Shown here piece by piece: positions 1 to 64,000 of a DNA stretch of 64,000 nucleotides. Origin of the DNA: a virus. Positions within the stretch are counted from its first letter, which is position 1; the number at the start of each line of letters is the position of its first letter. Below the pieces are notes generated by a model, which worked only from the letters and a program-made list of their open reading frames with translations, was not told the DNA's origin and ran no database searches. The translations under genes and the position numbers were made by a program. The DNA is taken from positions 35,224 to 99,223 of IMG/VR virus record IMGVR_UViG_3300024344_003209; one strand, given 5' to 3'.

Positions 1-916
1 ACTCTGATCCTTTATGGAAAAACACCCCATCAGCTGAATCTATTTTAGAATCTGGCTCAAGTAAAACGCTGTTTGCCTCGTTAGCCCATTCCTTATACCC
101 TGTAGCATTTGTTATAACTGCATGCTTACCTATAGCTACAGAGTGAAACTCAGGCAAACCCCATCCTTCGCCGCCAGAGCAACCTAGGATTATGTCAGCG
201 GAGTTTAAGTAATCATTGTATACATCATTCTTAGACATGAAATCAAGAAATTGTATATTAAAATATTTCTTTCCGCCTAACATTCTATTGATCAATACTG
301 GCATTTCTTTTTTTAGAAAATGATTGTGTATCGAACATTGCAGGTGGTACTTTTTATCTCCTCCAAATCTTTTAGCCCAAGACTGAATTACTTTCTGATG
401 TCTTTTTCTTTTTTCTAGCTTTCCGCAAAGATTGAACACTATTCTTTCGTCATCGTAATACTGCTTGTCTAGCTTAGAAAAATGTAACGAATCAAAACCT
501 AAAGGTATTACGGTGGTGTGACGAACGTCTTCTTTAAGAAAGACATCTTTTGAGTGTTGGCAGGTGAAGGCTAGCTTATCAATATTATTAGCTATGTTAA
601 TTTCTGACTCAGTTGGGGAATCTAACTCATAAAATGAAAGCATAACATTCCTTCTTGAAGGATTGTCTAATGCAGTAGCGTTCAAATGCCATAATTGAAA
701 AACTGGATTTTCTTTACTATGTTTCGAAGATGATTTTCTTATGCAGTCCTTAAGCCATTGAATAAATTTAGGATCCAAACTGTAAGCGGAAATATCTTCG
801 TTTATAGGGAATAAGCAAGGCTCAAGCCCCTGTTTGTATAGCTCATTTAAGATACAAATAGAGACTTGGCCAAAGCTTAGACCGTTAACAGGTAGTTTTA
901 AAGCGAAATCGCTCAC
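1..916 (-). CDS. GT4-family (GT-B) glycosyltransferase, runs off the window edge
   Basis: Not in the ORF track; translated by hand. GTG at 916 overlaps the TGA of the upstream gene (GTGA) and the frame stays open to position 1. Contains GKLEKRK and SGGEGWGLPEFHSVAIG (E-G-x-G-L-P motif of GT4). Confidence 0.85.
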   Translation of the reverse strand, partial: MSDFALKLPVNGLSFGQVSICILNELYKQGLEPCLFPINEDISAYSLDPKFIQWLKDCIRKSSSKHSKENPVFQLWHLNATALDNPSRRNVMLSFYELDSPTESEINIANNIDKLAFTCQHSKDVFLKEDVRHTTVIPLGFDSLHFSKLDKQYYDDERIVFNLCGKLEKRKRHQKVIQSWAKRFGGDKKYHLQCSIHNHFLKKEMPVLINRMLGGKKYFNIQFLDFMSKNDVYNDYLNSADIILGCSGGEGWGLPEFHSVAIGKHAVITNATGYKEWANEANSVLLEPDSKIDSADGVFFHKGSE

Positions 917-1209
917 AGCAATGCTTCGCTTGTCTCCTCCTGAGTTTGTGTTTCCGCAGTGGCGGTTGTTGCCTCTCCTGTTGAACTAGCGGGCCTAGAA
1001 AGATAAATCCTAAAGTCAGGAGAATTCTCAGACTTCTTATCTTTATTATGGAAGGCCACTACGTTAATCTTTTTCTCCTCACCAAAATCTGTTTGGATTT
1101 TAATGTGCCCTGAGAAGTATTTACGGCCAGAACCTTGTGCTTCTTTTGTCCACAAGGCTCCTAGCTCTCTCTTCTCCCAATCGTTATTAGACTTACTTGT
1201 ATCAGCCAT
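913..1209 (-). CDS. DUF736-like small protein with acidic tail (possible ssDNA-binding protein)
   Basis: 98 aa with ELGALW, KYFSG and KKSENSPDFRIY motifs as in DUF736; has its own sigma70 promoter. Confidence 0.6.
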   Translation of the reverse strand: MADTSKSNNDWEKRELGALWTKEAQGSGRKYFSGHIKIQTDFGEEKKINVVAFHNKDKKSENSPDFRIYLSRPASSTGEATTATAETQTQEETSEALL

Positions 1210-1218
1210 ACTCCAATC

Positions 1219-1247
1219 AGTATATTACAAACCTAAACAGTTGTCAA
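1219..1247 (-). promoter_or_regulatory. sigma70-type promoter TTGACA-N17-TATACT
   Basis: Minus strand reads TTGACA actgtttaggtttgtaa TATACT, then 9 nt to the ATG at 1209. Confidence 0.8.
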
Positions 1248-1811
1248 GTTTTTTATTTTAATTTTTAGTATATCTGCTCCTCTCCTATGTAGATTTATCG
1301 CTGTCTGAGAACTAAAACCCAATTTTTTTCCTATCTCAGACCAAGTCATCTTTTTTTCAGAGAAATACCTAAGTGAGTATACTTCTGAAACCCTTTTATC
1401 TTTTATAGATGATAAAGCCTTGTTTAGCTCTTGCATTAGGCTTATTCTTTCCATAGGGTTTATTACGAATAAATTATCATCAGTATGTATTTTATTTTTA
1501 TACCTCTCCTTTAAAGCACATTGCTTTCTAGACTTATTCATTAAATGCAAACATTTATATTTAGTTATATTGCTTAACCAAGTACAAAAACTAACACCTT
1601 TATCTTTTTTAAAGCTTTTTACGGCTTCATAAATAATCATGTCTTTATCGTCTAAAATATCCGAAGGGTCAGCTCCGGACTGCTTTATTGAAGATATAAA
1701 CCTTGAATACATAGAGAGGAAAACTGGAGAGTATCTCTCTATCACAGAAGATAGAGAATCTTCGCATTCTTCATCTTGTACTTTTTTTATTTGGATATAA
1801 TAATTTTTCAT
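1233..1811 (-). CDS. Phage-encoded sigma70-family RNA polymerase sigma factor
   Basis: 192 aa with region-2-like YEAVKSF..KGVSFCTWL and region-4 HTH EVYSLRYF..MTWSEIGKKLGFSSQ. Confidence 0.8.
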   Translation of the reverse strand: MKNYYIQIKKVQDEECEDSLSSVIERYSPVFLSMYSRFISSIKQSGADPSDILDDKDMIIYEAVKSFKKDKGVSFCTWLSNITKYKCLHLMNKSRKQCALKERYKNKIHTDDNLFVINPMERISLMQELNKALSSIKDKRVSEVYSLRYFSEKKMTWSEIGKKLGFSSQTAINLHRRGADILKIKIKNLTTV

Positions 1812-1816
1812 AATTT

Positions 1817-1853
1817 AAAAATAAATAAAAAGGAGGATTCCGCAAGCGGAATC
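1817..1853 (-). terminator. Terminator/attenuator-like hairpin just upstream of the sigma gene
   Basis: GATTCCGC-TT-GCGGAATC inverted repeat (1836-1853), then CTCC and a U-rich run TTTTTATTTATTTTT on the minus strand. The gap before the U run is non-canonical. Confidence 0.45.
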
Positions 1854-2173
1854 GGCGTATTTTTTTAGTGTTTCGCTTGCGAGACGAAAGAAAGCTTTTT
1901 GGTAATAGGCACACCTCACCCAACTTACATAAGTAACAAAAACAATTACAAAAGAACGCCTTAGCTTCCATATTAGTTCTATTCGCAGGGGCTTATACCC
2001 TTTTCGACCCTTTTATTAAGAGCCTAGCTAATGACTTTCGTAATCTATTTTACTATATGATCTTGTAACAGTAGAACTTTCTTAGATGTTACTCCTCTCT
2101 AACGCCGCCTGCACCCGCTTGTAGCGTGCTACTATTCAGTAGCTTGAGAAGCCCCTTCGGGGTTGTTGGTCTC

Positions 2174-2215
2174 TTAAGAGTTTCCAGACTTGCTTACGCT
2201 TAAACTGTTAATCAT
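2174..2215 (-). CDS. Putative 13-aa leader peptide MINSLSVSKSGNS
   Basis: ATG lies 9 nt after the -10 box, the same geometry as real genes at the other promoters; TAA at 2174-2176. Confidence 0.3.
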   Translation of the reverse strand: MINSLSVSKSGNS

Positions 2216-2224
2216 ACTTTGAGT

Positions 2225-2253
2225 ATTATAAAATTAGCTTGACTTTTTGTCAA
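2225..2253 (-). promoter_or_regulatory. Perfect sigma70 promoter TTGACA-N17-TATAAT (leftward)
   Basis: tgtcaa at 2248-2253 and attata at 2225-2230 with a 17-bp spacer. Confidence 0.9.
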
Positions 2254-2267
2254 GTCTTTTTTAAAAT
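2239..2267 (+). promoter_or_regulatory. sigma70 promoter TTGACT-N17-TAAAAT (rightward, overlaps the leftward promoter)
   Basis: TTGACT at 2239-2244 and TAAAAT at 2262-2267; ATG at 2274 follows after 6 nt. Confidence 0.75.
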
Positions 2268-2273
2268 TTAAAA

Positions 2274-2678
2274 ATGAGCAGATTGAATTGGTTTCAGTAT
2301 GGCATGCAGCTAGCTAGGACAGCTTCTTTAAGAAGTGAAGATCCATACATACAAGTTGGCTGTTGTATTCTTAGGCCTGATAACAGTATAGCATCTTTAG
2401 GATACAACGGAGCTCCTCCCGGAGTAGATATCGATTGGTCAGACAGAAACGATAGAAGAAAACGAGTTATCCATGCTGAAACAAATGCTTTAAGGTTTAT
2501 AAGACCGGGAGAAGGAGATAGAATGTTTGTCACATTAATGCCTTGTTCTGAGTGCCTTAAGAATGCAGTGTCATACGGCATTAAGCGAATATTTTATGAA
2601 AAAATTTACGATTTTGATACATCTTCAGAAGAGCTAGCGGTAGAGTTTAAAGTAACACTACAACAAATAAATCCATGA
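2274..2678 (+). CDS. dCMP deaminase
   Basis: RSEDP..QVG, GYNG, HAE and PCSEC Zn-deaminase motifs. Confidence 0.92.
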   Translation: MSRLNWFQYGMQLARTASLRSEDPYIQVGCCILRPDNSIASLGYNGAPPGVDIDWSDRNDRRKRVIHAETNALRFIRPGEGDRMFVTLMPCSECLKNAVSYGIKRIFYEKIYDFDTSSEELAVEFKVTLQQINP

Positions 2679-3100
2679 TACTAGTAAAAATAAAGAAATT
2701 AAATAGCGAAGCTCAAATACCATCTAGAGCTACTTTGTCGGACGCAGGTTACGACCTTTACTCAAACGAATCGGGCTGTATACCACCTAACAGTAGATCA
2801 ATAGTAAAAACAGGTATCTCTATAGCTATACCTACGGGTTATTACGGCAGAGTCGCTCCTAGATCGGGTTTAGCAGTAAAGTTTGGCATAGACGTACTAG
2901 CGGGAGTAATAGATTCAGGGTATAGAGGAGAAATAGGAGTTGTTCTACAAAATCTTTCTAAGGATTCTTTTAACTTCAGAGAAGGAGATAGGATAGCTCA
3001 ATTGATCCTAGAACAGTGTAATAGTGTGGAGTGGGTTGAGCTAGACCAACTAGAGGACTCACAAAGATCAGATGGAGGCTTTGGCAGCACAGGTAATTAA
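2675..3100 (+). CDS. dut: Trimeric dUTPase
   Basis: All five motifs present: AGYDL, PRSGLA, GVIDSGYRGE, GDRIAQL, R..GGFGSTG. Confidence 0.97.
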   Translation: MILVKIKKLNSEAQIPSRATLSDAGYDLYSNESGCIPPNSRSIVKTGISIAIPTGYYGRVAPRSGLAVKFGIDVLAGVIDSGYRGEIGVVLQNLSKDSFNFREGDRIAQLILEQCNSVEWVELDQLEDSQRSDGGFGSTGN

Positions 3101-3446
3101 GACAGTAGCGGCTTCTTTTGCTGCTTCTGGAATTTTATTAATATGGTTTAATACTGATTCTTTTGTTCAGTATATTAAGTTGTTTAGGCTATCTAAGTTT
3201 ACTTATATAAAAGAGTATGAACAAGAGCTTTTCGAAAACCCTGATTTAAAATATTTAGATTTTGCTTATTTTAAAGAGCCATCTTTTTTTAATAAATTAA
3301 TTAGCTGTCCTTATTGTTTATCTTTTTGGATATCTTTAGTGTCTGCTTTTATAGCTACTGATAACTTTTTATTAGGTTTTGTTGTCTACCCAATATCTCT
3401 AATAATCTACTTTAGTTTTATTAAAATTTTTTTAAAAGATGCCTAA
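3072..3446 (+). CDS. Small membrane protein with CPYC motif (DUF1360-like)
   Basis: Three hydrophobic segments and LISCPYCLSFW. Confidence 0.6.
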   Translation: MEALAAQVIKTVAASFAASGILLIWFNTDSFVQYIKLFRLSKFTYIKEYEQELFENPDLKYLDFAYFKEPSFFNKLISCPYCLSFWISLVSAFIATDNFLLGFVVYPISLIIYFSFIKIFLKDA

Positions 3447-3741
3447 AGGACTACTAGTTTTAAACGGTTGCGGTAAATTTTGTTCTTTACTTTTGTCTAA
3501 GCCTATGGTAATATTAAAAATACCGGCGCTAAAGCGTTTAATTGATCAATGTTCAGTTTCTTTAACAGGCTGTAATTGCAGCAGGAAAGACAGAAACAGA
3601 CTAGCTCAGAAAGGTGCATTTGAAATACTTTCTAAACTAGATAACGAAGACAAAGATCATTTAAAGCAGCTCTACGACGAAAAAGAATACAAAGGCATAA
3701 ATGTTCAATTCGAAAGTATAAATAAAAATATCGTAATATGA
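3439..3741 (+). CDS. Hypothetical protein with Cys cluster
   Basis: 100 aa, overlaps both neighbours in operon fashion; CGKFC and GCNC. Confidence 0.65.
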   Translation: MPKGLLVLNGCGKFCSLLLSKPMVILKIPALKRLIDQCSVSLTGCNCSRKDRNRLAQKGAFEILSKLDNEDKDHLKQLYDEKEYKGINVQFESINKNIVI

Positions 3742-3941
3742 TAAGATCAGACGAAGAAAAAAAGAAGATGGTAGACATCAACAGGAAGATGGTAGACAAA
3801 GTAGTTAAAATCGTCGACTTGAATGACTCCTATTGGGTGGGCAAAATCATGGACGTAATAGATCATGAAACATTCTCTATACGAAAAAATAAAAATAGCG
3901 ACCCGAAAGACGTAAACATATTTAACGTACGGTCAATGTAA
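3738..3941 (+). CDS. Hypothetical small protein
   Basis: 67 aa with ATGA and TAATG couplings to its neighbours. Confidence 0.65.
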   Translation: MIRSDEEKKKMVDINRKMVDKVVKIVDLNDSYWVGKIMDVIDHETFSIRKNKNSDPKDVNIFNVRSM

Positions 3942-4507
3942 TGAACTTGTCTGAATTAAACATGTTCGATAGAGTATACTTCGAGGCAGACTTACCCTTA
4001 GATAAGCTGCCAGAAGAAATCCGAGGCCAAGATTTTTCTGAGTTAGAATTCCAAACTTCTGACCTAGGAAACGGTATGGACACTTGGTCTGTGTCTTCAG
4101 CAGGAGAATTATTTTTTCATGAAGTGGATCAGGAAATAGTTAAAGACTGCGATGAAGGCTTTGAGATTAAATCGAACCATAAAGGAATACGCAAGGCAGA
4201 AGAAACAACTTCTATTAATTTTTATAGAATTTTCGAAGGCGAAGAGAAAGACTACTGGGTTTCTTTTGATACCCTTTTTCACAAAGGAAAACTTGTATTG
4301 GTGGAGCTGAACGAATTAAATGAAGTAGATAAAGAAGAAAGGCAAAAAGCTAAGTCTCACGCAGAACAATTCATGAATGACATGAAAGCTAAGATGAATA
4401 AAAAGACTAATGTATTTTTCTCTCCTTTTAAATTTATTATAGGGCTGTCTTTAGTTGCTTTGAATTGGCTTGGCAGAAACTTATCTAAAATCCATTCTAA
4501 AATATGA
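3941..4507 (+). CDS. Hypothetical protein
   Basis: 188 aa, acidic, with a hydrophobic C-terminal segment; coupled start and stop. Confidence 0.7.
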   Translation: MNLSELNMFDRVYFEADLPLDKLPEEIRGQDFSELEFQTSDLGNGMDTWSVSSAGELFFHEVDQEIVKDCDEGFEIKSNHKGIRKAEETTSINFYRIFEGEEKDYWVSFDTLFHKGKLVLVELNELNEVDKEERQKAKSHAEQFMNDMKAKMNKKTNVFFSPFKFIIGLSLVALNWLGRNLSKIHSKI

Positions 4508-5094
4508 TCGGAATTAGTGGAATAGCAGCGTCTGGTAAGGATTTATTTTGCCGTCTCTTATTAAGAGAGGTTAAAGGGCACAGGATAGCTTTAGCAGACC
4601 AACTCAAGGAAGAGGTAAGACCTTACATCGTTTCTAAGTTCGGTATTGATGTAATAAATTGCTCAACTGAATCTAAAAACAAAGTGAGAGACCTCTTGGT
4701 TTTTTATGGAGGCTTAAAAAGATTCCAAACAGGAGGCAAATATTGGACTGATATAGCTCAGAAAAAAGTACAAGGGTGCAAAGGGACACCAATTGTAACA
4801 GACATTAGGTATGACGATCATAAAAATGACGAAGTCGACTGGGTAAAAGGAAAAAATAAAGGGGTTTTAGTTCATATAAGAAAATATTGGGAGACTGAAG
4901 GTTTATTCGAGATGAAAAGGCATTACTTTGACCCCCCAAATGAAGACGAAAAAAGAAATGATCCAAAACTTAGGTCTAAAGCAGATTATCATATTGAATG
5001 GCCTCATTTAGAAAACCAAACAACCAAACAAATCGAAGATACTTTAGAGCCATTTGCAAAAGAGTTTGCTGAATGGTATAAAAACAAGAGCTAA
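4504..5094 (+). CDS. Deoxynucleoside monophosphate kinase
   Basis: P-loop GISGIAASGKD plus LADQLK, R.LL..YG and IVTDIRY. Confidence 0.8.
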   Translation: MIGISGIAASGKDLFCRLLLREVKGHRIALADQLKEEVRPYIVSKFGIDVINCSTESKNKVRDLLVFYGGLKRFQTGGKYWTDIAQKKVQGCKGTPIVTDIRYDDHKNDEVDWVKGKNKGVLVHIRKYWETEGLFEMKRHYFDPPNEDEKRNDPKLRSKADYHIEWPHLENQTTKQIEDTLEPFAKEFAEWYKNKS

Positions 5095-5096
5095 TT

Positions 5097-5354
5097 ATGT
5101 TTTATAAAGCATTAAAAAAGAAATACGAAGCGGAGATCGAAGAGTCTTTAGTTACCCTTGGGATCTATATGAATAAAAGCGTTGGCATCGGGGAACATTC
5201 TGATCTAATCACAGAATTAGACAAATATGTGAATAAGCTTGCAGCGGCAGAAGATAGCTTAGAGACACTAGAGAGACATAAAGTCTCTATTTGTGCGACA
5301 GCCACCGGGACAGAAAGTACCGAAGCACTTCAAACCCACACCCTAAACACCTAA
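5097..5354 (+). CDS. Small coiled-coil phage protein
   Basis: 85 aa with a VGIGEHSD motif flanked by helices. Confidence 0.65.
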   Translation: MFYKALKKKYEAEIEESLVTLGIYMNKSVGIGEHSDLITELDKYVNKLAAAEDSLETLERHKVSICATATGTESTEALQTHTLNT

Positions 5355-5382
5355 AACCTTAGGAAATAATAGTTTTTTAGTT

Positions 5383-5398
5383 TGGCACGGAAATTGCA
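5383..5398 (+). promoter_or_regulatory. sigma54 (RpoN) -24/-12 promoter
   Basis: TGGCACG-GAAA-TTGCA is an exact match to TGGCACG-N4-TTGCW and lies in the gap directly before hsp20. Confidence 0.85.
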
Positions 5399-5410
5399 TA
5401 TATAAATACC

Positions 5411-5836
5411 ATGAGTAATACATTATCATTTAACAATATGGGCCTAAGTAACATATCAGACATGTTCAGATGGGCAGACGAAGCGCTTAGTCATACTTAT
5501 GACGATGACTGGATTAGTGCTTGGAGGACAGGAGCACCTAATAGAGCTACAGGAAAAGGTAACTCTATTTTTGAAGAATCAGAAGACTCCTATTCACTTT
5601 ACGTACCTTTAACTGGGCTCGGCAAAGAAGACGTTAATGTCTCCGTTTTAGATGGAGTCACTAAGCTAACAGCGAAAGGAAAAGTCGCAGGGCAGGAACT
5701 AGACATTTCTAAAACCTTTCCTCTTCCCGCAAAAGCCGACCCAGAAACTTTGGAAGCTAAAATGGAAAAAGGATTGCTGAGTATCTCAGTGCAAAAAAGG
5801 CAAAAGGATAAGCAAAAAGTAATAACAGTATCGTAA
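5411..5836 (+). CDS. Small heat-shock protein (Hsp20/alpha-crystallin)
   Basis: LTGLGKEDVNVSV, F.LP and AKMEKGLLSI motifs; C-terminal I-T-V motif. Confidence 0.9.
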   Translation: MSNTLSFNNMGLSNISDMFRWADEALSHTYDDDWISAWRTGAPNRATGKGNSIFEESEDSYSLYVPLTGLGKEDVNVSVLDGVTKLTAKGKVAGQELDISKTFPLPAKADPETLEAKMEKGLLSISVQKRQKDKQKVITVS

Positions 5837-5865
5837 GAGACAAATAGCAACCTTAAGCTTCTATT

Positions 5866-5897
5866 AAATCGCCCCCCGAGAGGGGGTGATTTTTTTT
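5866..5897 (+). terminator. Intrinsic terminator after hsp20
   Basis: AAATCGCCCCCC-GAGA-GGGGGTGATTT followed by a T run. Confidence 0.85.
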
Positions 5898-5898
5898 A

Positions 5899-5927
5899 TT
5901 GACATTTAGTTAAGTTCATCTTATAAT
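5899..5927 (+). promoter_or_regulatory. Perfect sigma70 promoter TTGACA-N17-TATAAT
   Basis: Boxes at 5899-5904 and 5922-5927; ATG at 5936. Confidence 0.9.
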
Positions 5928-5935
5928 CATAGGAC

Positions 5936-6478
5936 ATGATACAGTTTTACAAAGCAAACCCAAAGGTAACAGGAACAGCTTGTTCGTTCTCAGTAAACCC
6001 TAAAGACAAGTCTGTCTACGCCAGTTTAATTAAGCAAAAAAGCTGGGACGACAAAACTAAGACAGGAAGATTCGATGCGGACAGTAAGTGCATTACCAAA
6101 CTCAGCACGATGGAGCTTGGAGCTTTAATTCATGCTATAGAAAGCAAAACAGATTGGTCTGCATATCACGGAACGCAAACCAGAGCTACTAAAATGAACT
6201 TTTCTCCATATTCTCAAGGAGGTAATGAGGGTTTTAACTTTAGAGTTACGGCAGACTCAAAAGAAGATTCAGAAAATAAATCCACTTACTCAATGGGTTT
6301 CAGGTACGGAGAAGCAGAAGTTTTAAAGCAATACTTTGGTTTTTCTATGCAAGCTATATTCCAACAATCACACGAAGATATGCTAGCGTCAATGTCAGGA
6401 AATAAAAAGACTCCTTATTCTAACAAGTCTCAAACTCAAAAGAAAGAAGAGAGTGTAGACGAAGATGTCGTCTGGTAG
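5936..6478 (+). CDS. Whirly-like single-stranded DNA-binding protein
   Basis: Collinear resemblance to the plant Whirly domain (FYK; FD..SK..KLS..ELG.LI; YH; GF.F.V; E..VLK..F.F) and an SSB-like acidic tail EEESVDEDVVW. Confidence 0.6.
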   Translation: MIQFYKANPKVTGTACSFSVNPKDKSVYASLIKQKSWDDKTKTGRFDADSKCITKLSTMELGALIHAIESKTDWSAYHGTQTRATKMNFSPYSQGGNEGFNFRVTADSKEDSENKSTYSMGFRYGEAEVLKQYFGFSMQAIFQQSHEDMLASMSGNKKTPYSNKSQTQKKEESVDEDVVW

Positions 6479-8384
6479 AAAAAAAAGAGTTTTATTCCAT
6501 AGTGATTCAGCCTTAGCAAAAACAGGCTTTGGAAGAAACTCTAAGGAGATCCTCTCGTACTTATACAAGACAGGTAAGTATGAGATATTTCATTATTGCT
6601 GCGGCACATCTAAGAAAGACAAGAATTTAAATAAAACCCCATGGAAAAGTATGGGGACTATGCCGAATAACAAACAAGAACTGGCAAGATTAAACCAAGA
6701 CCCCGAGCAAGGAAGAGATTTAAGCTATGGTGGGTACTTTATAAATGAAGCGATTAAAGAATCAAAACCAGATGTTTATATAGGTGCTCAAGACATATGG
6801 GGTTTGGAGTCTTGTACGAAAAAAGACTGGTTTGATAAAGTAACTTCCGTTGTATGGACAACACTAGACTCCTTGCCGCTTTACCCAAACGCTATAAAAG
6901 TAGCCAAAAAAATAAAAAACTTTTGGGTATGGAGCTCTTTTGCTGAAAAAGAATTTAATAGGTTAGAAATTAAAGGAGTAAAAACTGTTCATGGAGCTTT
7001 AAATCCTGAAAATTTTTGCAAGTTGCCAGATGAAGCCAGACTAACGCTAAGAAAAAGATTTAATATAGAAGAAGATGCTTTTATTATTGGTTTTGTTTTT
7101 AGAAATCAATTAAGGAAGTCTGTGCCTAATCTTATTGAAGGTTACGCATTATGGAAAGAAACTTATAAACCAGATAAAAAAACTTATTTATTATTTCATA
7201 CTCACTGGGGGGAAGGCTGGAATATTCATAGATTATGTGAAGAATATAAAGTGCCAAAAGATGAAGTAATAACTACTCACATTTGCTCTAAATGTAAAAA
7301 CTATTTTGTTAAGCCTTACAAAAAACAAGGAGACACTTGTGATATTTGCAAGTCAGAAAAAAGTCAAGTAACTTGTTCTGTTTCCTTAGGTATAGAAGAA
7401 AAAGAACTTAACGAAGTTTACAACTTAATGGATGTCTACTGTCACCCATTCACTAGTGGCGGTCAGGAAATACCAATCCAAGAAGCAAAGTTTACGGAGT
7501 TAATGACTCTGGTAACTGATTACAGTTGCGGAGAAGAAAGTTGCGAAGAAGGATCTCAATCTATTCCTCTCGCTTGGTCAGAGTATAGAGAACACGGAAC
7601 TCAATTTAGAAAAGCATCTACGTGCCCAACAGATATATGCGAAAAACTTCAAAAGGTATACGAAATGCCAGAGGGAGAAAAGAGAGAGAAAGGTAAACTA
7701 GCAAGAGAATGGGCAATTAAAAATTTTTCTATAGAGACAACTGGAGCTATACTCGAGAAATTTATTGACGACGCTCCTTATACAGATTTCGACTTTGACA
7801 GCCTAACGTGGAAACCTAGAGACCCAGAGGCTAAAATACCAAGTATAGCCAGTGACTCTGAATGGCTTACATATATGTATAAAAACATATTAAAAATGGA
7901 AGTATGCGATCAAAACGATGGACATAAATACTGGATGAACCAAATAGAAAATAAAGTTCCCAGAAATAATATAGAGAGCTTTTTTAGAAATAAAGCTAAA
8001 GAAGAAAATAAAGAAAATATTCCTTTTAAAATAGAGGACTTGTTAGATAAAGATGATGAGAGCAGAAGAATTTTAATTGTAATGCCCGGAAGCATAGGGG
8101 ATGTTTTCCTTTGCACTTCCGTCTTAAAGAGCCTGTCTGAGACTTATCCAGACTATAATATATATTTTGCCACTAATCCGTCTTACTTTCAAATATTAGA
8201 AGGTAATGATTTCATACATAAGGTTATACCTTATAACTCTAAAATGGATGACCTATTGTGGCTTGAAGGAAGAGGGGATCATCAAGGCTTTTTTGAAATA
8301 GCTTATTTACCTCACATAGGAACACAAAGAATGTTTAATTACCAACACAACGGTAAAGATAAAATAGCACTAAATCTTTCTTAA
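6465..8384 (+). CDS. Multidomain glycosyltransferase: GT4 with Zn-ribbon insert, DUF4214-like helical unit, GT9 N-terminal half
   Basis: KTGFG, FRNQLRK and SGGQEIPIQEA (GT4); CSKC..CDIC; WLTYMYKNIL..GHKYW; RILIVMPGSIGDVFLCT..L..L..YPD (GT9 N-domain). Confidence 0.8.
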   Translation: MSSGRKKRVLFHSDSALAKTGFGRNSKEILSYLYKTGKYEIFHYCCGTSKKDKNLNKTPWKSMGTMPNNKQELARLNQDPEQGRDLSYGGYFINEAIKESKPDVYIGAQDIWGLESCTKKDWFDKVTSVVWTTLDSLPLYPNAIKVAKKIKNFWVWSSFAEKEFNRLEIKGVKTVHGALNPENFCKLPDEARLTLRKRFNIEEDAFIIGFVFRNQLRKSVPNLIEGYALWKETYKPDKKTYLLFHTHWGEGWNIHRLCEEYKVPKDEVITTHICSKCKNYFVKPYKKQGDTCDICKSEKSQVTCSVSLGIEEKELNEVYNLMDVYCHPFTSGGQEIPIQEAKFTELMTLVTDYSCGEESCEEGSQSIPLAWSEYREHGTQFRKASTCPTDICEKLQKVYEMPEGEKREKGKLAREWAIKNFSIETTGAILEKFIDDAPYTDFDFDSLTWKPRDPEAKIPSIASDSEWLTYMYKNILKMEVCDQNDGHKYWMNQIENKVPRNNIESFFRNKAKEENKENIPFKIEDLLDKDDESRRILIVMPGSIGDVFLCTSVLKSLSETYPDYNIYFATNPSYFQILEGNDFIHKVIPYNSKMDDLLWLEGRGDHQGFFEIAYLPHIGTQRMFNYQHNGKDKIALNLS

Positions 8385-9073
8385 TGACTAAAAAGAATTA
8401 TATGATAGCGGTAAGAGAAGGTACTTCCGACGAACAAATCGTCCACGAAGTATTCGATCAAGACTGTTATAAGCTATCAGAGTGGAATCCCAAAAGATAT
8501 CCTAAATTTATAGTGGATGTAGGATGCCAAGTAGGATCCTTCTCCATACTAGCTAACCATCTTTACCCAAAATGTTCTATCCTTGCTTTTGAAATGATGC
8601 AAGAAAATCACGAGATTGCCTCAAAGAACTTAGAAGAATTAGAAAACACAACATGCTTTCACGGAGCAGTAGTCGGCAAAAATAAACCCATAGGCTTCAT
8701 GAAGAACGAGAATAACACAGGAGGCCACAAAACAATATACGAAGGCAAAAGCTCTTATTTGAGTGAATCAAGATTCGACGCGGACTATAAATTAAAACAC
8801 GATTTTAAATCTTTTGATTTCTTAGAAATCTTTTCTAATAATAATATAGATAGAATAGACTTTCTTAAGATGGACTGTGAGGGCTCAGAATACGAAATAA
8901 TACCTCATTTGATAGAAACAAATTTAATTAAAAAAATAGATAATATTTCAATAGAACTTCATGGAAGAGATCAAAAAGAATATAAAGAAACATTAGACTT
9001 TCTTTCTAAAAGTTATGAAAAAGTAACAATGGACGGAGACTACTTAGGTCATTTTAGAAACTTATGCATTTAG
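8384..9073 (+). CDS. FkbM-family SAM-dependent methyltransferase
   Basis: IVDVGCQVG, AFE and IDFLKMDCEGSE..IELH motifs. Confidence 0.9.
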   Translation: MTKKNYMIAVREGTSDEQIVHEVFDQDCYKLSEWNPKRYPKFIVDVGCQVGSFSILANHLYPKCSILAFEMMQENHEIASKNLEELENTTCFHGAVVGKNKPIGFMKNENNTGGHKTIYEGKSSYLSESRFDADYKLKHDFKSFDFLEIFSNNNIDRIDFLKMDCEGSEYEIIPHLIETNLIKKIDNISIELHGRDQKEYKETLDFLSKSYEKVTMDGDYLGHFRNLCI

Positions 9074-10248
9074 TAGAACAGTACGCTTTAGCTTGCGGCG
9101 CAAAGATAAACAAACCTTATATTTATGAGAAGTTTGCTCCTTTGCCATTTAACAACTATGTAACTTTTTCTCCCTACTCTAAACCAGCAAAAAACTACGA
9201 CTATTGGCGCGAAGTTTTATTTATGCTTTTAAAAGATTTTCAAAAACTTGGTGTTAATATAATCCAACTAGGATTAAAAGACGAAAAACTCATAGAAGGC
9301 TGCTACGATATGAGAGGTAAGCTTGATATAAACCAAACAGCCTACCTAATAAAAAGGAGCCTGCTCCACCTAGGAACAGACTCTTTCCCAACTCACATAG
9401 CTTCTTCTTTCGGTAAGAAAATAGTCTCTCTATATTCTAATTCTCCAACCCAAAACTGTGGACCTTTCTTTTCTGACAAAAAAGACACCTTCCTTATCTC
9501 AAGCCCGAAAGAAGGAAACAAACACTCTTACGCACTCGAAGAGAGCCCTAAAACAATAAATAAAATTGGACCAGAATTTATAGCACAAAAAGTTTTTGAG
9601 CTTATGGGCCTTGAGGCTAAGATAAAAAATAAAACAGTTAATATAGGCCCTAAGTGGATTCATGAATTCATAGAAGTTGTTCCTTCTGCTGTTACGAAGT
9701 TTAGTAAAGAGGTCCCAAAAGATAGGCATATTATCAGAATGGACTACCATTACGATGTCAACGTAATGAAAGAACAACTAAAAACAAATAAGGGCGTAAT
9801 AGTAACTGAAAAGCCTATACCCATAAAAGACTTAGCGGAAGTAAAAGAAAGAATAAACCAAGTCATCTTTCTTGTAACAAGTAAGTCTTATGATAAAAAC
9901 TTTCCCAGAGATCTGGAAAAAAATAATGTTCCTAATTGTATATTTTCTAAATTAGAAGGAGAAGACTTAGAGAAGCTTAAGTTTGATATATTAGACCTAG
10001 ACAAAAACATTCAAATAATAGACAAAAAAAGCAAGGAACTTTTGCCTAACTATGATAATCTAGATCTAAACAAACTAACGTTTAGAAGCAGAAAATTTAT
10101 TATAGAAGGAGATACTATTTACCCCGGTAAAGCCGCTTACATTAACAAAGTTAGTATTCCAAACTTTTTCACTAAACCTATCCCAATAATCGATAGTCCA
10201 GAATTCTGGGAAGAAATGGATTTTTTCTGGATAACAGAATCAGTATAG
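9064..10248 (+). CDS. GT9 (heptosyltransferase-like) C-terminal half plus an extra C-terminal domain
   Basis: Begins at the HLVEQY linker motif; KNYDYW, IIQLG, DMRGK and LHLGTDSFPTHIA. Confidence 0.75.
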   Translation: MHLVEQYALACGAKINKPYIYEKFAPLPFNNYVTFSPYSKPAKNYDYWREVLFMLLKDFQKLGVNIIQLGLKDEKLIEGCYDMRGKLDINQTAYLIKRSLLHLGTDSFPTHIASSFGKKIVSLYSNSPTQNCGPFFSDKKDTFLISSPKEGNKHSYALEESPKTINKIGPEFIAQKVFELMGLEAKIKNKTVNIGPKWIHEFIEVVPSAVTKFSKEVPKDRHIIRMDYHYDVNVMKEQLKTNKGVIVTEKPIPIKDLAEVKERINQVIFLVTSKSYDKNFPRDLEKNNVPNCIFSKLEGEDLEKLKFDILDLDKNIQIIDKKSKELLPNYDNLDLNKLTFRSRKFIIEGDTIYPGKAAYINKVSIPNFFTKPIPIIDSPEFWEEMDFFWITESV

Positions 10249-10259
10249 GTATATTTTTC

Positions 10260-10288
10260 TTGACTTTAAGTTTAGTTTGTCTTATAAT
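10260..10288 (+). promoter_or_regulatory. sigma70 promoter TTGACT-N17-TATAAT
   Basis: Boxes at 10260-10265 and 10283-10288; ATG at 10295. Confidence 0.85.
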
Positions 10289-10294
10289 AGTCAA

Positions 10295-11008
10295 ATGTCT
10301 GAAGCACAAAAACTTTCAAGAGACGACAAAGGACTTTTAGTCAACCCAACAATAGATTATCTTTTTAACGAAGATGGTAGCGTTAACTGGCGCAAGATGG
10401 TCCGTAAAGAGTTTTTAGTTGCAAACAAACAAAGAACTAATGAGACTGACGTTTCCGTGCTAGAAGACAGAGACTTACTTATTTTATTGGGCGGCATTAA
10501 AGAGTTAGCTCAAATCAGAGGGTATTCCAATGTTAACTATACTGTTCACGCTGCAACGCAAGATTATTTTTCTACAACTTGCACGATTGAGTGGATACCA
10601 AATTACGAGACAGATAATAAGATTGTTTCGTTCTCAGCTATAGCAGACGCTCATCAAGAAAACACATACAGCTTTGCTTCTAACTTTTTAGCCGCAACAG
10701 CAGAAAATAGAGCTTTTGTTCGTTGCGTAAGAAACTTTTTAAAGATTAACGTTGTAGGCCAAGAAGAGATGGGGGGAGGTCAAAAAACAAACAGGGCTTT
10801 CTCTCAAGCATCTCCTAAAGCTGACTCTAACCCAGCAACGCTTCTTCAGTCAATTATGTCTAGTAAAGGCATACAGTTTGAAGCAGTCAAAAGCAAGCTA
10901 GTAGAAGAAGGATATTCAGGCGCAGAAAGCTTGACCTCTGTAAATGAGATTTCTAAAAGTAAAACGTTCGAACTTATAGGCAGACTGAAAAAAGCAACCG
11001 CAAAATAA
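10295..11008 (+). CDS. Putative Rad52/Sak-like ssDNA annealing protein
   Basis: FSAIADA..N and LAATAENRAFVRCVRNFL.I....EEM resemble the Rad52/22-type AETRA..RA motif. Start moved from the track's TTG at 10277, which lies inside the promoter, to ATG 10295. Confidence 0.5.
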   Translation: MSEAQKLSRDDKGLLVNPTIDYLFNEDGSVNWRKMVRKEFLVANKQRTNETDVSVLEDRDLLILLGGIKELAQIRGYSNVNYTVHAATQDYFSTTCTIEWIPNYETDNKIVSFSAIADAHQENTYSFASNFLAATAENRAFVRCVRNFLKINVVGQEEMGGGQKTNRAFSQASPKADSNPATLLQSIMSSKGIQFEAVKSKLVEEGYSGAESLTSVNEISKSKTFELIGRLKKATAK

Positions 11009-11014
11009 AAAACT

Positions 11015-11353
11015 CTACCATTTGTCAATAGGACATTTCTCTTGAGTAAAGTACGCTTTAAGCGGCACTACGCATCCACACTTTTGGCATCTTTCTCCTT
11101 TGTCTGAAAACCAAGGGCAGCTTCTGCATATGGAAGTTCTTTTTGAGTAAAGTTCCTGTTTAGCTACTATTTCTTTTCCTTGTAAAGCTGCCTTTGTAGT
11201 ATTAGCGATACTTCTTGTTATATTTTTCGCCATTTTGAATCCGCTAGGCATCTTCACTACTTCTTTTTTTTCTAAATTTTTTAAAGATCTAGTTCTAGAT
11301 GTACTTCCGAAGGAAGGCTCTTCTCCCGCTTTTTCTTTATACTCGTTAGCCAT
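11015..11353 (-). CDS. Small Zn-finger protein
   Basis: R..ICRSCP..RCQKCGC...K....CPIDKW. Confidence 0.75.
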   Translation of the reverse strand: MANEYKEKAGEEPSFGSTSRTRSLKNLEKKEVVKMPSGFKMAKNITRSIANTTKAALQGKEIVAKQELYSKRTSICRSCPWFSDKGERCQKCGCVVPLKAYFTQEKCPIDKW

Positions 11354-14300
11354 TTTTCATCAAGTCGAACCTTAGTTGCTCATCACTAATCATAAAGACT
11401 TTTCTACCAAAAGGCGAACATTTATGAACACAAGGGCCTGCTTGGAAGTTTTGGTTAAACAAACCATCGGATCTTCTAACTATCATTTCTGTTTTGTTCG
11501 TACCGTAAACAGCAAGAGCCTGAGTAAATTCTGGCTCTATTTTAAATGTTTGTTTTCCAGCAGACGGATCTATTCTTTCTCTTGATGAAAACTCAAATTC
11601 TTGCATAGATGGCCCTATGATATCATCTCCATCAGCTAAGCCAAAATATTCTTCGTAACTTTGTACGTTACCTGTTCCACCTCTAACATCTCCGTCGGTG
11701 CATAAGCTGTGATAGCCTTGTTCCTTGTCGACTGTTCCTATCTTTTCGTTTTTACATATACCTCTAGTTTGCAGAATTGTTCCATTTATGTTTTCTATCT
11801 TACCTAATCCATCTTCTCCTACAGCGCTCTTAAGGAAGCTAGGCGAAGGCACTATCTCAAATTCTGTCCATTCTATAGTTGTCTTTAAAAACGTAGACCA
11901 AAAAGGTTTTCCGCTTATCTGACACCCAAATATTATTTCGTTCTCGTAAGAAGTGTCTATTATTTCAGATCCAGCTATATTGACAATAGAAACATCAGTA
12001 TCCATAGTTTCGCTTGTAATATCATATTCCTCACTTGTATAAACTAGTTCGCCCCCGAACGCAAAAGCTCTTCTTTTATTTAAGTTTGGCAAATCTAATC
12101 CTTTCTCTTGCGTAAGAACTTTTCCAGCACTATCTCCAGATACATCTCCATACGAAGCAGGGAAACAAAATACCCCATTCTCTTCTGGTATATTTACCTT
12201 ATTAGGCAGGCCTATATCTTTGGGAATATAATTTGCATCAAACACTTGATCTGTTTTAAACTCTTCAATATCATAAGTAGCTTTAGTTATATTTGACTTT
12301 ACTTGACCCTGCAGCCCTTTAAAGCCGGAGAACCAAGCTCTCTTATATTTCTTTTCTTTATGGTCGTAAAAATCTATAAAATTTTGCTTAGATAAAGCTT
12401 CGTATGTTAATGCTTGATAACTTTCATTTATTCTAACAATCTCTTCTCCTGCATTGCTAGGATCTTCCGGAGAGAATGTCATATTAGCCATATCCTCTAC
12501 ATACCTATATTCATATTTTCTATATTTTCTTACCTTTGCGAACACAGGAACATAAGCCCCCAAGAATCTCATGTTATTAATAGTTCTAACATAATTATTA
12601 AAGACTTCTCCAGTAACAGGAGACGTAGGATTAATACCAAACCCTTTAGGTAGGCTAGGATTTTGCTCTCTTGAAAAAGAACTTAACCAAGGTTGAGATT
12701 TATTGGCTATCTCATTTTTTACAACTCTATATTCCGCTATAGAATTATTATTAACTATTGCTGTTAAGACAGGTTTAGTTGGTTCTGGGAAAACTTCCTT
12801 CTCGCAACTGCCGTCTTCTTTTATAGTTACAGATATCTCTTGAGTAGCTTCTCTTTCGTCTGCTTCATATAGCCCTAAATGCTTACTGCTTTCTGTGCCT
12901 TGTAAATCGCTATATTCATCTTCTGTTGAAATTGCGTAAGATTGAGTATCTTTTATTTCTATGTTACGTTCGTTTAAACTATCTTCTCTTGCTTTAATTT
13001 TTCTTTCTATATCTTCTACAGTGTTCCAGTTATCGCTTTCTGATACAGCATTTAAAGTATTAACATATTTAGTTAATGTAGTTTTAAAATCTGCTATGGC
13101 TTGAGCACTTTCTGAGTCATCTACCCCAAAAGACTCCTCGACATATTCTGCTAAAGCTTCTGCCTCATCAGCTAATATACCAAAATTCTCTTGGCATTCT
13201 CCCGTATCTTCTGTAATATTATTAACTGTGACATCGGCCGTCTTTACCCCTTTATGCTCTGAAAGCGATATATAAGGCATCTGACGCTCTTTATAGTCTA
13301 TTGAAATCGAAGAAGCCTGAGTGGCAGTAGCCTGTTTACTTAGTGTGAATTGAGTCAAGCTGTTTATCTTTTCTACTCTTGTGTCAGAGGGTACGCCAGT
13401 TCCCGAGACTCTAGCTCCTAATATTATATTCTTTTGTCCATCGTGATTAACTAGTTTACTATTGTTAGTTAAATTAAAAGTATGAGTAAAGCTAGAATCC
13501 TGTATAACCATACTATGAAAAACAAAAGGAATATCGCCCTTCGCCCTATCTATAACTTTTTGCTTGCCTGCTTCAGAACTTACATCAGAATATCCAGCCC
13601 CCGAGTCAGAAACCTCTACATAAATAACTTTTCCTGACTCAATATGAGCTATAGCTTTCGAGGTTTTAGTTAGTAATCCTTTTTTAGGCTCCGGATCTTC
13701 TATTACAATGTCAGGAGCGACCCTGTAGTCAGAACCACCGGACTCTATAACTACCTTAGATATTCCTCCTACTGCTATTTTATCTACATAGGATGCTTTT
13801 AGTCTATGGGAGAGTCTATACTTATATAATCTCTCATGAGGTATATTAATGTCGTAATTATCAGCTACCCTAGAGTATTCATGACAACCAAAAAGACTTA
13901 CCCCTTCCTTAGGAATAGATATAGAATTCCCTATTAAATGGTTCTCAGCGAGATCAAGGCTAAATATCCCATCTACAGACTCGCCTATATCAGACTGCCT
14001 TATTACAGATCGCCAATCAAAGGGAAGCCTCATTAACTCATTGCGTCTAAAGTGTTTTAACACCCCTTCGTCGTAATACTGGAAAGTCTCATTTTTTATA
14101 GCCATCCTGTAAGTGCCAGTAAACGAACCCGCAGTACCAGAAGAACCAGAACTTCCCGAGCTCCCTGAAGGACTAGCCCCTAAGGAGACTCTAAAATTTT
14201 GTTTGTCGTCTATCTCTATGCTTAAATTTTCCTTTCCTGAAACCTGAACCCAGCTACCAGACTCTAATCTCTGTAAGTTAAATCTTATTGACTTAGGTTT

Positions 14301-17300
14301 ATTTCTAAACGAAGAAGAGCCATCGTCTTTAGGAGGCTCGAAACCGTTAATAAACCCTTTGACATGGTCCTCCGTTAAGCTAAAAGACAACTCCATTCCG
14401 CCGTCAAGTAATACTGGGTATATGTATTTAACTGTTGCTGGTAAAGGCCCGTCATAAGCTAGCCCGTGATCAGTTGTAGTACTCCTTAATAATTCATATT
14501 TTTTATCAAGACTAAATAACCTATCTAAATTTTCGGTATAAGAAAATGAAGAAGGAGTAAATAGAACGTGCTCTGAATCTGCATTGTAATTATTTAAATT
14601 AGGTACTTGATAGTCCATATAATCAGCAGCTATGGTATCATCGTTAGTTGTTTTCTTTATTTGGTCAACATAGTAAGCTGACTCAGTTATAAATATAGAA
14701 GTATATAGAGTTTCTAGTAAATCTTTCTTTGCGTCACTAAATAAAAACTCCTCTGTGTCTTGCGCATCAAAATGAAAAAATGTTTCAGTGTTAAAATCCT
14801 TATATTTATAAAGTATTTCTATTTCTCCATTTTCACAGATAAAATAATCTAACTTCTTGCCGCTAATAGAAACTTCAGCCCCATTAATTAAAATCTTAGC
14901 TTCGTCGCCTTCGCCCTCTATATTGCCTCCATTTAATATATATCTATATTCTTTTCCTTTCGTTAGCTTGACTACTACTCTAACCTCTTTGTTAAAAATA
15001 CTTACAAAATCTATAGTAGTATTATTTCGGAATAATATATTTTTAAAGCTTGCAAATATATCTAAGTCATGCCAATAAATATTCTCATCCAAATCTATTA
15101 AAGATGTTCTAGCTTTAGTTTTGTCTCGGTTATTTCCTGTTAAGTCACTTTCGTTAGAGACTAAACCCTCAGCGACAGCAGATAACTCTAAGTTCGCTCT
15201 AACAGAAAATACATTTCCTTCTTGGGTGTATATATTATCTGAAGTTGTAGCAAAAGCTTCGGCTGTATTCGGGCTTTCGTAACTATCCTCATTTTCCTCG
15301 TCAGAAACCCCGACTGAATAATCTTTATAAGAAGGTCTTTCTAGATAAAATCTCTTATTGTTCACTATAATAGGAAAGTTAAGAGACGTATATTGAGTAT
15401 CGTCTATTCCGTGATCGTATATTTTATTAATTACCGGATTCTGTCCCCTGTAACCATCTACTCTTCGCCCTTTGTTATCTAGTTGAGGCTGCAGGTTGAA
15501 GTAGTTTACTATTTTGTATTTATTACCAGAGAACCCTGCGCTGTCTATAATATTAACAGCATCGTAAGTTAAATCTGTATTTCGTTCGTCGTTATCAAAT
15601 ACATTTAGCACTTCATATAAATTAGAGCCCTTTTCTTCCCCATCTGCTGCTACAGCAAAAATTCTTAAAAAGTACACTCTCCCTGCTTTTATTTTATTAG
15701 GCCCAGATGTTCCTGCATCATGTTTGAATACTATAGCATCTCCGTTATCTACATTATTTAATCTTATAAAAGTCTTTCCATTATCAGTAGTCGCTTCTAT
15801 ATCGTTCCATCCACCAAAAGTATTAAGTTTTGCTACTCCTCCGGGTCTTGCTATGTCTTGATAAGATATTGATTCTAACTCAGAATCTAATATATATCTA
15901 AGTTTAGCTTTGCTTGTATTATTTGTTAGGTATGTTCCTATTTTAGCATCTTTAGTTAAATCATTAAATACTATTTTTTTGTTAGTTAATTTTTTTAATC
16001 TAAACCTAACGCTACTATAAGAAGCTTTATCTCTATTTAAATTAAATCTGAATCCAACCATTGGGTCAGGCCCAGAATGCACCCCAAAAGGAACAAAAGA
16101 ATATCCATGATTATTTTTTAAAGACAAATGAGCTTTATGATTTCTTTGGTTTATCTCTATTTGATTAGCCTTCATGTACTCATCAAGAGGCAGGAGTCTT
16201 TCGTCTGCATCTCTAACCTCCTTGCTTTGTTGTTCATATCGAGCTTTTATTCTGTCCATAGCTTTTACGCTTTGCTCTTCTGATATGGCTGAAGAAAAAT
16301 CTTCATTAAGGCTTCTTACAACCCCGTCGGGAGCAAAAGGCGCACTGTCTTTATCTTCTATAGATAACCTTATTAAGTCGTGAGGAGCAGAATTTAACTT
16401 TAAGGAAGATTTTATCTTGTACTCATAAGCAGGAGATTCTATGTTAGACTGATTTCTTTGATTCTTATATCCAACTAAATTAACTCTTACCCTTATAACT
16501 TTTTCAACTTTATCTTCTATTGTTATCTTTTCATCCCCTGATTGAATTATTGTATAATCTGAAGCTAAGGTGCCCTCTAGCAATGGTATAGTAAATTCAA
16601 AATTTCTCGTGTGGTGCCAATTACCTTTTTCATATTCGTTAATAACAAAAAGACCACCACCTTTTTTATCTACTTCATTAATATATCGCCCCTCTATATT
16701 TTTTATTTTTCTTCCCTGTATGAGTTCATAAGCAGCGCCGCTTGACACTTTTTCTTCTACCACCGCATTTAGAAAATTATTTCTATGTTCGTTAAGAGAA
16801 ACCTTACTCCAAGCGGGAGATTTAACAGCACTAGTGGGGTCATCTATTTTACTTTGAAATATTTTAGCAAAATCTGTTTTTTCGTCAGATTTAATAGAGG
16901 CGTCTTCAGCTGAATCATCTATATCTTCTACTCCGTATTGAGAAAATTTTAGATCAAAATGATAAGGCATATTTAGCTTATATTCAGTTAATCCAACACC
17001 TTTTATTTTTTCTCCGGGTCCGTAAACTTCTCCATTATACGTTAAAGTAACCTCTTCTGAGTAATCTTTTTGTTCGTATTCCTTTTTATTAAAGAGTCTA
17101 CTGAAATTATCTATTTCAATATTATTTAAATCATAAACAAAATCATAATCAAAAACTTCTTCCGACTCAAAAGAATGGTATCTATCCGGCTTAAAGCCTG
17201 ATAAAGTTATTTCGCCTGTTCTTTCGTTAAAGTGAGAGCATTTTGTTATTCTTTCGTGGCCAGTATTGAGACCGTAAGCAATTATATCTTGCTTCATATC

Positions 17301-20300
17301 CCAAGGTATTTTTAAATACATTGGGCTAGTCATAGACGATATATCTTTCTTAAAAAATACATCTCTTTTCACGCCCCTTTGATTACTAAAGAAAGTAACA
17401 CCAAATTTATATGCATCATTGTAATCTTCTATAGTTTGAAACCCTGTCTGGCCTTCTTTAGGCTCGTTTTTATTAGTGTTGAATATATTTGAAAATTTAT
17501 ACCTAGCTCCCTCATATTGAACATTAATGCCTCTCTTCTCTAATGTCCTCTCCATTTGCCATTCTTTTTCGTCAAAGTATGTTGGGTCTTCTATTAGATG
17601 AGGTATATCTAAATCTGTAAGCTTAATAAACCAATCTTCTCTTCTTTGCTTTCTTATTTCTGAATATGTTATATCGGTAGATGAAGTGAAGTCGGCTCTT
17701 TCACACGAGTAAACAGGAGAACTATAATTAATCAATTCATCCTCCTCGTTACTTTCTGAGTATTTTACATTTATTTCTCCATTTGAAATATTTGCTATCT
17801 TTAAATTATCAACACTTGCTACTTCTACATCTGCATTATGAGTTAAAATAAATACCTTGCTTGCGTTTGGAGTTATAGAGTATTTAGGTCTTACTAATTT
17901 TGTTCCTGCTCCCCAACTTCCAACTACATAAGAATTTTTAGAAAGTTGTAAATCCAAGCCTTCCTTTAAACAATCATTCCCTGATACGTTTAAAAACACA
18001 GTTCCAGACTGTATAGTTCCCTCTACCTCAAATGGATCTTTAAATACTATAGATTTATTCGCATAAAGAGACTTTCCGCAATAAAATCTACGAAGAAACG
18101 TTCTTTCCTCATCTAGGATGTCTTCATTATATAAGTACCTAATTAGGTCAACATAGGATTGCTTTTTAGTAATGTTGCCAACCGCAGCTTCTCCGGCTTG
18201 AGTTATGTTATATAAGTTCTTGCCTGATAAAGACGCAAACCTATATGTGTCCTCATCGGCATCATAATCCACTGTTCCTTCTAGATTGAATTTGTATACA
18301 TTTGTATCTTTTAGATTTCCCTCTATATCAAACCTATTATACAAAGACAAAGATATATTAGCTGACTTATCCAAAATATAATCAAAGTTTTTCTTTGGCA
18401 ATAATATTTTATCATTCGCCTGAGACAACCTAAACTCATCCAGCCTACAGCCTATATCCACTAAGTCAAAGCTCGTTGAACCATTATTAGCCACGCTAAA
18501 AGAAATTGGGCCTACTGCGGGTATATTTTTTACAGAGCTAGCGGCATCCATTATAGAAAATCCATTAAAAGACATAGAAATAACAGAAGGAATCCCGCTT
18601 TTTCGGTCTTGATCTACTGTATCGCTAGAAATAAAAGGAATAAAGTCAGCGCTAAAAAACTGCGGAACGCTGAAAGATCTAATGACTTGATCATTAAATA
18701 AAATAGCCTGTTTCTCGTATAACCCTTTGTCTAAATTTACTGTACCGTCTTTAATCTGCTTTATTAATCTATGTACGTTGTCTTTGTTTTTTAATACTAG
18801 AGCAGCAGAGCTAACTAGCATGTGCTTATCTTTATCTACTTGCAAGGTTTGGCTACTACCTATCAGCTTAAGGCCAAGGTTTGCTCCTGAGTTATTTATT
18901 ATGTTTGTTTGTGGTATTTCATTATTTATAATAAAACTTGAGCTCTGCCTAGTCACGGTGAAAGCCTTTAAATCTTTCCTATAAATGCCCCTCTCTACTA
19001 CTGTGCAATCAGAAGGGCCAGAAGATGCGAAAGCGTTTGAAGCATAACTTATTTTTATAAACTTACCCGACGCTAATGTTGTGTTAAAAACCGCAGACCC
19101 TTCAGGAGAGGTTATCTGTATTGAGTCTCTAGATCCATTTATTATTATAAAATCAAAATCTCTTGTTATTAACTTTCTTCTCGGTAAGGATATGTTAGTG
19201 TTATCTGCTACAGATATTATAGCTCTATTTTTTTGTTCGCCATCTACTGAGGAATCAGAGAACAAAGCTTTAGATTCTTTTATTTTTAATAACTTTGCAT
19301 CTCTTAAATCTACATTAACTAAATTTGATTGATAAACTTCTACTTCCGATTTTTCTCCTATGTCTCCTAGATTAATATCGCCATTTATATAAAAAGCAGA
19401 GAACCCAGTATCATTGTAAGCAGAAAAGTTTGGCGAAAGCAGCTCTGCTACAGAAAACTGCAAAGCTTTATTTTTTGGCAACAAAGCAGGAGTTAAATCC
19501 TGATCGTAATATTTATCAAACCTACCGCCACTGTGAGTAAAAGATCTGTAAGCCCCTCTAGACGGTATAATTTTTTCATTGATAAACGACTGCAAATGAG
19601 AAGAGAGAACAGCCGATTCAGCTCCACCGTTACCATCATAACCCTTAGCTGTAACAGACACATCCTCATATACAGTATTGACTAAATTAAGTTTAACCAA
19701 ACCCTCTTCCCCCACTCCCATGATCTTATAAATTGATTCATCGGCATGAGAAAAGTCTGTTTCGTCAGGAAGGACTAAGTAATCATTTATTTTCTTTGAG
19801 TCCGCAACGCTTAGACCTTCGTAATAAAAACCAATAGTAATTGGGCATTGAATACCAAATATGTTATATTTTTTCTCAGAATTTAAGTCTGCAGAAGAAT
19901 AAACAAAGTCATCAGAAGTGTTTGCTGGATCAGTATCTTGCTCTATCTCTATATAGGTAAAGTATTCTCCAGAGTCGTCATCAAAAGCAAATTGAGCCAG
20001 TTCAGCAGTATAAAATTTAGAGGAATGCAATTTACCTTCAGAAGTTAAGTTCTCTATACCGTAGCTATCTGCTGATTCATAATTTATATTAACATTAATT
20101 GGCTCTTTAGATATATTAGATATAAAGAATTTTGTGTTTTCATCATACGCAGCTTTACCATAGTCATCCCCTATATTACTTGAGACGTATGGCCTTAAGA
20201 AATTAATATCTCCATCTACTAAAATCTTCTTATTGTGATGTATGCTATGGTCAATAATTATATCGCCGGGTTTCATTATGAAAAACTCAGCCGTCGATCC

Positions 20301-23300
20301 TTTTGTGACTTTAGCTATTTTGCTATCTTCGTCTATATCAAAAGTATAACCATTAACTTCATTAACATTAAACAAAGTATGATTTGTTGGATCACCGTAA
20401 TTATTTTTGTCATTTATGAATGCAACTGAATCTGAGTTTAAAGTAAACCCTGTAGTATTATTAAAATTTTCAACCCTAACAGGCCTATCATGAAGATTAA
20501 CAACAGCTACCTTACCACCATTAGAGCCAACTAAATCTTCTAGGTTAGCCCAATTATTTGGTAAAACTATTTTTAAATCATCGCTATGCTCATCTGGCTT
20601 AAAGAATATAAAATTATGTTCAAGTCCTGAATCATCAGCCTTACTCAAATATTTTCTGTCTAATACGTGAAGCTCATTTTTTGGATAGTATATTATATCG
20701 CTAGCGTTAGCAACGGTAGAGTTTTGATCCTGCTCAACAAACGTGCCACCGCTAGTGTGTTTTGCAACTCTGTTCTTTTTAATTTCATACTTAGCGTTAT
20801 TATTAGTGTTAGATATAGCGACTTTACTTAAGCCCGCATTTATATAATAATCACCATCAAAATTAGAATCAGACAAGTCTGCCTTAGCATGAAACTTACC
20901 ACTTAAAAATACAGTATCCTTACCTTGAAGGCTCTCTACAGAGCAGGTATCAGTGCTGCCATCCTCTGTGTACCCTGTTACGTAATGAACGCCGGAAGGA
21001 GTACTACTGCCACTTGTGTATACGTTAGAGTAATGCTGTTGCAATGATGCAGTTTTATTTATTTCTAGAGACTCAATTAGCTGAACATTGTCAGAGAAAG
21101 TCTTTATAGCTTCCGCAGGGGCGTTATTAACTATGTCTAAACTAGAAGTGTCAATATTGTTTACATAAAAGGTATCAGTCAACCTTGAGTCCTCTTTTTC
21201 CAACCTTTCGTTAGTACTTAGAGCAGAATCTAAGTAAAGCTCTATATTATTACCATCTAAAACTTTTACAAAATATGTTTGCTTTCTAGATTCAGAAGAA
21301 TCATCATCTGCAGAAATAGTCAAGCTGAACTCAGTAGCGGTTTCTGTAGAAAGGCCTGTTTTATTTCCAAAGAAATCGTACATCTTAGTTGTACCTTTTA
21401 TATAAGCAAAAAGCCTATTTACCTCTACGTCGCCAGCCACTAACTTCCTAGAGCTAGTGTTTAAACCTAAAACATCAGAAAAACTATAAGGATAATCAAA
21501 GTTGGTTTTAATTAATTTGTAATCCGCCCCTCTATAGTAAGTAAAGTAATATGCACCACTAAGATAACAAAGAACGCTATCACCATCAGAGAAGCCTTGT
21601 GGGTTCTGCGGGGAAGTCTGGTTATGGTAATCATCCGGATCTCCAGCATAATAATGATCTGCTACTATAACCTTTTCGCAATTAAAAGTCAACTTTTGAT
21701 ATGTAGTCAAACCATGGTTTTTAAAATTAAATTTATTAGTACTAAAAGACAGGTATTCAATAAATTCACCTTCAGCATTAAACATTGTTTCCATGTTTTT
21801 CTGCGAGTACTTGTGCTCTTTTTTTGTATAAATGTCTTTTTTAATCGCCGACTCTAAATATACATTATCTACTGATCCATCTAAAACAACAAAGTCGCCA
21901 TCAGATAAATCTTGTGAATGATTTTGCGTCTTATTAGTATATACAAAATTATTATAATCAGTTTCTTTTCTTTCCGACTTATCGTACAAAAAGTTAGTAG
22001 AACTAAATTCTGCAACTTCTGATATATCAAGCAAAACATCACGAGAAGAAGATTCTGCAGGTAAGGAAGCTTTAGCTCTAGTTTTAGCTAGATTGCAAAA
22101 CACTAAATCAAACGGGTGATCATAAGTGTTGTCATTGATCGTAGGTAACTCAAGACCTAGGTCTTCGCTTCTGTTCACTATCACTTTTTCCCCAGTCGAA
22201 GAAGGTTGATCAAATTTATACCTATCTGACTGGTCTAGCTCTTCGATCACAAAAGTAAATTGATTTTTACTTCTTATAGATATAACTCTTTCTTTTGACA
22301 GCGGGGTATTATAGTAAAATCCAATCTCATCACCATACTTATCCACAAACTTAACCGACTCATCATCGGAAGATAAACCAATCAAAACATCCTCATCGAC
22401 GTCTTTTTTAGAAGTAACAAAAATTTCAAAATTACTATCGTATCTATCAGAGGCGAACTTAAAGTCTATTGAGCCACCTTGACCTGAGTAGGAATATACT
22501 CCCTGAAAGTCCTCATTGCTAACTGAGACCTCGTTAAAAACTATAGGTTTTATATCTTTAAACTCGAAGTCAGACCCATTAAATTTAATTCTAGTGCCAA
22601 GACTATTGCTTGGGGCAGTGTACTTCAAGACTCCATTTATAAAAATTCTCATCACAGGAGTAATCCAGTCCTCCCTGCTACCCTCTATATTAAAATTTTC
22701 TATTTGATTTCTAACTACATTTACGTATCTACCACTAGCTATAGTCCCTGTTATTTTTATGTCTACGTCTTCGTTGTGAACTATAGTGTTACCTGCAGAT
22801 GCGAAATGAGAACTAGTTAAATTTAATTGATTATAGCTTACTACTTCGATATCACTTGCCGCCCAGTTGTTATTATTATAAGTAAATTTTCTAGCTGCTT
22901 TGGGTGGTATATAATCTGTCAGTTTAGAGTTAACTGTATGACTAGAATTTTCTGCTAAAACTTTAGTCTCGTAATTAGTTGCGTTAAGGAAAGTTATATG
23001 CTGGCTGTTAGATAAGTTGTTTGGTAATATTAAATCTGCACTGCAATCAATAACCCCTGTTATGTTAGCATCATCGTTTGTCAGCTTTATCTTGTCGTGC
23101 TCCATTATTATAGCATTGCTATCTACGCTACCATTAGTAACACTAAGAGAACTAGTCGAAAGATTGATCACTTTATTAGTGCTGCCGCCAGCTATCGTAA
23201 CTTTAGAGCAATCTTCTACGACAACTGGGTCATTTGTATCTGTTATTGTGGCAACAGGAATAGGTGTTTCTACGCTTCCGTCATTAGCTGTTATATTTAA

Positions 23301-26300
23301 TACATCAGCTGGAATCGAGCCAACAGGATTTGATGATGCGGTATTAGCTACACTAGCCCCGGAAACTATAAAAGTTTTACCTTTGTCATCTTCTGTGGCT
23401 ATTAAGTTGCTAGTTATAATTGGGGGGTTGTAAAAGTTGTCTACAGGAGAAAAAGTGAGACTACTAACGCTTGTTAGGGTTGAGGTGCCTCCATCACCAG
23501 TAGTAGCTGAAGAGCAAGAAAAATTAATTATTTTGTCATTATTATCTTTTAGTTCGTCGAAATGACTTCCAGTTATAGATGGGGTTACAAAAGCTCTTGT
23601 CTCTTCAGCAGGAAGTCCAAAAAGCTCAGCGTCTCTTTGGGTTCCTAAATAGCTATCTTCTTTTCTTGTCAATAGTAAACCGCTAGGCTTAGGCCCTAAT
23701 ACGGTATTTATGTTAGATAGAGAACTAGAAAAGCCTCCATTTTTACGTATCCTGACACCAGTTAAGCCAGCTAAAGATATAGGTTTAGATGTTAAAGACG
23801 ACTCACTAGATACAACATCACCATCTACGTTAGTTTGCAAAGTTTCTATTTTTAACTCGCTAACCAAGTCTTTATATATATTTTCACTTGTATTTTTTAT
23901 TAAATAATACTCCCTTGTAGGATCAAGAGTAACGACAGCATCTCCGGCTGAATCTATAACTGTATCGCTAGCCTGCTGTGTTATATTCACAAGAGTCTGG
24001 CTAGTTGGCATAGTCACATCTAAAGGTAAGAAATTAATCTTTTTGATTACTTTAGTTAAATCATTTTCTAATTCTATATTCTGTTTCTTTTTTATTCTAA
24101 ACTCTATTTCTTCTGGTCTATACTTTCTAGTTATATCTGTCCTCATTAATATATAAGGTATGGAGTTTACTACTTGTATATTATTGAAAGAGTCGGCTCT
24201 GTTTTCTGTATAATCATTATTATAAAAAATTCTCTGCTCAACAGAAGTTGATGTAGGCTCGACATCTGACCAAGTCGTACCGGAATTCAAAGAGTATTGC
24301 AATTCATAATCCCAACCCCTTTGAGAGCTATAAGAATCTTTAGTGCCAAGATCTCCTATTAGTACCGCATTTTTAGTATATATTTTATATACGTATTTAG
24401 TTATTCTTAATCTAGATCCAGCGGAGAACGCTCTTCTGTCTATGTCGTCTCTACTTGTTATGTAGTTGCCTCCCTTAATGTTGGATCTTATAAAACCTAT
24501 ATCTTCCCCCGCCACATCTTCATAAAGGTAAGGGGCAGCTAGGAAGTCTTTCTTTGCGTCTTTTGCTCCGTCTTTGTATTTATAACTTTCAAATCTTATT
24601 CTGTCTATATCGCTTATTGATGTTATAGGAGAACCTTCATAATTTTTATTTATATGAGGGTTATTTGGTGCTTGATATGCGTACCCCCTTATATAATTAA
24701 TCATAGCCCTACTTGAGCTAACGCTTAAATTATCTGACTCTGAAGATGAAGCGAGCCACTCACCCATATGGTAGGTATCTTCCTCGTTTGTATTTTCTTT
24801 GTACTCGTTAGGTGGAGCTACATTGTTAAAAGAATTTTTATTTGTTATCCAGTTTCCGGGAACAACTTCTCTTCTAGATAAGAATCTTAAAAGCTTATAC
24901 GACCTAGGGTTAGCTTCTTTCTCTAATACTGGCGGAGAAGGCTTAGCGAACGTCCCATTTATCTCATTCGATTTACCAACATAAAGCCTAATGTTATAAA
25001 GCCTACCAATAAAACCATCCCCAATAACTAAAGATTTATTATTTTTTGCCTCTAAGTCATTAAATTCAAAAGCATTATTTGTTTTCTCTTTGCCATCGAC
25101 AAATAATTTTAAATCTATTTGTTTAGTTGACTTATTAAAAGTTGCAGATATAGCAACATGATGCCAAGTATCATTAGTTAAAGCTGACCACGTTATCGCA
25201 TCTTGTCCAGATATTTTAAATTCTAATACATGGTTAGGCTTCATTGAAACTTCTATAACACCAGATTTGGTAATTATTTTTTTATCTTGAGATCCGTTAG
25301 GCTTTATCCAAAAGTCCAAAGAGAAATTACCTTTTAAGATATTAAAAGATCTATGGCTACCTAAATCAAGCTTATCTCCGGCATCAAAGACCATAGCTTG
25401 GACAGATGTGCCAGATACAGTATCTGAAGTTGTAGTTACATGAGGATTATTGCTATCATCTTCATTTACGTTGTCTATCTTATGCTCAAACTTAGACCAA
25501 TCATAAATAGAGTTGCTGGCTTTAGATTTTAATATTAGACTATCAGCGGATTCATTAACGGTCCTTATGTTGGTTTTATTAGTAGTGATCCTTGACTTAG
25601 TCCACTCGAGAGCCCTTATTTTAAGGTTGCTTGAAGGATTATTAAACGTTGAATTTTTTAAATTCACAGTTAAGCTAGAAGAGTCTAAAGCTTCTAAAGC
25701 TGGGCATACTTGAGACCAATCGCTAGTTCCGTCCTTTGCTTGTATCTCATAATAAACTCCCGCAGTGGGATTCTTTATTGTTATGCTCCTTTCTCCTGCA
25801 GTTGACCCAGCGAAAGTCAAAGGGTCGGATGCATTTCCCTCTCCAGTAACAGAAATACCATCGTAAGACAAAACCCCTATTGCTTCATTTGCCCTAGAGA
25901 CCCTATTGTTAACCAAGCTACATCTAAAATTGTCAGGCTGGTAAGTGTATACGCTATCTGTGTTAACTAAATCTATGTCAGTTATTTCGTAGTTGCTATT
26001 ATTAGAATAGTGAAACTCATCTCTAACTTCGTTATTCAACAAAAAGTAAGAAGGGTCTTTAAAAGGAAACACTTGTTGTGAAATATGAGGCTTTTGGTAG
26101 ACCTGAGTCATATATAACTTCTCCTCACCTAAAGCTTCTGGGTTTCTGGTAGAGGGGTTAATAGAGAATGGACTTAGAGCCTGCCCTTGTTTAGAAGAAA
26201 AAACAGAAGGAGAATAGTTATTAGCCTGAGTAGAATTATCAGAATCAATATATATATCTCTTTCTAAATAGAAAACAGTAGAGTCACCTAATTCACTAGC

Positions 26301-28412
26301 TTTAGCTTCTCTAACTATATCTTTTAATAAATTTAAATCTTTTTCAGGATTTTGCCCTGTAGCTAATATAGTTAATTCTCCTACGTAATTCTTTTCAAAA
26401 AATAAATTTGTTTTTCTTTCAAAGTCTTCTTTAGTTGATTTTAAATTTGATATTTTTATAGAGCCATCGCTAGCATCTATACCAAATAAATTAGCGTTTC
26501 TTAATATATTTCTACTCTCGTAATCATAATCAAGTATTTTAGTTTTTCCAACATCTCTATCTCCTAGCTCAGAAGCTGATTGGCCCAAACATAAAGAGTC
26601 TTCACTTATTCTTATTTGTTTTGGCTTTTGGTAATAATATTGCTCATCAGTATTAGCGTTAGAGTCAAATGTCCTGTATTCAGTCAAAGCGTAATGACTA
26701 TCTTCAGAGCCGTAGTTCTGACCACCTTGGTAAAAAGTTACCCTTGTCTCCCCGGCAGAGTAAAGAGCGTTGCCTTGTTCGGAATCTATCGAGTTATATC
26801 CTCCTTTAGGAACAGTAAGATACATCTCTCCTGAAGTATGTTCAGAGTAACCTATTCCACTAGATTCAAAACTAACAACTTCTTGAGGCTCTAAGGAATA
26901 AAAAATGCCAGAGTTAATAGTCGGGCCATAATACTCCTCTCTGACTTGATTAACAGAATCTTGTAAAGCCGGGATCATTTCGTCAACCTCGGCTATGCTA
27001 TTTCCATGAACGTCAATCTCTATTTCGTCGTAAGCTCCATCTTCCTTTATTCCAGTATTTAAAAATACCGAATCTCCAACAGAAACTGTACCAACCCCTA
27101 TGCTTCCATTACTAACTTGAGGTTTGGCATAATAAAGTTTCTTAGAAGATCTATCTTCTGGAACAAATTGATATTCTAGCTCATAAAAATTTTTATAATT
27201 ATTTTCCCCCGTAATAGATCCGCTTACACCAGTCGTACTAGGCGAAAACGCCATCTCTACAGTCCCCATTATGTCGTGCTGTTCGTTTAAGCCTTGGCTA
27301 AAAAAAGAAACCCCTTTTTGTGTTACCCTTAAGCTTTCTCCGCTTTTAAAAATTAAATCTTTAGTCTCTTGACCGAAGGTATAGTCTTTCTTTTCTGACT
27401 TGCCCCAGTCTTCTATAAGATCAACCTCAAAAAAATCTTTTTCAACAGTGTGAGTATCTTCAGCTGAGCCAGTCGGCACCACATCATAAACACCTTCGAT
27501 TTCAAAATCTATATTTTTAGTAACTGTATCAGAAAATATTTCAGAGTCTTTGTATGGAAACGTAGCAGCAGTATCTATAATCTCCCAAGTTGCAGGATTG
27601 TCCTGTGTTAAGTTACTTTCTCTGGTGACTTTTCTCTCTATAGTATATGCCTTGCCCGGATCAGCCGGATGATTAATTACTCTAGGTTCCTTAAGATGAC
27701 TGTCATCTTTAGCGACTTCAACAAGACCACTATCTAAAATTTTGTACTCTGTGAAAAGCTCATTTGTCCAACCAGAAAAACCAGACTCTCCTATATCTAT
27801 GAATCTTCTAGCTACATTTGCTTCCTCATCTATACCTACAGCGTGAATGTCTTCACTACTAAACTCATGAACCTTATTCCAGCCCGACTGTATTTCTGTA
27901 AGTTTATCGTTCTGCTTTTGAACTGCTGATGTTTTCCTATAAACATACCAGCCTTTTTTATTAGAATCTCCTTGAGGCGGTATCTCACCAATAGGATAAA
28001 CCACAGCAGGAGGATCTGCGGTAACAAAATCTTTGTCATTTAAATTCACCGGATAGACAGTGTAAGTCTTCTCGTCATCCGATAATATGCATTTTTCTAA
28101 AAAAAGTAAAGTCTCAGGTATCTTTCCGTCTTTATACTCGCTATTAATAGAAAGCCCTGATACGTTAATATCTGAATTAACTACATCATTTAAAAGTATT
28201 TCTTGCTCTTCATAAAATTTACCAGAAGTATTTACTCTTGCGTTATATTCACTATCTGTTTCTGAAGAGAGCTTAGAAGCTTCTGAAAAGTAAGGCTCAA
28301 AGGTTGTTAGACCAGCAAGACGCAGTCTGTAATTAGTTTTAGGATAGTTTTCCCCAATTGTTTCATTAGGAAAAAACTTTTCTATAAATTTTTTATTAAA
28401 TTCGTTGGCCAT
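11346..28412 (-). CDS. Giant (~5690 aa) virion structural protein, probably tail tip/baseplate, with a LamG domain
   Basis: 17-kb uninterrupted beta-rich ORF; LamG-like FSLDFWIKP..WHHVA..LFVDG..IG..F.G.L.NIRLY at ~24975-25400. ATG 28412 is preferred over TTG 28415. Confidence 0.75.
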   Translation of the reverse strand: MANEFNKKFIEKFFPNETIGENYPKTNYRLRLAGLTTFEPYFSEASKLSSETDSEYNARVNTSGKFYEEQEILLNDVVNSDINVSGLSINSEYKDGKIPETLLFLEKCILSDDEKTYTVYPVNLNDKDFVTADPPAVVYPIGEIPPQGDSNKKGWYVYRKTSAVQKQNDKLTEIQSGWNKVHEFSSEDIHAVGIDEEANVARRFIDIGESGFSGWTNELFTEYKILDSGLVEVAKDDSHLKEPRVINHPADPGKAYTIERKVTRESNLTQDNPATWEIIDTAATFPYKDSEIFSDTVTKNIDFEIEGVYDVVPTGSAEDTHTVEKDFFEVDLIEDWGKSEKKDYTFGQETKDLIFKSGESLRVTQKGVSFFSQGLNEQHDIMGTVEMAFSPSTTGVSGSITGENNYKNFYELEYQFVPEDRSSKKLYYAKPQVSNGSIGVGTVSVGDSVFLNTGIKEDGAYDEIEIDVHGNSIAEVDEMIPALQDSVNQVREEYYGPTINSGIFYSLEPQEVVSFESSGIGYSEHTSGEMYLTVPKGGYNSIDSEQGNALYSAGETRVTFYQGGQNYGSEDSHYALTEYRTFDSNANTDEQYYYQKPKQIRISEDSLCLGQSASELGDRDVGKTKILDYDYESRNILRNANLFGIDASDGSIKISNLKSTKEDFERKTNLFFEKNYVGELTILATGQNPEKDLNLLKDIVREAKASELGDSTVFYLERDIYIDSDNSTQANNYSPSVFSSKQGQALSPFSINPSTRNPEALGEEKLYMTQVYQKPHISQQVFPFKDPSYFLLNNEVRDEFHYSNNSNYEITDIDLVNTDSVYTYQPDNFRCSLVNNRVSRANEAIGVLSYDGISVTGEGNASDPLTFAGSTAGERSITIKNPTAGVYYEIQAKDGTSDWSQVCPALEALDSSSLTVNLKNSTFNNPSSNLKIRALEWTKSRITTNKTNIRTVNESADSLILKSKASNSIYDWSKFEHKIDNVNEDDSNNPHVTTTSDTVSGTSVQAMVFDAGDKLDLGSHRSFNILKGNFSLDFWIKPNGSQDKKIITKSGVIEVSMKPNHVLEFKISGQDAITWSALTNDTWHHVAISATFNKSTKQIDLKLFVDGKEKTNNAFEFNDLEAKNNKSLVIGDGFIGRLYNIRLYVGKSNEINGTFAKPSPPVLEKEANPRSYKLLRFLSRREVVPGNWITNKNSFNNVAPPNEYKENTNEEDTYHMGEWLASSSESDNLSVSSSRAMINYIRGYAYQAPNNPHINKNYEGSPITSISDIDRIRFESYKYKDGAKDAKKDFLAAPYLYEDVAGEDIGFIRSNIKGGNYITSRDDIDRRAFSAGSRLRITKYVYKIYTKNAVLIGDLGTKDSYSSQRGWDYELQYSLNSGTTWSDVEPTSTSVEQRIFYNNDYTENRADSFNNIQVVNSIPYILMRTDITRKYRPEEIEFRIKKKQNIELENDLTKVIKKINFLPLDVTMPTSQTLVNITQQASDTVIDSAGDAVVTLDPTREYYLIKNTSENIYKDLVSELKIETLQTNVDGDVVSSESSLTSKPISLAGLTGVRIRKNGGFSSSLSNINTVLGPKPSGLLLTRKEDSYLGTQRDAELFGLPAEETRAFVTPSITGSHFDELKDNNDKIINFSCSSATTGDGGTSTLTSVSSLTFSPVDNFYNPPIITSNLIATEDDKGKTFIVSGASVANTASSNPVGSIPADVLNITANDGSVETPIPVATITDTNDPVVVEDCSKVTIAGGSTNKVINLSTSSLSVTNGSVDSNAIIMEHDKIKLTNDDANITGVIDCSADLILPNNLSNSQHITFLNATNYETKVLAENSSHTVNSKLTDYIPPKAARKFTYNNNNWAASDIEVVSYNQLNLTSSHFASAGNTIVHNEDVDIKITGTIASGRYVNVVRNQIENFNIEGSREDWITPVMRIFINGVLKYTAPSNSLGTRIKFNGSDFEFKDIKPIVFNEVSVSNEDFQGVYSYSGQGGSIDFKFASDRYDSNFEIFVTSKKDVDEDVLIGLSSDDESVKFVDKYGDEIGFYYNTPLSKERVISIRSKNQFTFVIEELDQSDRYKFDQPSSTGEKVIVNRSEDLGLELPTINDNTYDHPFDLVFCNLAKTRAKASLPAESSSRDVLLDISEVAEFSSTNFLYDKSERKETDYNNFVYTNKTQNHSQDLSDGDFVVLDGSVDNVYLESAIKKDIYTKKEHKYSQKNMETMFNAEGEFIEYLSFSTNKFNFKNHGLTTYQKLTFNCEKVIVADHYYAGDPDDYHNQTSPQNPQGFSDGDSVLCYLSGAYYFTYYRGADYKLIKTNFDYPYSFSDVLGLNTSSRKLVAGDVEVNRLFAYIKGTTKMYDFFGNKTGLSTETATEFSLTISADDDSSESRKQTYFVKVLDGNNIELYLDSALSTNERLEKEDSRLTDTFYVNNIDTSSLDIVNNAPAEAIKTFSDNVQLIESLEINKTASLQQHYSNVYTSGSSTPSGVHYVTGYTEDGSTDTCSVESLQGKDTVFLSGKFHAKADLSDSNFDGDYYINAGLSKVAISNTNNNAKYEIKKNRVAKHTSGGTFVEQDQNSTVANASDIIYYPKNELHVLDRKYLSKADDSGLEHNFIFFKPDEHSDDLKIVLPNNWANLEDLVGSNGGKVAVVNLHDRPVRVENFNNTTGFTLNSDSVAFINDKNNYGDPTNHTLFNVNEVNGYTFDIDEDSKIAKVTKGSTAEFFIMKPGDIIIDHSIHHNKKILVDGDINFLRPYVSSNIGDDYGKAAYDENTKFFISNISKEPINVNINYESADSYGIENLTSEGKLHSSKFYTAELAQFAFDDDSGEYFTYIEIEQDTDPANTSDDFVYSSADLNSEKKYNIFGIQCPITIGFYYEGLSVADSKKINDYLVLPDETDFSHADESIYKIMGVGEEGLVKLNLVNTVYEDVSVTAKGYDGNGGAESAVLSSHLQSFINEKIIPSRGAYRSFTHSGGRFDKYYDQDLTPALLPKNKALQFSVAELLSPNFSAYNDTGFSAFYINGDINLGDIGEKSEVEVYQSNLVNVDLRDAKLLKIKESKALFSDSSVDGEQKNRAIISVADNTNISLPRRKLITRDFDFIIINGSRDSIQITSPEGSAVFNTTLASGKFIKISYASNAFASSGPSDCTVVERGIYRKDLKAFTVTRQSSSFIINNEIPQTNIINNSGANLGLKLIGSSQTLQVDKDKHMLVSSAALVLKNKDNVHRLIKQIKDGTVNLDKGLYEKQAILFNDQVIRSFSVPQFFSADFIPFISSDTVDQDRKSGIPSVISMSFNGFSIMDAASSVKNIPAVGPISFSVANNGSTSFDLVDIGCRLDEFRLSQANDKILLPKKNFDYILDKSANISLSLYNRFDIEGNLKDTNVYKFNLEGTVDYDADEDTYRFASLSGKNLYNITQAGEAAVGNITKKQSYVDLIRYLYNEDILDEERTFLRRFYCGKSLYANKSIVFKDPFEVEGTIQSGTVFLNVSGNDCLKEGLDLQLSKNSYVVGSWGAGTKLVRPKYSITPNASKVFILTHNADVEVASVDNLKIANISNGEINVKYSESNEEDELINYSSPVYSCERADFTSSTDITYSEIRKQRREDWFIKLTDLDIPHLIEDPTYFDEKEWQMERTLEKRGINVQYEGARYKFSNIFNTNKNEPKEGQTGFQTIEDYNDAYKFGVTFFSNQRGVKRDVFFKKDISSMTSPMYLKIPWDMKQDIIAYGLNTGHERITKCSHFNERTGEITLSGFKPDRYHSFESEEVFDYDFVYDLNNIEIDNFSRLFNKKEYEQKDYSEEVTLTYNGEVYGPGEKIKGVGLTEYKLNMPYHFDLKFSQYGVEDIDDSAEDASIKSDEKTDFAKIFQSKIDDPTSAVKSPAWSKVSLNEHRNNFLNAVVEEKVSSGAAYELIQGRKIKNIEGRYINEVDKKGGGLFVINEYEKGNWHHTRNFEFTIPLLEGTLASDYTIIQSGDEKITIEDKVEKVIRVRVNLVGYKNQRNQSNIESPAYEYKIKSSLKLNSAPHDLIRLSIEDKDSAPFAPDGVVRSLNEDFSSAISEEQSVKAMDRIKARYEQQSKEVRDADERLLPLDEYMKANQIEINQRNHKAHLSLKNNHGYSFVPFGVHSGPDPMVGFRFNLNRDKASYSSVRFRLKKLTNKKIVFNDLTKDAKIGTYLTNNTSKAKLRYILDSELESISYQDIARPGGVAKLNTFGGWNDIEATTDNGKTFIRLNNVDNGDAIVFKHDAGTSGPNKIKAGRVYFLRIFAVAADGEEKGSNLYEVLNVFDNDERNTDLTYDAVNIIDSAGFSGNKYKIVNYFNLQPQLDNKGRRVDGYRGQNPVINKIYDHGIDDTQYTSLNFPIIVNNKRFYLERPSYKDYSVGVSDEENEDSYESPNTAEAFATTSDNIYTQEGNVFSVRANLELSAVAEGLVSNESDLTGNNRDKTKARTSLIDLDENIYWHDLDIFASFKNILFRNNTTIDFVSIFNKEVRVVVKLTKGKEYRYILNGGNIEGEGDEAKILINGAEVSISGKKLDYFICENGEIEILYKYKDFNTETFFHFDAQDTEEFLFSDAKKDLLETLYTSIFITESAYYVDQIKKTTNDDTIAADYMDYQVPNLNNYNADSEHVLFTPSSFSYTENLDRLFSLDKKYELLRSTTTDHGLAYDGPLPATVKYIYPVLLDGGMELSFSLTEDHVKGFINGFEPPKDDGSSSFRNKPKSIRFNLQRLESGSWVQVSGKENLSIEIDDKQNFRVSLGASPSGSSGSSGSSGTAGSFTGTYRMAIKNETFQYYDEGVLKHFRRNELMRLPFDWRSVIRQSDIGESVDGIFSLDLAENHLIGNSISIPKEGVSLFGCHEYSRVADNYDINIPHERLYKYRLSHRLKASYVDKIAVGGISKVVIESGGSDYRVAPDIVIEDPEPKKGLLTKTSKAIAHIESGKVIYVEVSDSGAGYSDVSSEAGKQKVIDRAKGDIPFVFHSMVIQDSSFTHTFNLTNNSKLVNHDGQKNIILGARVSGTGVPSDTRVEKINSLTQFTLSKQATATQASSISIDYKERQMPYISLSEHKGVKTADVTVNNITEDTGECQENFGILADEAEALAEYVEESFGVDDSESAQAIADFKTTLTKYVNTLNAVSESDNWNTVEDIERKIKAREDSLNERNIEIKDTQSYAISTEDEYSDLQGTESSKHLGLYEADEREATQEISVTIKEDGSCEKEVFPEPTKPVLTAIVNNNSIAEYRVVKNEIANKSQPWLSSFSREQNPSLPKGFGINPTSPVTGEVFNNYVRTINNMRFLGAYVPVFAKVRKYRKYEYRYVEDMANMTFSPEDPSNAGEEIVRINESYQALTYEALSKQNFIDFYDHKEKKYKRAWFSGFKGLQGQVKSNITKATYDIEEFKTDQVFDANYIPKDIGLPNKVNIPEENGVFCFPASYGDVSGDSAGKVLTQEKGLDLPNLNKRRAFAFGGELVYTSEEYDITSETMDTDVSIVNIAGSEIIDTSYENEIIFGCQISGKPFWSTFLKTTIEWTEFEIVPSPSFLKSAVGEDGLGKIENINGTILQTRGICKNEKIGTVDKEQGYHSLCTDGDVRGGTGNVQSYEEYFGLADGDDIIGPSMQEFEFSSRERIDPSAGKQTFKIEPEFTQALAVYGTNKTEMIVRRSDGLFNQNFQAGPCVHKCSPFGRKVFMISDEQLRFDLMKNG

Positions 28413-28433
28413 CAAACCTTAAACCTTGCACTT

Positions 28434-28441
28434 AATTACAC
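28434..28441 (-). promoter_or_regulatory. Putative late promoter motif GTGTAATT
   Basis: Intergenic; the same motif precedes several structural genes. Confidence 0.6.
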
Positions 28442-28445
28442 TATT

Positions 28446-31400
28446 CTAAGAGGTTATCTCCCTAGGATCTACATAATCAAATAATGTTGGGTCCTCTTCT
28501 GAAGATCTTGATGCAATTTCGCTAAATTTCCAGTTAAGAGAGCTCGTCTGGTTGTATAAATCTAACTTTAGCGAATAAGGGTTAATGAACGCGCCACTCA
28601 TAGCCCTAAAATAAAAGTCCATTTGAGCATAAGGCTCAGTATCCAAAATAGCCCCATTTGGAACTCTAGGAATTAGCTTAAGGAAGTAAAACCTCGGATA
28701 ACAAGCTCCGAAAGGTCTATATCCGTCACCTTCGATAACCTCAGAATCAGAACCGTAATCGCCTACCATATTCCTCTTACAAGAATGTTTCCCGAAACTA
28801 TGGTGTAGATACTCTATTATGGCGTTCTCATCGGTCCTGTAAGGCTCTTTTTTAAGCAGGGACCGTGAGACACCCACCCAGCCTCTAGAACCCACTGAGA
28901 GCCTTCCTGTGCCCCGTAATGGCTTGTTTAGAGTCACTTTAACTATCTCGTAAGGCGTATGACCATTTATATCCCTAGAAGATGGGTTAAAATCTGATGC
29001 GCCAACTCTTGCTCGGCCACTATTACTCACAATCTCAGTCTTTGTGACTCTATAAGGCCTAGGTGTTACAGCAGGACAAGAGCTTAAATAATCAGCTCTA
29101 CCGTCTCCAGTCTCCGAATAAAGATTTACGTTACCCTGCTCTGGGTCATTTGTATTAAAAATATAATTAAAATTAGGAGAGCTTTTAGAAAGAAAAATTT
29201 GCATTTGGCCCGGAACATTCCAAGGTTTAACAGGAGTTCTCATTAACTCACTTCTTATCATGTCGTACTTATCTCCGTAGCTGTTCTCATACTCTTTAGA
29301 CCTATGATGACATCTATTATTCAAGAAGCCCATTATATCGTTATAAATACTAGGTTTGTAAATATTACTGTTAGCCCAATGATAATGAGAAGATGTCATA
29401 AACATAACCCAATCATTAGTGATTCTTTTAAGATTGTCTCCTGTTTTGCCTTCAGCTAAAGTGATCCCATCCAACTCAAAAGCGCCCTCGCACCAAGGTC
29501 TTGTTACTGTATTAGAGTCTAAATGATCTTTTTCATTTCCTATAAAAATTGAACCATGAGCACTACCCTTGCCGTAAGGTCTTCCTTCATAGTAAACACC
29601 AGTGCCTTTAGTGGAAACTACTTTATATTTTTTACCTTTTTGTATAGGTACGAACTTGCAGTGACCGGGATTCATAGGGTCAACAGTATTTTCATGAAAC
29701 CATCCCGCTGGATCGATGGAAGGCTCCATATTCCTTAATATAGTAGCTTTGTATCTTTTACTTAAACCCCAAGCGAATCTTTTAAAGTATAGCACTCCCT
29801 TTCCATTTTCAACTTTATAATTTACTATCTGCTGCCTATCAGCGAAACGCATGAAGCTACTTATAAATTTCCTCATAGACTCATATACAGGATTAGCTGA
29901 AACGAACTGAGATAAAGCAGGCACAGCCGAAGATCCATATATATTCATAGCGGACCCATACTTATAATAATTTCTAAATATCCTGTTGGATTCCGAAAAA
30001 TGGTGACCAACAACACCTACCCCGGGCTGGTCGCCTAATATAATGTTTGAAAAAACATTTGATCTATTCTGTTTGGCGGTAGCCACTCTTAGTAGAGCGT
30101 AAGCATCTTGGAAAGAAGGCTTTCTCTTTTGTAATATAGCTAAGTCAACTTTAGCCTTGAACACGTGCTCAGGTGGCGTAAGTTTTTCTACAACTAAAAC
30201 TTCAAAATTACAATGCCTCTTACCCTCAACGAACAACTCTTCATATATATTTGCTATTCCATCAAAAGAGGCAACGTCTTCGTCAAGTTTCGAAATTATG
30301 TTTGATACCCCTAACTCCTCATGTTTAGTCTTAACCAAAGAAGGTTGATTTAACCTATCGTCTTGTCTTCTAGAAAAATAAAGCTTATCCTTGTTTGAAC
30401 CTGACGTGCCAGAGCTGGCTTTTCTAACAAACAACACGTTACCGTCTTGCAAATGAAGAGTTCTTGTAGCAGGAAAAGACCCATCTTCATTTTTAGGGGG
30501 AAAAGTATTTAAATAGTTTATGTAAGCTGTATCTATTTGGGCCTGTGTTCTATCTCCATTAGGATTAAATTTTGAGTGAGTCTTAGGTAATGTATTATCC
30601 CACTTTAAGCATCTTACCCTTACTAAATCTCCGGTTTCAAAATTATTAGCAAAATCTACATTTTTTATATGAGAATTTTCATCTGGTATAGGTACAGATC
30701 CAAACAACGGGTTAGTAGTTCCGGCTCCGTGAGCAACAACACTTGGCCAAACACCTGCGTCTCTATCCACTTGGCTAGGATCAATAATTAAAAAATGTGT
30801 ATCGCTAACTGTAGCAGACCAAGGATTACCTAAAGGAATATATTTCTTAACCTCTCCTTCTCTGTCCTTAAAGTCAACATTGTTAACAACAGGGACAATT
30901 TGAAATCTAAATTTATGATTTTCTCCTTTTGGCTCCAAGCCTTCCTTGAAGTAAAACATTTTATTAAAAACGTATGCTGACCTTCCTGTACCTTTTCTAT
31001 TAACTCTATAAGAATGAGTATTAGTGATAATAGTTTCGTGAACTATTTTGCTTCCAGAAAATATTCTAAATTTAAACCTGCATTCTTTGTCTTCTATAGG
31101 GTTTGTTTCTAGATAATAACCAGCAATACAAGACTTTATATAGTTTGAAGTGCCTCTGCCGGATGTTGAATCAAAATTTAAATAATCCCTTCCCTGCCTG
31201 ACAGATTTATGACTATCGTAATCGCACTCAAAGACTCCAGTATTTTTTTTATTATAATCTGATAAATCTTTTTTAGAGAAGCCAATAATTTTACCATATC
31301 GACTCTGATCTTTATTTCTTTTATCCACAGATAATTCATGCATTATAAGATCGCTGTTGTAGACATGCGGTCTAGTACAATAAAGCATTGACTTTACAGT

Positions 31401-32603
31401 CTCTTTCTCAGTACCGTACATTATATTAGATTGATTATGTTTTATAAAATAAGAAAAGCTTACTCTATAAGGCTCAACTTTCATGTTACCTATTTCGTCT
31501 AATTCGTAATAACCTTTATGAGCTACTGTTCCGTCAGTAGCTTTAAATTTAGTAGGTATACCTAAGGCCGGGGCAAATACATTTTGCCTAGTGAAATATT
31601 TATAAAAGTCGAAACCAACTTTACATATATTCAAAGGCCCACTCCTATCCTCTCTGAAATTAGCTATAGAAAGCTTGTAACTGGTTGTAGACTGAAAATC
31701 AATAACCTTAGTTTGCCAAGACTTCTCCTCGCAAAACAAACTTCTTTGAACTTCTGAACCTCTAAAGTAATAAACGTAGCACCATAGCCCCCACTGCAGT
31801 AAATCCTTAGCAGCATTCTTTCTTTTTAAAACTCCATCTGGGGCTCTGTAGGCTTGCTGATATTTTATAAAATTACCTCCCTGTATAGCAGGGGGATATC
31901 TCATATATGAATAAGTGCTAGCGTACTCTTCAAAATACCTATCCGAAGAAACAGCTGCAGCCGTCAAACTAGTACTTAAAAAAGTGCTATCGTAAGGGTC
32001 CGGTAAGTATTTAGCCTCTACTCTTCTACCTGCCCCGAAAACAGAATAACCATCCCATTTTGTATCATATAACAAATCCATTCGGGCGTGATTCTCGTAT
32101 TTACTGTTTCTGCCTATAGCCCCTCTTTGTATATAAGCATCTTCCCAGTATTGCTGGTTACTAAGTATAGCTCTTGAAGAAGCTACTAGTCCGTCAAATG
32201 AATTACCTTCAGCCCAAGGGCCTTGCTTTGTTAAAATTTTATTTTCTGCTGTTTTTCTTCCAAATATAAAAGCATTGAGCGGGTTCAGTGTATTGGCTCC
32301 TTGAGGGTGCCCCGCTAAAGTAAGAGGCCAATTACCAGTGCCCGAAGCCGCCACAGGATACTCTATCGTCATGTATATTTTCCACCATTCATCTTCAGGG
32401 GGATTAACCCCTATAGGGAAGCTTGGTGTAGCTGTATTTCGCATACCGGTAAATATGCTATCAGCAAAATAAAATATCCTCCATAGACAATCAGGTCCAG
32501 ATCTAGTAAGCCTTAAATTTACTTGCCTAGCTAGCCTGTTATGATCTTCGTTATCTGGGCATTTTTTAGGGTCTGCCAAAGGTACACTAGAGAAAAATTC
32601 CAT
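28446..32603 (-). CDS. Large putative virion protein (1385 aa)
   Basis: Long ORF in the tail module; no recognised motif. Confidence 0.65.
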   Translation of the reverse strand: MEFFSSVPLADPKKCPDNEDHNRLARQVNLRLTRSGPDCLWRIFYFADSIFTGMRNTATPSFPIGVNPPEDEWWKIYMTIEYPVAASGTGNWPLTLAGHPQGANTLNPLNAFIFGRKTAENKILTKQGPWAEGNSFDGLVASSRAILSNQQYWEDAYIQRGAIGRNSKYENHARMDLLYDTKWDGYSVFGAGRRVEAKYLPDPYDSTFLSTSLTAAAVSSDRYFEEYASTYSYMRYPPAIQGGNFIKYQQAYRAPDGVLKRKNAAKDLLQWGLWCYVYYFRGSEVQRSLFCEEKSWQTKVIDFQSTTSYKLSIANFREDRSGPLNICKVGFDFYKYFTRQNVFAPALGIPTKFKATDGTVAHKGYYELDEIGNMKVEPYRVSFSYFIKHNQSNIMYGTEKETVKSMLYCTRPHVYNSDLIMHELSVDKRNKDQSRYGKIIGFSKKDLSDYNKKNTGVFECDYDSHKSVRQGRDYLNFDSTSGRGTSNYIKSCIAGYYLETNPIEDKECRFKFRIFSGSKIVHETIITNTHSYRVNRKGTGRSAYVFNKMFYFKEGLEPKGENHKFRFQIVPVVNNVDFKDREGEVKKYIPLGNPWSATVSDTHFLIIDPSQVDRDAGVWPSVVAHGAGTTNPLFGSVPIPDENSHIKNVDFANNFETGDLVRVRCLKWDNTLPKTHSKFNPNGDRTQAQIDTAYINYLNTFPPKNEDGSFPATRTLHLQDGNVLFVRKASSGTSGSNKDKLYFSRRQDDRLNQPSLVKTKHEELGVSNIISKLDEDVASFDGIANIYEELFVEGKRHCNFEVLVVEKLTPPEHVFKAKVDLAILQKRKPSFQDAYALLRVATAKQNRSNVFSNIILGDQPGVGVVGHHFSESNRIFRNYYKYGSAMNIYGSSAVPALSQFVSANPVYESMRKFISSFMRFADRQQIVNYKVENGKGVLYFKRFAWGLSKRYKATILRNMEPSIDPAGWFHENTVDPMNPGHCKFVPIQKGKKYKVVSTKGTGVYYEGRPYGKGSAHGSIFIGNEKDHLDSNTVTRPWCEGAFELDGITLAEGKTGDNLKRITNDWVMFMTSSHYHWANSNIYKPSIYNDIMGFLNNRCHHRSKEYENSYGDKYDMIRSELMRTPVKPWNVPGQMQIFLSKSSPNFNYIFNTNDPEQGNVNLYSETGDGRADYLSSCPAVTPRPYRVTKTEIVSNSGRARVGASDFNPSSRDINGHTPYEIVKVTLNKPLRGTGRLSVGSRGWVGVSRSLLKKEPYRTDENAIIEYLHHSFGKHSCKRNMVGDYGSDSEVIEGDGYRPFGACYPRFYFLKLIPRVPNGAILDTEPYAQMDFYFRAMSGAFINPYSLKLDLYNQTSSLNWKFSEIASRSSEEDPTLFDYVDPREITS

Positions 32604-32606
32604 TTT

Positions 32607-33023
32607 TTAACTCCATTTTGCGCAACCTTCTCCACCGTCTGCAGCTTCGGTATTTCCGCCCCTCCCTCTTCCTTCCACATTTATATCTATGAAAGCAAGA
32701 TCTTCCCCATGACCTGTCATCTTAACCTTTAGTCCGTCACCTTTCTTATAGGAAGGTTGGGCTACAAACTTCCAAGAAGAGCTAAAGAAAAAACTTGGTA
32801 TATTAACGTTGAAGTGAAGCCTAGGGTCGTTAGCTTGATTTCTCGTCGTAACATTAGGCTTAACTCTTAATTTTTTTATCGATACGTTTGACCAATCATC
32901 ATTATCTGGTATCTGCTCGTATTCATGGTCAAAGTAAATAGCTTTGTTACCGTCCATGTCCGCAGTCGCAACGCCTACAACAATTACGCTTTTTACATAT
33001 TCTCTTGGTGAATGTCCCGGCAT
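32607..33023 (-). CDS. Hypothetical protein (tail module)
   Basis: 138 aa, tightly packed between structural genes. Confidence 0.65.
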   Translation of the reverse strand: MPGHSPREYVKSVIVVGVATADMDGNKAIYFDHEYEQIPDNDDWSNVSIKKLRVKPNVTTRNQANDPRLHFNVNIPSFFFSSSWKFVAQPSYKKGDGLKVKMTGHGEDLAFIDINVEGRGRGGNTEAADGGEGCAKWS

Positions 33024-33028
33024 TTTAA

Positions 33029-34816
33029 TTAAATATTAGTTTGTAATGGAGGATTATAGCCTGTCTCCATAACAGTACCTGTTATACGGACCTTATCTCC
33101 GTACCCGTCTGCGCCACTAAACACTAAATTATACACCATAGGATCAGTATCTAAATAATTTTTCGCTTGAAGTACTACCCCTAGGAATGTTTCATCGTTG
33201 CCTTTATGTCTCCTTAAGGGTGTATTCTCTATTCCTGTCACGGTATGCTCTATATAATCAGAAGTATCGTCTCCATAGGTCCCAGTAAACAACTTCCAAT
33301 CTGAAGCAGGTTTTTTGTATGAATAGACCTTAGCTATTCCGCTAGGCTTTTCAGATACATTATCCGATGTAGAAGTGCTAAACACAGTCACAACATCTAA
33401 AACGTTAGCGTGTTGAGATATAACAGTCCCATCTTGCATTTTTTGTATGTTGTTTTCATGAGATCCAAGCCCGGCTCCCGGTTTATGTAAGTTAGTTCTT
33501 ATTGAATCTATATTAGCCTCAACCAGCATCCCTTGGTATTCAACTCCATCACTAATAAGTCCAGTAGCTTTTTCCTCTAGCTGACTTCCAAAAGTAGCAC
33601 CGTTTGTCGAACTTGCTGCCCCGCCAATTTCCCCTTTTCTAAAAGTAACCTCTCTAGTAAGGTCTCCACCAACAAAGGTGCCTTCGCTATTGACGGCATA
33701 ACCTTTTCCGCTTCCGCTAAGCTGAACTCCCGTTATAAAAGAATAGTTCTTATCATGATCTCCTTCTACATGCTCTAAATATATCTTATAAGGTATACCA
33801 TCAGAAAGATCTACACCTTCCGGGATATCGACAGAATAATTTACAGCAAGTTCTCCACTAACTAAATCTCCATTTTGACTTAAAAGAGAATGGGTTGTAT
33901 TCTGTCCGCTCTGCAGAGGGTAAGCGTCTCCACCTATAGACACTTTGACTCCGCTAGGGTTATCCTGTGATCCGCCCAATACAGTAAAATTTCTAGTTAT
34001 ATTACCAAACGTAGTATAAAAATTTATTTCGACTGGATATGCACCATCTGTTAAATCAGTGTTCGCTTTTAATATTAAATCTTTTACATTCTCGCCTACT
34101 GAAAATCCGGGTAAGCCGCCGCCATTTACCCCGCTTAAAGTTTTTAAAGTACTCTCTCTATTATCGAATTCAAAAAACTCTGACCCCAAAGTAACTTCTC
34201 CTGAGATTATGTCTCCTTTTATATTTTGCGTTTTATTAAATACTATTGCGTCCGGAAAAGTAAGATATTGACCAGCGCTAGAATTAGATTGATATATATT
34301 ACTACCATCGCCTACGTTTCCGTCACCTATATTGCCAGCAACTCCTATATTTCCTCCATCTATATTAGCCGCAAATATCATTGGGCTATTTATATCTAAA
34401 GTACCAGTTGGTCCATAAAAATTTAAATCATTTAATTCTATTTCGCAATTTTCTGATTCAAAAAATATCTTATCAACATGGTATTGCTCCTTAGTCCCTA
34501 AAGAAGATATTAAATTATCATCTATGAAATAATCGTAAGTGGTAAGACCTATAGTACCTTTTAAATTTATTGGTGAATTTCTTTGATAAGAATATACATT
34601 ATTACCATTAGGGTCAAAAATTCTACCACTTTTAAAATTAAATAAAGTTGACTCAGGAGTTGTTGGATTATTATTTTGGTCTACTTTAACACCAGAGACA
34701 CCAAAGGAAGCTTCGCCGGTCAAGTTAGTCAACTCCATATCTAGCTCGAAAGCCAATACGCTATTGCTATATTGATTGCCATATATTCTCCTTATGTTTC
34801 TTCCTGATAGCTTCAT
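33029..34816 (-). CDS. Putative structural protein (595 aa, Gly/Ser/Thr- and beta-rich)
   Basis: Composition and position; TAATG coupling to the upstream gene. Confidence 0.65.
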   Translation of the reverse strand: MKLSGRNIRRIYGNQYSNSVLAFELDMELTNLTGEASFGVSGVKVDQNNNPTTPESTLFNFKSGRIFDPNGNNVYSYQRNSPINLKGTIGLTTYDYFIDDNLISSLGTKEQYHVDKIFFESENCEIELNDLNFYGPTGTLDINSPMIFAANIDGGNIGVAGNIGDGNVGDGSNIYQSNSSAGQYLTFPDAIVFNKTQNIKGDIISGEVTLGSEFFEFDNRESTLKTLSGVNGGGLPGFSVGENVKDLILKANTDLTDGAYPVEINFYTTFGNITRNFTVLGGSQDNPSGVKVSIGGDAYPLQSGQNTTHSLLSQNGDLVSGELAVNYSVDIPEGVDLSDGIPYKIYLEHVEGDHDKNYSFITGVQLSGSGKGYAVNSEGTFVGGDLTREVTFRKGEIGGAASSTNGATFGSQLEEKATGLISDGVEYQGMLVEANIDSIRTNLHKPGAGLGSHENNIQKMQDGTVISQHANVLDVVTVFSTSTSDNVSEKPSGIAKVYSYKKPASDWKLFTGTYGDDTSDYIEHTVTGIENTPLRRHKGNDETFLGVVLQAKNYLDTDPMVYNLVFSGADGYGDKVRITGTVMETGYNPPLQTNI

Positions 34817-37800
34817 TATATTGACCTTAAGGTTGCCTTCTTGGCTCCATACTCTTGAGACACAGGCCCAACCTTTCTGTATATCTCTTCTAGCGCAACA
34901 TCAGCAGAAGCCCTATTACTTAAATTAACATTAATACTGAATCCTGCCTCTGCCATTGATATGGATAGAGAGTCTAGTCCATTTTCTGGTTTTAATAAAG
35001 CAATTAAAGTATTAAGACCATCTACGCTATCAACATATACATTAAAAGAATAACTTTTTCTTGGCTCGTCTACTTGAAGATCAACAAGATTACCTTTTAT
35101 TTTTTGGTGATACTCATCAGCGCTCATGTTTTGTAGCTCTGTATATGTAACATCTCCTTCAGTTTGCTGCACGTTCTCTACATCTGCAACTATATTAGTA
35201 GGGATTTCTCCTCTTAGTATTTTTTGTTTGTTATTTTCGTTTATGACACTAGTTATATCTTGTGTTATATCTTTTATTTGATATTTAACAGAGGAAGCTG
35301 TTTTTGCTATTGGCACCTTGTTTCCGTTTATAGGGTCAAAGACTTTTCTGACCCCTAAATCAGTTATGGTACTATTTCTATTGTAAATAAGCATTCCGTT
35401 GTGAGCGTTTTCACTTGGATATATTATATCAACTTTGTTCTTCCCTTCCGTACCTACTTTAATATCAGAGTAAAGGTTCTCTTTTCCCGCTGTAAATTCA
35501 TTTAAAATGCTAACACCAACTCTCCTATTGCGCCTAAATAAAGTTATACAATCTGCGTATATGCCCTCTTTGTCGCTAAACAAAGCTCTTTTATCAGTCT
35601 GAAGCTCTATATCGTATAAAGAATCAGCTATAGCCTGAGCCTCCCCACATGTTTTGTCTTCTTGGTTAAAAAGCTTAGAAGAGCAAATTTCCTCAACAAA
35701 GTCTCTCTCGCAGACAGTCTTGAGTTCTGCTGTCATGTCACTCATAGCATCAGTTGATCGGTCGCACAAACTTTTTAAAGCGTTTATTTCTTCTATTGGA
35801 TTTCTTACTCCGCCTTTGGTTTGATTGATCCTTCTTCCTGATCTATCGTAGTCAACAACATCATCTTTAAAATTATAACTTATGCCTAAATCCCCTATTT
35901 TACTTAAAGTAATCGTGCCCTTGACATCTTCCCCTTTGACCATGACTATTACGAATTTTTTATTAGAAGCTTCTCCCACTTGCATCATATGATGAATCTT
36001 AGCTGGTAAAACGCTAGTCATTAATGCCATCAAAGGTGGCTCATTCATAAAAGGCGTATATTCTTTAAGTAATGGAGTTTTGACTCTTTCTTTTACTGAG
36101 TCGCTATAATGAGTGACTTTTCTAGCAGCCGCTCCGCTTCCTACATCAAAAGCGGGCCTTCCGCAAAGTTTATAAGGATTTAACAAAGATTCTATATCTT
36201 CTTGAAAAGTGGCCCAAGGAGCGTCCCTTTCAAAATGATAAAAACCTCTTTTAAAAGCATCTTTGTATAAACTTTTATCTGTTTTCTTTTGGTTGCATTC
36301 GTCTATCGCATCGAACTGCATTTGGTTTAACTCGTCGTAGAGTTTATTCCTATAAACCTCATCATTATCCATCATCCTATTAAGCCTAAGGTCATTTATC
36401 TTTTGCGCAAACTTAGACATAGGCGTCTTATAGTGTTGGTTTAAGGAGTAATATTGAGAAGAAGGTCTAGTCTCGGTAGTCTCCTCTATTTTGCTATTTC
36501 CTGTAAAATCAAAAGTTGCAGATTTTGGAGCACCAAGTAGATAATGTCTGCCCAGAAAAGATTCAGCTATTTCGCTTTCTATAGATTCAGATAGACCCTT
36601 TAAAGATTCGTCATATACCCCTAGAAAGATTTTATAGCCGTCTATGATTCCATTCATAGCCTCTTCCGCAGTGCCTTGGTAAGCTTGATGAGAAGCCATC
36701 ATCTGAACTAAGGCTGCGTTATCTATAACATGAGCTCTAAGAGCTTGACTCACCGAGTCTTTCGCGTAATTAACTGGCACTACATCGTCAAAGCCTATAG
36801 CTCTATAATACCCTCTTGCTGCATCAAGACCAGAAGTCATATGGGTTTCGATAGCTTTTCTTGCGTTCCATACGTCTCTTAAGTCTTCAGAATACTTTCC
36901 TAAGCCAGAACTTATTTTTATGTCGCGAGGAGTTCTCCCGCTAGATATACCTGAAGCCATTATTGACTCTATGGTTTGGCAATCAAAAAATATTTTGCTT
37001 GTCTTTCTTTTCGATTCGTTTTTAGCTCTTGGTCCAACGCTGAAAGTAGAGGAGAAAGCCTGAGAGAAAGTCCCATTAAGGTCTACCTTCTCATTTTGTG
37101 AATTAATAATCACCCCACTTGCCCCTGAGCCTGAAGTACTTCCTTCTTGTCCTAAATCTAAAGTTGTTATAGCCGCTGCTGTTTCTTCTACCTTTGCATC
37201 TACTGATCTATCCGCATTGCTTATTATAGAAAGAGTAGGAAAATCTTGAGTAAAGTCCCAGTAATAAGATATACCTAAATCGTTACCCCAATTCTGTAAC
37301 ACATCTCTAACTGTTCCCGTATAAGACCTAAGCAATAGATTAGCGTCTTCCACATAAACATATCTACTTAAGTCTATATTTATCCCAAAACCATTTTTTC
37401 TGTCACTTAGAGCTTTCCTAAAGTCTTCAAACGAGTAGCTAACATCTTTTATGTCACACTCGACTTCGCTAAACTCTTCCCTACCTAATACCATATACCC
37501 TCCCTCCCATATATTACTTTTATTTTGGGGGTAAATCATATAAGGCCTCCCGGCTACACCAGTAGGCGAAGCTAGCTTTTTCATTACTTTAACATCTTTA
37601 TGTAAAGTGGTTCCCTCCTGACTACATACAGGGCCAGTATTAGTTTGCTCTAACTGAGGACAAAAAACATCGAACTTAACTAAGTTAGGCACTAAATGTT
37701 TTTCTTTATCTATTTGGAAATGTTGATGAATTAAACCTACAAAAATTCTATCTAAAAGAACTGATCCATCGCTATATGTTAAATTTAAAACTTTATTATT

Positions 37801-38085
37801 TACTTGCGTATTTATTGAATATGAAGTTAAAAACATATTTCTGAACATCTCGCTTTCTGATATGTTTATATTTACCGGAGATGTTAGATCTAAATTGTTT
37901 TTATTTATTAAAAAATTTCTTGATTTAGAAAGCTTAGTATCTAAAACAGCATTTATATTTAATTGTGTTGGTTCTGCGTTGTACCCAACAGTCACATCAG
38001 AAGAATATATCACGCCGCCATAAGCCATGCCTGCTTTTTGGTTGCTTATATTAATTGTTGGTACCTTTGCTCTATCCGTTGCCAT
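34816..38085 (-). CDS. Putative baseplate hub/tail-tip protein (1089 aa)
   Basis: Downstream of the tape measure; YTGTVRDVLQNWGNDLGISYYWD resembles hub-type segments. Confidence 0.5.
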   Translation of the reverse strand: MATDRAKVPTINISNQKAGMAYGGVIYSSDVTVGYNAEPTQLNINAVLDTKLSKSRNFLINKNNLDLTSPVNINISESEMFRNMFLTSYSINTQVNNKVLNLTYSDGSVLLDRIFVGLIHQHFQIDKEKHLVPNLVKFDVFCPQLEQTNTGPVCSQEGTTLHKDVKVMKKLASPTGVAGRPYMIYPQNKSNIWEGGYMVLGREEFSEVECDIKDVSYSFEDFRKALSDRKNGFGINIDLSRYVYVEDANLLLRSYTGTVRDVLQNWGNDLGISYYWDFTQDFPTLSIISNADRSVDAKVEETAAAITTLDLGQEGSTSGSGASGVIINSQNEKVDLNGTFSQAFSSTFSVGPRAKNESKRKTSKIFFDCQTIESIMASGISSGRTPRDIKISSGLGKYSEDLRDVWNARKAIETHMTSGLDAARGYYRAIGFDDVVPVNYAKDSVSQALRAHVIDNAALVQMMASHQAYQGTAEEAMNGIIDGYKIFLGVYDESLKGLSESIESEIAESFLGRHYLLGAPKSATFDFTGNSKIEETTETRPSSQYYSLNQHYKTPMSKFAQKINDLRLNRMMDNDEVYRNKLYDELNQMQFDAIDECNQKKTDKSLYKDAFKRGFYHFERDAPWATFQEDIESLLNPYKLCGRPAFDVGSGAAARKVTHYSDSVKERVKTPLLKEYTPFMNEPPLMALMTSVLPAKIHHMMQVGEASNKKFVIVMVKGEDVKGTITLSKIGDLGISYNFKDDVVDYDRSGRRINQTKGGVRNPIEEINALKSLCDRSTDAMSDMTAELKTVCERDFVEEICSSKLFNQEDKTCGEAQAIADSLYDIELQTDKRALFSDKEGIYADCITLFRRNRRVGVSILNEFTAGKENLYSDIKVGTEGKNKVDIIYPSENAHNGMLIYNRNSTITDLGVRKVFDPINGNKVPIAKTASSVKYQIKDITQDITSVINENNKQKILRGEIPTNIVADVENVQQTEGDVTYTELQNMSADEYHQKIKGNLVDLQVDEPRKSYSFNVYVDSVDGLNTLIALLKPENGLDSLSISMAEAGFSINVNLSNRASADVALEEIYRKVGPVSQEYGAKKATLRSI

Positions 38086-38098
38086 AATCCTTATTAAT

Positions 38099-38106
38099 AA
38101 TTACAC
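38099..38106 (-). promoter_or_regulatory. Putative late promoter motif GTGTAATT
   Basis: Overlaps the last codon and stop of the upstream gene (GTG TAA); 13 nt before ATG 38085. Confidence 0.5.
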
Positions 38107-40377
38107 TTTTTCAAATAAATTTTGTTTCTGGTTGACGTTATCCAGAGAAAACACTTTATTATTTTCGTTCTTTCTTTCAGATAAAATAGAAACATCTATA
38201 GAATTTTCTTTATAATCCATAACAAAAGACTTTTCTTTGTTACTGATGCTATCTCCACCTAAAAGGCTATGATTAGGAACTTTTTCATAATCAACTCCGG
38301 GTATCATTCTTTTTCCATTTACCCATACTTGTTCAAAAAATACGTTGTCCATTTCCACTTCTTTAATTTGGTAATCAAGAGGCTTAACAAGCCCAGATAC
38401 TCTAGTGTAATATTTAGAAGCGGGAGGAACAAACACTAATTTATTATTCGGGTCAACGATAGCAATCTCAGTTTCTCTTGAGGGGGTATTTGTTTGAAGT
38501 TCGGCCGAGTTCATATAGTAAGCAGGGTCACCATTAGAGTCTTGTATATGAGTATAGTGTATTCCTGAAATCAACTTTTGTCCATTGTAATAAATGTCTT
38601 TGCCGTGATAGTCTCCTCCGAATGTCTTTTCAGCGTCTCCCCCCGCGTTATACTCACCTGTTAATGCAGCGCCAGAAGCTAGATCTAAGATTAAATTATC
38701 ATTTTCTGCATCCCAAGTGGCTGATTCACTATTTAATGCTATGTGGTATGTATTGTTTTTGATTCTTTTAGCTTTGAATTTATCTCCATCCACGCCCGCA
38801 ATAGAGTCATGTATGAAATACCCTCCATCGTAAGCGCTAGTTACGTCTTCTTTCTTTTGTTTATTATATAAATAAAAAATAGAATCTACAGTATAGAGGC
38901 CAGAGACTTCCTGTTGATATAGCCCATTTCTAAATAATTGGAAAAACGGCTGCAAAGAAGTTGGATCGTAACTAAAATTTTCACTTTTTATTTTAGCAAA
39001 AAATTTCTCACCCTCTCTAGGGTTATCTATATTACTATCAGATGGAGTAAAAGTGCCAAAGCTTTGAAGGTTTAATTTACCCCCTATGGCTTCTGCTTTA
39101 TTAGCCAAAGAATTGTTAAAGCTGTCATGACTATATATTTCATAGACATCGCCGACCTCTAGAGGGTTAGAGAATTTTATTTTTCCGGGTACTCTTTCTA
39201 AATTATTTATATAAGCTGTTTTCTCTACTGATTTTTCTGAAACATATTTTCCAGTTATAGATTTTACATCTACATCACTAGTTAAATCAACAAGAACATT
39301 TTGATATACATTACCTAAGACAGGAACCTCACCATAAAGAGGAACAGTTTGTGCAGATTGATTCACATAGCTACCAGTTTGCTCCATATTATAAGAAACT
39401 ATGCCTTGGCCAGATAAAACAGTTTGAACCTCCACCCCAGTAACCTCTTTGTGAGTAGATTCTCCCGTCTCTAATGTTTCAGGAGTATAAGAATCCACCC
39501 AGAAACTCTCTGCTATAGTGCTTCTCGAAACCTCAGGAATATAATCATTAAATAAAATAAAAGTATTTACGTATCCAGAAAAACCAGTATAATAATTTGT
39601 GTAAATCTCTTGGTTGCTTTCGTACTCCGCAGACATACCGCCTAGTATCATATCATTAGACCCAGAAAACTCCGGAGTTAAAGTCTTCAGGCTACTTAAA
39701 GGTTCGTTTCGTTTGTGCAGGGAAAACTCTATACCATTTTTATTTTTAGATAAAGACACTATATTCACAGTTTTCAAATGATCGCTTAAAACCTGAGTCT
39801 CCCTTTGGTAGCAGGGGCTTATATTTAATTGTTTTTCTGTACCCTCTTCGTCATAATATGTGTTCTCTCCTCCACTTATGTATTCATAATAAAGTCTGTT
39901 GCTTCCGTTTATGCCGAAGTTGAAGCCAGACAAAGAATTTTCTGACTTCATTGTTGAAAATAATACTTGATCCAAATCAAGAGTATCAGAATCAATATCA
40001 TAACCAGAAAAATCAAAAAAACAAGTCCAAGAATCTTTTAGCGCAGCGTTGGCAATCCTTAAAGAACAAGAGCCATCAAAATGCCCACTGCCCGTTATAG
40101 AGGTAGAGCTACTTGCGATTACAGCAGGAAACCCTTCTGTTGACATCAAAGGGTTATTTTCGGAATTCCTTTTTAATTGAGATCCAGTAGGTAGAAGCTT
40201 GTTGTAAACAACATAGGTGTCAAAGGCTTGAGTTGCCCCACTAGTTAATTTGTAGTTAGAGTCTCTATCTGCAGGTAAAACAGTATCGACACTACCGCTA
40301 AGATCATAGAAAGCTTTAAGATTTCCGGTTTCTACCCCGGCTTTTTCTACATAGTCTAAGAGAACAGATTTTACCAT
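38101..40377 (-). CDS. Structural protein with N-terminal LamG-like domain (758 aa)
   Basis: LKAFYD..GHFDG..SWTCFF..GFNFGING..LYYEY; C-terminal NG.....G..Y repeats. Confidence 0.6.
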   Translation of the reverse strand: MVKSVLLDYVEKAGVETGNLKAFYDLSGSVDTVLPADRDSNYKLTSGATQAFDTYVVYNKLLPTGSQLKRNSENNPLMSTEGFPAVIASSSTSITGSGHFDGSCSLRIANAALKDSWTCFFDFSGYDIDSDTLDLDQVLFSTMKSENSLSGFNFGINGSNRLYYEYISGGENTYYDEEGTEKQLNISPCYQRETQVLSDHLKTVNIVSLSKNKNGIEFSLHKRNEPLSSLKTLTPEFSGSNDMILGGMSAEYESNQEIYTNYYTGFSGYVNTFILFNDYIPEVSRSTIAESFWVDSYTPETLETGESTHKEVTGVEVQTVLSGQGIVSYNMEQTGSYVNQSAQTVPLYGEVPVLGNVYQNVLVDLTSDVDVKSITGKYVSEKSVEKTAYINNLERVPGKIKFSNPLEVGDVYEIYSHDSFNNSLANKAEAIGGKLNLQSFGTFTPSDSNIDNPREGEKFFAKIKSENFSYDPTSLQPFFQLFRNGLYQQEVSGLYTVDSIFYLYNKQKKEDVTSAYDGGYFIHDSIAGVDGDKFKAKRIKNNTYHIALNSESATWDAENDNLILDLASGAALTGEYNAGGDAEKTFGGDYHGKDIYYNGQKLISGIHYTHIQDSNGDPAYYMNSAELQTNTPSRETEIAIVDPNNKLVFVPPASKYYTRVSGLVKPLDYQIKEVEMDNVFFEQVWVNGKRMIPGVDYEKVPNHSLLGGDSISNKEKSFVMDYKENSIDVSILSERKNENNKVFSLDNVNQKQNLFEKV

Positions 40378-40378
40378 T

Positions 40379-42154
40379 TTAGTCTATTTTTCTTTCTAAA
40401 GTTATGTTTTCTACAGCCTTTTCTTGGCTAAAGGATCTACTGTAGGTTATATTAGCTAGCTCTCTATTTTCCACTTTATTTTCCGCATCTAATCTTGCGA
40501 CTTCACCATCAATAAAAGAATCTTTTAGAAAGTCATTTACCGACTTAACATCCGACACTGAAGCACTAAAGCTAGAAGCATCTTTCTTGAAAGACTTAGC
40601 CCTTGTGCTAACTGTCACTCCTTCTCTTTTTTGTTTTAAATCTAAATCATAAATAAGATAATGCCCGTCTTGAAGGCATGAGGCAGCAGGTCTATACTCT
40701 TGTAAAGCTGGATTAATATCAACTGAATAGTCTAACGACAAGAGGCTAGAATTTTCAGGAAAGTCTCTATCAGAAAAAGATGCAGAGTAAGTTATAGTTC
40801 CATCGAATTCATTTTTTCTAATTTGCAAGTCTGAAGGCTTGGGGCTTAGTTTATAATTAGATCTAGAAGGAAACATATTTTGATATATTCTTTGCGCTTC
40901 GTCTCTTATCACTTTAGAGTCATTGACTAATATAGTATTGTCTAACAAGTTTTTTGCAGCAGAATTTTTCTTATGTAAAGCCGCTCTAGTCCGTATTGTT
41001 CCATTGCAAGAAACACTAACAATATCTGTTATGTTGTCATGTTGAAATGATATATTATAATCAAAGTAAGCACCATCACTATTTTTTATCTTAGCCTTGG
41101 AATATAAATCATTATTATCAAAATTTAAAGTAAAAGATATAGTTCTAGCTTCTTCATTTGGATTTATATTAAATGTTACAGGAGATTTATTTAATTCTAT
41201 GTTTTGGCCTGTTCTTTGTATATAGTTTTGGTAAGCTTTATTAGCTAAGTCATAAAAATTTCTAGATCTAAAATCTTGCTTTATTTGATCCCAAGTAACT
41301 GCCCTGTCTTTAGTTCCTGCAACATTTCCTGATAATCCAACGTTGACGAAATCACTTCCTTGTTGATCTGTTATAGAGAGGGAATAAGTCAAGAGTATAT
41401 TAGCTGTTTGCATTGCCGGGATTCCGTTTTCTAGCCCGGCTTCCTTTGACGACTCATTAGTAGCGAAAGAATAATTTTCGGTTACTGCAAACGTACCAGA
41501 AAATCTATCTACTTGCTCGCTTACGCTGTTTAATATTAAAGCAGAGTCTGGGTGAACATTCTTTATTAAAAAAGGAGCTATCTTTCCCGATGTCCCTCTT
41601 TTACTATTCACGAATTGCTTAGCGTTTAAAAATCCGTTTTGCCCATTAGTATTATATCCAGCAGCTGATATACTATGGACAAGAGATGCGATTCCATTAT
41701 TTTCGCTGTACTGCCAGTTGTCCGTTGGTTCAGTAACCCCAAAATTAGATAATGTATTCCCGTTGCTTTTATCGTATCCAGTCAATACTATAGAGTAAGA
41801 CACTATCCCTCTGTAGGGAGATGAGGCAAACTGTAGACTTCGTACAACACAATTTTCTAATTCGAAACTAGTACCATGACCTGTTACCGAAAAAGTCAAA
41901 TAATTGTTTCCTAAAGCCCCAGCAAAAGCCTTAGCTATTTCTTCCCTCTTGTCGCTTAAAGCCTTATACTGGTATCTATCTACAGTATCCCTATCAGGAA
42001 GCAAAGCTATCTCCCCGGTTAAAGAAATTTCTACTACAGTAGCCCAAAGATTACCTCCATACTTTTCAGTGCTATAGTTCCTAGATACAAAAGGAGAAGG
42101 AACAGGGAAAATAAATTCTCCGTACTTAACTTTTATGTCTTGTTTATAGGCCAT
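40379..42154 (-). CDS. Tail protein with five tandem ~115-aa units (591 aa)
   Basis: Units end in VSYSIVL, FAVTENYSF, ISFTLNF, ITYSASF and ITYSRSF. Confidence 0.6.
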   Translation of the reverse strand: MAYKQDIKVKYGEFIFPVPSPFVSRNYSTEKYGGNLWATVVEISLTGEIALLPDRDTVDRYQYKALSDKREEIAKAFAGALGNNYLTFSVTGHGTSFELENCVVRSLQFASSPYRGIVSYSIVLTGYDKSNGNTLSNFGVTEPTDNWQYSENNGIASLVHSISAAGYNTNGQNGFLNAKQFVNSKRGTSGKIAPFLIKNVHPDSALILNSVSEQVDRFSGTFAVTENYSFATNESSKEAGLENGIPAMQTANILLTYSLSITDQQGSDFVNVGLSGNVAGTKDRAVTWDQIKQDFRSRNFYDLANKAYQNYIQRTGQNIELNKSPVTFNINPNEEARTISFTLNFDNNDLYSKAKIKNSDGAYFDYNISFQHDNITDIVSVSCNGTIRTRAALHKKNSAAKNLLDNTILVNDSKVIRDEAQRIYQNMFPSRSNYKLSPKPSDLQIRKNEFDGTITYSASFSDRDFPENSSLLSLDYSVDINPALQEYRPAASCLQDGHYLIYDLDLKQKREGVTVSTRAKSFKKDASSFSASVSDVKSVNDFLKDSFIDGEVARLDAENKVENRELANITYSRSFSQEKAVENITLERKID

Positions 42155-42155
42155 A

Positions 42156-44006
42156 TTAGTATTCTAAAGCCTCCGCAGCAAAGCCCCTTCTGTCTATAAA
42201 TGACATTTCAGAAGAAGAGGTTAGATTATAGTCCGAATTAAAGTTGTAATTAATTTCCTCTAAGAAAAACGAAAGCTGGTTACTGACGTTTTGTTTTGCG
42301 CTCACAAAAGCTGACTTTTCGACCTCGCTTTTTATACTACTAAATACATTTCTGGAAGAAGTTTTTAAATAATCAGTATGTGCTTTATTTATTAGATTTG
42401 AGTTAGGGTTTCTTTTTAAAATACAATCAAAACTTATTGCTTTTCTTCCAAGTCTAGTTTGGTTTGAATCGTAATTAGTTTCTTTTATATTTGGAGCTAT
42501 AATAGAACCTCTTATTTTAGTAGGGGAAACATAACTTTCTTTTTTTGTTAATTTTCTTAAGTAAGTATCGTCTTTTAAAGACTTATCATCAGAGTAGGCA
42601 AAATTATAATTTATGGTTAAGCCATAAGCAGGGAAACTTACCCCTGAAGAGACTAAGTTTCTTGGGTATTGCAAGTCTACTGCATCTTCATCTTTTAAAG
42701 AGTCATGTAGAGGCCTCATTCTAGAAATAACGTCAGCAGGACTAGTGAACTTATCGTAAAGACTTTTAGTAGATAAGTCAAAATCTAAGTTTTTATTTTT
42801 GTCGTAAGGGGTTATAGTTCCAGACTCTGTAATTCGTACGTAACCATTTTCATCTTTAGAAGAGTTTAGATTATAGTCAAATATAGCTTCTTCATGCATT
42901 CTAGGGTTATTAGTAAAAGAAATATTATAACTTATGCTACCTGCTATCCTGTTTAAATTTTTTCCAAAAGAAACAAACTTCTTTTTTAAATCGTCGGATA
43001 AATTCCAAGATTCAGACCCTTCAACCCAGTCAGGTTTATCTTTTATCATACTAGACATTAAAGCTTGACACCTATCATACGCTCCAGATTTTAGCGACTC
43101 AAAACCGGAATAAGCGTTACTATATAAATCCTCAGGTCCATCATTATCCCCTAGGTTCGTTCTGCCTTTTACGTTTGCATTTTCTGTTATTGTTATAATC
43201 CCGTTTTGATCTCTCTGTATAGAGTAACTCAAGTCTGCAGACCAATTTGCATTCTTTTGTTCGTCTTTGTAAGCTCCACTCATAGTCTGAACTGACCTTG
43301 AAAAAGCATAAATGTTTCTTATTGAATCGTAAGACTCTGAAAAGTTTCCGCGAGTCTTTATAGTTTGCATGAATCCATCATACCTGCTATCTAAATAGCC
43401 TAGTTTTGGAGGGTCACTGAAAAACACATCTTTTATTAAATTTTTTGCCTGCTGTGATAAGTCAGATGGGTCACCGGAAGAGTTCCTTGTTAACTCTAAG
43501 TTTACATTTTGCTGAAAGCTAAACTGCCCAGTCTCACTTAAAGAAAAAGAAAAGCTTTCTGCTAGAGACTGAATATAATTTATATGACTAAGTGCTTGTA
43601 AATTCTTATATACCTCTGGATCAGCACCTTCTAAAGCATCTTTATTGTTAAAAGATTCTACATACTGCAAAGTCATAGATACTCTATGTACGGTAATTTT
43701 ATTGTTTGTTACGTCTGTCGGAAAAGAGTAAGCTGATATCTTAACATTATTAATTGTCTCTTGGTTCTGTCCTTGGCCTAAGGTGATCGACTCAGCAAAA
43801 CCGTTATCAAGTACCTCTTGAACATGAGCCTCTTCCGCAGAAGATATAGAAGAAAATTTTGCAGGCTCAGAAGAAGTGTCTGTAGGCAACATAAAAGCAG
43901 TCAGAGTTAGATTAACCGAGCGACCGTATTGAAATTGGCCAATATAAGCTAACTCATGACTATAATCTAAAACTTCTACATTAGTTAAATTTAAAGTGCC
44001 TGCCAT
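42156..44006 (-). CDS. Tail protein, probable paralog of 40379-42154 (616 aa)
   Basis: Immediately after the tape measure; same repeated architecture (ISYNISF, INYNFAY, FDYN). Confidence 0.6.
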   Translation of the reverse strand: MAGTLNLTNVEVLDYSHELAYIGQFQYGRSVNLTLTAFMLPTDTSSEPAKFSSISSAEEAHVQEVLDNGFAESITLGQGQNQETINNVKISAYSFPTDVTNNKITVHRVSMTLQYVESFNNKDALEGADPEVYKNLQALSHINYIQSLAESFSFSLSETGQFSFQQNVNLELTRNSSGDPSDLSQQAKNLIKDVFFSDPPKLGYLDSRYDGFMQTIKTRGNFSESYDSIRNIYAFSRSVQTMSGAYKDEQKNANWSADLSYSIQRDQNGIITITENANVKGRTNLGDNDGPEDLYSNAYSGFESLKSGAYDRCQALMSSMIKDKPDWVEGSESWNLSDDLKKKFVSFGKNLNRIAGSISYNISFTNNPRMHEEAIFDYNLNSSKDENGYVRITESGTITPYDKNKNLDFDLSTKSLYDKFTSPADVISRMRPLHDSLKDEDAVDLQYPRNLVSSGVSFPAYGLTINYNFAYSDDKSLKDDTYLRKLTKKESYVSPTKIRGSIIAPNIKETNYDSNQTRLGRKAISFDCILKRNPNSNLINKAHTDYLKTSSRNVFSSIKSEVEKSAFVSAKQNVSNQLSFFLEEINYNFNSDYNLTSSSEMSFIDRRGFAAEALEY

Positions 44007-44022
44007 TTTTATACCTTAAACA

Positions 44023-47000
44023 TTAAGCAACTGGCGCTGCTGAATTCAGCGCTGCGGGGTCTTGTATACTCTCTAGTCTATCTAATCTATCAGCTAAAGA
44101 TCTCATTTCGTCTGCTCCCGCACGTAAAGCGCTAGGTGTATTGCTGCTTACCATCGTTGCACTATCAGGAGCACCACCCATTTCAACAACAACATTAGTT
44201 GTATTTGTGCTTTGGTCATTACTTGTGTTATTATTAGTTACGTTAATAGGTTTGCTATCAAGTTCTTTTATTCTACCTTGAGCTTCCCCTCTTTTTTCGG
44301 AGTTTGTGTCGCGTACTCTTTGCCCAGCTTTTTGAATCTCTTCTTGGTCCGCGCCACCATAGGCATCATCATAAGCGTTGACTGCGGCTCCGCCTAAAAG
44401 CGCACCGCCTACCCACCCAGCGACCATGCCTATACCCCCTCCTATTGCTGTTCCAATTCCGGGAGCAATCATTGTACCTAAAGCCGCTCCAGCTTTTGCG
44501 CCTCCCCAAGCTCCAACACGAGAGCCTACTTTTTTACCCACATAAGCTCCTGCGACACTCCCTGCAACGTTTCCTGCTATCTTTCTGTCTTGTTTTTCGG
44601 CATCGCTCAGTCCTTTACCTGACTCATTTGCAAGAGCCTCAATTTCTTCAATATCCATATCTGTTAAAGAAGACATTGAATCTCTATAATCCTTCATCCT
44701 AGTCCTAAGAACGCCTCCTTGTGCGGACCTTCGCTGGGCATTTCGTTGTTGTTCTTTGTTTATCTTTAGCTGATCTTCAAGTGATTGAGTTTTTAATTCT
44801 ATACCGCTTTTGAGAGTGTCGTTTAAACTCTGTAGAGCTTTAGTATTCTGCTCTTGAGGGTTTCCTTTAAACAAAGCTGAAGCTTTTTCGGAAGCTGTTT
44901 TTCTTATATCTTTCTCCGACATTCCTAAACCTAGCGCTCTGTTCATTAGTCTAGTATCGTTTAATGCAACTCCAAAAGCTTCTTGTCTAGCTCTACCTCT
45001 CATATGATCGGGTAGTTCTCCCCCGGCTAGTTCCTGTATAGCTGCAAACCTATTAATTCTAGCTCTACCTACACCCACTCTGCTACCAGCGGATCTCGCT
45101 GTCATTTCAGCTTGGCCAGAGGCTCTTATTGTGGAGAACTGAGCGTTTAATTTACTTGGGTCAAGCAAAGCTTGCGTGCCGCCAAAAGACCTAAGTCTTT
45201 GAGCTTGTCTTGCTGCTTCTATTTGAGCTTTAGTCTGTTCGTTGATTTCTTTAGTTTGCAACTGCAGCTCTTCTTTCATTCTTTCGCTGGTTCCGCCTAA
45301 ATTTTCTACAGCTATTTTTGTGCCCTCAAGTAAGTCTGCTTGGGCTGTATCTTCAGCTATTTGCTCATCAGTTTTCCCTTCTTTTGATCGAAGTTCATCC
45401 ATTCTAGCCTGTATTCTATTTGCTTCTCTTTGGGACTCTGCTGCTGAAACGGACCCTATCCCGCCTCTTGCCGCTTGATTCATTAATTTACTAACTGACT
45501 TTTCTATATCTTCTCCTAGTATCCCGTCTGTCTGCCCTAAAGCGGTTTGGACTTCCTGAACTGTTCCGCCAAACTTAGTATTAGCGTCCGCTGTTATTTC
45601 TGAAATTTTATTTATATTGTCTAATTTTATTGAACCTACTTCTGTTAAGAATGCCTTTGCGGCCTTAGACGTTATCTCCATCACAGCTTTTCTCGTCTTC
45701 AGCTCTGACTCCATAGTCCTCTTCATTCTATTGACCCTCATAGTAGCTTCTCTATTGGCTTTAGCAAAAGCTTCTAATTCTGGCCTCATTTTTTCTCTTA
45801 TTTTTAGAGTCTGTTGAGTCTCAAGCGCTGATTTTGATAAACCTCTTATAAATTGCTCAGCAACAAAGCCTCCTTCTTGAAAAATATTTCTTAAGCTTGC
45901 GAATGCTTTTGCATCTTTTTCAGGATCTAAATTTAAAAGCTCTCCTGCTTTTTTAACTCGAGCGTCTACGTTATTTTCGTCGATTCGAGCTAAGTCCTTA
46001 AGATCTTTAGAAAGGCTTCCGTCATCTCTGAACGAATCTATACCTTGTCTAGTTATACTAGCTTGAACAAAGTCTGAACCTACTCTTTTTAAGTCTTGAC
46101 TAATAACTTTAAGGTCCTCTTCACTTCTGCCTAATATATCGTTGCCCGCAGTTTTATTTAATATGCTCTGCAGAGGAGAAGAGAAAAATTCTGCGAATCC
46201 TGCATCCCTGCCTCCTCTGACAGTATCTGCTGCAAACTTACGTTTTTGGGCTGCGTCCGCTAAGTCTCTTTCTTGCTGCTGAAACTGTTGTATCATACCT
46301 CCAATAATTTTGGGATTTATCACTCCAGCTAATTGTTTTTGATATTTTGCTGGGAGTTTAGCTAATTCCTTTTCAACCGCTTTAGTGGCGTTTAGCATCT
46401 CCGTTACTGTTGAGTTGGCGTTATTGAATACGTCTGTAACGTTTTGAGTTGCGTTACTGAATTTATCTAAAGCTCCTATGTTTTTCTCTGTAGCTTCTCT
46501 TACTTTTTCAAATTCTTTGGCTGCTAGCCTAGCCTCTTTAAAAGTTGCATCAAGATCAGACTCAGAAAATAAGTCGCCTAAAACTTTACCTAACGCTCCA
46601 GCAGCTAAAAGTCCTCCGCCGATCTTTGCTGGTCCTGCACCTCCAAGAAAACGTCCAGCGCCCGCTACTGCTCGTCCTGCGCCTCCACGAACGAAGCCAG
46701 CCGCTCTTCTACGCCGAGACCCAGCTGGTCCGAAAAATGGACCCCCATCTCGGTTATTAACGAAAGCTCTGTTTCGTCCTTGCATTCTTCTACCGAGTCG
46801 ATCCATCAAAATTGGAGCCCCTCCCATTCTTCTTCTTCTAGCTCTACCTAATTGCGAGTTAAATTCATCTGTGCCCCTTGATGCAGTTATGCCTCTAGAT
46901 TGATTAAATTCACCCATTGCATATCGCAAAGCAACACCCACCCCGACTAAAGTAGCTATACTATTGGTAAGAGATTTAGCCACTGTGTTGCTTTCGCTAA

Positions 47001-50000
47001 CAGCATTATTTAATCCAGATGCAGCCTGCTCAACTAAACCCATAATGAGAATAGTCTTCATTGCGCTATTGGTGTTTTCTTTTACTGCTCTAGTGTTTCT
47101 GTTCGTAGAAGAATCTTTCCCTCCGCTACCGCTTCCCGGCCCTGTTAATAATTTAGGTTTGTTTTCAGGTACGTCAACGATAGTGGCTCCTCCAAATTTT
47201 CCACCTCTTCCTCCTCCAGAGCCCGAAGCAAGCCCCGGATCGTGTCCGGCATATTTCTCTCCTGCTCTTTGAGCGCTCTTAAAGAATTTTTCGCTAAATG
47301 CTTTTTCCCCCTCTTTGAAGGCTCTAGTAAATGTATTAACTAGACTTGTTTCTAATGTGTCTAAGTCAAATGCTGGTCTAACAGCAGGTAAATTATCGCT
47401 AAAGTTAGGTACATACCCAGCAGCTCTACCTTGTCTTTTCGGGTCAACACCGGCGGCTATGCTATTATTAATCCCCTGACTTAAACCCATAGGTTCGTCT
47501 CTAGTATTGTAAATACCTAAACCAGCCGGGTTAGCTGAGTTTCTTAATCTATCACTTTGGCCTAATCTAATTCTTCCTGAAGGAACGCCTGCGTCTCTTT
47601 CTCTTCTAACGGCTTCGTGCAGCGCATTAAAATTTGGTATAAAGCCTGAAGATCTAGCTCCAGCGATAGCTTGTTTAATGTCAGTAATATAACCTTTAGA
47701 ATCTTGGCCAAATGCACTAGCGGGTGTAGAGTATATTTTTTTAACTATAGAGCCTGTGGCTGAATCGGTTAGTGTCCTTTTGGCGTCTGCTTTTTTCAAC
47801 TTATTGTTAAAGTCGAAATAGTCCATGAAGTCTTTGCCTCCTCCTGAAAAATCCCAAGTTTGTTGTTCGTCTGCGCCCAAAGCGTCTTCGAAAGCTGGTG
47901 ATGATCCTGAAGTTAATGCGTTTGCTACAGTTTCAAATATGTTGCCTTCTGCGCTAACAGAAAACAACGGTCTCCCATTACCTGATATATTAGCAGATAT
48001 AGCTTTGTTTTTTAATAATTTTTTACTAAAAGCATTAGCTAAATCTTGCATAGGTTGGGAGAATTGAGATCTAACTTCCTGACTGAACCAACCTTTTCTG
48101 TCGTTATCGTCTAAATTATTTCCAAGAGATCTAAATTGAACATTTTTAAATCCAACTCTGTCGTAAAAGCCTTCCAGCTGTTGTTTACTTAATTTTTTCC
48201 CTCCAAATGTTATTTCCTTTGAGCTCGTCTCTATATAGCCTCTGTCTGTACTTGTTCCATATAAACCTAAAGCTCCAATTTGATTCTTTGCGTCGTAAAC
48301 CCTAATGCCTGCTGCTTTTTCTTTTGTGTTTACGTTAGCTCCTTGGCCCGTAACCGCATCCCCTTTGAGTTTTTTGTTTCTTAAGTCAACTAACCCTTGG
48401 TCTTTAATTTTCTTACCTCTTATTCTTGCTGCGTTAAGGTCGTCTTCAGAAAGACCCAAATCAGGTCTTCCAGCATTAAGTACGTTTGCCGACATTTCTC
48501 CGCTTGCTACGCCTGACTCTATTCGCTTTAGTAAGTCTTCCTTTCCGAGTTTGGATTTCCTTATGAAAGGAGCTAGCGACACGCCAGCAAAGTTAGGTAC
48601 AAATCCTCCGCTTAAAGAAGACATATACTCTTTGTAAGCATCTGTATTTCTAGGCGGAACCACAAAGGTAGCTTTTCTACCCATAGAATTTCTTGTGTTT
48701 ATAACGTCTTCATATCCATTTATAGTAGCGTTAAATGAACCGCCTCTGCCGTCGTGTACTTTTTGCCTTTTTACTTTTGGGTTTCTGATTTGTGACCTAG
48801 AGTAACCGGAGGCCATCATACCCCCGACTTCGTCAGCAAAGTTAGGAGCGTACCCACCAGAAGCTCCAAATCTTGGTTTAGAACCTCCTGTGAAAGCTCC
48901 GAAATCAGGACTGAACCCAACTCCCGAACCAGATAATCCTTGAGCTAGTCTTTGGGACATTCTAAGTTGTTCTTCTAGAGCGTCAGTGTTTTTACTTATT
49001 TGGCTGAATATTTCTCTGTGTGCGTCTTCTACCGATATAGCCCCATCTTTAATCCTCCTCATTAAGTCAGGATTTTCTTCTAGGACATTGAAAATTTGTT
49101 TTTGTAAGTTGAGTTGAGTTTGGAAATTTTTATTAAGTCCTGTTAAAGTCTTGAAAGCATCTGCTGCAAACTTACCTAGTTGAGAAAACGTTTTAAATAG
49201 AGTGAAGCCTATGATTAGCAAACCGGGGCCTGCTATGAAATTACCTATACCTTCAAAAATACTTTTAGCTATTGCTCCGCCAATCTTACCTCCGTCAGTT
49301 TCTCCTAATTTTTCAAAACCCTCTACGATGCCAAAAAGCCTTTCTAAAGCTGGACCAAATGTTAGCTGACCTAACTCTGCCGCTCCTTCTTTGAATGTGT
49401 TTACTGTTCTATTGAACTGAGCAGCTAGAGTCTTATTTAACTCTTCATTCCTTTTTATAGCTTGATCGCTAGAGCCCAAAGATATTCCTAAAGCTCTATT
49501 GTATATACTGGTTTCTTTACTTAAGTCGCTCATTGCAGCTTTAAGTATGTTAACTTGGAACACACCACCAACGAGCTCTGATATTTGCGACCTTTGAGAC
49601 TGGCTTAAATTATCAAATTGTTTAGCTAAGTTATTTAGTACTTTAATGGCTGGCAATACATCACCCTGAACGTCTCTAACTGCTACGCCTAAGTTCTCAA
49701 GTTCTTTTATTACTCTTGGCCTTTGTATCCTAGTGAAAATAGTTTTAAAGCTGTTTCCTATTACCGCTCCACCCCTAGCTGTCTTTTGTTGGACTGTTGT
49801 TACTATAGCTAGAAGTTCGTCTAGGCTTACTCCTGCGCCTTTAGCTGAGGAACCTACACGACCTAAGGCTTTAGCTAGGTCATCTGAGCTAACAGCAAAA
49901 GCAGCGTCTACGTTAGCAAGTTTATTGATTATAGTCGTGCTATCTAGCCCAGCTTTATTAAAAGTGTTTATAGCCGCAGTTAACGAGTTTACAGCTTCAG

Positions 50001-50427
50001 CTGCGCCCATACCAGATAATCTAGCTAATATAAGAGCATCTCTGGTTCTTTTTAAAGTCTCTTCAGTGCCTAGACCTTGTCTTGCTAGCTCTGCAGCAGC
50101 TTGAGCAGCTACTTGAAAACTTTGTCCAGTCTGAGAAGCTATATCGAAAAGATCAGAGCCAAATTTCTTAAGGTTAACAGATGTGGCTTGAAGTATTACA
50201 TTGATATCTTTTAGGCTTTTTTCTACTTCAATTGCAGCTTTTACTGTAGCAGTAAGCGCTTTTCTGACGGCAAGAATTGCTCCCGCTGAAGCGCCGAAAG
50301 CCAAAACACGAGCGTTAGAAGCGTCAAGAGACTTCTCAAACTCCCCGAGTTGACCATTTATTCTACCAAGAGGCCTAAAACCCTTAGCGTTTAACACAAG
50401 ATCAATATTAATTTTGCTGCTTGCCAT
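44023..50427 (-). CDS. Tail tape measure protein (TP901-type core) with inserted domains
   Basis: N-terminal ELARQG..AL.LA, VD..FAVS..DLA and A..GG..IGNSFKTIF.R core; long Ala-rich helices; C-terminal glycine zipper. Confidence 0.9.
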   Translation of the reverse strand: MASSKINIDLVLNAKGFRPLGRINGQLGEFEKSLDASNARVLAFGASAGAILAVRKALTATVKAAIEVEKSLKDINVILQATSVNLKKFGSDLFDIASQTGQSFQVAAQAAAELARQGLGTEETLKRTRDALILARLSGMGAAEAVNSLTAAINTFNKAGLDSTTIINKLANVDAAFAVSSDDLAKALGRVGSSAKGAGVSLDELLAIVTTVQQKTARGGAVIGNSFKTIFTRIQRPRVIKELENLGVAVRDVQGDVLPAIKVLNNLAKQFDNLSQSQRSQISELVGGVFQVNILKAAMSDLSKETSIYNRALGISLGSSDQAIKRNEELNKTLAAQFNRTVNTFKEGAAELGQLTFGPALERLFGIVEGFEKLGETDGGKIGGAIAKSIFEGIGNFIAGPGLLIIGFTLFKTFSQLGKFAADAFKTLTGLNKNFQTQLNLQKQIFNVLEENPDLMRRIKDGAISVEDAHREIFSQISKNTDALEEQLRMSQRLAQGLSGSGVGFSPDFGAFTGGSKPRFGASGGYAPNFADEVGGMMASGYSRSQIRNPKVKRQKVHDGRGGSFNATINGYEDVINTRNSMGRKATFVVPPRNTDAYKEYMSSLSGGFVPNFAGVSLAPFIRKSKLGKEDLLKRIESGVASGEMSANVLNAGRPDLGLSEDDLNAARIRGKKIKDQGLVDLRNKKLKGDAVTGQGANVNTKEKAAGIRVYDAKNQIGALGLYGTSTDRGYIETSSKEITFGGKKLSKQQLEGFYDRVGFKNVQFRSLGNNLDDNDRKGWFSQEVRSQFSQPMQDLANAFSKKLLKNKAISANISGNGRPLFSVSAEGNIFETVANALTSGSSPAFEDALGADEQQTWDFSGGGKDFMDYFDFNNKLKKADAKRTLTDSATGSIVKKIYSTPASAFGQDSKGYITDIKQAIAGARSSGFIPNFNALHEAVRRERDAGVPSGRIRLGQSDRLRNSANPAGLGIYNTRDEPMGLSQGINNSIAAGVDPKRQGRAAGYVPNFSDNLPAVRPAFDLDTLETSLVNTFTRAFKEGEKAFSEKFFKSAQRAGEKYAGHDPGLASGSGGGRGGKFGGATIVDVPENKPKLLTGPGSGSGGKDSSTNRNTRAVKENTNSAMKTILIMGLVEQAASGLNNAVSESNTVAKSLTNSIATLVGVGVALRYAMGEFNQSRGITASRGTDEFNSQLGRARRRRMGGAPILMDRLGRRMQGRNRAFVNNRDGGPFFGPAGSRRRRAAGFVRGGAGRAVAGAGRFLGGAGPAKIGGGLLAAGALGKVLGDLFSESDLDATFKEARLAAKEFEKVREATEKNIGALDKFSNATQNVTDVFNNANSTVTEMLNATKAVEKELAKLPAKYQKQLAGVINPKIIGGMIQQFQQQERDLADAAQKRKFAADTVRGGRDAGFAEFFSSPLQSILNKTAGNDILGRSEEDLKVISQDLKRVGSDFVQASITRQGIDSFRDDGSLSKDLKDLARIDENNVDARVKKAGELLNLDPEKDAKAFASLRNIFQEGGFVAEQFIRGLSKSALETQQTLKIREKMRPELEAFAKANREATMRVNRMKRTMESELKTRKAVMEITSKAAKAFLTEVGSIKLDNINKISEITADANTKFGGTVQEVQTALGQTDGILGEDIEKSVSKLMNQAARGGIGSVSAAESQREANRIQARMDELRSKEGKTDEQIAEDTAQADLLEGTKIAVENLGGTSERMKEELQLQTKEINEQTKAQIEAARQAQRLRSFGGTQALLDPSKLNAQFSTIRASGQAEMTARSAGSRVGVGRARINRFAAIQELAGGELPDHMRGRARQEAFGVALNDTRLMNRALGLGMSEKDIRKTASEKASALFKGNPQEQNTKALQSLNDTLKSGIELKTQSLEDQLKINKEQQRNAQRRSAQGGVLRTRMKDYRDSMSSLTDMDIEEIEALANESGKGLSDAEKQDRKIAGNVAGSVAGAYVGKKVGSRVGAWGGAKAGAALGTMIAPGIGTAIGGGIGMVAGWVGGALLGGAAVNAYDDAYGGADQEEIQKAGQRVRDTNSEKRGEAQGRIKELDSKPINVTNNNTSNDQSTNTTNVVVEMGGAPDSATMVSSNTPSALRAGADEMRSLADRLDRLESIQDPAALNSAAPVA

Positions 50428-50452
50428 AGTACCTTACACCGTAATTTTTATT

Positions 50453-50460
50453 AATTACAC
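50453..50460 (-). promoter_or_regulatory. Putative late promoter motif GTGTAATT
   Basis: Intergenic before the tape measure gene; a second GTGTAA lies at 50434-50439. Confidence 0.6.
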
Positions 50461-50472
50461 TAAAATAACTTA

Positions 50473-51483
50473 CTATAACCCATGCAGATCCATTAAATCT
50501 TCAAAACTTATTTCTCCCTTTTCTTTGGCTAATTTGTTTAAGTCAATAACCTCCTCTCCGTCTTGAGCTACTGCGCCTAGCTCTTGTTTTGTTGCTCCTA
50601 CTACTGTTGAAGCACCAGCTTCGCCTTTTTGGTTGAGTCCGTCTTTTACTTGCCTACTTTTATCATTTAATTCATACCACTCAAAAAGAGATTTAGGTGC
50701 TTTGTAGTATTCTTCGGGGGGAGATTTTGAGTTACCCATTAGGGATTTAGTATATTTTGCTGTGTTAAGTAAAGATATTTGAAAATTAGTGAGCTCAATT
50801 ATAGGCTTGCCAAAATATGCATAAGCATCATCCCCACAAAGAGAGAAATTATTCATAAAAAAAGGGCAAACAGAGATTAACTTTACTTGATCATCATTGA
50901 ATATAGCGTAAGTATCAGCAAAACAATTCATTATTTCTGCTAAATCAGTATTACTTAATACATCAAACTCTTCTTCTGTATATAATAACTCTTTTAATTC
51001 CTTATCTTTGTAAAAAGCTTTATATACCATAAATTCATTTATTTTTTTAGAAGCGAACCCTTCTGCTGTCAGACCTATACTATCATTTCTTTCCTGACTT
51101 AATAAATAAACTTCTTGTTTTATAGGTTTTATTCTTTTTTCGATTGGTTTTTGTTGGACTTTTACTATTAATTTTTTTTTAGTAGCTTCTAAAGTTGATA
51201 ATTCTTCTTTTAAGCTTTCAAGATTTTGTTCTTGCTCCCAGCTCCATAACCCTTCTTCTATCATGAAGTCTAAAGCGTCTTTTTCGTTTTTAAGCCCGCT
51301 TTCTTGAGCTTCATGTAGGTAGTCCTCGTACTCTCTATCAGTAGTGTTAGAATCCATTTCGTCAAGGTGTTTGACGAAAACTTTATTCTCAACAGACTCA
51401 AGTCTGACTTCAGAATAACCAAAGATTATGTCCCTATATAGTTTTTTGCACTCAGAATAAGAATTTTTAAGTTTATCCCTCAT
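50473..51483 (-). CDS. Putative tail assembly chaperone 2
   Basis: Acidic helical protein directly upstream of the tape measure. Confidence 0.5.
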   Translation of the reverse strand: MRDKLKNSYSECKKLYRDIIFGYSEVRLESVENKVFVKHLDEMDSNTTDREYEDYLHEAQESGLKNEKDALDFMIEEGLWSWEQEQNLESLKEELSTLEATKKKLIVKVQQKPIEKRIKPIKQEVYLLSQERNDSIGLTAEGFASKKINEFMVYKAFYKDKELKELLYTEEEFDVLSNTDLAEIMNCFADTYAIFNDDQVKLISVCPFFMNNFSLCGDDAYAYFGKPIIELTNFQISLLNTAKYTKSLMGNSKSPPEEYYKAPKSLFEWYELNDKSRQVKDGLNQKGEAGASTVVGATKQELGAVAQDGEEVIDLNKLAKEKGEISFEDLMDLHGL

Positions 51484-52468
51484 CTACCTTAGGCTCTTCT
51501 TTTGGTTCGTCCTCAGGCTCTTGGGGTTGTGGCTCTTCTGTTTCTTTTTGTTCTTCGTTGACTTCTTGCTGAAACTCTACCTCTAAGCCAGCTAGTTGCT
51601 TTATTTTTTCGTCATAGACTTCCTGAAGAGTTTCGTCTTTCCTTACTTCTTCTTTAATAAACTCTAAAGAATCATCAACCCTTTTAAAGTCTTCGTAAGT
51701 CTTTGCGTTTCCGCCGTTCCAAGCAGCTAAAATATAACTAGCTCTTTCTATTAGATCAGACCCGAACTCGTTGTCCGTTTCGGCAATAGTCTCTTCTAAT
51801 TTTTCGTAAAACTCTGATTTCTTATCAAAGGTCTTTCCTTCAAAAAAAGGAGTGAAATCGTCTATGCCGCCTTTTTGGTCATTCTTAAACTTTATATAAG
51901 TTAAAAAGAATAGCCACCACATGTTCGTTCTTCTTGCTGCTCTGGCTTCAGCTGTGTGTTCGTATAGACTCTCAGCAGCGACCTCGTATTTTTCCATGTC
52001 GGCTTTAATCTCTTCTATTTCTTCTACTAATTTTTTAAGCTTGTCTTGCCTCTCTTCCAAGGATAGGGTTTCGTCTTCTTGTAAATTCAATTGAACAATT
52101 TGAAACTCCCTTTCTTTTAGCATCAAGTCATTATATTTTCTGCCAAAATCTTCTTGTTCTTCCTTGCTTAGCCCGCCGCCGTCATTTTTATATCTCTTAG
52201 CTATCATAGCTCGAGTCATCATTCCGAGCTTAACTCCTTTCGATATTTCAACAGAATAAAAAAGATTACAGTCGTCGTACATTTTTCTTGTTGGCCTTTT
52301 AAGGTACACCTCGACTGTTTCTGTTATGTCTTTCTTCTTTTTTACGACTACTTCTTCTCCGTTTTCTTCTCTTGTCTCTTCTACTTCAGTTTGAGACTTT
52401 CTTTTTAACGGAAAAGCGTATAGCCATTTCTTTGTGTTGATCGGTGGTTTTTCTTTTTCTTCGGACAT
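51473..52468 (-). CDS. Putative tail assembly chaperone 1
   Basis: Acidic coiled-coil protein between tube and tape measure; shares a coiled coil followed by a TAE motif with the neighbour. Confidence 0.5.
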   Translation of the reverse strand: MSEEKEKPPINTKKWLYAFPLKRKSQTEVEETREENGEEVVVKKKKDITETVEVYLKRPTRKMYDDCNLFYSVEISKGVKLGMMTRAMIAKRYKNDGGGLSKEEQEDFGRKYNDLMLKEREFQIVQLNLQEDETLSLEERQDKLKKLVEEIEEIKADMEKYEVAAESLYEHTAEARAARRTNMWWLFFLTYIKFKNDQKGGIDDFTPFFEGKTFDKKSEFYEKLEETIAETDNEFGSDLIERASYILAAWNGGNAKTYEDFKRVDDSLEFIKEEVRKDETLQEVYDEKIKQLAGLEVEFQQEVNEEQKETEEPQPQEPEDEPKEEPKVDEG

Positions 52469-52469
52469 A

Positions 52470-52769
52470 TTATTTTTCTTTTAAAATTACAGTGACAAAT
52501 TCTAAAGTTTTGTCTATTTCCCTAGCTGCGTCATTTCCCGCATCTAAAATCTTTTTTCTTGTTTGGGTGAATCGGTCTTCCGTGAAGTAGTCCAGATCAT
52601 CTATTGCGTTAGCATCGTCAAGAGAACTTTTTTTGATCCTGTCTTTATAGAGCTTATGTTCTCTTAGTAAATCTTCGGTGATTTCGAAATATTTTTTATA
52701 TAGGTTAACTATATTCCTGTGGACTTGGAAAGATATGATATCTTTAAGCTCTGTTTTTTCCTCGCTCAT
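52470..52769 (-). CDS. Hypothetical protein
   Basis: 99 aa, helical, preceded by AAGGT-AAAAGGT. Confidence 0.7.
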   Translation of the reverse strand: MSEEKTELKDIISFQVHRNIVNLYKKYFEITEDLLREHKLYKDRIKKSSLDDANAIDDLDYFTEDRFTQTRKKILDAGNDAAREIDKTLEFVTVILKEK

Positions 52770-52814
52770 AAACCTTTTACCTTAACAAGTTATAAAAATT
52801 TTTTTAAAAAAAAC

Positions 52815-52844
52815 AAAAAAAATCCCCACTCAAAGAGCGGGGAT
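52815..52844 (-). terminator. Intrinsic terminator after the tail tube gene
   Basis: ATCCCCGCTC-TTT-GAGTGGGGAT followed by T7 on the minus strand. Confidence 0.85.
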
Positions 52845-52874
52845 CTAAAAAGAAAAGGATGATTAATTAGCGTA

Positions 52875-54017
52875 TCAAGCTCCTCCTGAAGCAGAGCCCA
52901 AGAAGAATCCTGCGGAAGTCTCAGAGCTACTATACAATTTTCCGCCACCATCTAGCTGGACTGCATAATCGAGGGTGATGGATTTGTTCGCTCCGATGCT
53001 AGAACTAATAGAGTGTCCCTCTATCTTAGCGTTTTTAAATCTTAGTCTCATTCCATCAACACCGGCTGCTACTCCTGCTGAGTTTTTGCCTTGATCAAGT
53101 TTTATGTCAATGTCATATCCGGGGTCAGGTGCCGCTCCGCCAGCTCCAATGTCAGTTGAACCAACGATATCAGATAAATCACTTGCTGCCTGAGCAGACA
53201 CGATAGCCTCAACAGACATAGTTGCTTGAATAGGGAAAGTAATGACTCGAGCGTACTCGTATCTATCGCCCAATCTCTGGATAGATTCACGAGGAACATC
53301 CATGGACACTGTAAAGCTTTGAACGTGTATATTGTTAAAGCCCATAACTGGTAAGTCGCCTCCGCCCGAAACACCGCCTGCACTTACTTGGCCACTGGCT
53401 AATCCTGTTTTATTAGGGTTGGTTACGTTTGAGTGAAACGTAACGTTGCCGGGTCTAAGAACAGTGGGGTCAGATGAACTAGTTGCAGGAACTGCGACGT
53501 TACTCTGGGAACCGACTTTCATTTGGGTTGATTCTATATTAACTGTTGAGTTAGGTACGTCTCCCACAGCACCTGTCCAAGAATACGAAGATATGTGGCC
53601 TTTTGGTATAATAATTTGAGTAGAGCCACCTGTATTATTATTGTTATTATAATCTATACCTTCGTCAGAAAGGCCTATAGCAAAAGTTTGTTCGTACTTG
53701 CTGCTTCCAGAGTCATTGACTTCTTTTAGTACCCCAAAGCCCTGAGCGCCAGTTCCTAGCATAGCAATTTCGTTAGTTCTGCCTGCCAAATGATAAGTAA
53801 AGTCCATGTTGACAGTTGGAACCTCTGTAATAATTCTTTCTATCTGTCCTAACTGGCCATATTGGTTAACGTCAGTTCTGGGTACAGTAAAACCGTAGTT
53901 TATGCTTTGAACCCTCTGAACATTAGTGCTTCCAGCATACAGAGCCTCGCTCTGGTAAATGATTCTTCTGCGTGATCCAGTCGCGCTTTCTTTTGTTCCT
54001 GCGTATTGTATTGCCAT
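52875..54017 (-). CDS. Major tail (tube) protein
   Basis: Two similar halves (RVQSINY..PRTDVNQYG and HVQSFTV..PRESIQRLG); good SD (TAAGGAG), own late motif and terminator; canonical position. Confidence 0.7.
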   Translation of the reverse strand: MAIQYAGTKESATGSRRRIIYQSEALYAGSTNVQRVQSINYGFTVPRTDVNQYGQLGQIERIITEVPTVNMDFTYHLAGRTNEIAMLGTGAQGFGVLKEVNDSGSSKYEQTFAIGLSDEGIDYNNNNNTGGSTQIIIPKGHISSYSWTGAVGDVPNSTVNIESTQMKVGSQSNVAVPATSSSDPTVLRPGNVTFHSNVTNPNKTGLASGQVSAGGVSGGGDLPVMGFNNIHVQSFTVSMDVPRESIQRLGDRYEYARVITFPIQATMSVEAIVSAQAASDLSDIVGSTDIGAGGAAPDPGYDIDIKLDQGKNSAGVAAGVDGMRLRFKNAKIEGHSISSSIGANKSITLDYAVQLDGGGKLYSSSETSAGFFLGSASGGA

Positions 54018-54047
54018 AATATAAAAATCTCCTTACTCTTTAGTTTT

Positions 54048-54055
54048 AATTACAT
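54048..54055 (-). promoter_or_regulatory. Putative late promoter variant ATGTAATT
   Basis: One mismatch to the motif; intergenic before the tube gene. Confidence 0.45.
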
Positions 54056-54093
54056 CTCTAAAGGTATCTAGAGAAATATTTTCTGATCCACAT

Positions 54094-54960
54094 TCATTGC
54101 CTTGGATAGCGATGACTATGCAGCTCAAAATCCACGAACGCCGAAAAAACATTAGGGTTTAAGTTATTAAAATCTCCCCTATTTGATATGTTTTTCGATA
54201 CCGTTACCCTGTCTATATGACAATAATTTCCTGTAGCCGAACCTGTATAGCTATAATTTACACCTGTAAATGCGCCTAGAGCATTTAAATTTAAATCGGA
54301 TTGATCTAATATTGGCATGTTTGTTCTAACTGTATCTTTTAAGATCCCGCATACTGCGTCTAATGAAAACATAGAATCACCTAATACTATAGCTCTAGCA
54401 TTTATTATAGTATCATCCATGCCGCCAAAAGCGAACTCCTCATTTCTTCCTCCATTGTCTTTTATGAAAACAGCCGGGTAAGTCTGAGTGCTTGAGTCTA
54501 CCCCAGTAGTCACGTTTATGTCGCTTGTCTTTGGGTTAAGTGTCAGTTTAGTCTCAAAAAGTAACTGTTCTTCTGGCATGCTTGTTAAGAAAACATTAAA
54601 ATCTTTTATTGAGTAATTTCCGCTTATTGTTTTGCCAGCCATAGGATCTGTTTCTCCTTTGAAATAAAGCTGACCTTGCATAAAATTTATAGAATCAAAT
54701 CCACTATTTCCTACTTCGAGCGGACCATCTCCATCTACATATATACCAGTCATTACCGTAGGAGCAGAGCCCCCTGTAACGCTTACGTCGGATACCATTT
54801 GCTTGAATGGAGCGGCATAGACATGATAGTCTTTAAATAGGCTATCTATTTTAAAAAAATTACTTTTTGTATTAGTAAAAGCTTCACCTTTTTGAGTTAC
54901 TTCGTGGTCCACGAACATTAAAAGGCTACTCATTACTTTGTTTTCGAACTGTACCTTCAT
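54094..54960 (-). CDS. Putative tail terminator/completion protein
   Basis: Position before the tube gene; YPAVFI motif. Confidence 0.45.
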   Translation of the reverse strand: MKVQFENKVMSSLLMFVDHEVTQKGEAFTNTKSNFFKIDSLFKDYHVYAAPFKQMVSDVSVTGGSAPTVMTGIYVDGDGPLEVGNSGFDSINFMQGQLYFKGETDPMAGKTISGNYSIKDFNVFLTSMPEEQLLFETKLTLNPKTSDINVTTGVDSSTQTYPAVFIKDNGGRNEEFAFGGMDDTIINARAIVLGDSMFSLDAVCGILKDTVRTNMPILDQSDLNLNALGAFTGVNYSYTGSATGNYCHIDRVTVSKNISNRGDFNNLNPNVFSAFVDFELHSHRYPRQ

Positions 54961-55595
54961 TAGCTTTCTAACCTCCTTCTGTAGTTACTTAATATTTCAG
55001 TTATATAAGGAGTAGTTCTAAAAATCCCACTATTTATTTTTTTCTTTAACTGTATTGCTTTTCCAGATCTAGATTTAGCTGTTAATGATTCTTTTCCTTC
55101 TCCAAATTTAAAATACATATAATTACTATATCCGGAGATGCCTTTCTCTATTCCCTCTACCCAACTATTACCACTTTCCCAAGGCATTCTAGATACTAAA
55201 TCAAAAGCAGCAAAAGTAGGAAAGCTAAGCTCATATCTAAAGCCGGTAACTGCACCTTTAGGTCCCCTGTTTTTTTTCTGTCTTCCTGTAAGAGTAAGGC
55301 TAGATTTCAATATTTCCCTAACAGGCAGCAATGGATCTGAAGACTTATTGAATCCTATAAAACTAAATAAATTACCTTCTCCGCTTAGAGTGTTTGATAA
55401 ATTGATTCCGTCTGGGCCTTGAGCTATTTCTTTAGTTACTACGTGGCTATCAAACTCTCTTAAAGCTACTCCTTTTAGACCTCCTACTCTTTTTCGCAAT
55501 ATAGTGTCTGCCTGAGAAGCTACGGCCGCAGAATTCCTAACAGCCTTTTCTAGAAAATCTTTTTTTAGAAACTGTTTTAAAGTAACTACAGCCAT
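54960..55595 (-). CDS. Putative neck/tail completion protein
   Basis: Basic 211-aa protein in the head-tail joining position. Confidence 0.45.
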   Translation of the reverse strand: MAVVTLKQFLKKDFLEKAVRNSAAVASQADTILRKRVGGLKGVALREFDSHVVTKEIAQGPDGINLSNTLSGEGNLFSFIGFNKSSDPLLPVREILKSSLTLTGRQKKNRGPKGAVTGFRYELSFPTFAAFDLVSRMPWESGNSWVEGIEKGISGYSNYMYFKFGEGKESLTAKSRSGKAIQLKKKINSGIFRTTPYITEILSNYRRRLES

Positions 55596-56035
55596 TATTT
55601 TGTAGCCTCCAATCTATATACAAAAAACTTACTATCAAGGAAACTCCTATTTGCGTCTTCAGAAACGATTTTAAACGATTTATTATCAAAAGTGATTTTT
55701 TCTGTTTTGCCTTTGTCTATATAATTCCTAGCGTTTTCCTGTACTTTTATGTAAACGTTTCCTACTGATATGTTTTGTGGGATATCAGCTAGCCTCTCCG
55801 TCTCTTGGTTCATGTCGTACCTTATCGTGGCGCTATAAATTCCAGAAACAGGCTCGTAGGTATAATTTACAGAACTAGCAGGATCGCCATACCCGAATAG
55901 AGAAGCAGTATTGACCTGAGAAATTACCTTACGCGGCTCTTTGTGTACGACAATTTCCCTTTTAAAAGTATCGAATATGTCAGTAAAGATTCCGGTAAGT
56001 TTTTGTTTCTCTGCATCTGATATAAGACTAGGCAT
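55595..56035 (-). CDS. Putative head closure (stopper) protein
   Basis: 146 aa, beta-rich; inferred from synteny. Confidence 0.45.
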   Translation of the reverse strand: MPSLISDAEKQKLTGIFTDIFDTFKREIVVHKEPRKVISQVNTASLFGYGDPASSVNYTYEPVSGIYSATIRYDMNQETERLADIPQNISVGNVYIKVQENARNYIDKGKTEKITFDNKSFKIVSEDANRSFLDSKFFVYRLEATK

Positions 56036-56571
56036 TAGTTATATGTATATACTTGAGTTCTTATGAACTTATCATCTCCCCCATGGTGCCCCTTAATAGT
56101 GTCGTCTCCGACAACTTGTCTAGGCTTAAGTTGGGCTCTTCTGTAATCACTAATAAGATCCTTCATTTCTTGATACTCTTGTTTTTTAAGAGTAGTTAAA
56201 GATCTAACAACTTCATTTTTATTAATTTTTCTTACTGTTGAGCCTTGGTCAGTAACCTGAATAATAGTATCATCATTTGCACTAGTTATATTTGTTCTTA
56301 TTTCTCTATCATAGTAATGAATTAAAAACATCTTTTTGAGAACAGAAGCCTCATCAAAAGTTATTTCTTTTGTAACTAATGTATTATCGTTTTTTTCGTC
56401 TATTTTTTGGGTTATTTCGTACGAAGAAGAATCTACTTCAAAAAAAGTATTAATATGATTATTTAATCTGCCAATATTAGACCTAACCCAATAAGAAATA
56501 GAAGCTATGGAATAAGTAGACGGCTCGCCTATTTCTCTATAAAGCTCGTCAGCTATGTCAACTACTTTCAT
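56035..56571 (-). CDS. Putative head-tail adaptor
   Basis: 178 aa, helical; first gene of the joining cluster. Confidence 0.45.
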   Translation of the reverse strand: MKVVDIADELYREIGEPSTYSIASISYWVRSNIGRLNNHINTFFEVDSSSYEITQKIDEKNDNTLVTKEITFDEASVLKKMFLIHYYDREIRTNITSANDDTIIQVTDQGSTVRKINKNEVVRSLTTLKKQEYQEMKDLISDYRRAQLKPRQVVGDDTIKGHHGGDDKFIRTQVYTYN

Positions 56572-56578
56572 CTGTAAA

Positions 56579-56586
56579 TATTACAC
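56579..56586 (-). promoter_or_regulatory. Putative late promoter motif GTGTAATA
   Basis: Lies directly after a terminator and 7 nt before ATG 56571. Confidence 0.65.
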
Positions 56587-56590
56587 TAAT

Positions 56591-56627
56591 AAAAGAAAAA
56601 AGGGCAACCTAAAAGAAGGTTACCCTT
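56591..56627 (-). terminator. Intrinsic terminator
   Basis: AAGGGTAACCT-TCTTTT-AGGTTGCCCTT followed by TTTTCTTTT. Confidence 0.8.
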
Positions 56628-56668
56628 GATATCGGAACATACCCTTGTTGTGAACAACAGCTCCTAAA

Positions 56669-56872
56669 TTAAGCCTGAGAGCCTTGTACTAGCTCAGCTA
56701 GGACTCTAGCGCAACCATCAACAGCGGCATGCTCTTCGTATGTCAATCTTGCTTGACGAGCAGCAGCAGCAAGCGTATTAAGCGCCTGCTCTGGTGTTGG
56801 CGTCTGCGCAGACGCCTCTTGAGGGGCTGCATCTTCAACAGTTGGGGTATCGATTACGTTTTCTTCACTCAT
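56669..56872 (-). CDS. Small acidic hypothetical protein
   Basis: 67 aa; disordered N-terminus followed by a two-helix unit (LT.EEH). Confidence 0.65.
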   Translation of the reverse strand: MSEENVIDTPTVEDAAPQEASAQTPTPEQALNTLAAAARQARLTYEEHAAVDGCARVLAELVQGSQA

Positions 56873-56915
56873 ATCACAAAGTCATACAAAGAAACGATAA
56901 AAAAATCAAAAAAAA

Positions 56916-57230
56916 TTAACTTACTGATGGAGCAGTTAATACTCCAGTATACAAATCAGGTGCGTCTTTTTGCGCATCAATTTGACCAGCTAAGTTAGTT
57001 TTCCAATCTCCAAAGTCAGCAGCTCCATTACATATAGAAGATAAATCTAAGTCTTCTCCTGCTACCCTTTCTACTCCAGTTAACTGCACTGTTGTGTCTA
57101 TATAAGCGCTATAATCACCGTCTGTAGCCGACATACCTACTACTACTTCGCAGATTTTTCCTTCGTCAGGATCTCCTGCCTTACAGACGCATTTAGCTTC
57201 TATTCTTGAAAATGTATATTCTATTGCCAT
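56916..57230 (-). CDS. Small fibre-associated protein, paralog B
   Basis: MAIEYTFSR ... YTGVLTAPSVS. Confidence 0.7.
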   Translation of the reverse strand: MAIEYTFSRIEAKCVCKAGDPDEGKICEVVVGMSATDGDYSAYIDTTVQLTGVERVAGEDLDLSSICNGAADFGDWKTNLAGQIDAQKDAPDLYTGVLTAPSVS

Positions 57231-57247
57231 TTTATAAACCTTTTAAG

Positions 57248-57571
57248 TTAAGAAACGCTAGGAGGACTTAAGACTCCTGTCCATTCATGAGGCACTTCCT
57301 GTTGTCCAGAAATGTTTTCCTGAATTACATCTTTAACGTTATTGTCTGATACGAATCCATTAAGCAGGGCATCCAAATCAAGTGCAGACGGAGCAACGCT
57401 AGCGTCACCAGAAAGATTTATGTCATGGTTAGCATAAGCTTCGTAAGTTACCCCATTTACTGTTTCTTCGCCTTTTAAAGTGAACTCTACCTTTGTTGTT
57501 TTTTCGTTAGAGCCATCTGTATCGCTTGTGCAAAGAGGATTAACTCTACTAAATGTATATTCTATAGCCAT
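57248..57571 (-). CDS. Small fibre-associated protein, paralog A
   Basis: MAIEYTFSR ... WTGVLSPPSVS. Confidence 0.7.
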   Translation of the reverse strand: MAIEYTFSRVNPLCTSDTDGSNEKTTKVEFTLKGEETVNGVTYEAYANHDINLSGDASVAPSALDLDALLNGFVSDNNVKDVIQENISGQQEVPHEWTGVLSPPSVS

Positions 57572-57598
57572 TTTATCTTAAAATCCTTTTCTTTTTAT

Positions 57599-57606
57599 TA
57601 TTACAC
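57599..57606 (-). promoter_or_regulatory. Putative late promoter motif GTGTAATA
   Basis: Intergenic before ATG 57571. Confidence 0.6.
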
Positions 57607-57609
57607 ATT

Positions 57610-58710
57610 CTATGTAGCCTCGAGAACCTCTGGCTGAAGTACCGGCTGTTGTTGTTGAGGCATTGGTATGCCTTGTGGTTGACCGCCAAACAAGCCCTGT
57701 TGAGGAGGCATCCCTTGTGGTGGCATCCCTTGTGGAGGGCAAGGTTGCCCCGGGCCACATCCTTGTTGTTGAGGTGGAGGAGCCATACTCATTAGACTTT
57801 TAGGGAATTTAGTATCTTTTTGCCTTTTTAAGCTTTTAACAACTTTATCTATATCAAAAATATTATCATCTTTAAATGGGCACATGTGAGGTTGACCAGA
57901 TATATCTAAATCTCCTAAATAGCTATCAATTAAATGAGTTTTCTTTAATGTTACATTACTTACTATATTATCATGAAAATGCTCATAACCTAAAGCTTTA
58001 ACATTATCCATTGGCCATAATACAGTAGATTTTTTGCCTAAAGCCATAGCTGCATGCTGAGCAAAACTATCAATAAATAATCTTTTACTAGACCATTTTA
58101 TTAATGCTATTAATTCTCTAACATTTGGGCTTGAAACCCAAGACATATTCTCAAAACCGGGTTGATGTTCAGTCCTTATTTGAACTAGATTATAATTTTC
58201 AAAAAACGGCTCAATCATTTTTAAGACATTTGGCAACGGTGCATCCCTTACCCAAGACATAGGAGCTCTGTCCGCAGTCATAGCCCCGCCGTTAGTTTGA
58301 ATTAAAAAAATTGGCTTATCTGAAGAACCAAATTGCATCCTAGCCTGTTCGGATTCTGAATGAGTTAAGTAAATTTCAGGTTTTTCTCCACTATAATCAA
58401 CCCCTAAAAGCTCGCACCAAGCTTGAATACAATGAACTTTTTTATTAATGTAGCCATGGTGGTGGTATGGCTCTTGTTTCATAATTAGAGTATCTTTATC
58501 TCTAATATAATCTTCGAAAATGTAAGGGGTATTACCTAATTGATAAAATCTTTCAACATTTGGGTTGTTAAACCAAATAGCTGGCCATGAGCCAATAGTG
58601 ATAATATCTCTGTCTGGGTACTTCTTTTTGATAGCCGCGGCAACCGCAGTTGCCATGATATTCTTACCGATTCCGCCTTCTACATGGAAGATAATATTCT
58701 TGTCATTCAC
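57610..58710 (-). CDS. GT9-like glycosyltransferase with Gln/Pro-rich tail
   Basis: EGGIGKNIMAT..IKKKYPD, HCIQAW, IALIK.S..LFIDSFAQHAAMALGKKSTVLW; GTG start. Confidence 0.75.
   Translation of the reverse strand: MNDKNIIFHVEGGIGKNIMATAVAAAIKKKYPDRDIITIGSWPAIWFNNPNVERFYQLGNTPYIFEDYIRDKDTLIMKQEPYHHHGYINKKVHCIQAWCELLGVDYSGEKPEIYLTHSESEQARMQFGSSDKPIFLIQTNGGAMTADRAPMSWVRDAPLPNVLKMIEPFFENYNLVQIRTEHQPGFENMSWVSSPNVRELIALIKWSSKRLFIDSFAQHAAMALGKKSTVLWPMDNVKALGYEHFHDNIVSNVTLKKTHLIDSYLGDLDISGQPHMCPFKDDNIFDIDKVVKSLKRQKDTKFPKSLMSMAPPPQQQGCGPGQPCPPQGMPPQGMPPQQGLFGGQPQGIPMPQQQQPVLQPEVLEAT
57704..57733. repeat. 15-bp tandem repeat encoding (QGMPP)x2
   Basis: ggaggcatcccttgt / ggtggcatcccttgt. Confidence 0.8.
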
Positions 58711-58758
58711 AAATAGTTATATTATTATCTTGTGATTTAGACTAAAAAATATTTTTGC

Positions 58759-61700
58759 CTAGTCGCCATTAAGTGCTTGATAATCCGACATATTCCTAAC
58801 TAACGTATGGGAAGAAACACTCCTATTACCTTCTTCGTTTTCTTCTCCTTCGTATTCTACTGAAGATTTCACAAAAGGAGAATCTCCATTAATATCCCTA
58901 GAAGTTCCCGCCCATGCGTTTACAGCCGCCGGGTCTTTTCTTGTACCGATCAACAAGACATTATAACACCCATCAAAATTAGAACAGATAACTAAACAAC
59001 ATTGATCAGCAGTGACTTCTCCATAAGCAGATCCAAAATTTTTGTACGGAGATACCCAAACCATATCGTCTTTGTTCAAATGTCTGTAATAATCTGGTAA
59101 AATTATTGTATTAGTACAATTTGTTGTTTCTACTTGCCATCTATATATATTGTCTCCTTCGTTTGGAGACTCGACAAATGAATGCCATAAATCTTTTGTT
59201 GCTGATTTTGCAGGATCTGGGTGCACAATCCTAAATGATCCTGATGATTTGGCTACGGTACCAGAAAAAGTAAAACAGTTTACACATATGCGACCGTTTT
59301 GCATACTGCTATTACCAATAATCATGCAGTTAGATTCTGTGTCAATAACGGTCTCCATCCCGGCGCAATATCCGATCAAAATATTGTTAGACCCGCTGGT
59401 GATATGCCCGCCTGCGCACGCCCCTAAAAAAGTATTACAAGACCCAGTAGCTTGAGCAGAACCTCCAGCAATTCTCCCCACAGCCGTGTTCATATGACCA
59501 GTTGTAAAACCGAATCCTGCTGCAGATCCAACGAAAATATTGCAACATCCGGTGCACAAACACGCTCCTGCGTTGTTCCCCAGAGCCAGATTTTTTTTGC
59601 CAGTTGTTAGAACGCAAAGCGTCGAATCACCCACACTAGTATTGCAATCCCCCGGACAATTATTACAACAACAGCCAACTACACCCTGCATGGAATGAGA
59701 TCCTATAGCGGTATTACGATTCCCTCTAAACACTGACAATGCCTTATGGCCAACAGCAGTATTTTGGCAGCCCGCAGCACAACACAAAGCTTGGTACCCA
59801 AAAGCCGTGTTACACTTAGCGTTAGCCACTTTACATTTAAAAGAGCAGGATCCAAAACCTTGGTTAACACAACCACTTGACTCAGTGCAGCCAGCACTAA
59901 TACCAGTTAAGTTAGAACCATCGCCATAAAAATGACTAGCGCACATATGCTGAGATGCGCATATACAATTTGTTGATTTTATAGTGCCAGCCATGGACAG
60001 ACAGTTACTACAAAGGTAAGAAGATCCAGAACAGAACTTGCCACTATTCATAAAACTAGTGCCACAAACAACAGGACTTTGAACGCAAGTAGGAGCACAT
60101 AAAGTAGCAGCTTCAATCTTAGAGCAATGACAAAGGCACGCTGAAAAAAGCGCCATTTGTCGATTATTATTTATTCTCCAGTCATGACAAGTATCGCATT
60201 TTGCAAAATAAGTCCATTGCCCATCTGCATCAAGGAAGCCCATGTGTTTACTATCAGCGTATGTGTAGCCTTGAATAGTAGTATCGGATGTCTGAAATCT
60301 TATACCAGCGACGGTTCCGTGAGCACTCTTATAATTTAGTAAGTGGCTATCTTGCTTATGAAGACACAAACCATTTATATTTAATATATTAGCAACGTAA
60401 AAATTATTAAGGGCACAGGTGTAAGTACTAGTCAGACATAATCTTGCACTGCCAGCAGCCGAAAGTAACATATTGCCTGATGAATTAATTCTAGCGGAAT
60501 AATTATTGTGAACGTACATGGATAAACATTGCGCATTGTCCGCAGCGTCACCAGAAGACTTCTTAATCCTTAGTATAGAATGGCCAGTACCCATCATGTT
60601 AAGCTGAGTATTCCAGCTTCCCTCATTAGAGTAAGCTTCCCCAATTGCTAAACCTAGATTATCACCAGCCGTAGAAATGCTAGCGCAACCAGTAGAACAA
60701 AGTACAGTAGACTTCACGCAAGTAGTAGCGCAAACCCTAGGAGTATGAAGACAGGTCATAGCACATTGGTATCCAGCCATACTCTTTGAACTAGTTCTCA
60801 AGTCTGTACTAGCGCAATTATAATAACTATCAGTACAAGTTACTCGCTTAAGATACCAAGGAGTACACATGTTCATTGCGTTACAATAGAATAATCCATT
60901 TGTTATGCTTCTTACATGAACCGAGCCGTAGCTCCAAGTACTATCACATTCTCCAAGTAGTATCACGTATCGACCGTCGGAAGTACCTCCACAAGAATGA
61001 TAAGCTAACTTAATACTCTTGTCTGAACAGCCACCTGTTATATGAGCTCCACAGTTGTACCATCGGCAATTCCAGTTGTGCCCACCAACAATAATAGTAG
61101 TAGCATTATTATTATTGTATTCATAAACATCAATAGCTACGTGAACCATTCCATGATGAGTGCTACCGCCTTCTCCATCTAGAGTTGGCAGACCAATTTC
61201 TATGCGGCCAGTTGTGCTGCCGCTTTCTCCCCAAAGAGCTTGAGGCAATCCTCCGGTACGACCTAAGGTAACACCATTTGCCATGTCACCACTCGGATCA
61301 CCAGCTAAACATAAGCGCGGGGAATTCAAATGCCCTGTGCTACAAATTGTAGGCGCTTTCATCGAACCAGTAGCGCAAAGAATAGCAGAACACATACAAC
61401 TACCAGCATATACAAATGTTTCGGAATGCAAATACTTTCCATATATATTACAAGAAAAGTTCGCGCATCTAAATCTATTATTAGTAACTCCTACATCAAT
61501 TTCTGCATCATTATAACCTGATAAGTGGCCGGTATCAAAGGCAAACCTACCTTGCTGTGTTTCTAAGTACATTCCATTAGCGTTATTAACACTTTGTATG
61601 TACCCCCAGCCATTATCATTAGCTGGGCCATAAATCATATAGTTGTCACCTGATCCGCAGAGCTTCAAACGAGTATCATTTGAATTAGTTAAATCAACGT

Positions 61701-63933
61701 TCCCTATTCTAACTCTAGTCTCAGCACAAAGTAAAGGAGATTTAACACAAGTAAGAGCACAAAGAGGATGGTAAGCACACATCATACCGGATGAATGATT
61801 CCCTTCTATCCTAAGCCCCCACTGCCCACTACAATTCAATAAACCAAAGTTAGACGTACCATCAAAATATACATAACCCCTTGCCGTACCGTCACAAGCG
61901 CGAAGATATATTCCACCCGGAGCAGTACAACCACTATATACATTAAGATAAGGGTTACCTGAGTGATTTCTTAATATATTAGTCTGAACACAGCTAGTAC
62001 CACAAAAGACATTAGAATAAACCTGAGAGTGAAAGTAGAAAGTACCAGAACCATCTCCACTATGGAAATTGAGATTACCGCCGGAAGCGCATACTTTCCA
62101 AGACCTTGTACCGGTTTGATCAAACTGCAAACAACCAGAAGGAAACACAACAGGAGTCACAACGCACGTCGCCGCACAAAGCCTATTAGTATCCCAGTGG
62201 CCACCTGCGCCACCTACGGCATAAAGAGTACCCTCAAATAACATGTTTGAAGTAGCGCAAATACATGTAGACTTCATGCAAGTAGTAGCACAAACATTTT
62301 GTATCTTTAAAGTGTTTTCAACATTTGAAGACTTGTTATGAGCAGCAGGATTACCATTTAATAATTCTCCGAAACTAGGCTCCATACCATTCATTTCGTA
62401 AAAACCCGGCCCCCACCATTGCACAACTTCATCGCCACCGTCAGAGTAGTAAAGATAAACTCTATGCCCATTACTATGGCAAGTAGAAGAGCCCATTCTG
62501 TACGTGGTGTTTGTTCTTGTTTTTGTGCCATCACACAATCTATAGACTCCACCATTATAACTTGAGCTTGTATCATCGCAACCAACTATATATCCAACAG
62601 ACACATACCATTGTCCTTCTTCAAAATTAGATATGCCTGAACTCATGAAATAAGGATTAGTATTAGCGCTTCCGTCAATATTTCTTATATCGTTTGCTCC
62701 AGAACCTGTTCCATGATAAAACGAACCGCTGTTGTTACCAGCAACCAGTTTTTTCAAATATATAACAGATAAATAAGATCTTTTTGGATCAAGATTACAT
62801 ATACCTTTAGTCCAACCGCCATCAGCGTCACTAGCTGTATCGTTTTGGTAACTATGCCATATTAAAGATCTGCGGCCCCAAGGGTCAATACCATAGCAAG
62901 TCCTATTGCACTCAGCTACAGCATGGAAAGCGTTGCTGTCAGGTGAATCTTGGCTATTATTACCAGTAGGGCAATATCTCCAACAACTAGAAGGGGCGTA
63001 GTTCCATCTTACGTGTTTTGCTACTTCTCCTCTTGGGCTTGCATTGTCTCCGGTCGATCCACTCAAACAAAGTTTTACGCCTTGTGATGTACCACAACTA
63101 ACTATACTAGTATTAGCGCAAAGAACACCACATGCCTGAACAGCTCCTCCGTTATGTATTACAAGTCTGCCACTGTTGTTGGTGCCAAAGCATATAGCGT
63201 TATTAGATCTATTCCATATGCATATATGAGATGCGGCTTGATCATTTTCAATTTTTAACACCTTACTGTTATCATGCCTAATCCATGCATAGTCAGAACC
63301 AGAAAAATCTCCATCAGAGCCGTCTAATAATAAAGTTGCGGTGTTATCAGTTGAGCCTATATATACAGCCTTTGCGCCTGCACCGTATGTTTTAAAACAA
63401 GTACCAGCACAAATTATAGGAGAATACAAACAAGTGTCTGCTTTTGCAATTGCAGTAGAACAAAGCATAGCAGACCTAACACAGTCTGCACCACACACAG
63501 AGGAGTGAGAACAAAGATACGTAAAAGCTGTAATCCCTCCACTAGATTCAAAATCGCCTGCTATATCTAGATCGCCTGATACAGCTGCATTGCCTCCGGA
63601 GTAAAGACAACTAGTAGCACAAAGTTTAGCAGACTTAACACAGGAAGTACCACAAAGAATAGGAGTCTGAAGACAAGTACAACCATAAACACATGTTCCT
63701 AAAATTCTAAGGGCGTCGTTCCATCCTCCGCCGCTATACGTTCTTATCTTAAAATCTTGACTGGCTGCTCTTTGGAGACTTATATCTACAGAGCCATGGG
63801 AAGTCCCCATGTAGATATCATGAGCGCTGCTATTGACAAACCTTGCGCTGCCGCAAACCATCAAATGTTCTGGCGCTGTAGTTGTGCCATTTACCGTTAA
63901 TTTTGTCGCACAAGTTGCTAATAGATTTGCCAT
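58759..63933 (-). CDS. Cysteine-rich tail fibre/adhesin (1724 aa)
   Basis: FYGDGSNLTG, NTAxG beta-roll repeats and a C-terminal SFRIVHP..L.HSFVESP domain seen in phage fibres; about 117 Cys by hand count. Confidence 0.8.
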   Translation of the reverse strand: MANLLATCATKLTVNGTTTAPEHLMVCGSARFVNSSAHDIYMGTSHGSVDISLQRAASQDFKIRTYSGGGWNDALRILGTCVYGCTCLQTPILCGTSCVKSAKLCATSCLYSGGNAAVSGDLDIAGDFESSGGITAFTYLCSHSSVCGADCVRSAMLCSTAIAKADTCLYSPIICAGTCFKTYGAGAKAVYIGSTDNTATLLLDGSDGDFSGSDYAWIRHDNSKVLKIENDQAASHICIWNRSNNAICFGTNNSGRLVIHNGGAVQACGVLCANTSIVSCGTSQGVKLCLSGSTGDNASPRGEVAKHVRWNYAPSSCWRYCPTGNNSQDSPDSNAFHAVAECNRTCYGIDPWGRRSLIWHSYQNDTASDADGGWTKGICNLDPKRSYLSVIYLKKLVAGNNSGSFYHGTGSGANDIRNIDGSANTNPYFMSSGISNFEEGQWYVSVGYIVGCDDTSSSYNGGVYRLCDGTKTRTNTTYRMGSSTCHSNGHRVYLYYSDGGDEVVQWWGPGFYEMNGMEPSFGELLNGNPAAHNKSSNVENTLKIQNVCATTCMKSTCICATSNMLFEGTLYAVGGAGGHWDTNRLCAATCVVTPVVFPSGCLQFDQTGTRSWKVCASGGNLNFHSGDGSGTFYFHSQVYSNVFCGTSCVQTNILRNHSGNPYLNVYSGCTAPGGIYLRACDGTARGYVYFDGTSNFGLLNCSGQWGLRIEGNHSSGMMCAYHPLCALTCVKSPLLCAETRVRIGNVDLTNSNDTRLKLCGSGDNYMIYGPANDNGWGYIQSVNNANGMYLETQQGRFAFDTGHLSGYNDAEIDVGVTNNRFRCANFSCNIYGKYLHSETFVYAGSCMCSAILCATGSMKAPTICSTGHLNSPRLCLAGDPSGDMANGVTLGRTGGLPQALWGESGSTTGRIEIGLPTLDGEGGSTHHGMVHVAIDVYEYNNNNATTIIVGGHNWNCRWYNCGAHITGGCSDKSIKLAYHSCGGTSDGRYVILLGECDSTWSYGSVHVRSITNGLFYCNAMNMCTPWYLKRVTCTDSYYNCASTDLRTSSKSMAGYQCAMTCLHTPRVCATTCVKSTVLCSTGCASISTAGDNLGLAIGEAYSNEGSWNTQLNMMGTGHSILRIKKSSGDAADNAQCLSMYVHNNYSARINSSGNMLLSAAGSARLCLTSTYTCALNNFYVANILNINGLCLHKQDSHLLNYKSAHGTVAGIRFQTSDTTIQGYTYADSKHMGFLDADGQWTYFAKCDTCHDWRINNNRQMALFSACLCHCSKIEAATLCAPTCVQSPVVCGTSFMNSGKFCSGSSYLCSNCLSMAGTIKSTNCICASQHMCASHFYGDGSNLTGISAGCTESSGCVNQGFGSCSFKCKVANAKCNTAFGYQALCCAAGCQNTAVGHKALSVFRGNRNTAIGSHSMQGVVGCCCNNCPGDCNTSVGDSTLCVLTTGKKNLALGNNAGACLCTGCCNIFVGSAAGFGFTTGHMNTAVGRIAGGSAQATGSCNTFLGACAGGHITSGSNNILIGYCAGMETVIDTESNCMIIGNSSMQNGRICVNCFTFSGTVAKSSGSFRIVHPDPAKSATKDLWHSFVESPNEGDNIYRWQVETTNCTNTIILPDYYRHLNKDDMVWVSPYKNFGSAYGEVTADQCCLVICSNFDGCYNVLLIGTRKDPAAVNAWAGTSRDINGDSPFVKSSVEYEGEENEEGNRSVSSHTLVRNMSDYQALNGD

Positions 63934-64000
63934 TTACTTAATTTTTTCCTTTATTTCTTTTAGTTCTTTGTACATCTGTTTGAATCCATCAAATAGAACT
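63934..64000 (-). CDS. C-terminal end of the upstream gene (coiled coil, as at the end of S74 chaperone-bearing fibres)
   Basis: ..VLFDGFKQMYKELKEIKEKIK*; its TAA abuts the fibre ATG. Only 21 codons are visible. Confidence 0.45.
   Translation of the reverse strand, partial: VLFDGFKQMYKELKEIKEKIK

Follow-up and report, generated by a model that had tools for sequence, protein, structure and literature searches.

Comparative evidence for a large, conserved structured RNA encoded ahead of a sigma factor gene in marine phages

Large RNAs with a complex fold are rare in bacteria and phages, where they are represented by RNase P, the group I and group II introns, OLE, GOLLD, ROOL, and raiA, and to our knowledge each such large RNA has so far been proven, or is suspected, to be a sophisticated machine. 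Among smaller RNAs, the put RNAs of HK022 and the EAR antitermination leaders have a length of about 70–120 nt and are composed of two stem-loops, and 6S RNA is a rod-like molecule of about 180 nt that resembles an open promoter by virtue of its large central bubble. Large ornate orphan RNAs have been the subject of cryo-EM work (PMC12286853), and a csRNA catalogue from IMG/VR lists 10,006 candidate structured RNAs that are supported by covariation and have no function assigned (PMC10690425). The text of that paper names no sigma-associated motif. Here we describe an intergenic region of a marine virus that, on comparative evidence, is the gene for a conserved, large structured RNA with no matching catalogued family. 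This RNA and the csRNAs come from the same data source and rest on the same kind of evidence; parts of the RNA may already be contained in that catalogue, and such an overlap is not excluded.

The DNA analyzed here, referred to as the window, is a stretch of 64 kb from a 99-kb IMG/VR virus record that has almost no Pfam or PHROG matches, structural proteins included. Positions 1812-2273 of the window form a divergent intergenic region between a sigma factor gene on the minus strand and a dCMP deaminase gene on the plus strand, with the following genes and promoters:

1233-1811, minus strand: sigma-70-family gene (Pfam), 192 aa, downstream of the RNA, with its ATG at 1811
2274-2678, plus strand: dCMP deaminase gene, with a dUTPase gene next to it
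2253-2225, minus strand: promoter of the RNA, TTGACA-N17-TATAAT, with the -35 hexamer at 2253-2248 and the -10 hexamer at 2230-2225
2239-2267, plus strand: divergent promoter TTGACT-N17-TAAAAT of the dCMP deaminase gene, whose ATG is 6 nt farther on; this promoter lies outside the RNA

A preliminary description of this DNA had proposed that a perfect promoter fires into the only long noncoding gap of the window, in front of a phage sigma factor gene, and all three elements of this proposal hold. The promoter matches the consensus at 12 of 12 hexamer positions, and both hexamers are kept in 16 of 16 aligned homologues. The only stretch of at least 120 nt in the 64-kb window without an ORF of at least 60 aa is 1972-2273, and the sole ORF covering 1812-1971 is a nonconserved frame of 66 aa. 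The sigma protein matches the Pfam model Sigma70_r2 with 26.3 bits, which is over the cut-off (the match to r4 is under it). The -35 hexamer of the RNA promoter lies inside a palindrome, CTTGACAAAAAGTCAAG, that is common to the plus-strand deaminase promoter; this palindrome (window 2238-2254) carries the -35 boxes of both divergent promoters, is nearly invariant in 16 aligned homologues, and could serve as an operator for a regulator.

Strong promoters elsewhere in the window stand only 6–9 nt before the ATG of their genes and should therefore give near-leaderless mRNAs, which makes an untranslated stretch of about 400 nt exceptional for this phage. These sigma-70-type promoters are located at 1219-1247, 5899-5927, and 10260-10288, and the start regions of the genes behind them have no Shine-Dalgarno sequences. 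The neighbors of the RNA are enzymes of nucleotide metabolism, namely dCMP deaminase and dUTPase in the window as well as a dNMP-kinase-like protein, and ARAGORN detects neither tRNA genes nor a tmRNA gene in the 64 kb. Elsewhere, the minus strand of the window contains giant ORFs of 5689, 2134, 1724, and 1385 aa (11346-28415, 44023-50427, 58759-63933, and 28446-32603, respectively); those mid-sized ORFs (288–758 aa) of the giant-ORF block that were scanned gave no Pfam match and one PHROG match of unknown function.

Protein-guided and pattern scans identified 28 homologous loci in marine viral or metagenome contigs, which represent 22 distinct sequences. Wherever a locus extends far enough, the RNA and the sigma gene point in one direction from the promoter region and the dCMP deaminase gene in the other, and the RNA gene is present in a single copy in the 99-kb record (one per genome). 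All carriers of the RNA are viral or marine metagenome contigs; two pattern scans of bacteria and archaea, covering one genome each of 185,579 species, found no copies, and neither the RNA region nor sigma has a DNA (blastn) or protein (tblastn) match in cultured phages. Six further pattern matches (L017, L036, L134, L135, L139, and L141) proved to be chance matches in unrelated DNA, two of them GC-rich. At one locus (L034:7-585), the sigma gene has an in-frame stop that may be a sequencing error or mark a pseudogene, and the RNA upstream is intact.

As a single sequence, the region has a folding energy no different from that of shuffled sequences on either strand (z = -0.2 and -1.0), and the case for structure must therefore be comparative. 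A MAFFT alignment of 16 sequences analyzed with RNAalifold gave 74 predicted pairs, 22 of which have compensatory double changes. We also constructed a covariance model, R1, with 13 curated helices, 314 positions, and 62 pairs, and realigned 24 matches to it; cmsearch scores are 332 bits in the window and 203–348 bits in 23 other loci. In this alignment 98.1% of the cells form standard pairs, compared with 42–50% when the partners are slid by 1–3 columns, and 24 of the 62 pairs are compensatory, compared with 2–8 after sliding; the observed pairing and compensation were not matched in any of 500 column shuffles. The R1 alignment is fitted to the model, and its counts are hence biased towards it; because the independent MAFFT/RNAalifold run also finds compensatory pairs, the structure signal does not depend on the model. 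The preliminary description had seen a chain of hairpins in the region and had named a comparison with Rfam and covariation in relatives among its tests. Strong conservation and the 24 compensatory pairs now support the hairpins, although the ordinary energy means that they could not have been demonstrated from the one sequence alone.

G-U pairs account for 16% of the paired cells and would leave the opposite strand only 83% paired; the RNA is therefore read in the direction of the sigma gene. The RNA is also more constrained than its coding neighbors, since the identity of the core between loci is 71–97%, whereas that of sigma falls to 54–60% and that of the deaminase to 67–71% at the amino acid level; invariant runs in the RNA reach 29 nt (GAGACCAACAACCCCGAAGGGGCUUCUC and ACAAGCGGGUGCAGGCGGCGU). 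No part of the window reaches the gathering score of an Rfam 15 family, and a permissive scan of 1500-2600 gave a best E value of 0.49, with unrelated small families only, in agreement with the earlier statement that signatures of tmRNA, RNase P, SRP, or group I introns could not be recognized. The classes without a match include RNase P, tmRNA, 6S, SRP, group I and group II introns, T-box, and riboswitches, and among the large RNAs GOLLD, ROOL, OLE, HEARO, raiA, and IMES. A full-text literature search found no published description of this RNA, and no sites complementary to its conserved single strands, as expected of antisense targets, were found elsewhere in the 99-kb record. It is a large orphan structured phage RNA without a counterpart in Rfam 15.

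The 5′ end of the RNA is predicted near 2218, 1–2 nt before helix P1. The core is modeled as 13 helices in two domains (P1–P8 and P9–P12) that are tied together by a 7-bp pseudoknot, PK1, and followed by a hairpin, P13:

1904-2219, minus strand: conserved RNA core of 316 nt, model R1 (cmsearch, 332 bits)
2056-2216, minus strand: 5′ domain, in which P1 and P2 enclose P3, P4, P5, and the P6-P7-P8 three-way junction
2216-2212/2060-2056, minus strand: helix P1, outer closing helix of the 5′ domain
2209-2205/2071-2067, minus strand: helix P2, second closing helix of the 5′ domain
2072-2078, minus strand: 5′ strand of pseudoknot PK1, AGUUCUA (partner 1981-1975)
1944-2045, minus strand: 3′ domain, in which the 11-bp P9 encloses the hairpins P10, P11, and P12
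2045-2035/1954-1944, minus strand: helix P9, 11 bp, with compensatory changes
1975-1981, minus strand: 3′ strand of pseudoknot PK1, UAGAACU (partner 2078-2072)
1906-1922, minus strand: G/U-rich hairpin P13, UGGGUG/UGCCUA, containing UUGGGUGAGGUGUG

In the 5′ domain, the loop of hairpin P3 is a GNRA tetraloop that varies by sequence between GUAA, GGAA, and GAAA, and P8 bears an invariant ACAAGCGGGUGCAGGCGG. A helix given by RNAalifold at alignment columns 40-43/58-61 (A4 columns) was dropped in favor of the local hairpin P4 because a double change in L038 fits P4 only. The compensatory pairs of the 3′ domain are distributed over P9 (6 of 11), P10 (3 of 5), and P11 (1 of 3). PK1, which joins both domains, was found by scanning for covarying pairs outside the nested structure; it is 99.3% paired, with a double change from U-A to C-G in the most diverged type-A sequence (L029) and a change from U-A to U-G in seven sequences. 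A further short helix, UCAU/AUGG, is possible and rests on one pair. The G/U-rich 3′ part to which the preliminary description had drawn attention (UUGGGUGAGGUGUG) is accounted for by P13, whose 5′ strand is invariant and in which five of the six pairs vary one-sidedly through exchanges between G-C, G-U, and U-A.

Between the core and the sigma gene there are three further features:

1854-1905, minus strand: variable linker, about 10 to 70 nt long in homologues and not conserved
1836-1853, minus strand: terminator-like hairpin GAUUCCG-CUUG-CGGAAUC, with a 7-bp G+C-rich stem and a CUUG loop
1812-1835, minus strand: CUCC and a U/A-rich tract (CUCCUUUUUAUUUAUUUUU after the hairpin) that reaches the sigma start codon

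A hairpin and a U-rich run had previously been noted just before the sigma ATG, and both are found there. Three pairs of the stem have compensatory changes, and in most clades no fold of the tail has a lower energy than the stem. The sigma ATG lies 24 nt past the stem in the window, and across type A and two diverged variants (L133/L137) the distance from the hairpin to the sigma AUG is 16–28 nt. The 3′ end of the terminated RNA is expected, by prediction only, in the U runs around 1815-1831. The quality of the U tract differs among homologues, being good in the window and poor in L015 and L005; because 4 nt separate the U run from the stem and the run is poor in several clades, termination should be partial. 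The best sigma-70-like promoter directly before sigma reaches only 6–8 of 12 matches in 17 homologues, with the exception of L015, which has an extended -10 element (TGATATAAT) 8 nt before the sigma ATG, and in some lineages such as that of L015 sigma may be transcribed separately. As most homologues offer sigma no convincing separate promoter, polymerase probably reads through the hairpin.

The sigma homologues form two groups, a close group (at least 51% identity) that has the RNA and a sister group (35–45% identity) that comprises 195 viral loci, 80 of which were examined. In most sister loci, sigma is encoded directly behind a dNMP-kinase-like gene and intergenic regions are short. R1 gave weak matches in only two of them (L117 and L133), where the aligned part is the P6-P7-P8 junction; here P6 changes from CUUCUC/GAGAAG to CCAAUC/GAUUGG through three fully compensated pairs, and the core CGGG...GGCGGCG.UUGAGA is retained. 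A pattern scan added L137 and L138, resulting in four diverged variants, termed A2, in which P1, P2, P9, and PK1 occupy the same places with different sequences (e.g., GCGGUG/CACCGC for P2 and CUGAAUUU/AAAUUCAG for P9) and P10–P12 are reduced. PK1 takes the forms AGUCCUG/UAGGACU, AGUCA/UGACU, and AGUUC/GAACU in these variants, and RNAalifold on the four sequences recovers it independently. The sigma proteins of the diverged variants are only 32–38% identical, yet the RNA is still upstream of sigma, at a distance of 0, 0.6, or 2.1 kb, and always co-oriented with it. The order is RNA, hairpin, sigma in L133/L136 and L137 (with the deaminase gene divergent in L136) and RNA, kinase, sigma in L117; in L138 the RNA is followed by a gene with its own TTGAGT-N17-TATACT promoter, an ORF, the kinase gene, and sigma, 2.1 kb away. 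The A2 variants also have a strand of about 16 nt (AAAGCUGGGAGUCA or GGAAGGAAGAAGUUAAA) in duplicate, once in the core and once just before the downstream gene (L117:1205-1228 and 1386-1411; for L133, approximately L136:860-895 and 1040-1075), and this strand could be a competing-strand switch.

Sister phages encode other RNAs or candidate RNAs at comparable places. A second, unrelated structured RNA of about 400 nt, RNA-B, lies one gene upstream of the dNMP-kinase-sigma pair (L102:839-1319, L110:842-1309, L116:911-1376, L124:524-993, L129:564-1016, L090:444-913, and L103:1000-1402). Among these seven sequences 40 of 62 predicted pairs are compensatory, and RNA-B ends in its own G+C-rich terminator, behind which a new promoter lies. 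No similarity between RNA-B and the window RNA was detectable, and Rfam gave no match (related loci gave one tRNA only). Other sister phages have a third conserved ORF-free stretch of about 390–450 nt that is G+C- and hairpin-rich and preceded by a TTGACA promoter (L126:555-968, L127:587-974, and L132:841-1288); covariation in this stretch was not examined. One locus with a sigma of 35% identity (L052:2200-2480) lacks the RNA and shows a gap of 280 nt, in which a TTGACG-N17-TATAAT promoter precedes extremely A/T-rich repeats of the TATTATAT type. Two further apparent gaps in sister loci, D and E, are an open-ended minus-strand ORF with third-position variation and not RNA gaps.

The preliminary description had offered two alternatives for the region, a novel phage ncRNA or an attenuating leader that delays sigma expression and, by conjecture, would thereby time the switch to late transcription. 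Apart from the conjectured timing, this pair of readings is supported by our analysis, and computation cannot separate the two. To one form of the first we give an even chance, namely that a free-standing early phage RNA is made and that its leaky terminator also meters sigma by read-through. Host polymerase would make the RNA in quantity soon after infection, an inference drawn without transcript data, and most transcripts would stop at the hairpin, releasing a free RNA of about 390 nt whose ends, abundance, and stability are predictions. The conserved junctions would probably bind a partner, be it a protein, RNA polymerase, or a small molecule, none of which has been identified, and the free RNA would act in its own right, the biochemical role of the core being unknown. 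Some polymerases would be expected to pass the imperfect terminator, with its 4-nt spacer before the U run, and to yield sigma mRNA; because sigma has no convincing promoter of its own, the terminator of the RNA gene would become a dosage valve for sigma. A free-standing RNA is favored because the linker is free in length and sequence and no conserved pairing couples the core to the hairpin, because other genes, including one that has a promoter of its own (L138), may stand between the RNA and sigma in family members, and because the sister RNA-B is a separate transcription unit. Three observations count against it: the RNA is without exception upstream of sigma and co-oriented with it, which fits a cis element too; five members of the window's clade prefer a tail fold that hints at regulated termination; and L015 has its extended -10 element before sigma.

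The other alternative, which remains well possible even if we would not call it probable, is a cis-acting control leader whose core senses a ligand or binds RNA polymerase or another protein and thereby sets the passage of polymerase beyond the hairpin, and beyond any later terminators, into the sigma operon. The RNA would then be a riboswitch or attenuator of very large size, or else resemble put in rendering polymerase resistant to terminators. The RNA heads the sigma transcription unit in type-A loci and in the diverged variants, the absence of a convincing sigma promoter and the position of the hairpin shortly before the sigma AUG suit control in cis, and a signal from the nucleotide pool would be in keeping with neighbors from nucleotide metabolism. 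The linker of the window's clade contains an element, CGCAAGCG (1881-1874), whose sequence complements the 5′ arm and the loop of the terminator (1848-1841). Where this antiterminator-like pairing forms, the terminator cannot, and in the window, L024, L002, L023, and L014 it gives the tail its lowest energy (down to -19.8 kcal/mol, z = -2.6). The attenuating leader proposed earlier gains some footing from this pairing; however, the element lies in the nonconserved linker, outside the conserved core, occurs in one clade only, and is lost even in the close relative L018, which, like all other clades, folds the terminator. No core partner was found for the covarying terminator arms, and no conserved alternative pairing connects the core and the hairpin. 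The loop of P8 (CAAGCGG) was considered as a general antiterminator, since it is complementary to 7 nt of the terminator (CCGCUUG) in most type-A loci, but this complementarity is broken without compensation in L040, L029, L028, and L015. A put-like mode can do without alternative pairing, and neither a variable linker nor intervening genes stand in its way. Against a cis-acting leader, a core of 316 nt and 13 helices is far bigger than known aptamers or than put with its roughly 70 nt, and in L138 the gene next to the RNA has its own promoter.

Tentatively, and with the chances in our estimate against it, the core of about 320 nt may be the sensor or effector of a new and unusually large class of cis-acting transcription-control RNAs that gates the sigma operon, or else a new ribozyme or RNA-protein machine for host takeover. 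Such a control class would extend over a broad group of aquatic phages and might work, for example, by binding RNA polymerase or by reading the nucleotide pool; the antiterminator of the window's clade and the duplicated 16-nt strands of the A2 variants would then both be explained by expression platforms that evolve fast and differ between clades.

By analogy with ColE1 RNA II and the origin transcripts of T4, the RNA might instead be a replication-origin primer or R-loop transcript in a divergent early control region, which we regard as very unlikely. The divergent arrangement with two back-to-back promoters and a common palindrome, the strong promoter, and the A/T-rich tract downstream of the hairpin would be in keeping with such a role; however, the GC skew of the window merely follows gene orientation, neither iterons nor other repeats were seen, no replication genes adjoin, and the G-U-tolerant compensatory pairs, the pseudoknot, and the GNRA loops point to a compact tertiary fold rather than to a hybrid former. 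A small protein or leader peptide, or a conserved protein-binding DNA element, was tested and is rejected, for although an AUG 9 nt past the -10 hexamer (the leaderless geometry of this phage) opens a frame of 13 codons and a 66-codon frame starts at 1971, the AUG lies in P1 and turns into ACG or GUG together with its pairing partner, its frame has 4–13 codons among homologues, with 4 in L002 and L005, indels shift the 1971 frame in L002, L005, and L007, no reading frame is conserved in the RNA, with 2–13 stops in each of the six frames of every homologue, and a DNA element cannot explain strand-specific G-U pairs.

The window RNA is bound up with one definite biological decision, namely how the phage is supplied with a sigma factor of its own when infection starts. 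Should the core control read-through, it would represent a new viral way of timing the transcription program; should it act in trans, abundant ocean phages would possess a new host-takeover RNA of the early phase. The compact core suits cryo-EM and chemical probing, and the natural variants, that is, type A, the diverged A2, and the unlike RNA that sister phages have at the corresponding site, allow comparative dissection.

Compared with known systems, the window RNA departs most clearly from 6S RNA, as its consensus is multi-branched with two domains and a pseudoknot and Rfam reports no 6S match. With riboswitches and attenuators it shares the succession of a conserved folded domain, a variable region, a terminator-like hairpin, and a gene, as well as a competing pairing in the window's clade; it differs in that the competing strand lacks both conservation and a link to the core, no known class matches, and known aptamers are several times smaller than the core. 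The hallmark of a riboswitch or attenuator, a terminator and an antiterminator that exclude each other and of which the latter overlaps a conserved sensor, is not seen here. The put RNAs and EAR leaders are similar in placement, lying just behind an early host-type promoter and ahead of a terminator and genes without promoters of their own, and they act in cis without alternative pairing. The window locus has this layout of an early promoter upstream and a terminator downstream within one transcript, and the same order is found in A2 variants; the RNA itself, with its pseudoknotted core of 316 nt and 13 helices, is different, and whether it binds polymerase is unknown. GOLLD and ROOL, and also OLE, raiA, and HEARO, resemble it in a length of more than 300 nt, many conserved helices, a pseudoknot, GNRA loops, and near-invariant junctions. 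The window RNA is smaller than GOLLD and ROOL, has no Rfam match to them and no tRNA genes nearby, and is tied to a sigma operon, so that neither homology nor the tRNA neighborhood of that group applies to it. Like GOLLD and ROOL, it is phage-borne, known from comparative genomics only, and of unknown function, and it fulfils the description of their type as a large, multi-helix phage RNA supported by covariation.

Follow-up and report, generated by a model that had tools for sequence, protein, structure and literature searches.

A cysteine-rich tail fibre and its neighbouring GT9-fold enzyme in a marine phage: a candidate fibre-glycosylation cassette

The gene for a tail fibre unusually rich in Cys is followed directly by that for a glycosyltransferase-like enzyme, and the pair is best explained, with a probability of roughly 0.55, as a cassette that decorates the fibre with sugar. 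According to this explanation, a Cys-rich fibre, presumably beta-helical and trimeric, would be co-transcribed with a phage-specific enzyme of GT9 fold, which would act on it in the cytoplasm, either ahead of assembly or while it proceeds. Because the pairing recurs in many unrelated phages, the enzyme probably coats the fibre with sugar; a published description of a Cys-rich fibre with this Lys-type enzyme was not found in the literature.

The fibre and its transcription unit

The source of the gene pair is an uncultured marine phage. The window, i.e., the whole stretch of DNA that was analysed, is 64,000 nucleotides long, and one transcription unit on its minus strand is of interest here:

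58759..63933, minus strand: Cys-rich fibre gene (1724 aa, 117 Cys, 6.79%)
57610..58710, minus strand: gene for a glycosyltransferase-like protein of GT9 fold (366 aa), which begins with GTG 48 nt after the fibre stop
57248..57571, minus strand: small ORF of 107 aa with no family match, paralogue of the 104-aa ORF
56916..57230, minus strand: small ORF of 104 aa with no family match, paralogue of the 107-aa ORF
56600..56627, minus strand: strong terminator-like hairpin (11-bp stem and T run)

The hairpin closes a unit that holds the fibre, the enzyme and the two small ORFs, both of which begin MAIEYTFSR, and no terminator was found between fibre and enzyme. The GTG start of the enzyme agrees with the start of its homologues.

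The exact Cys count bears out the initial annotation, which had arrived by hand at ∼117, or ∼7% of the protein, and both fibre strings quoted there were located (residues 1375-1395 and 1455-1469). This content is about six times the usual, the contig median being 1.15%, and the fibre is the only one of the contig's 54 ORFs of at least 150 aa to exceed 3.4%. The other structural proteins are Cys-poor, as had been claimed: all other window ORFs of at least 150 aa contain 0-2.7% Cys, and the tape measure, with its 2134 aa, has none.

As for the identity of the protein, residues 1359-1526 match PHROG tail spike 4636 (E 3.6e-16) and virion structural protein 6002, its homologues bear PF13884, PF03906 and PF05658, and the distant ones are named tail fiber domain-containing proteins. 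This homology to annotated phage fibres, together with tandem NTAxG-type repeats, places it among the YadA-like repeat tail fibres. An AF2 monomer model of residues 1330-1724, looked at for a trimeric beta-helix, had a mean pLDDT of 59.

The Cys residues of the fibre are not all alike, and three regions illustrate this point:

60670..60783, minus strand: shaft motif example, residues about 1051-1088, three tandem 11-residue units xCA(T/M)TC(V/L)x(S/T)Px
59329..59811, minus strand: YadA-like NTAxG repeats of 16-18 residues, residues about 1375-1535, laid out in register as nine repeats
58864..59316, minus strand: conserved C-terminal fibre domain, residues about 1540-1690

The fibre has 23 CxxxC motifs. 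Those of the shaft have Cys that are 70-92% conserved among Cys-rich relatives, and the two Cys of a CxxxC pair tend to be gained or lost jointly (odds ratio 4.5 vs 2.5 at other spacings). In the C-terminal domain, C1606 and C1650 are retained even in a Cys-poor homologue. Judged by such conservation, about half of the fibre Cys look structural, belonging to conserved CxxxC or C-terminal pairs that seem to behave as structural units; the shaft pairs and C1606/C1650 would probably form post-release disulfides or metal sites. The Cys of the NTAxG repeats cluster at turn positions (CCAAGC, CLCTGCC, CCCNNCPGDC), and their position is conserved only 13-50% among Cys-rich relatives; scattered in presumably exposed turns and shifting between relatives, they would be candidate modification sites.

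The surroundings of the Cys are also peculiar. Within 3 residues, acidic residues are depleted (Asp 0.56x, Glu 0.38x) and Thr is enriched 1.5x, while Ser or Thr directly precedes the second Cys in 11-12 of the fibre CxxxC motifs and in 212 of the 420 of close relatives, vs 18-20% expected. It had been proposed that Cys takes places usually held by Ser, Thr or Asn. In the alignment columns where the fibre has Cys, its Cys-poor homologues show Ser (13%), Thr (11%), Ala (10%), Asn (9%) or gaps (13%); compared with background, Ser is indeed favoured (1.3x), but Thr (0.9x) and Asn (0.7x) are not, and Val, Ile, Leu and Gly are depleted. Read from the alignment, the real signal is that of polar or variable surface-type columns, and the proposal stands only in part.

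The enzyme: a GT9 fold whose catalytic Asp is replaced by Lys

Two segments of the enzyme need to be located:

58663..58677, minus strand: GGIGK loop, residues 12-16, with K16 aligned with the catalytic Asp13 of WaaC
57613..57783, minus strand: Pro/Gln-rich disordered C-terminal tail, residues about 310-366, pLDDT <50, found only in close relatives

The AF2 model (pLDDT 84.6) is a GT-B two-Rossmann fold, nearest to solved GT9 enzymes: the best Foldseek matches are 3tov (E 6.5e-12), WaaF 1psw, TibC 4rb4 (E 5e-7) and WaaC 2gt1. The NDH-PSI complex chains 9grx_1, 7wff_a and 7f9o_6 are also among the top matches, and the list holds no match of GT-A fold, as a glycocin-type GT2 enzyme with its DxD motif would give. 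The earlier assignment as GT9-like is thus upheld by fold, and by hhalign against E. coli WaaC/F/Q/U (93.6% probability, E 2.1e-7, 226 aligned columns), but not by Pfam: PF01075 gave no match at E up to 0.1, short of its gathering score, and no Pfam domain is found on the 120 listed homologues. NCBIfam has no match for the enzyme either. Among the neighbouring ESM Atlas clusters, there is one with PF01075 on 45% of its members.

Residues 8-17 read FHVEGGIGKN, and hhalign pairs G15-K16 with G12-D13 of WaaC, so that the catalytic Asp expected where the beta1 loop ends is absent and K16 stands there. The reading of GGIGK in place of the GT9 xxGD is therefore confirmed, and it extends to the whole family: among 346 sequences, position 16 is Lys in 328, Arg in 5 and Asp in 1, i.e., Lys or Arg in 333 of the 337 aligned. 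On the basis of this alignment, Lys/Arg at the position of the catalytic Asp is a family hallmark. The donor site is retained, with D214-S215...H219 paired by hhalign with D261-T262...H266 of WaaC, the donor motif of the C-terminal domain. Y82, W98, R155, D214, S215 and H219 are each at least 95% conserved across the 346 sequences; for R155, 330 of the 341 sequences not gapped at its column have Arg (97%). The stretch around the phosphate-binding Lys of WaaC, K192, is poorly aligned by hhalign, and the conserved W153-x-R155 lies near the aligned Trp. In WaaC, D13A and D261A lower activity about 4700- and 2000-fold (PMC5713226).

A recurrent link with Cys-rich proteins

The family of the enzyme is large and confined to phages, and the ESM Atlas clusters nearest to the enzyme are 93-100% viral. 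The initial annotation had suggested asking whether Lys-type GT9 genes co-occur with Cys-rich fibres, and they do. Among viral loci of at least 10 kb that carry the enzyme, 28 of 69 have an ORF of at least 300 aa at 4% Cys or more, vs 2 of the 44 fibre loci that served as controls (odds ratio 14, p 9e-6), although the control loci are shorter and not environment-matched, and these statistics overstate independence because many of the 80 loci are interrelated. Repeat-type fibres have a median Cys content of 2.9% at enzyme loci vs 0.34% in controls (p 1e-8), and the enrichment is maximal in the genes flanking the enzyme. One control locus does hold the enzyme, and its fibre ranks third by Cys among the 76 control fibres. 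The enzyme is absent from four control phages that are 95-100% complete by CheckV; their fibres have at most 1.2% Cys in the three that are listed, and less than 0.96% in the unlisted one, L132.

The same is seen within genomes. In five of them (G000, P-SSM2, G010, G012 and G013), the most Cys-rich ORF lies 1-3 genes from the enzyme. The Prochlorococcus phage P-SSM2 has only two ORFs above 4% Cys, at 10.1% each, and they are one and three genes upstream of the enzyme homologue. Even at low-Cys loci, in 4 of 5 cases the giant protein next to the enzyme is the most Cys-enriched of the contig's four longest ORFs. Against the link, 5 of 42 full-length enzyme loci are without a large ORF of at least 2.5% Cys. 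Such enzymes being common in phages without Cys-rich fibres had been named as evidence against a connection, and L051/G014 goes part of the way towards this, with a full-featured GGLGK enzyme between giant proteins of 0 and 0.3% Cys. The family is strongly and repeatedly tied to Cys-enriched fibre proteins in unrelated phages. These partners span unrelated types, from YadA-like repeat fibres and CxxxC shafts to the Gly-rich 10%-Cys proteins of P-SSM2, and no common sequon is visible, since CxxxC motifs are rare or missing in most of the other Cys-rich proteins linked to the enzyme.

What sugar would be transferred? In P-SSM2, L026 and L076, a five-gene cassette of ADP-heptose type (cupin, HAD, adenylyltransferase, kinase, epimerase) is no more than 5 kb from the enzyme; in P-SSM2 it is just downstream. 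This context makes an ADP-heptose-type nucleotide sugar the most likely donor. The window's own contig has the cupin alone.

Which acceptor, and is it the fibre?

If glycosylation is directed at the fibre, as we infer, would the sugar be placed on sulfur or on oxygen? S- and O-linked acceptors are roughly equally likely: on this premise, linkage to Cys comes close to an even chance, linkage to Ser/Thr next to Cys comes after it at somewhat longer odds, and anything else would be rather improbable.

The first possibility is that the Lys/Arg-type branch consists of protein S-glycosyltransferases, which would place heptose or a related sugar on the exposed, scattered Cys thiols of the fibre, with Lys16 stabilising the thiolate and no Asp deprotonating a hydroxyl. 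Taken as a whole, this reading is tentative. It would account for a general base that is gone in 99% of the family, for a Cys link that persists across unrelated protein types, for repeat Cys that move while composition is kept, and for the depletion of acidic residues around Cys. The Cys-free neighbours in L051 speak against it, as does the half of the fibre Cys found in conserved pairs, and the role of Lys/Arg could just as well be to bind an anionic group, or to work like the Arg of POFUT1, which needs no carboxylate base. We know of no precedent for a GT-B or GT9 enzyme with this activity. SunS, ThuS and GccA, the only well-established bacterial enzymes that add sugar to Cys sulfur, are each encoded beside the gene of their Cys-containing substrate; however, they are GT2 enzymes of GT-A fold acting on small secreted peptides, with neither homology nor fold similarity to the phage enzyme.

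The second possibility, about as tentative, is a BAHT-like O-glycosylation of fibre Ser/Thr, in which structural Cys (disulfide or metal) would define the folded motif that is recognised, as for the eukaryotic POFUT2. The cassette as a whole has its closest parallel in TibC and AAH, which heptosylate the beta-helical adhesins TibA and AIDA-I; TibC modifies Ser of the beta-helix repeats, with Asp110 as base (PDB 4rap, 4rb4; PMC4358343). The phage enzyme resembles them in its GT9-related GT-B fold, in a gene that adjoins that of a repeat-rich, presumably beta-helical surface protein and, judging by the context in P-SSM2, L026 and L076, in a likely ADP-heptose donor, as well as in a modification that would be cytoplasmic and at many sites. 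It differs in having Lys for the BAHT base Asp110, and its substrate would be a phage fibre instead of an autotransporter; no sequence-level match to TibC/AAH was found. These enzymes reportedly form a dodecameric ring and carry a Cys4 iron finger. No such pattern was seen among the five Cys of the phage enzyme: HCIQAWC contains two, HMCPF one and the disordered tail the other two, with no paired CxxC.

POFUT1 and POFUT2 (GT65 and GT68), also of GT-B fold, act on Ser/Thr between two Cys of small Cys-rich repeats, and POFUT2 fucosylates C-x-x-(S/T)-C (PMC9828666), a spacing and S/T position that recur in the fibre shaft motif. They are ER enzymes for disulfide-bonded domains, however, and have no detected homology with the phage enzyme. 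O-linkage would agree with the Ser/Thr bias before the second Cys, with the joint gain and loss of CxxxC pairs, with the excess of Thr near Cys and with the Cys-free neighbours in L051. In cyanophage Pam3, DTT detaches disulfide-linked tail fibres, and structural disulfides therefore exist in the fibre and baseplate of such virions (PMC9942802); this aquatic phage also has Cys-dependent fibres, but only a few defined Cys where the fibre described here has 7%, and no glycosyltransferase has been reported with them. Against O-linkage, CxxxC is scarce or absent in most other Cys-rich partners, a carboxylate or His base is normally retained in O-glycosylation, and the Cys enrichment that tracks the enzyme in unrelated folds is left unexplained.

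It is unlikely that the enzyme modifies a host envelope glycan or lipid-linked intermediate, e.g., the LPS core to block superinfection, and merely rides in the fibre module, with fibre Cys there to bind metal or to form locking disulfides in oxic seawater. LPS cores are the canonical GT9 acceptors, a Gly-rich loop with Lys could bind phosphate or carboxylate, and both the Pam3 disulfides and the L051 exception fit; Sullivan et al. (2005) read the sugar clusters of P-SSM2 as host LPS modification (PMC1079782). WaaC and WaaF (CAZy GT9; 2gt1, 2h1h, 1psw; PMC5713226) share with the phage enzyme fold, profile homology, the N-terminal beta1-Gly loop-helix and the D261/H266-type motif, present as D214/H219. 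Yet they belong to LPS core operons and keep Asp13, whereas the phage family has Lys/Arg there, stays below the PF01075 threshold and is phage-restricted, in fibre modules. A host target gives no reason for the enzyme to have the genome's most Cys-rich protein as its neighbour, lineage after lineage; the nearest clusters are viral, and the gene sits inside structural operons, not in moron-like positions.

A non-catalytic protein keeping the GT-B fold, whether fibre assembly factor, chaperone or virion component, is very unlikely: the loss of the catalytic Asp, a location directly after the fibre, where tail-fibre assembly genes usually lie, and the chloroplast NDH chains, which may be a non-enzymatic precedent, are outweighed by the conservation of D214, S215, H219 and R155 and by the adjacent nucleotide-sugar synthesis cassettes in three phages.

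Outlook

To our knowledge, virion glycosylation is documented for no more than a few phage groups. Decoration of the fibre by the enzyme, if confirmed, would extend it to marine phages, and hundreds of unannotated phage genes, including that of P-SSM2, would gain a function; P-SSM2 is a cultured model cyanophage, and the question is therefore directly testable. Should the linkage be through sulfur, this would be the first viral S-glycoprotein, with thioether-linked glycan coats on virions, a chemistry unreported for any virus, and the enzyme would represent a new mechanistic class in the GT-B fold, working with no carboxylate as base. Since thioglycosides are resistant to glycosidases, such a chemistry could also find practical use. 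In either case, fibres in which 5-10% of the residues are Cys matter for receptor recognition, virion stability and the trace-metal and redox chemistry of phage particles in seawater.

The cysteine-rich fibre and its gene neighbourhood

The features of the window on which the discussion turns, together with other ORFs of the tail module, are as follows.

Features of the window (positions of the window, strand)
58759-63933 (-): Cys-rich ORF of 1724 aa, predicted fibre
57610-58710 (-): GT9-fold enzyme
57613-57783 (-): Pro/Gln-rich, disordered C-terminal tail of the enzyme, about 55 residues, common to its closest relatives only; in some other relatives the tail is rich in Lys/Arg
56916-57571 (-): two paralogous small ORFs, 107 and 104 aa, between enzyme and terminator; both start MAIEYTFSR and end PSVS
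56627-56600: strong hairpin with T run, downstream of the small ORFs
44023-50427 (-): tape measure of 2134 aa, 0 Cys; its length implies a very long non-contractile tail
11346-28412 (-): giant ORF of 5688 aa at the distal end of the tail module, 0.49% Cys

The initial annotation had described a 1724-aa fibre with about 117 Cys, and the exact count is indeed 117 (6.79%), against 0-2.7% in all other ORFs of at least 150 aa in the window. Over the whole contig (99,223 bp; the window spans 35224-99223), the median ORF contains 1.15% Cys and the second-highest 3.35%. Judged by similarity, the protein is a fibre, since residues 1359-1526 match PHROG tail spike 4636 and virion structural protein 6002, and its distant homologues are annotated as tail fibre proteins, with PF13884, PF03906 or PF05658. 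By Cys content, homologues of the fibre fall into two groups: the closest 30, all but one of which contain 4.7-7.5% Cys, and about 90 distant YadA-like fibres with a median near 0.4%. No match to phage records was obtained for the region by blastn, no relatives of the fibre C-terminus by a locus search of IMG/VR, and no large internal repeats by self-BLAST. The AF2 monomer model of residues 1330-1724 (mean pLDDT 59) was too low in confidence for use.

How are these cysteines arranged? Their spacings peak at 4, 7 and 11 residues, and the protein has 23 CxxxC motifs, many of them within 11-residue units of the LCATSCVKSPx type that cluster along the shaft. The shaft CxxxC Cys are 70-92% conserved among Cys-rich relatives, and both members of a pair are gained or lost together more than at other spacings (odds ratio 4.5 vs 2.5). 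Just before the second Cys, 11-12 of these 23 motifs carry a Ser or Thr, as do half of the 420 counted in relatives; this arrangement has the same spacing as the POFUT2 sequon. In most other Cys-rich proteins linked to the enzyme, CxxxC motifs are few.

The NTAxG repeats (residues 1375-1535) carry Cys of another kind, grouped in turn segments that normally read xxNTTGxx and with positions just 13-50% conserved, even among Cys-rich relatives. In Cys-poor homologues the matching columns contain gaps and polar or charged residues, with V, I, L and G under-represented; this argues for exposed, variable positions. Over all fibre Cys columns, Ser is enriched just 1.3-fold in Cys-poor homologues, with no enrichment of Thr or Asn. 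A structural pairing is probable for C1606 and C1650 of the C-terminal domain, because both are kept even in a homologue with 3 Cys per 2283 residues.

Around the fibre Cys, acidic residues are depleted, Thr is enriched and His is not. A Cys-His metal motif was considered and rejected: His is raised across the Cys-rich clade (2.75 vs 0.98%) but stands at 0.72-fold near Cys. A hand count of Cys numbers among relatives gave no clear bias toward even values.

The enzyme and its predicted active site

The enzyme ORF begins 48 nt past the fibre stop, with a GTG start that agrees with the starts of its homologues. No terminator was found between the two genes, and the strong hairpin lies beyond the small ORFs, so that fibre, enzyme and both small ORFs look like one transcription unit. 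The small ORFs have no family match in PHROGs or NCBIfam.

The enzyme has no match in Pfam, NCBIfam or annotated PHROGs, and a profile of its family found nothing significant among PDB sequences; its kinship with GT9 is seen solely via fold and profile-profile comparison. The AF2 model (32 homologues, pLDDT 84.6) has a GT-B fold, and its top PDB matches are 3tov (a Veillonella GT9), WaaF 1psw, TibC 4rb4/4rap and WaaC 2gt1/2h1h. Profile-profile comparison with E. coli WaaC/F/Q/U gave 93.6% probability, placing G15-K16 on WaaC G12-D13 and D214...H219 on D261...H266. D13 has been proposed as catalytic base for all heptosyltransferases; WaaC activity falls about 4700-fold in D13A and about 2000-fold in D261A (PMC5713226). 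The Asp-to-Lys replacement claimed at the outset is therefore correct as judged by this alignment of K16. Of 346 sequences in the family, 328 have K at this position, 5 have R and 1 has D; G12, Y82, W98, R155, D214, S215 and H219 are each at least 95% conserved. The family is large, with 723 representatives when clustered at 50% identity and no fewer than 517 viral loci, and its nearest ESM Atlas clusters are 93-100% viral.

Association of the enzyme with cysteine-rich proteins

Two sets of loci were compared: 80 IMG/VR loci fetched by the enzyme alone, and 80 viral control loci fetched via the fibre motif NTA(I/V)GYxAL regardless of the enzyme. At the enzyme loci, 23-33% of directly flanking ORFs of at least 300 aa reach 4% Cys, and 0-7% do so five or six genes off. 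Control fibres have a median of 0.34% Cys, with at least 4% in 2 of 76; the enzyme is present in a single control locus, whose fibre ranks third in Cys among the 76. Of five further control contigs, four are 95-100% complete by CheckV and all four lack the enzyme; three of them have fibres listed at no more than 1.2% Cys, and that of the fourth (L132) is unlisted, below 0.96%.

Among loci of at least 10 kb, large ORFs of 4% Cys or more occur in 28/69 enzyme loci and 2/44 control loci (odds ratio 14, p 9e-6), many loci being interrelated and the controls shorter and unmatched in environment. Restricted to repeat-type fibres, the comparison gives medians of 2.9% and 0.34% (p 1e-8). Repeat domains in common connect 38 of the 45 Cys-rich proteins considered (the fibre, two P-SSM2 proteins, PSSM2_304 and PSSM2_306, and 42 neighbour ORFs). 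On three whole contigs (G010, G012, G013) the most Cys-rich ORF lies 1-3 genes from the enzyme; as these were chosen for Cys-rich neighbours, they demonstrate no more than that Cys richness does not extend over the whole genome. In four of the five lowest-Cys full-length loci, the giant neighbour of the enzyme still has the highest Cys content among the four longest ORFs of its contig (1.5-2.3% vs 0-1.35%; 18-74 Cys). The exception is a complete GGLGK enzyme whose two neighbours have 6 Cys in 2036 residues and no Cys in 1499 residues.

Cys-free exception
G014 (contig of enzyme locus L051) 21325-35271: enzyme reads WA where WC is otherwise conserved

Prochlorococcus phage P-SSM2 (252 kb), in culture on strain NATL1A, is reached solely through its homologue PSSM2_307, which is 25% identical to the enzyme and reads GGAGR. 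Only 2 of its 167 ORFs exceed 4% Cys, namely the first and the third gene upstream of PSSM2_307; the annotated P-SSM2 fibres have 0.4-1.1%.

Cys-rich proteins of P-SSM2
L083 (P-SSM2) 8976-11842: PSSM2_304 and PSSM2_306, paralogous, 355 aa, 36 Cys each (10.1%), with CCC, CxC and GAGGG motifs

Candidate sugar donor genes

Which sugar might such an enzyme use? Downstream of the homologue in P-SSM2 come a carbamoyltransferase and then a five-gene sugar cassette, annotated as heptose-1-phosphate adenylyltransferase, carbohydrate kinase, small DxDGT-type protein, cupin and nucleotide-sugar epimerase. This five-gene set recurs no more than 5 kb from the enzyme in L026 and L076, two enzyme-bearing loci, and in L026 it stands directly upstream of a 7.4%-Cys fibre. 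This recurrence points to an ADP-heptose-type donor, in agreement with the GT9 fold. The contig of the window has the cupin alone, at the contig start; a circular or permuted genome would place it immediately upstream of the fibre, and no terminal repeat was found in the contig.

Sugar genes (L001 and L002 are pieces of the contig; the genes listed from them lie outside the window)
L001:260-649 (-); L083:16352-16708; L026:2726-3124; L076:12104-12475: small metal cupin
L002:3022-11491 (contig G000 23022-31491): nonulosonic-acid-type sugar cluster

The cupin's label of cysteine dioxygenase (PHROG 7851, P-SSM2 record) was rejected, its only matches being generic Cupin_1/Cupin_2. Weak similarity exists to RemF, QdtA, WbuC and mannose-6-phosphate isomerase. 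In P-SSM2, L026 and L076 it always accompanies HAD, adenylyltransferase, kinase and epimerase genes beside the GT9-like gene, and for this reason its probable role is that of sugar-phosphate isomerase in an ADP-heptose-type pathway.

The L002 cluster encodes a GDP-mannose 4,6-dehydratase, cytidylyltransferase, GNAT, NeuB with SAF domain, DegT aminotransferase, metallo-beta-lactamase-fold protein, Polysacc_synt_2 dehydratase and a second NeuB, and looks like a pseudaminic/legionaminic-type nonulosonic acid pathway. For two 263-aa ORFs of the cluster, a Maf/DUF115-like transferase identity had no Pfam or NCBIfam support. Elsewhere on the contig, a 254-aa protein between two ribonucleotide reductase subunits, L001:8315-9079 (-), has weak glycosyltransferase-like matches (PHROG 34859; Pfam Anp1 below threshold), and a 326-aa phage protein, L001:1900-2880 (-), has a prokaryotic N-terminal methylation (prepilin) motif.

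Interpretation and outlook

The most economical reading, to which we give a probability of roughly 0.55, is that fibre and enzyme form a fibre-decoration cassette, in which the GT9-related enzyme would decorate the co-encoded Cys-rich fibre. TibC/AAH and TibA/AIDA-I offer an analogy: there, Ser residues of a beta-helical repeat protein receive heptose from a GT9-related enzyme (PMC4358343).

Where, then, would the sugar be attached? The enzyme may place it on the sulfur of fibre Cys. A carboxylate base is absent family-wide, as would suit this linkage, but Lys or Arg could also serve a base-less O-transfer or hold an anionic group. The association reaches unrelated Cys-rich folds, yet the neighbours of the L051 enzyme are Cys-free; and while the exposed Cys shift position between relatives with composition maintained, the conserved paired ones appear structural. 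We know of no GT-B S-transferase, which also weighs against S-linkage, as do the structural disulfides proven in fibres and baseplate of cyanophage Pam3 (PMC9942802). Full-text literature searches found no report of S-glycosylation in phages, and no paper linking a heptosyltransferase-like phage enzyme to Cys-rich fibres. The published reading of the P-SSM2 sugar clusters as host LPS modification (PMC1079782) may hold, but leaves unexplained the enzyme's consistent place beside the genome's most Cys-rich protein.

To this pairing of enzyme and Cys-rich fibre, the window brings several new elements: a CxxxC shaft motif with Ser or Thr at its fourth position, a split of the fibre Cys into paired and scattered, a documented Cys-free exception, a recurring heptose cassette with cupin, and a co-resident nonulosonic-acid pathway. 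With what looks like such a pathway and a GDP-mannose 4,6-dehydratase in its genome, this phage would invest heavily in activated sugars.
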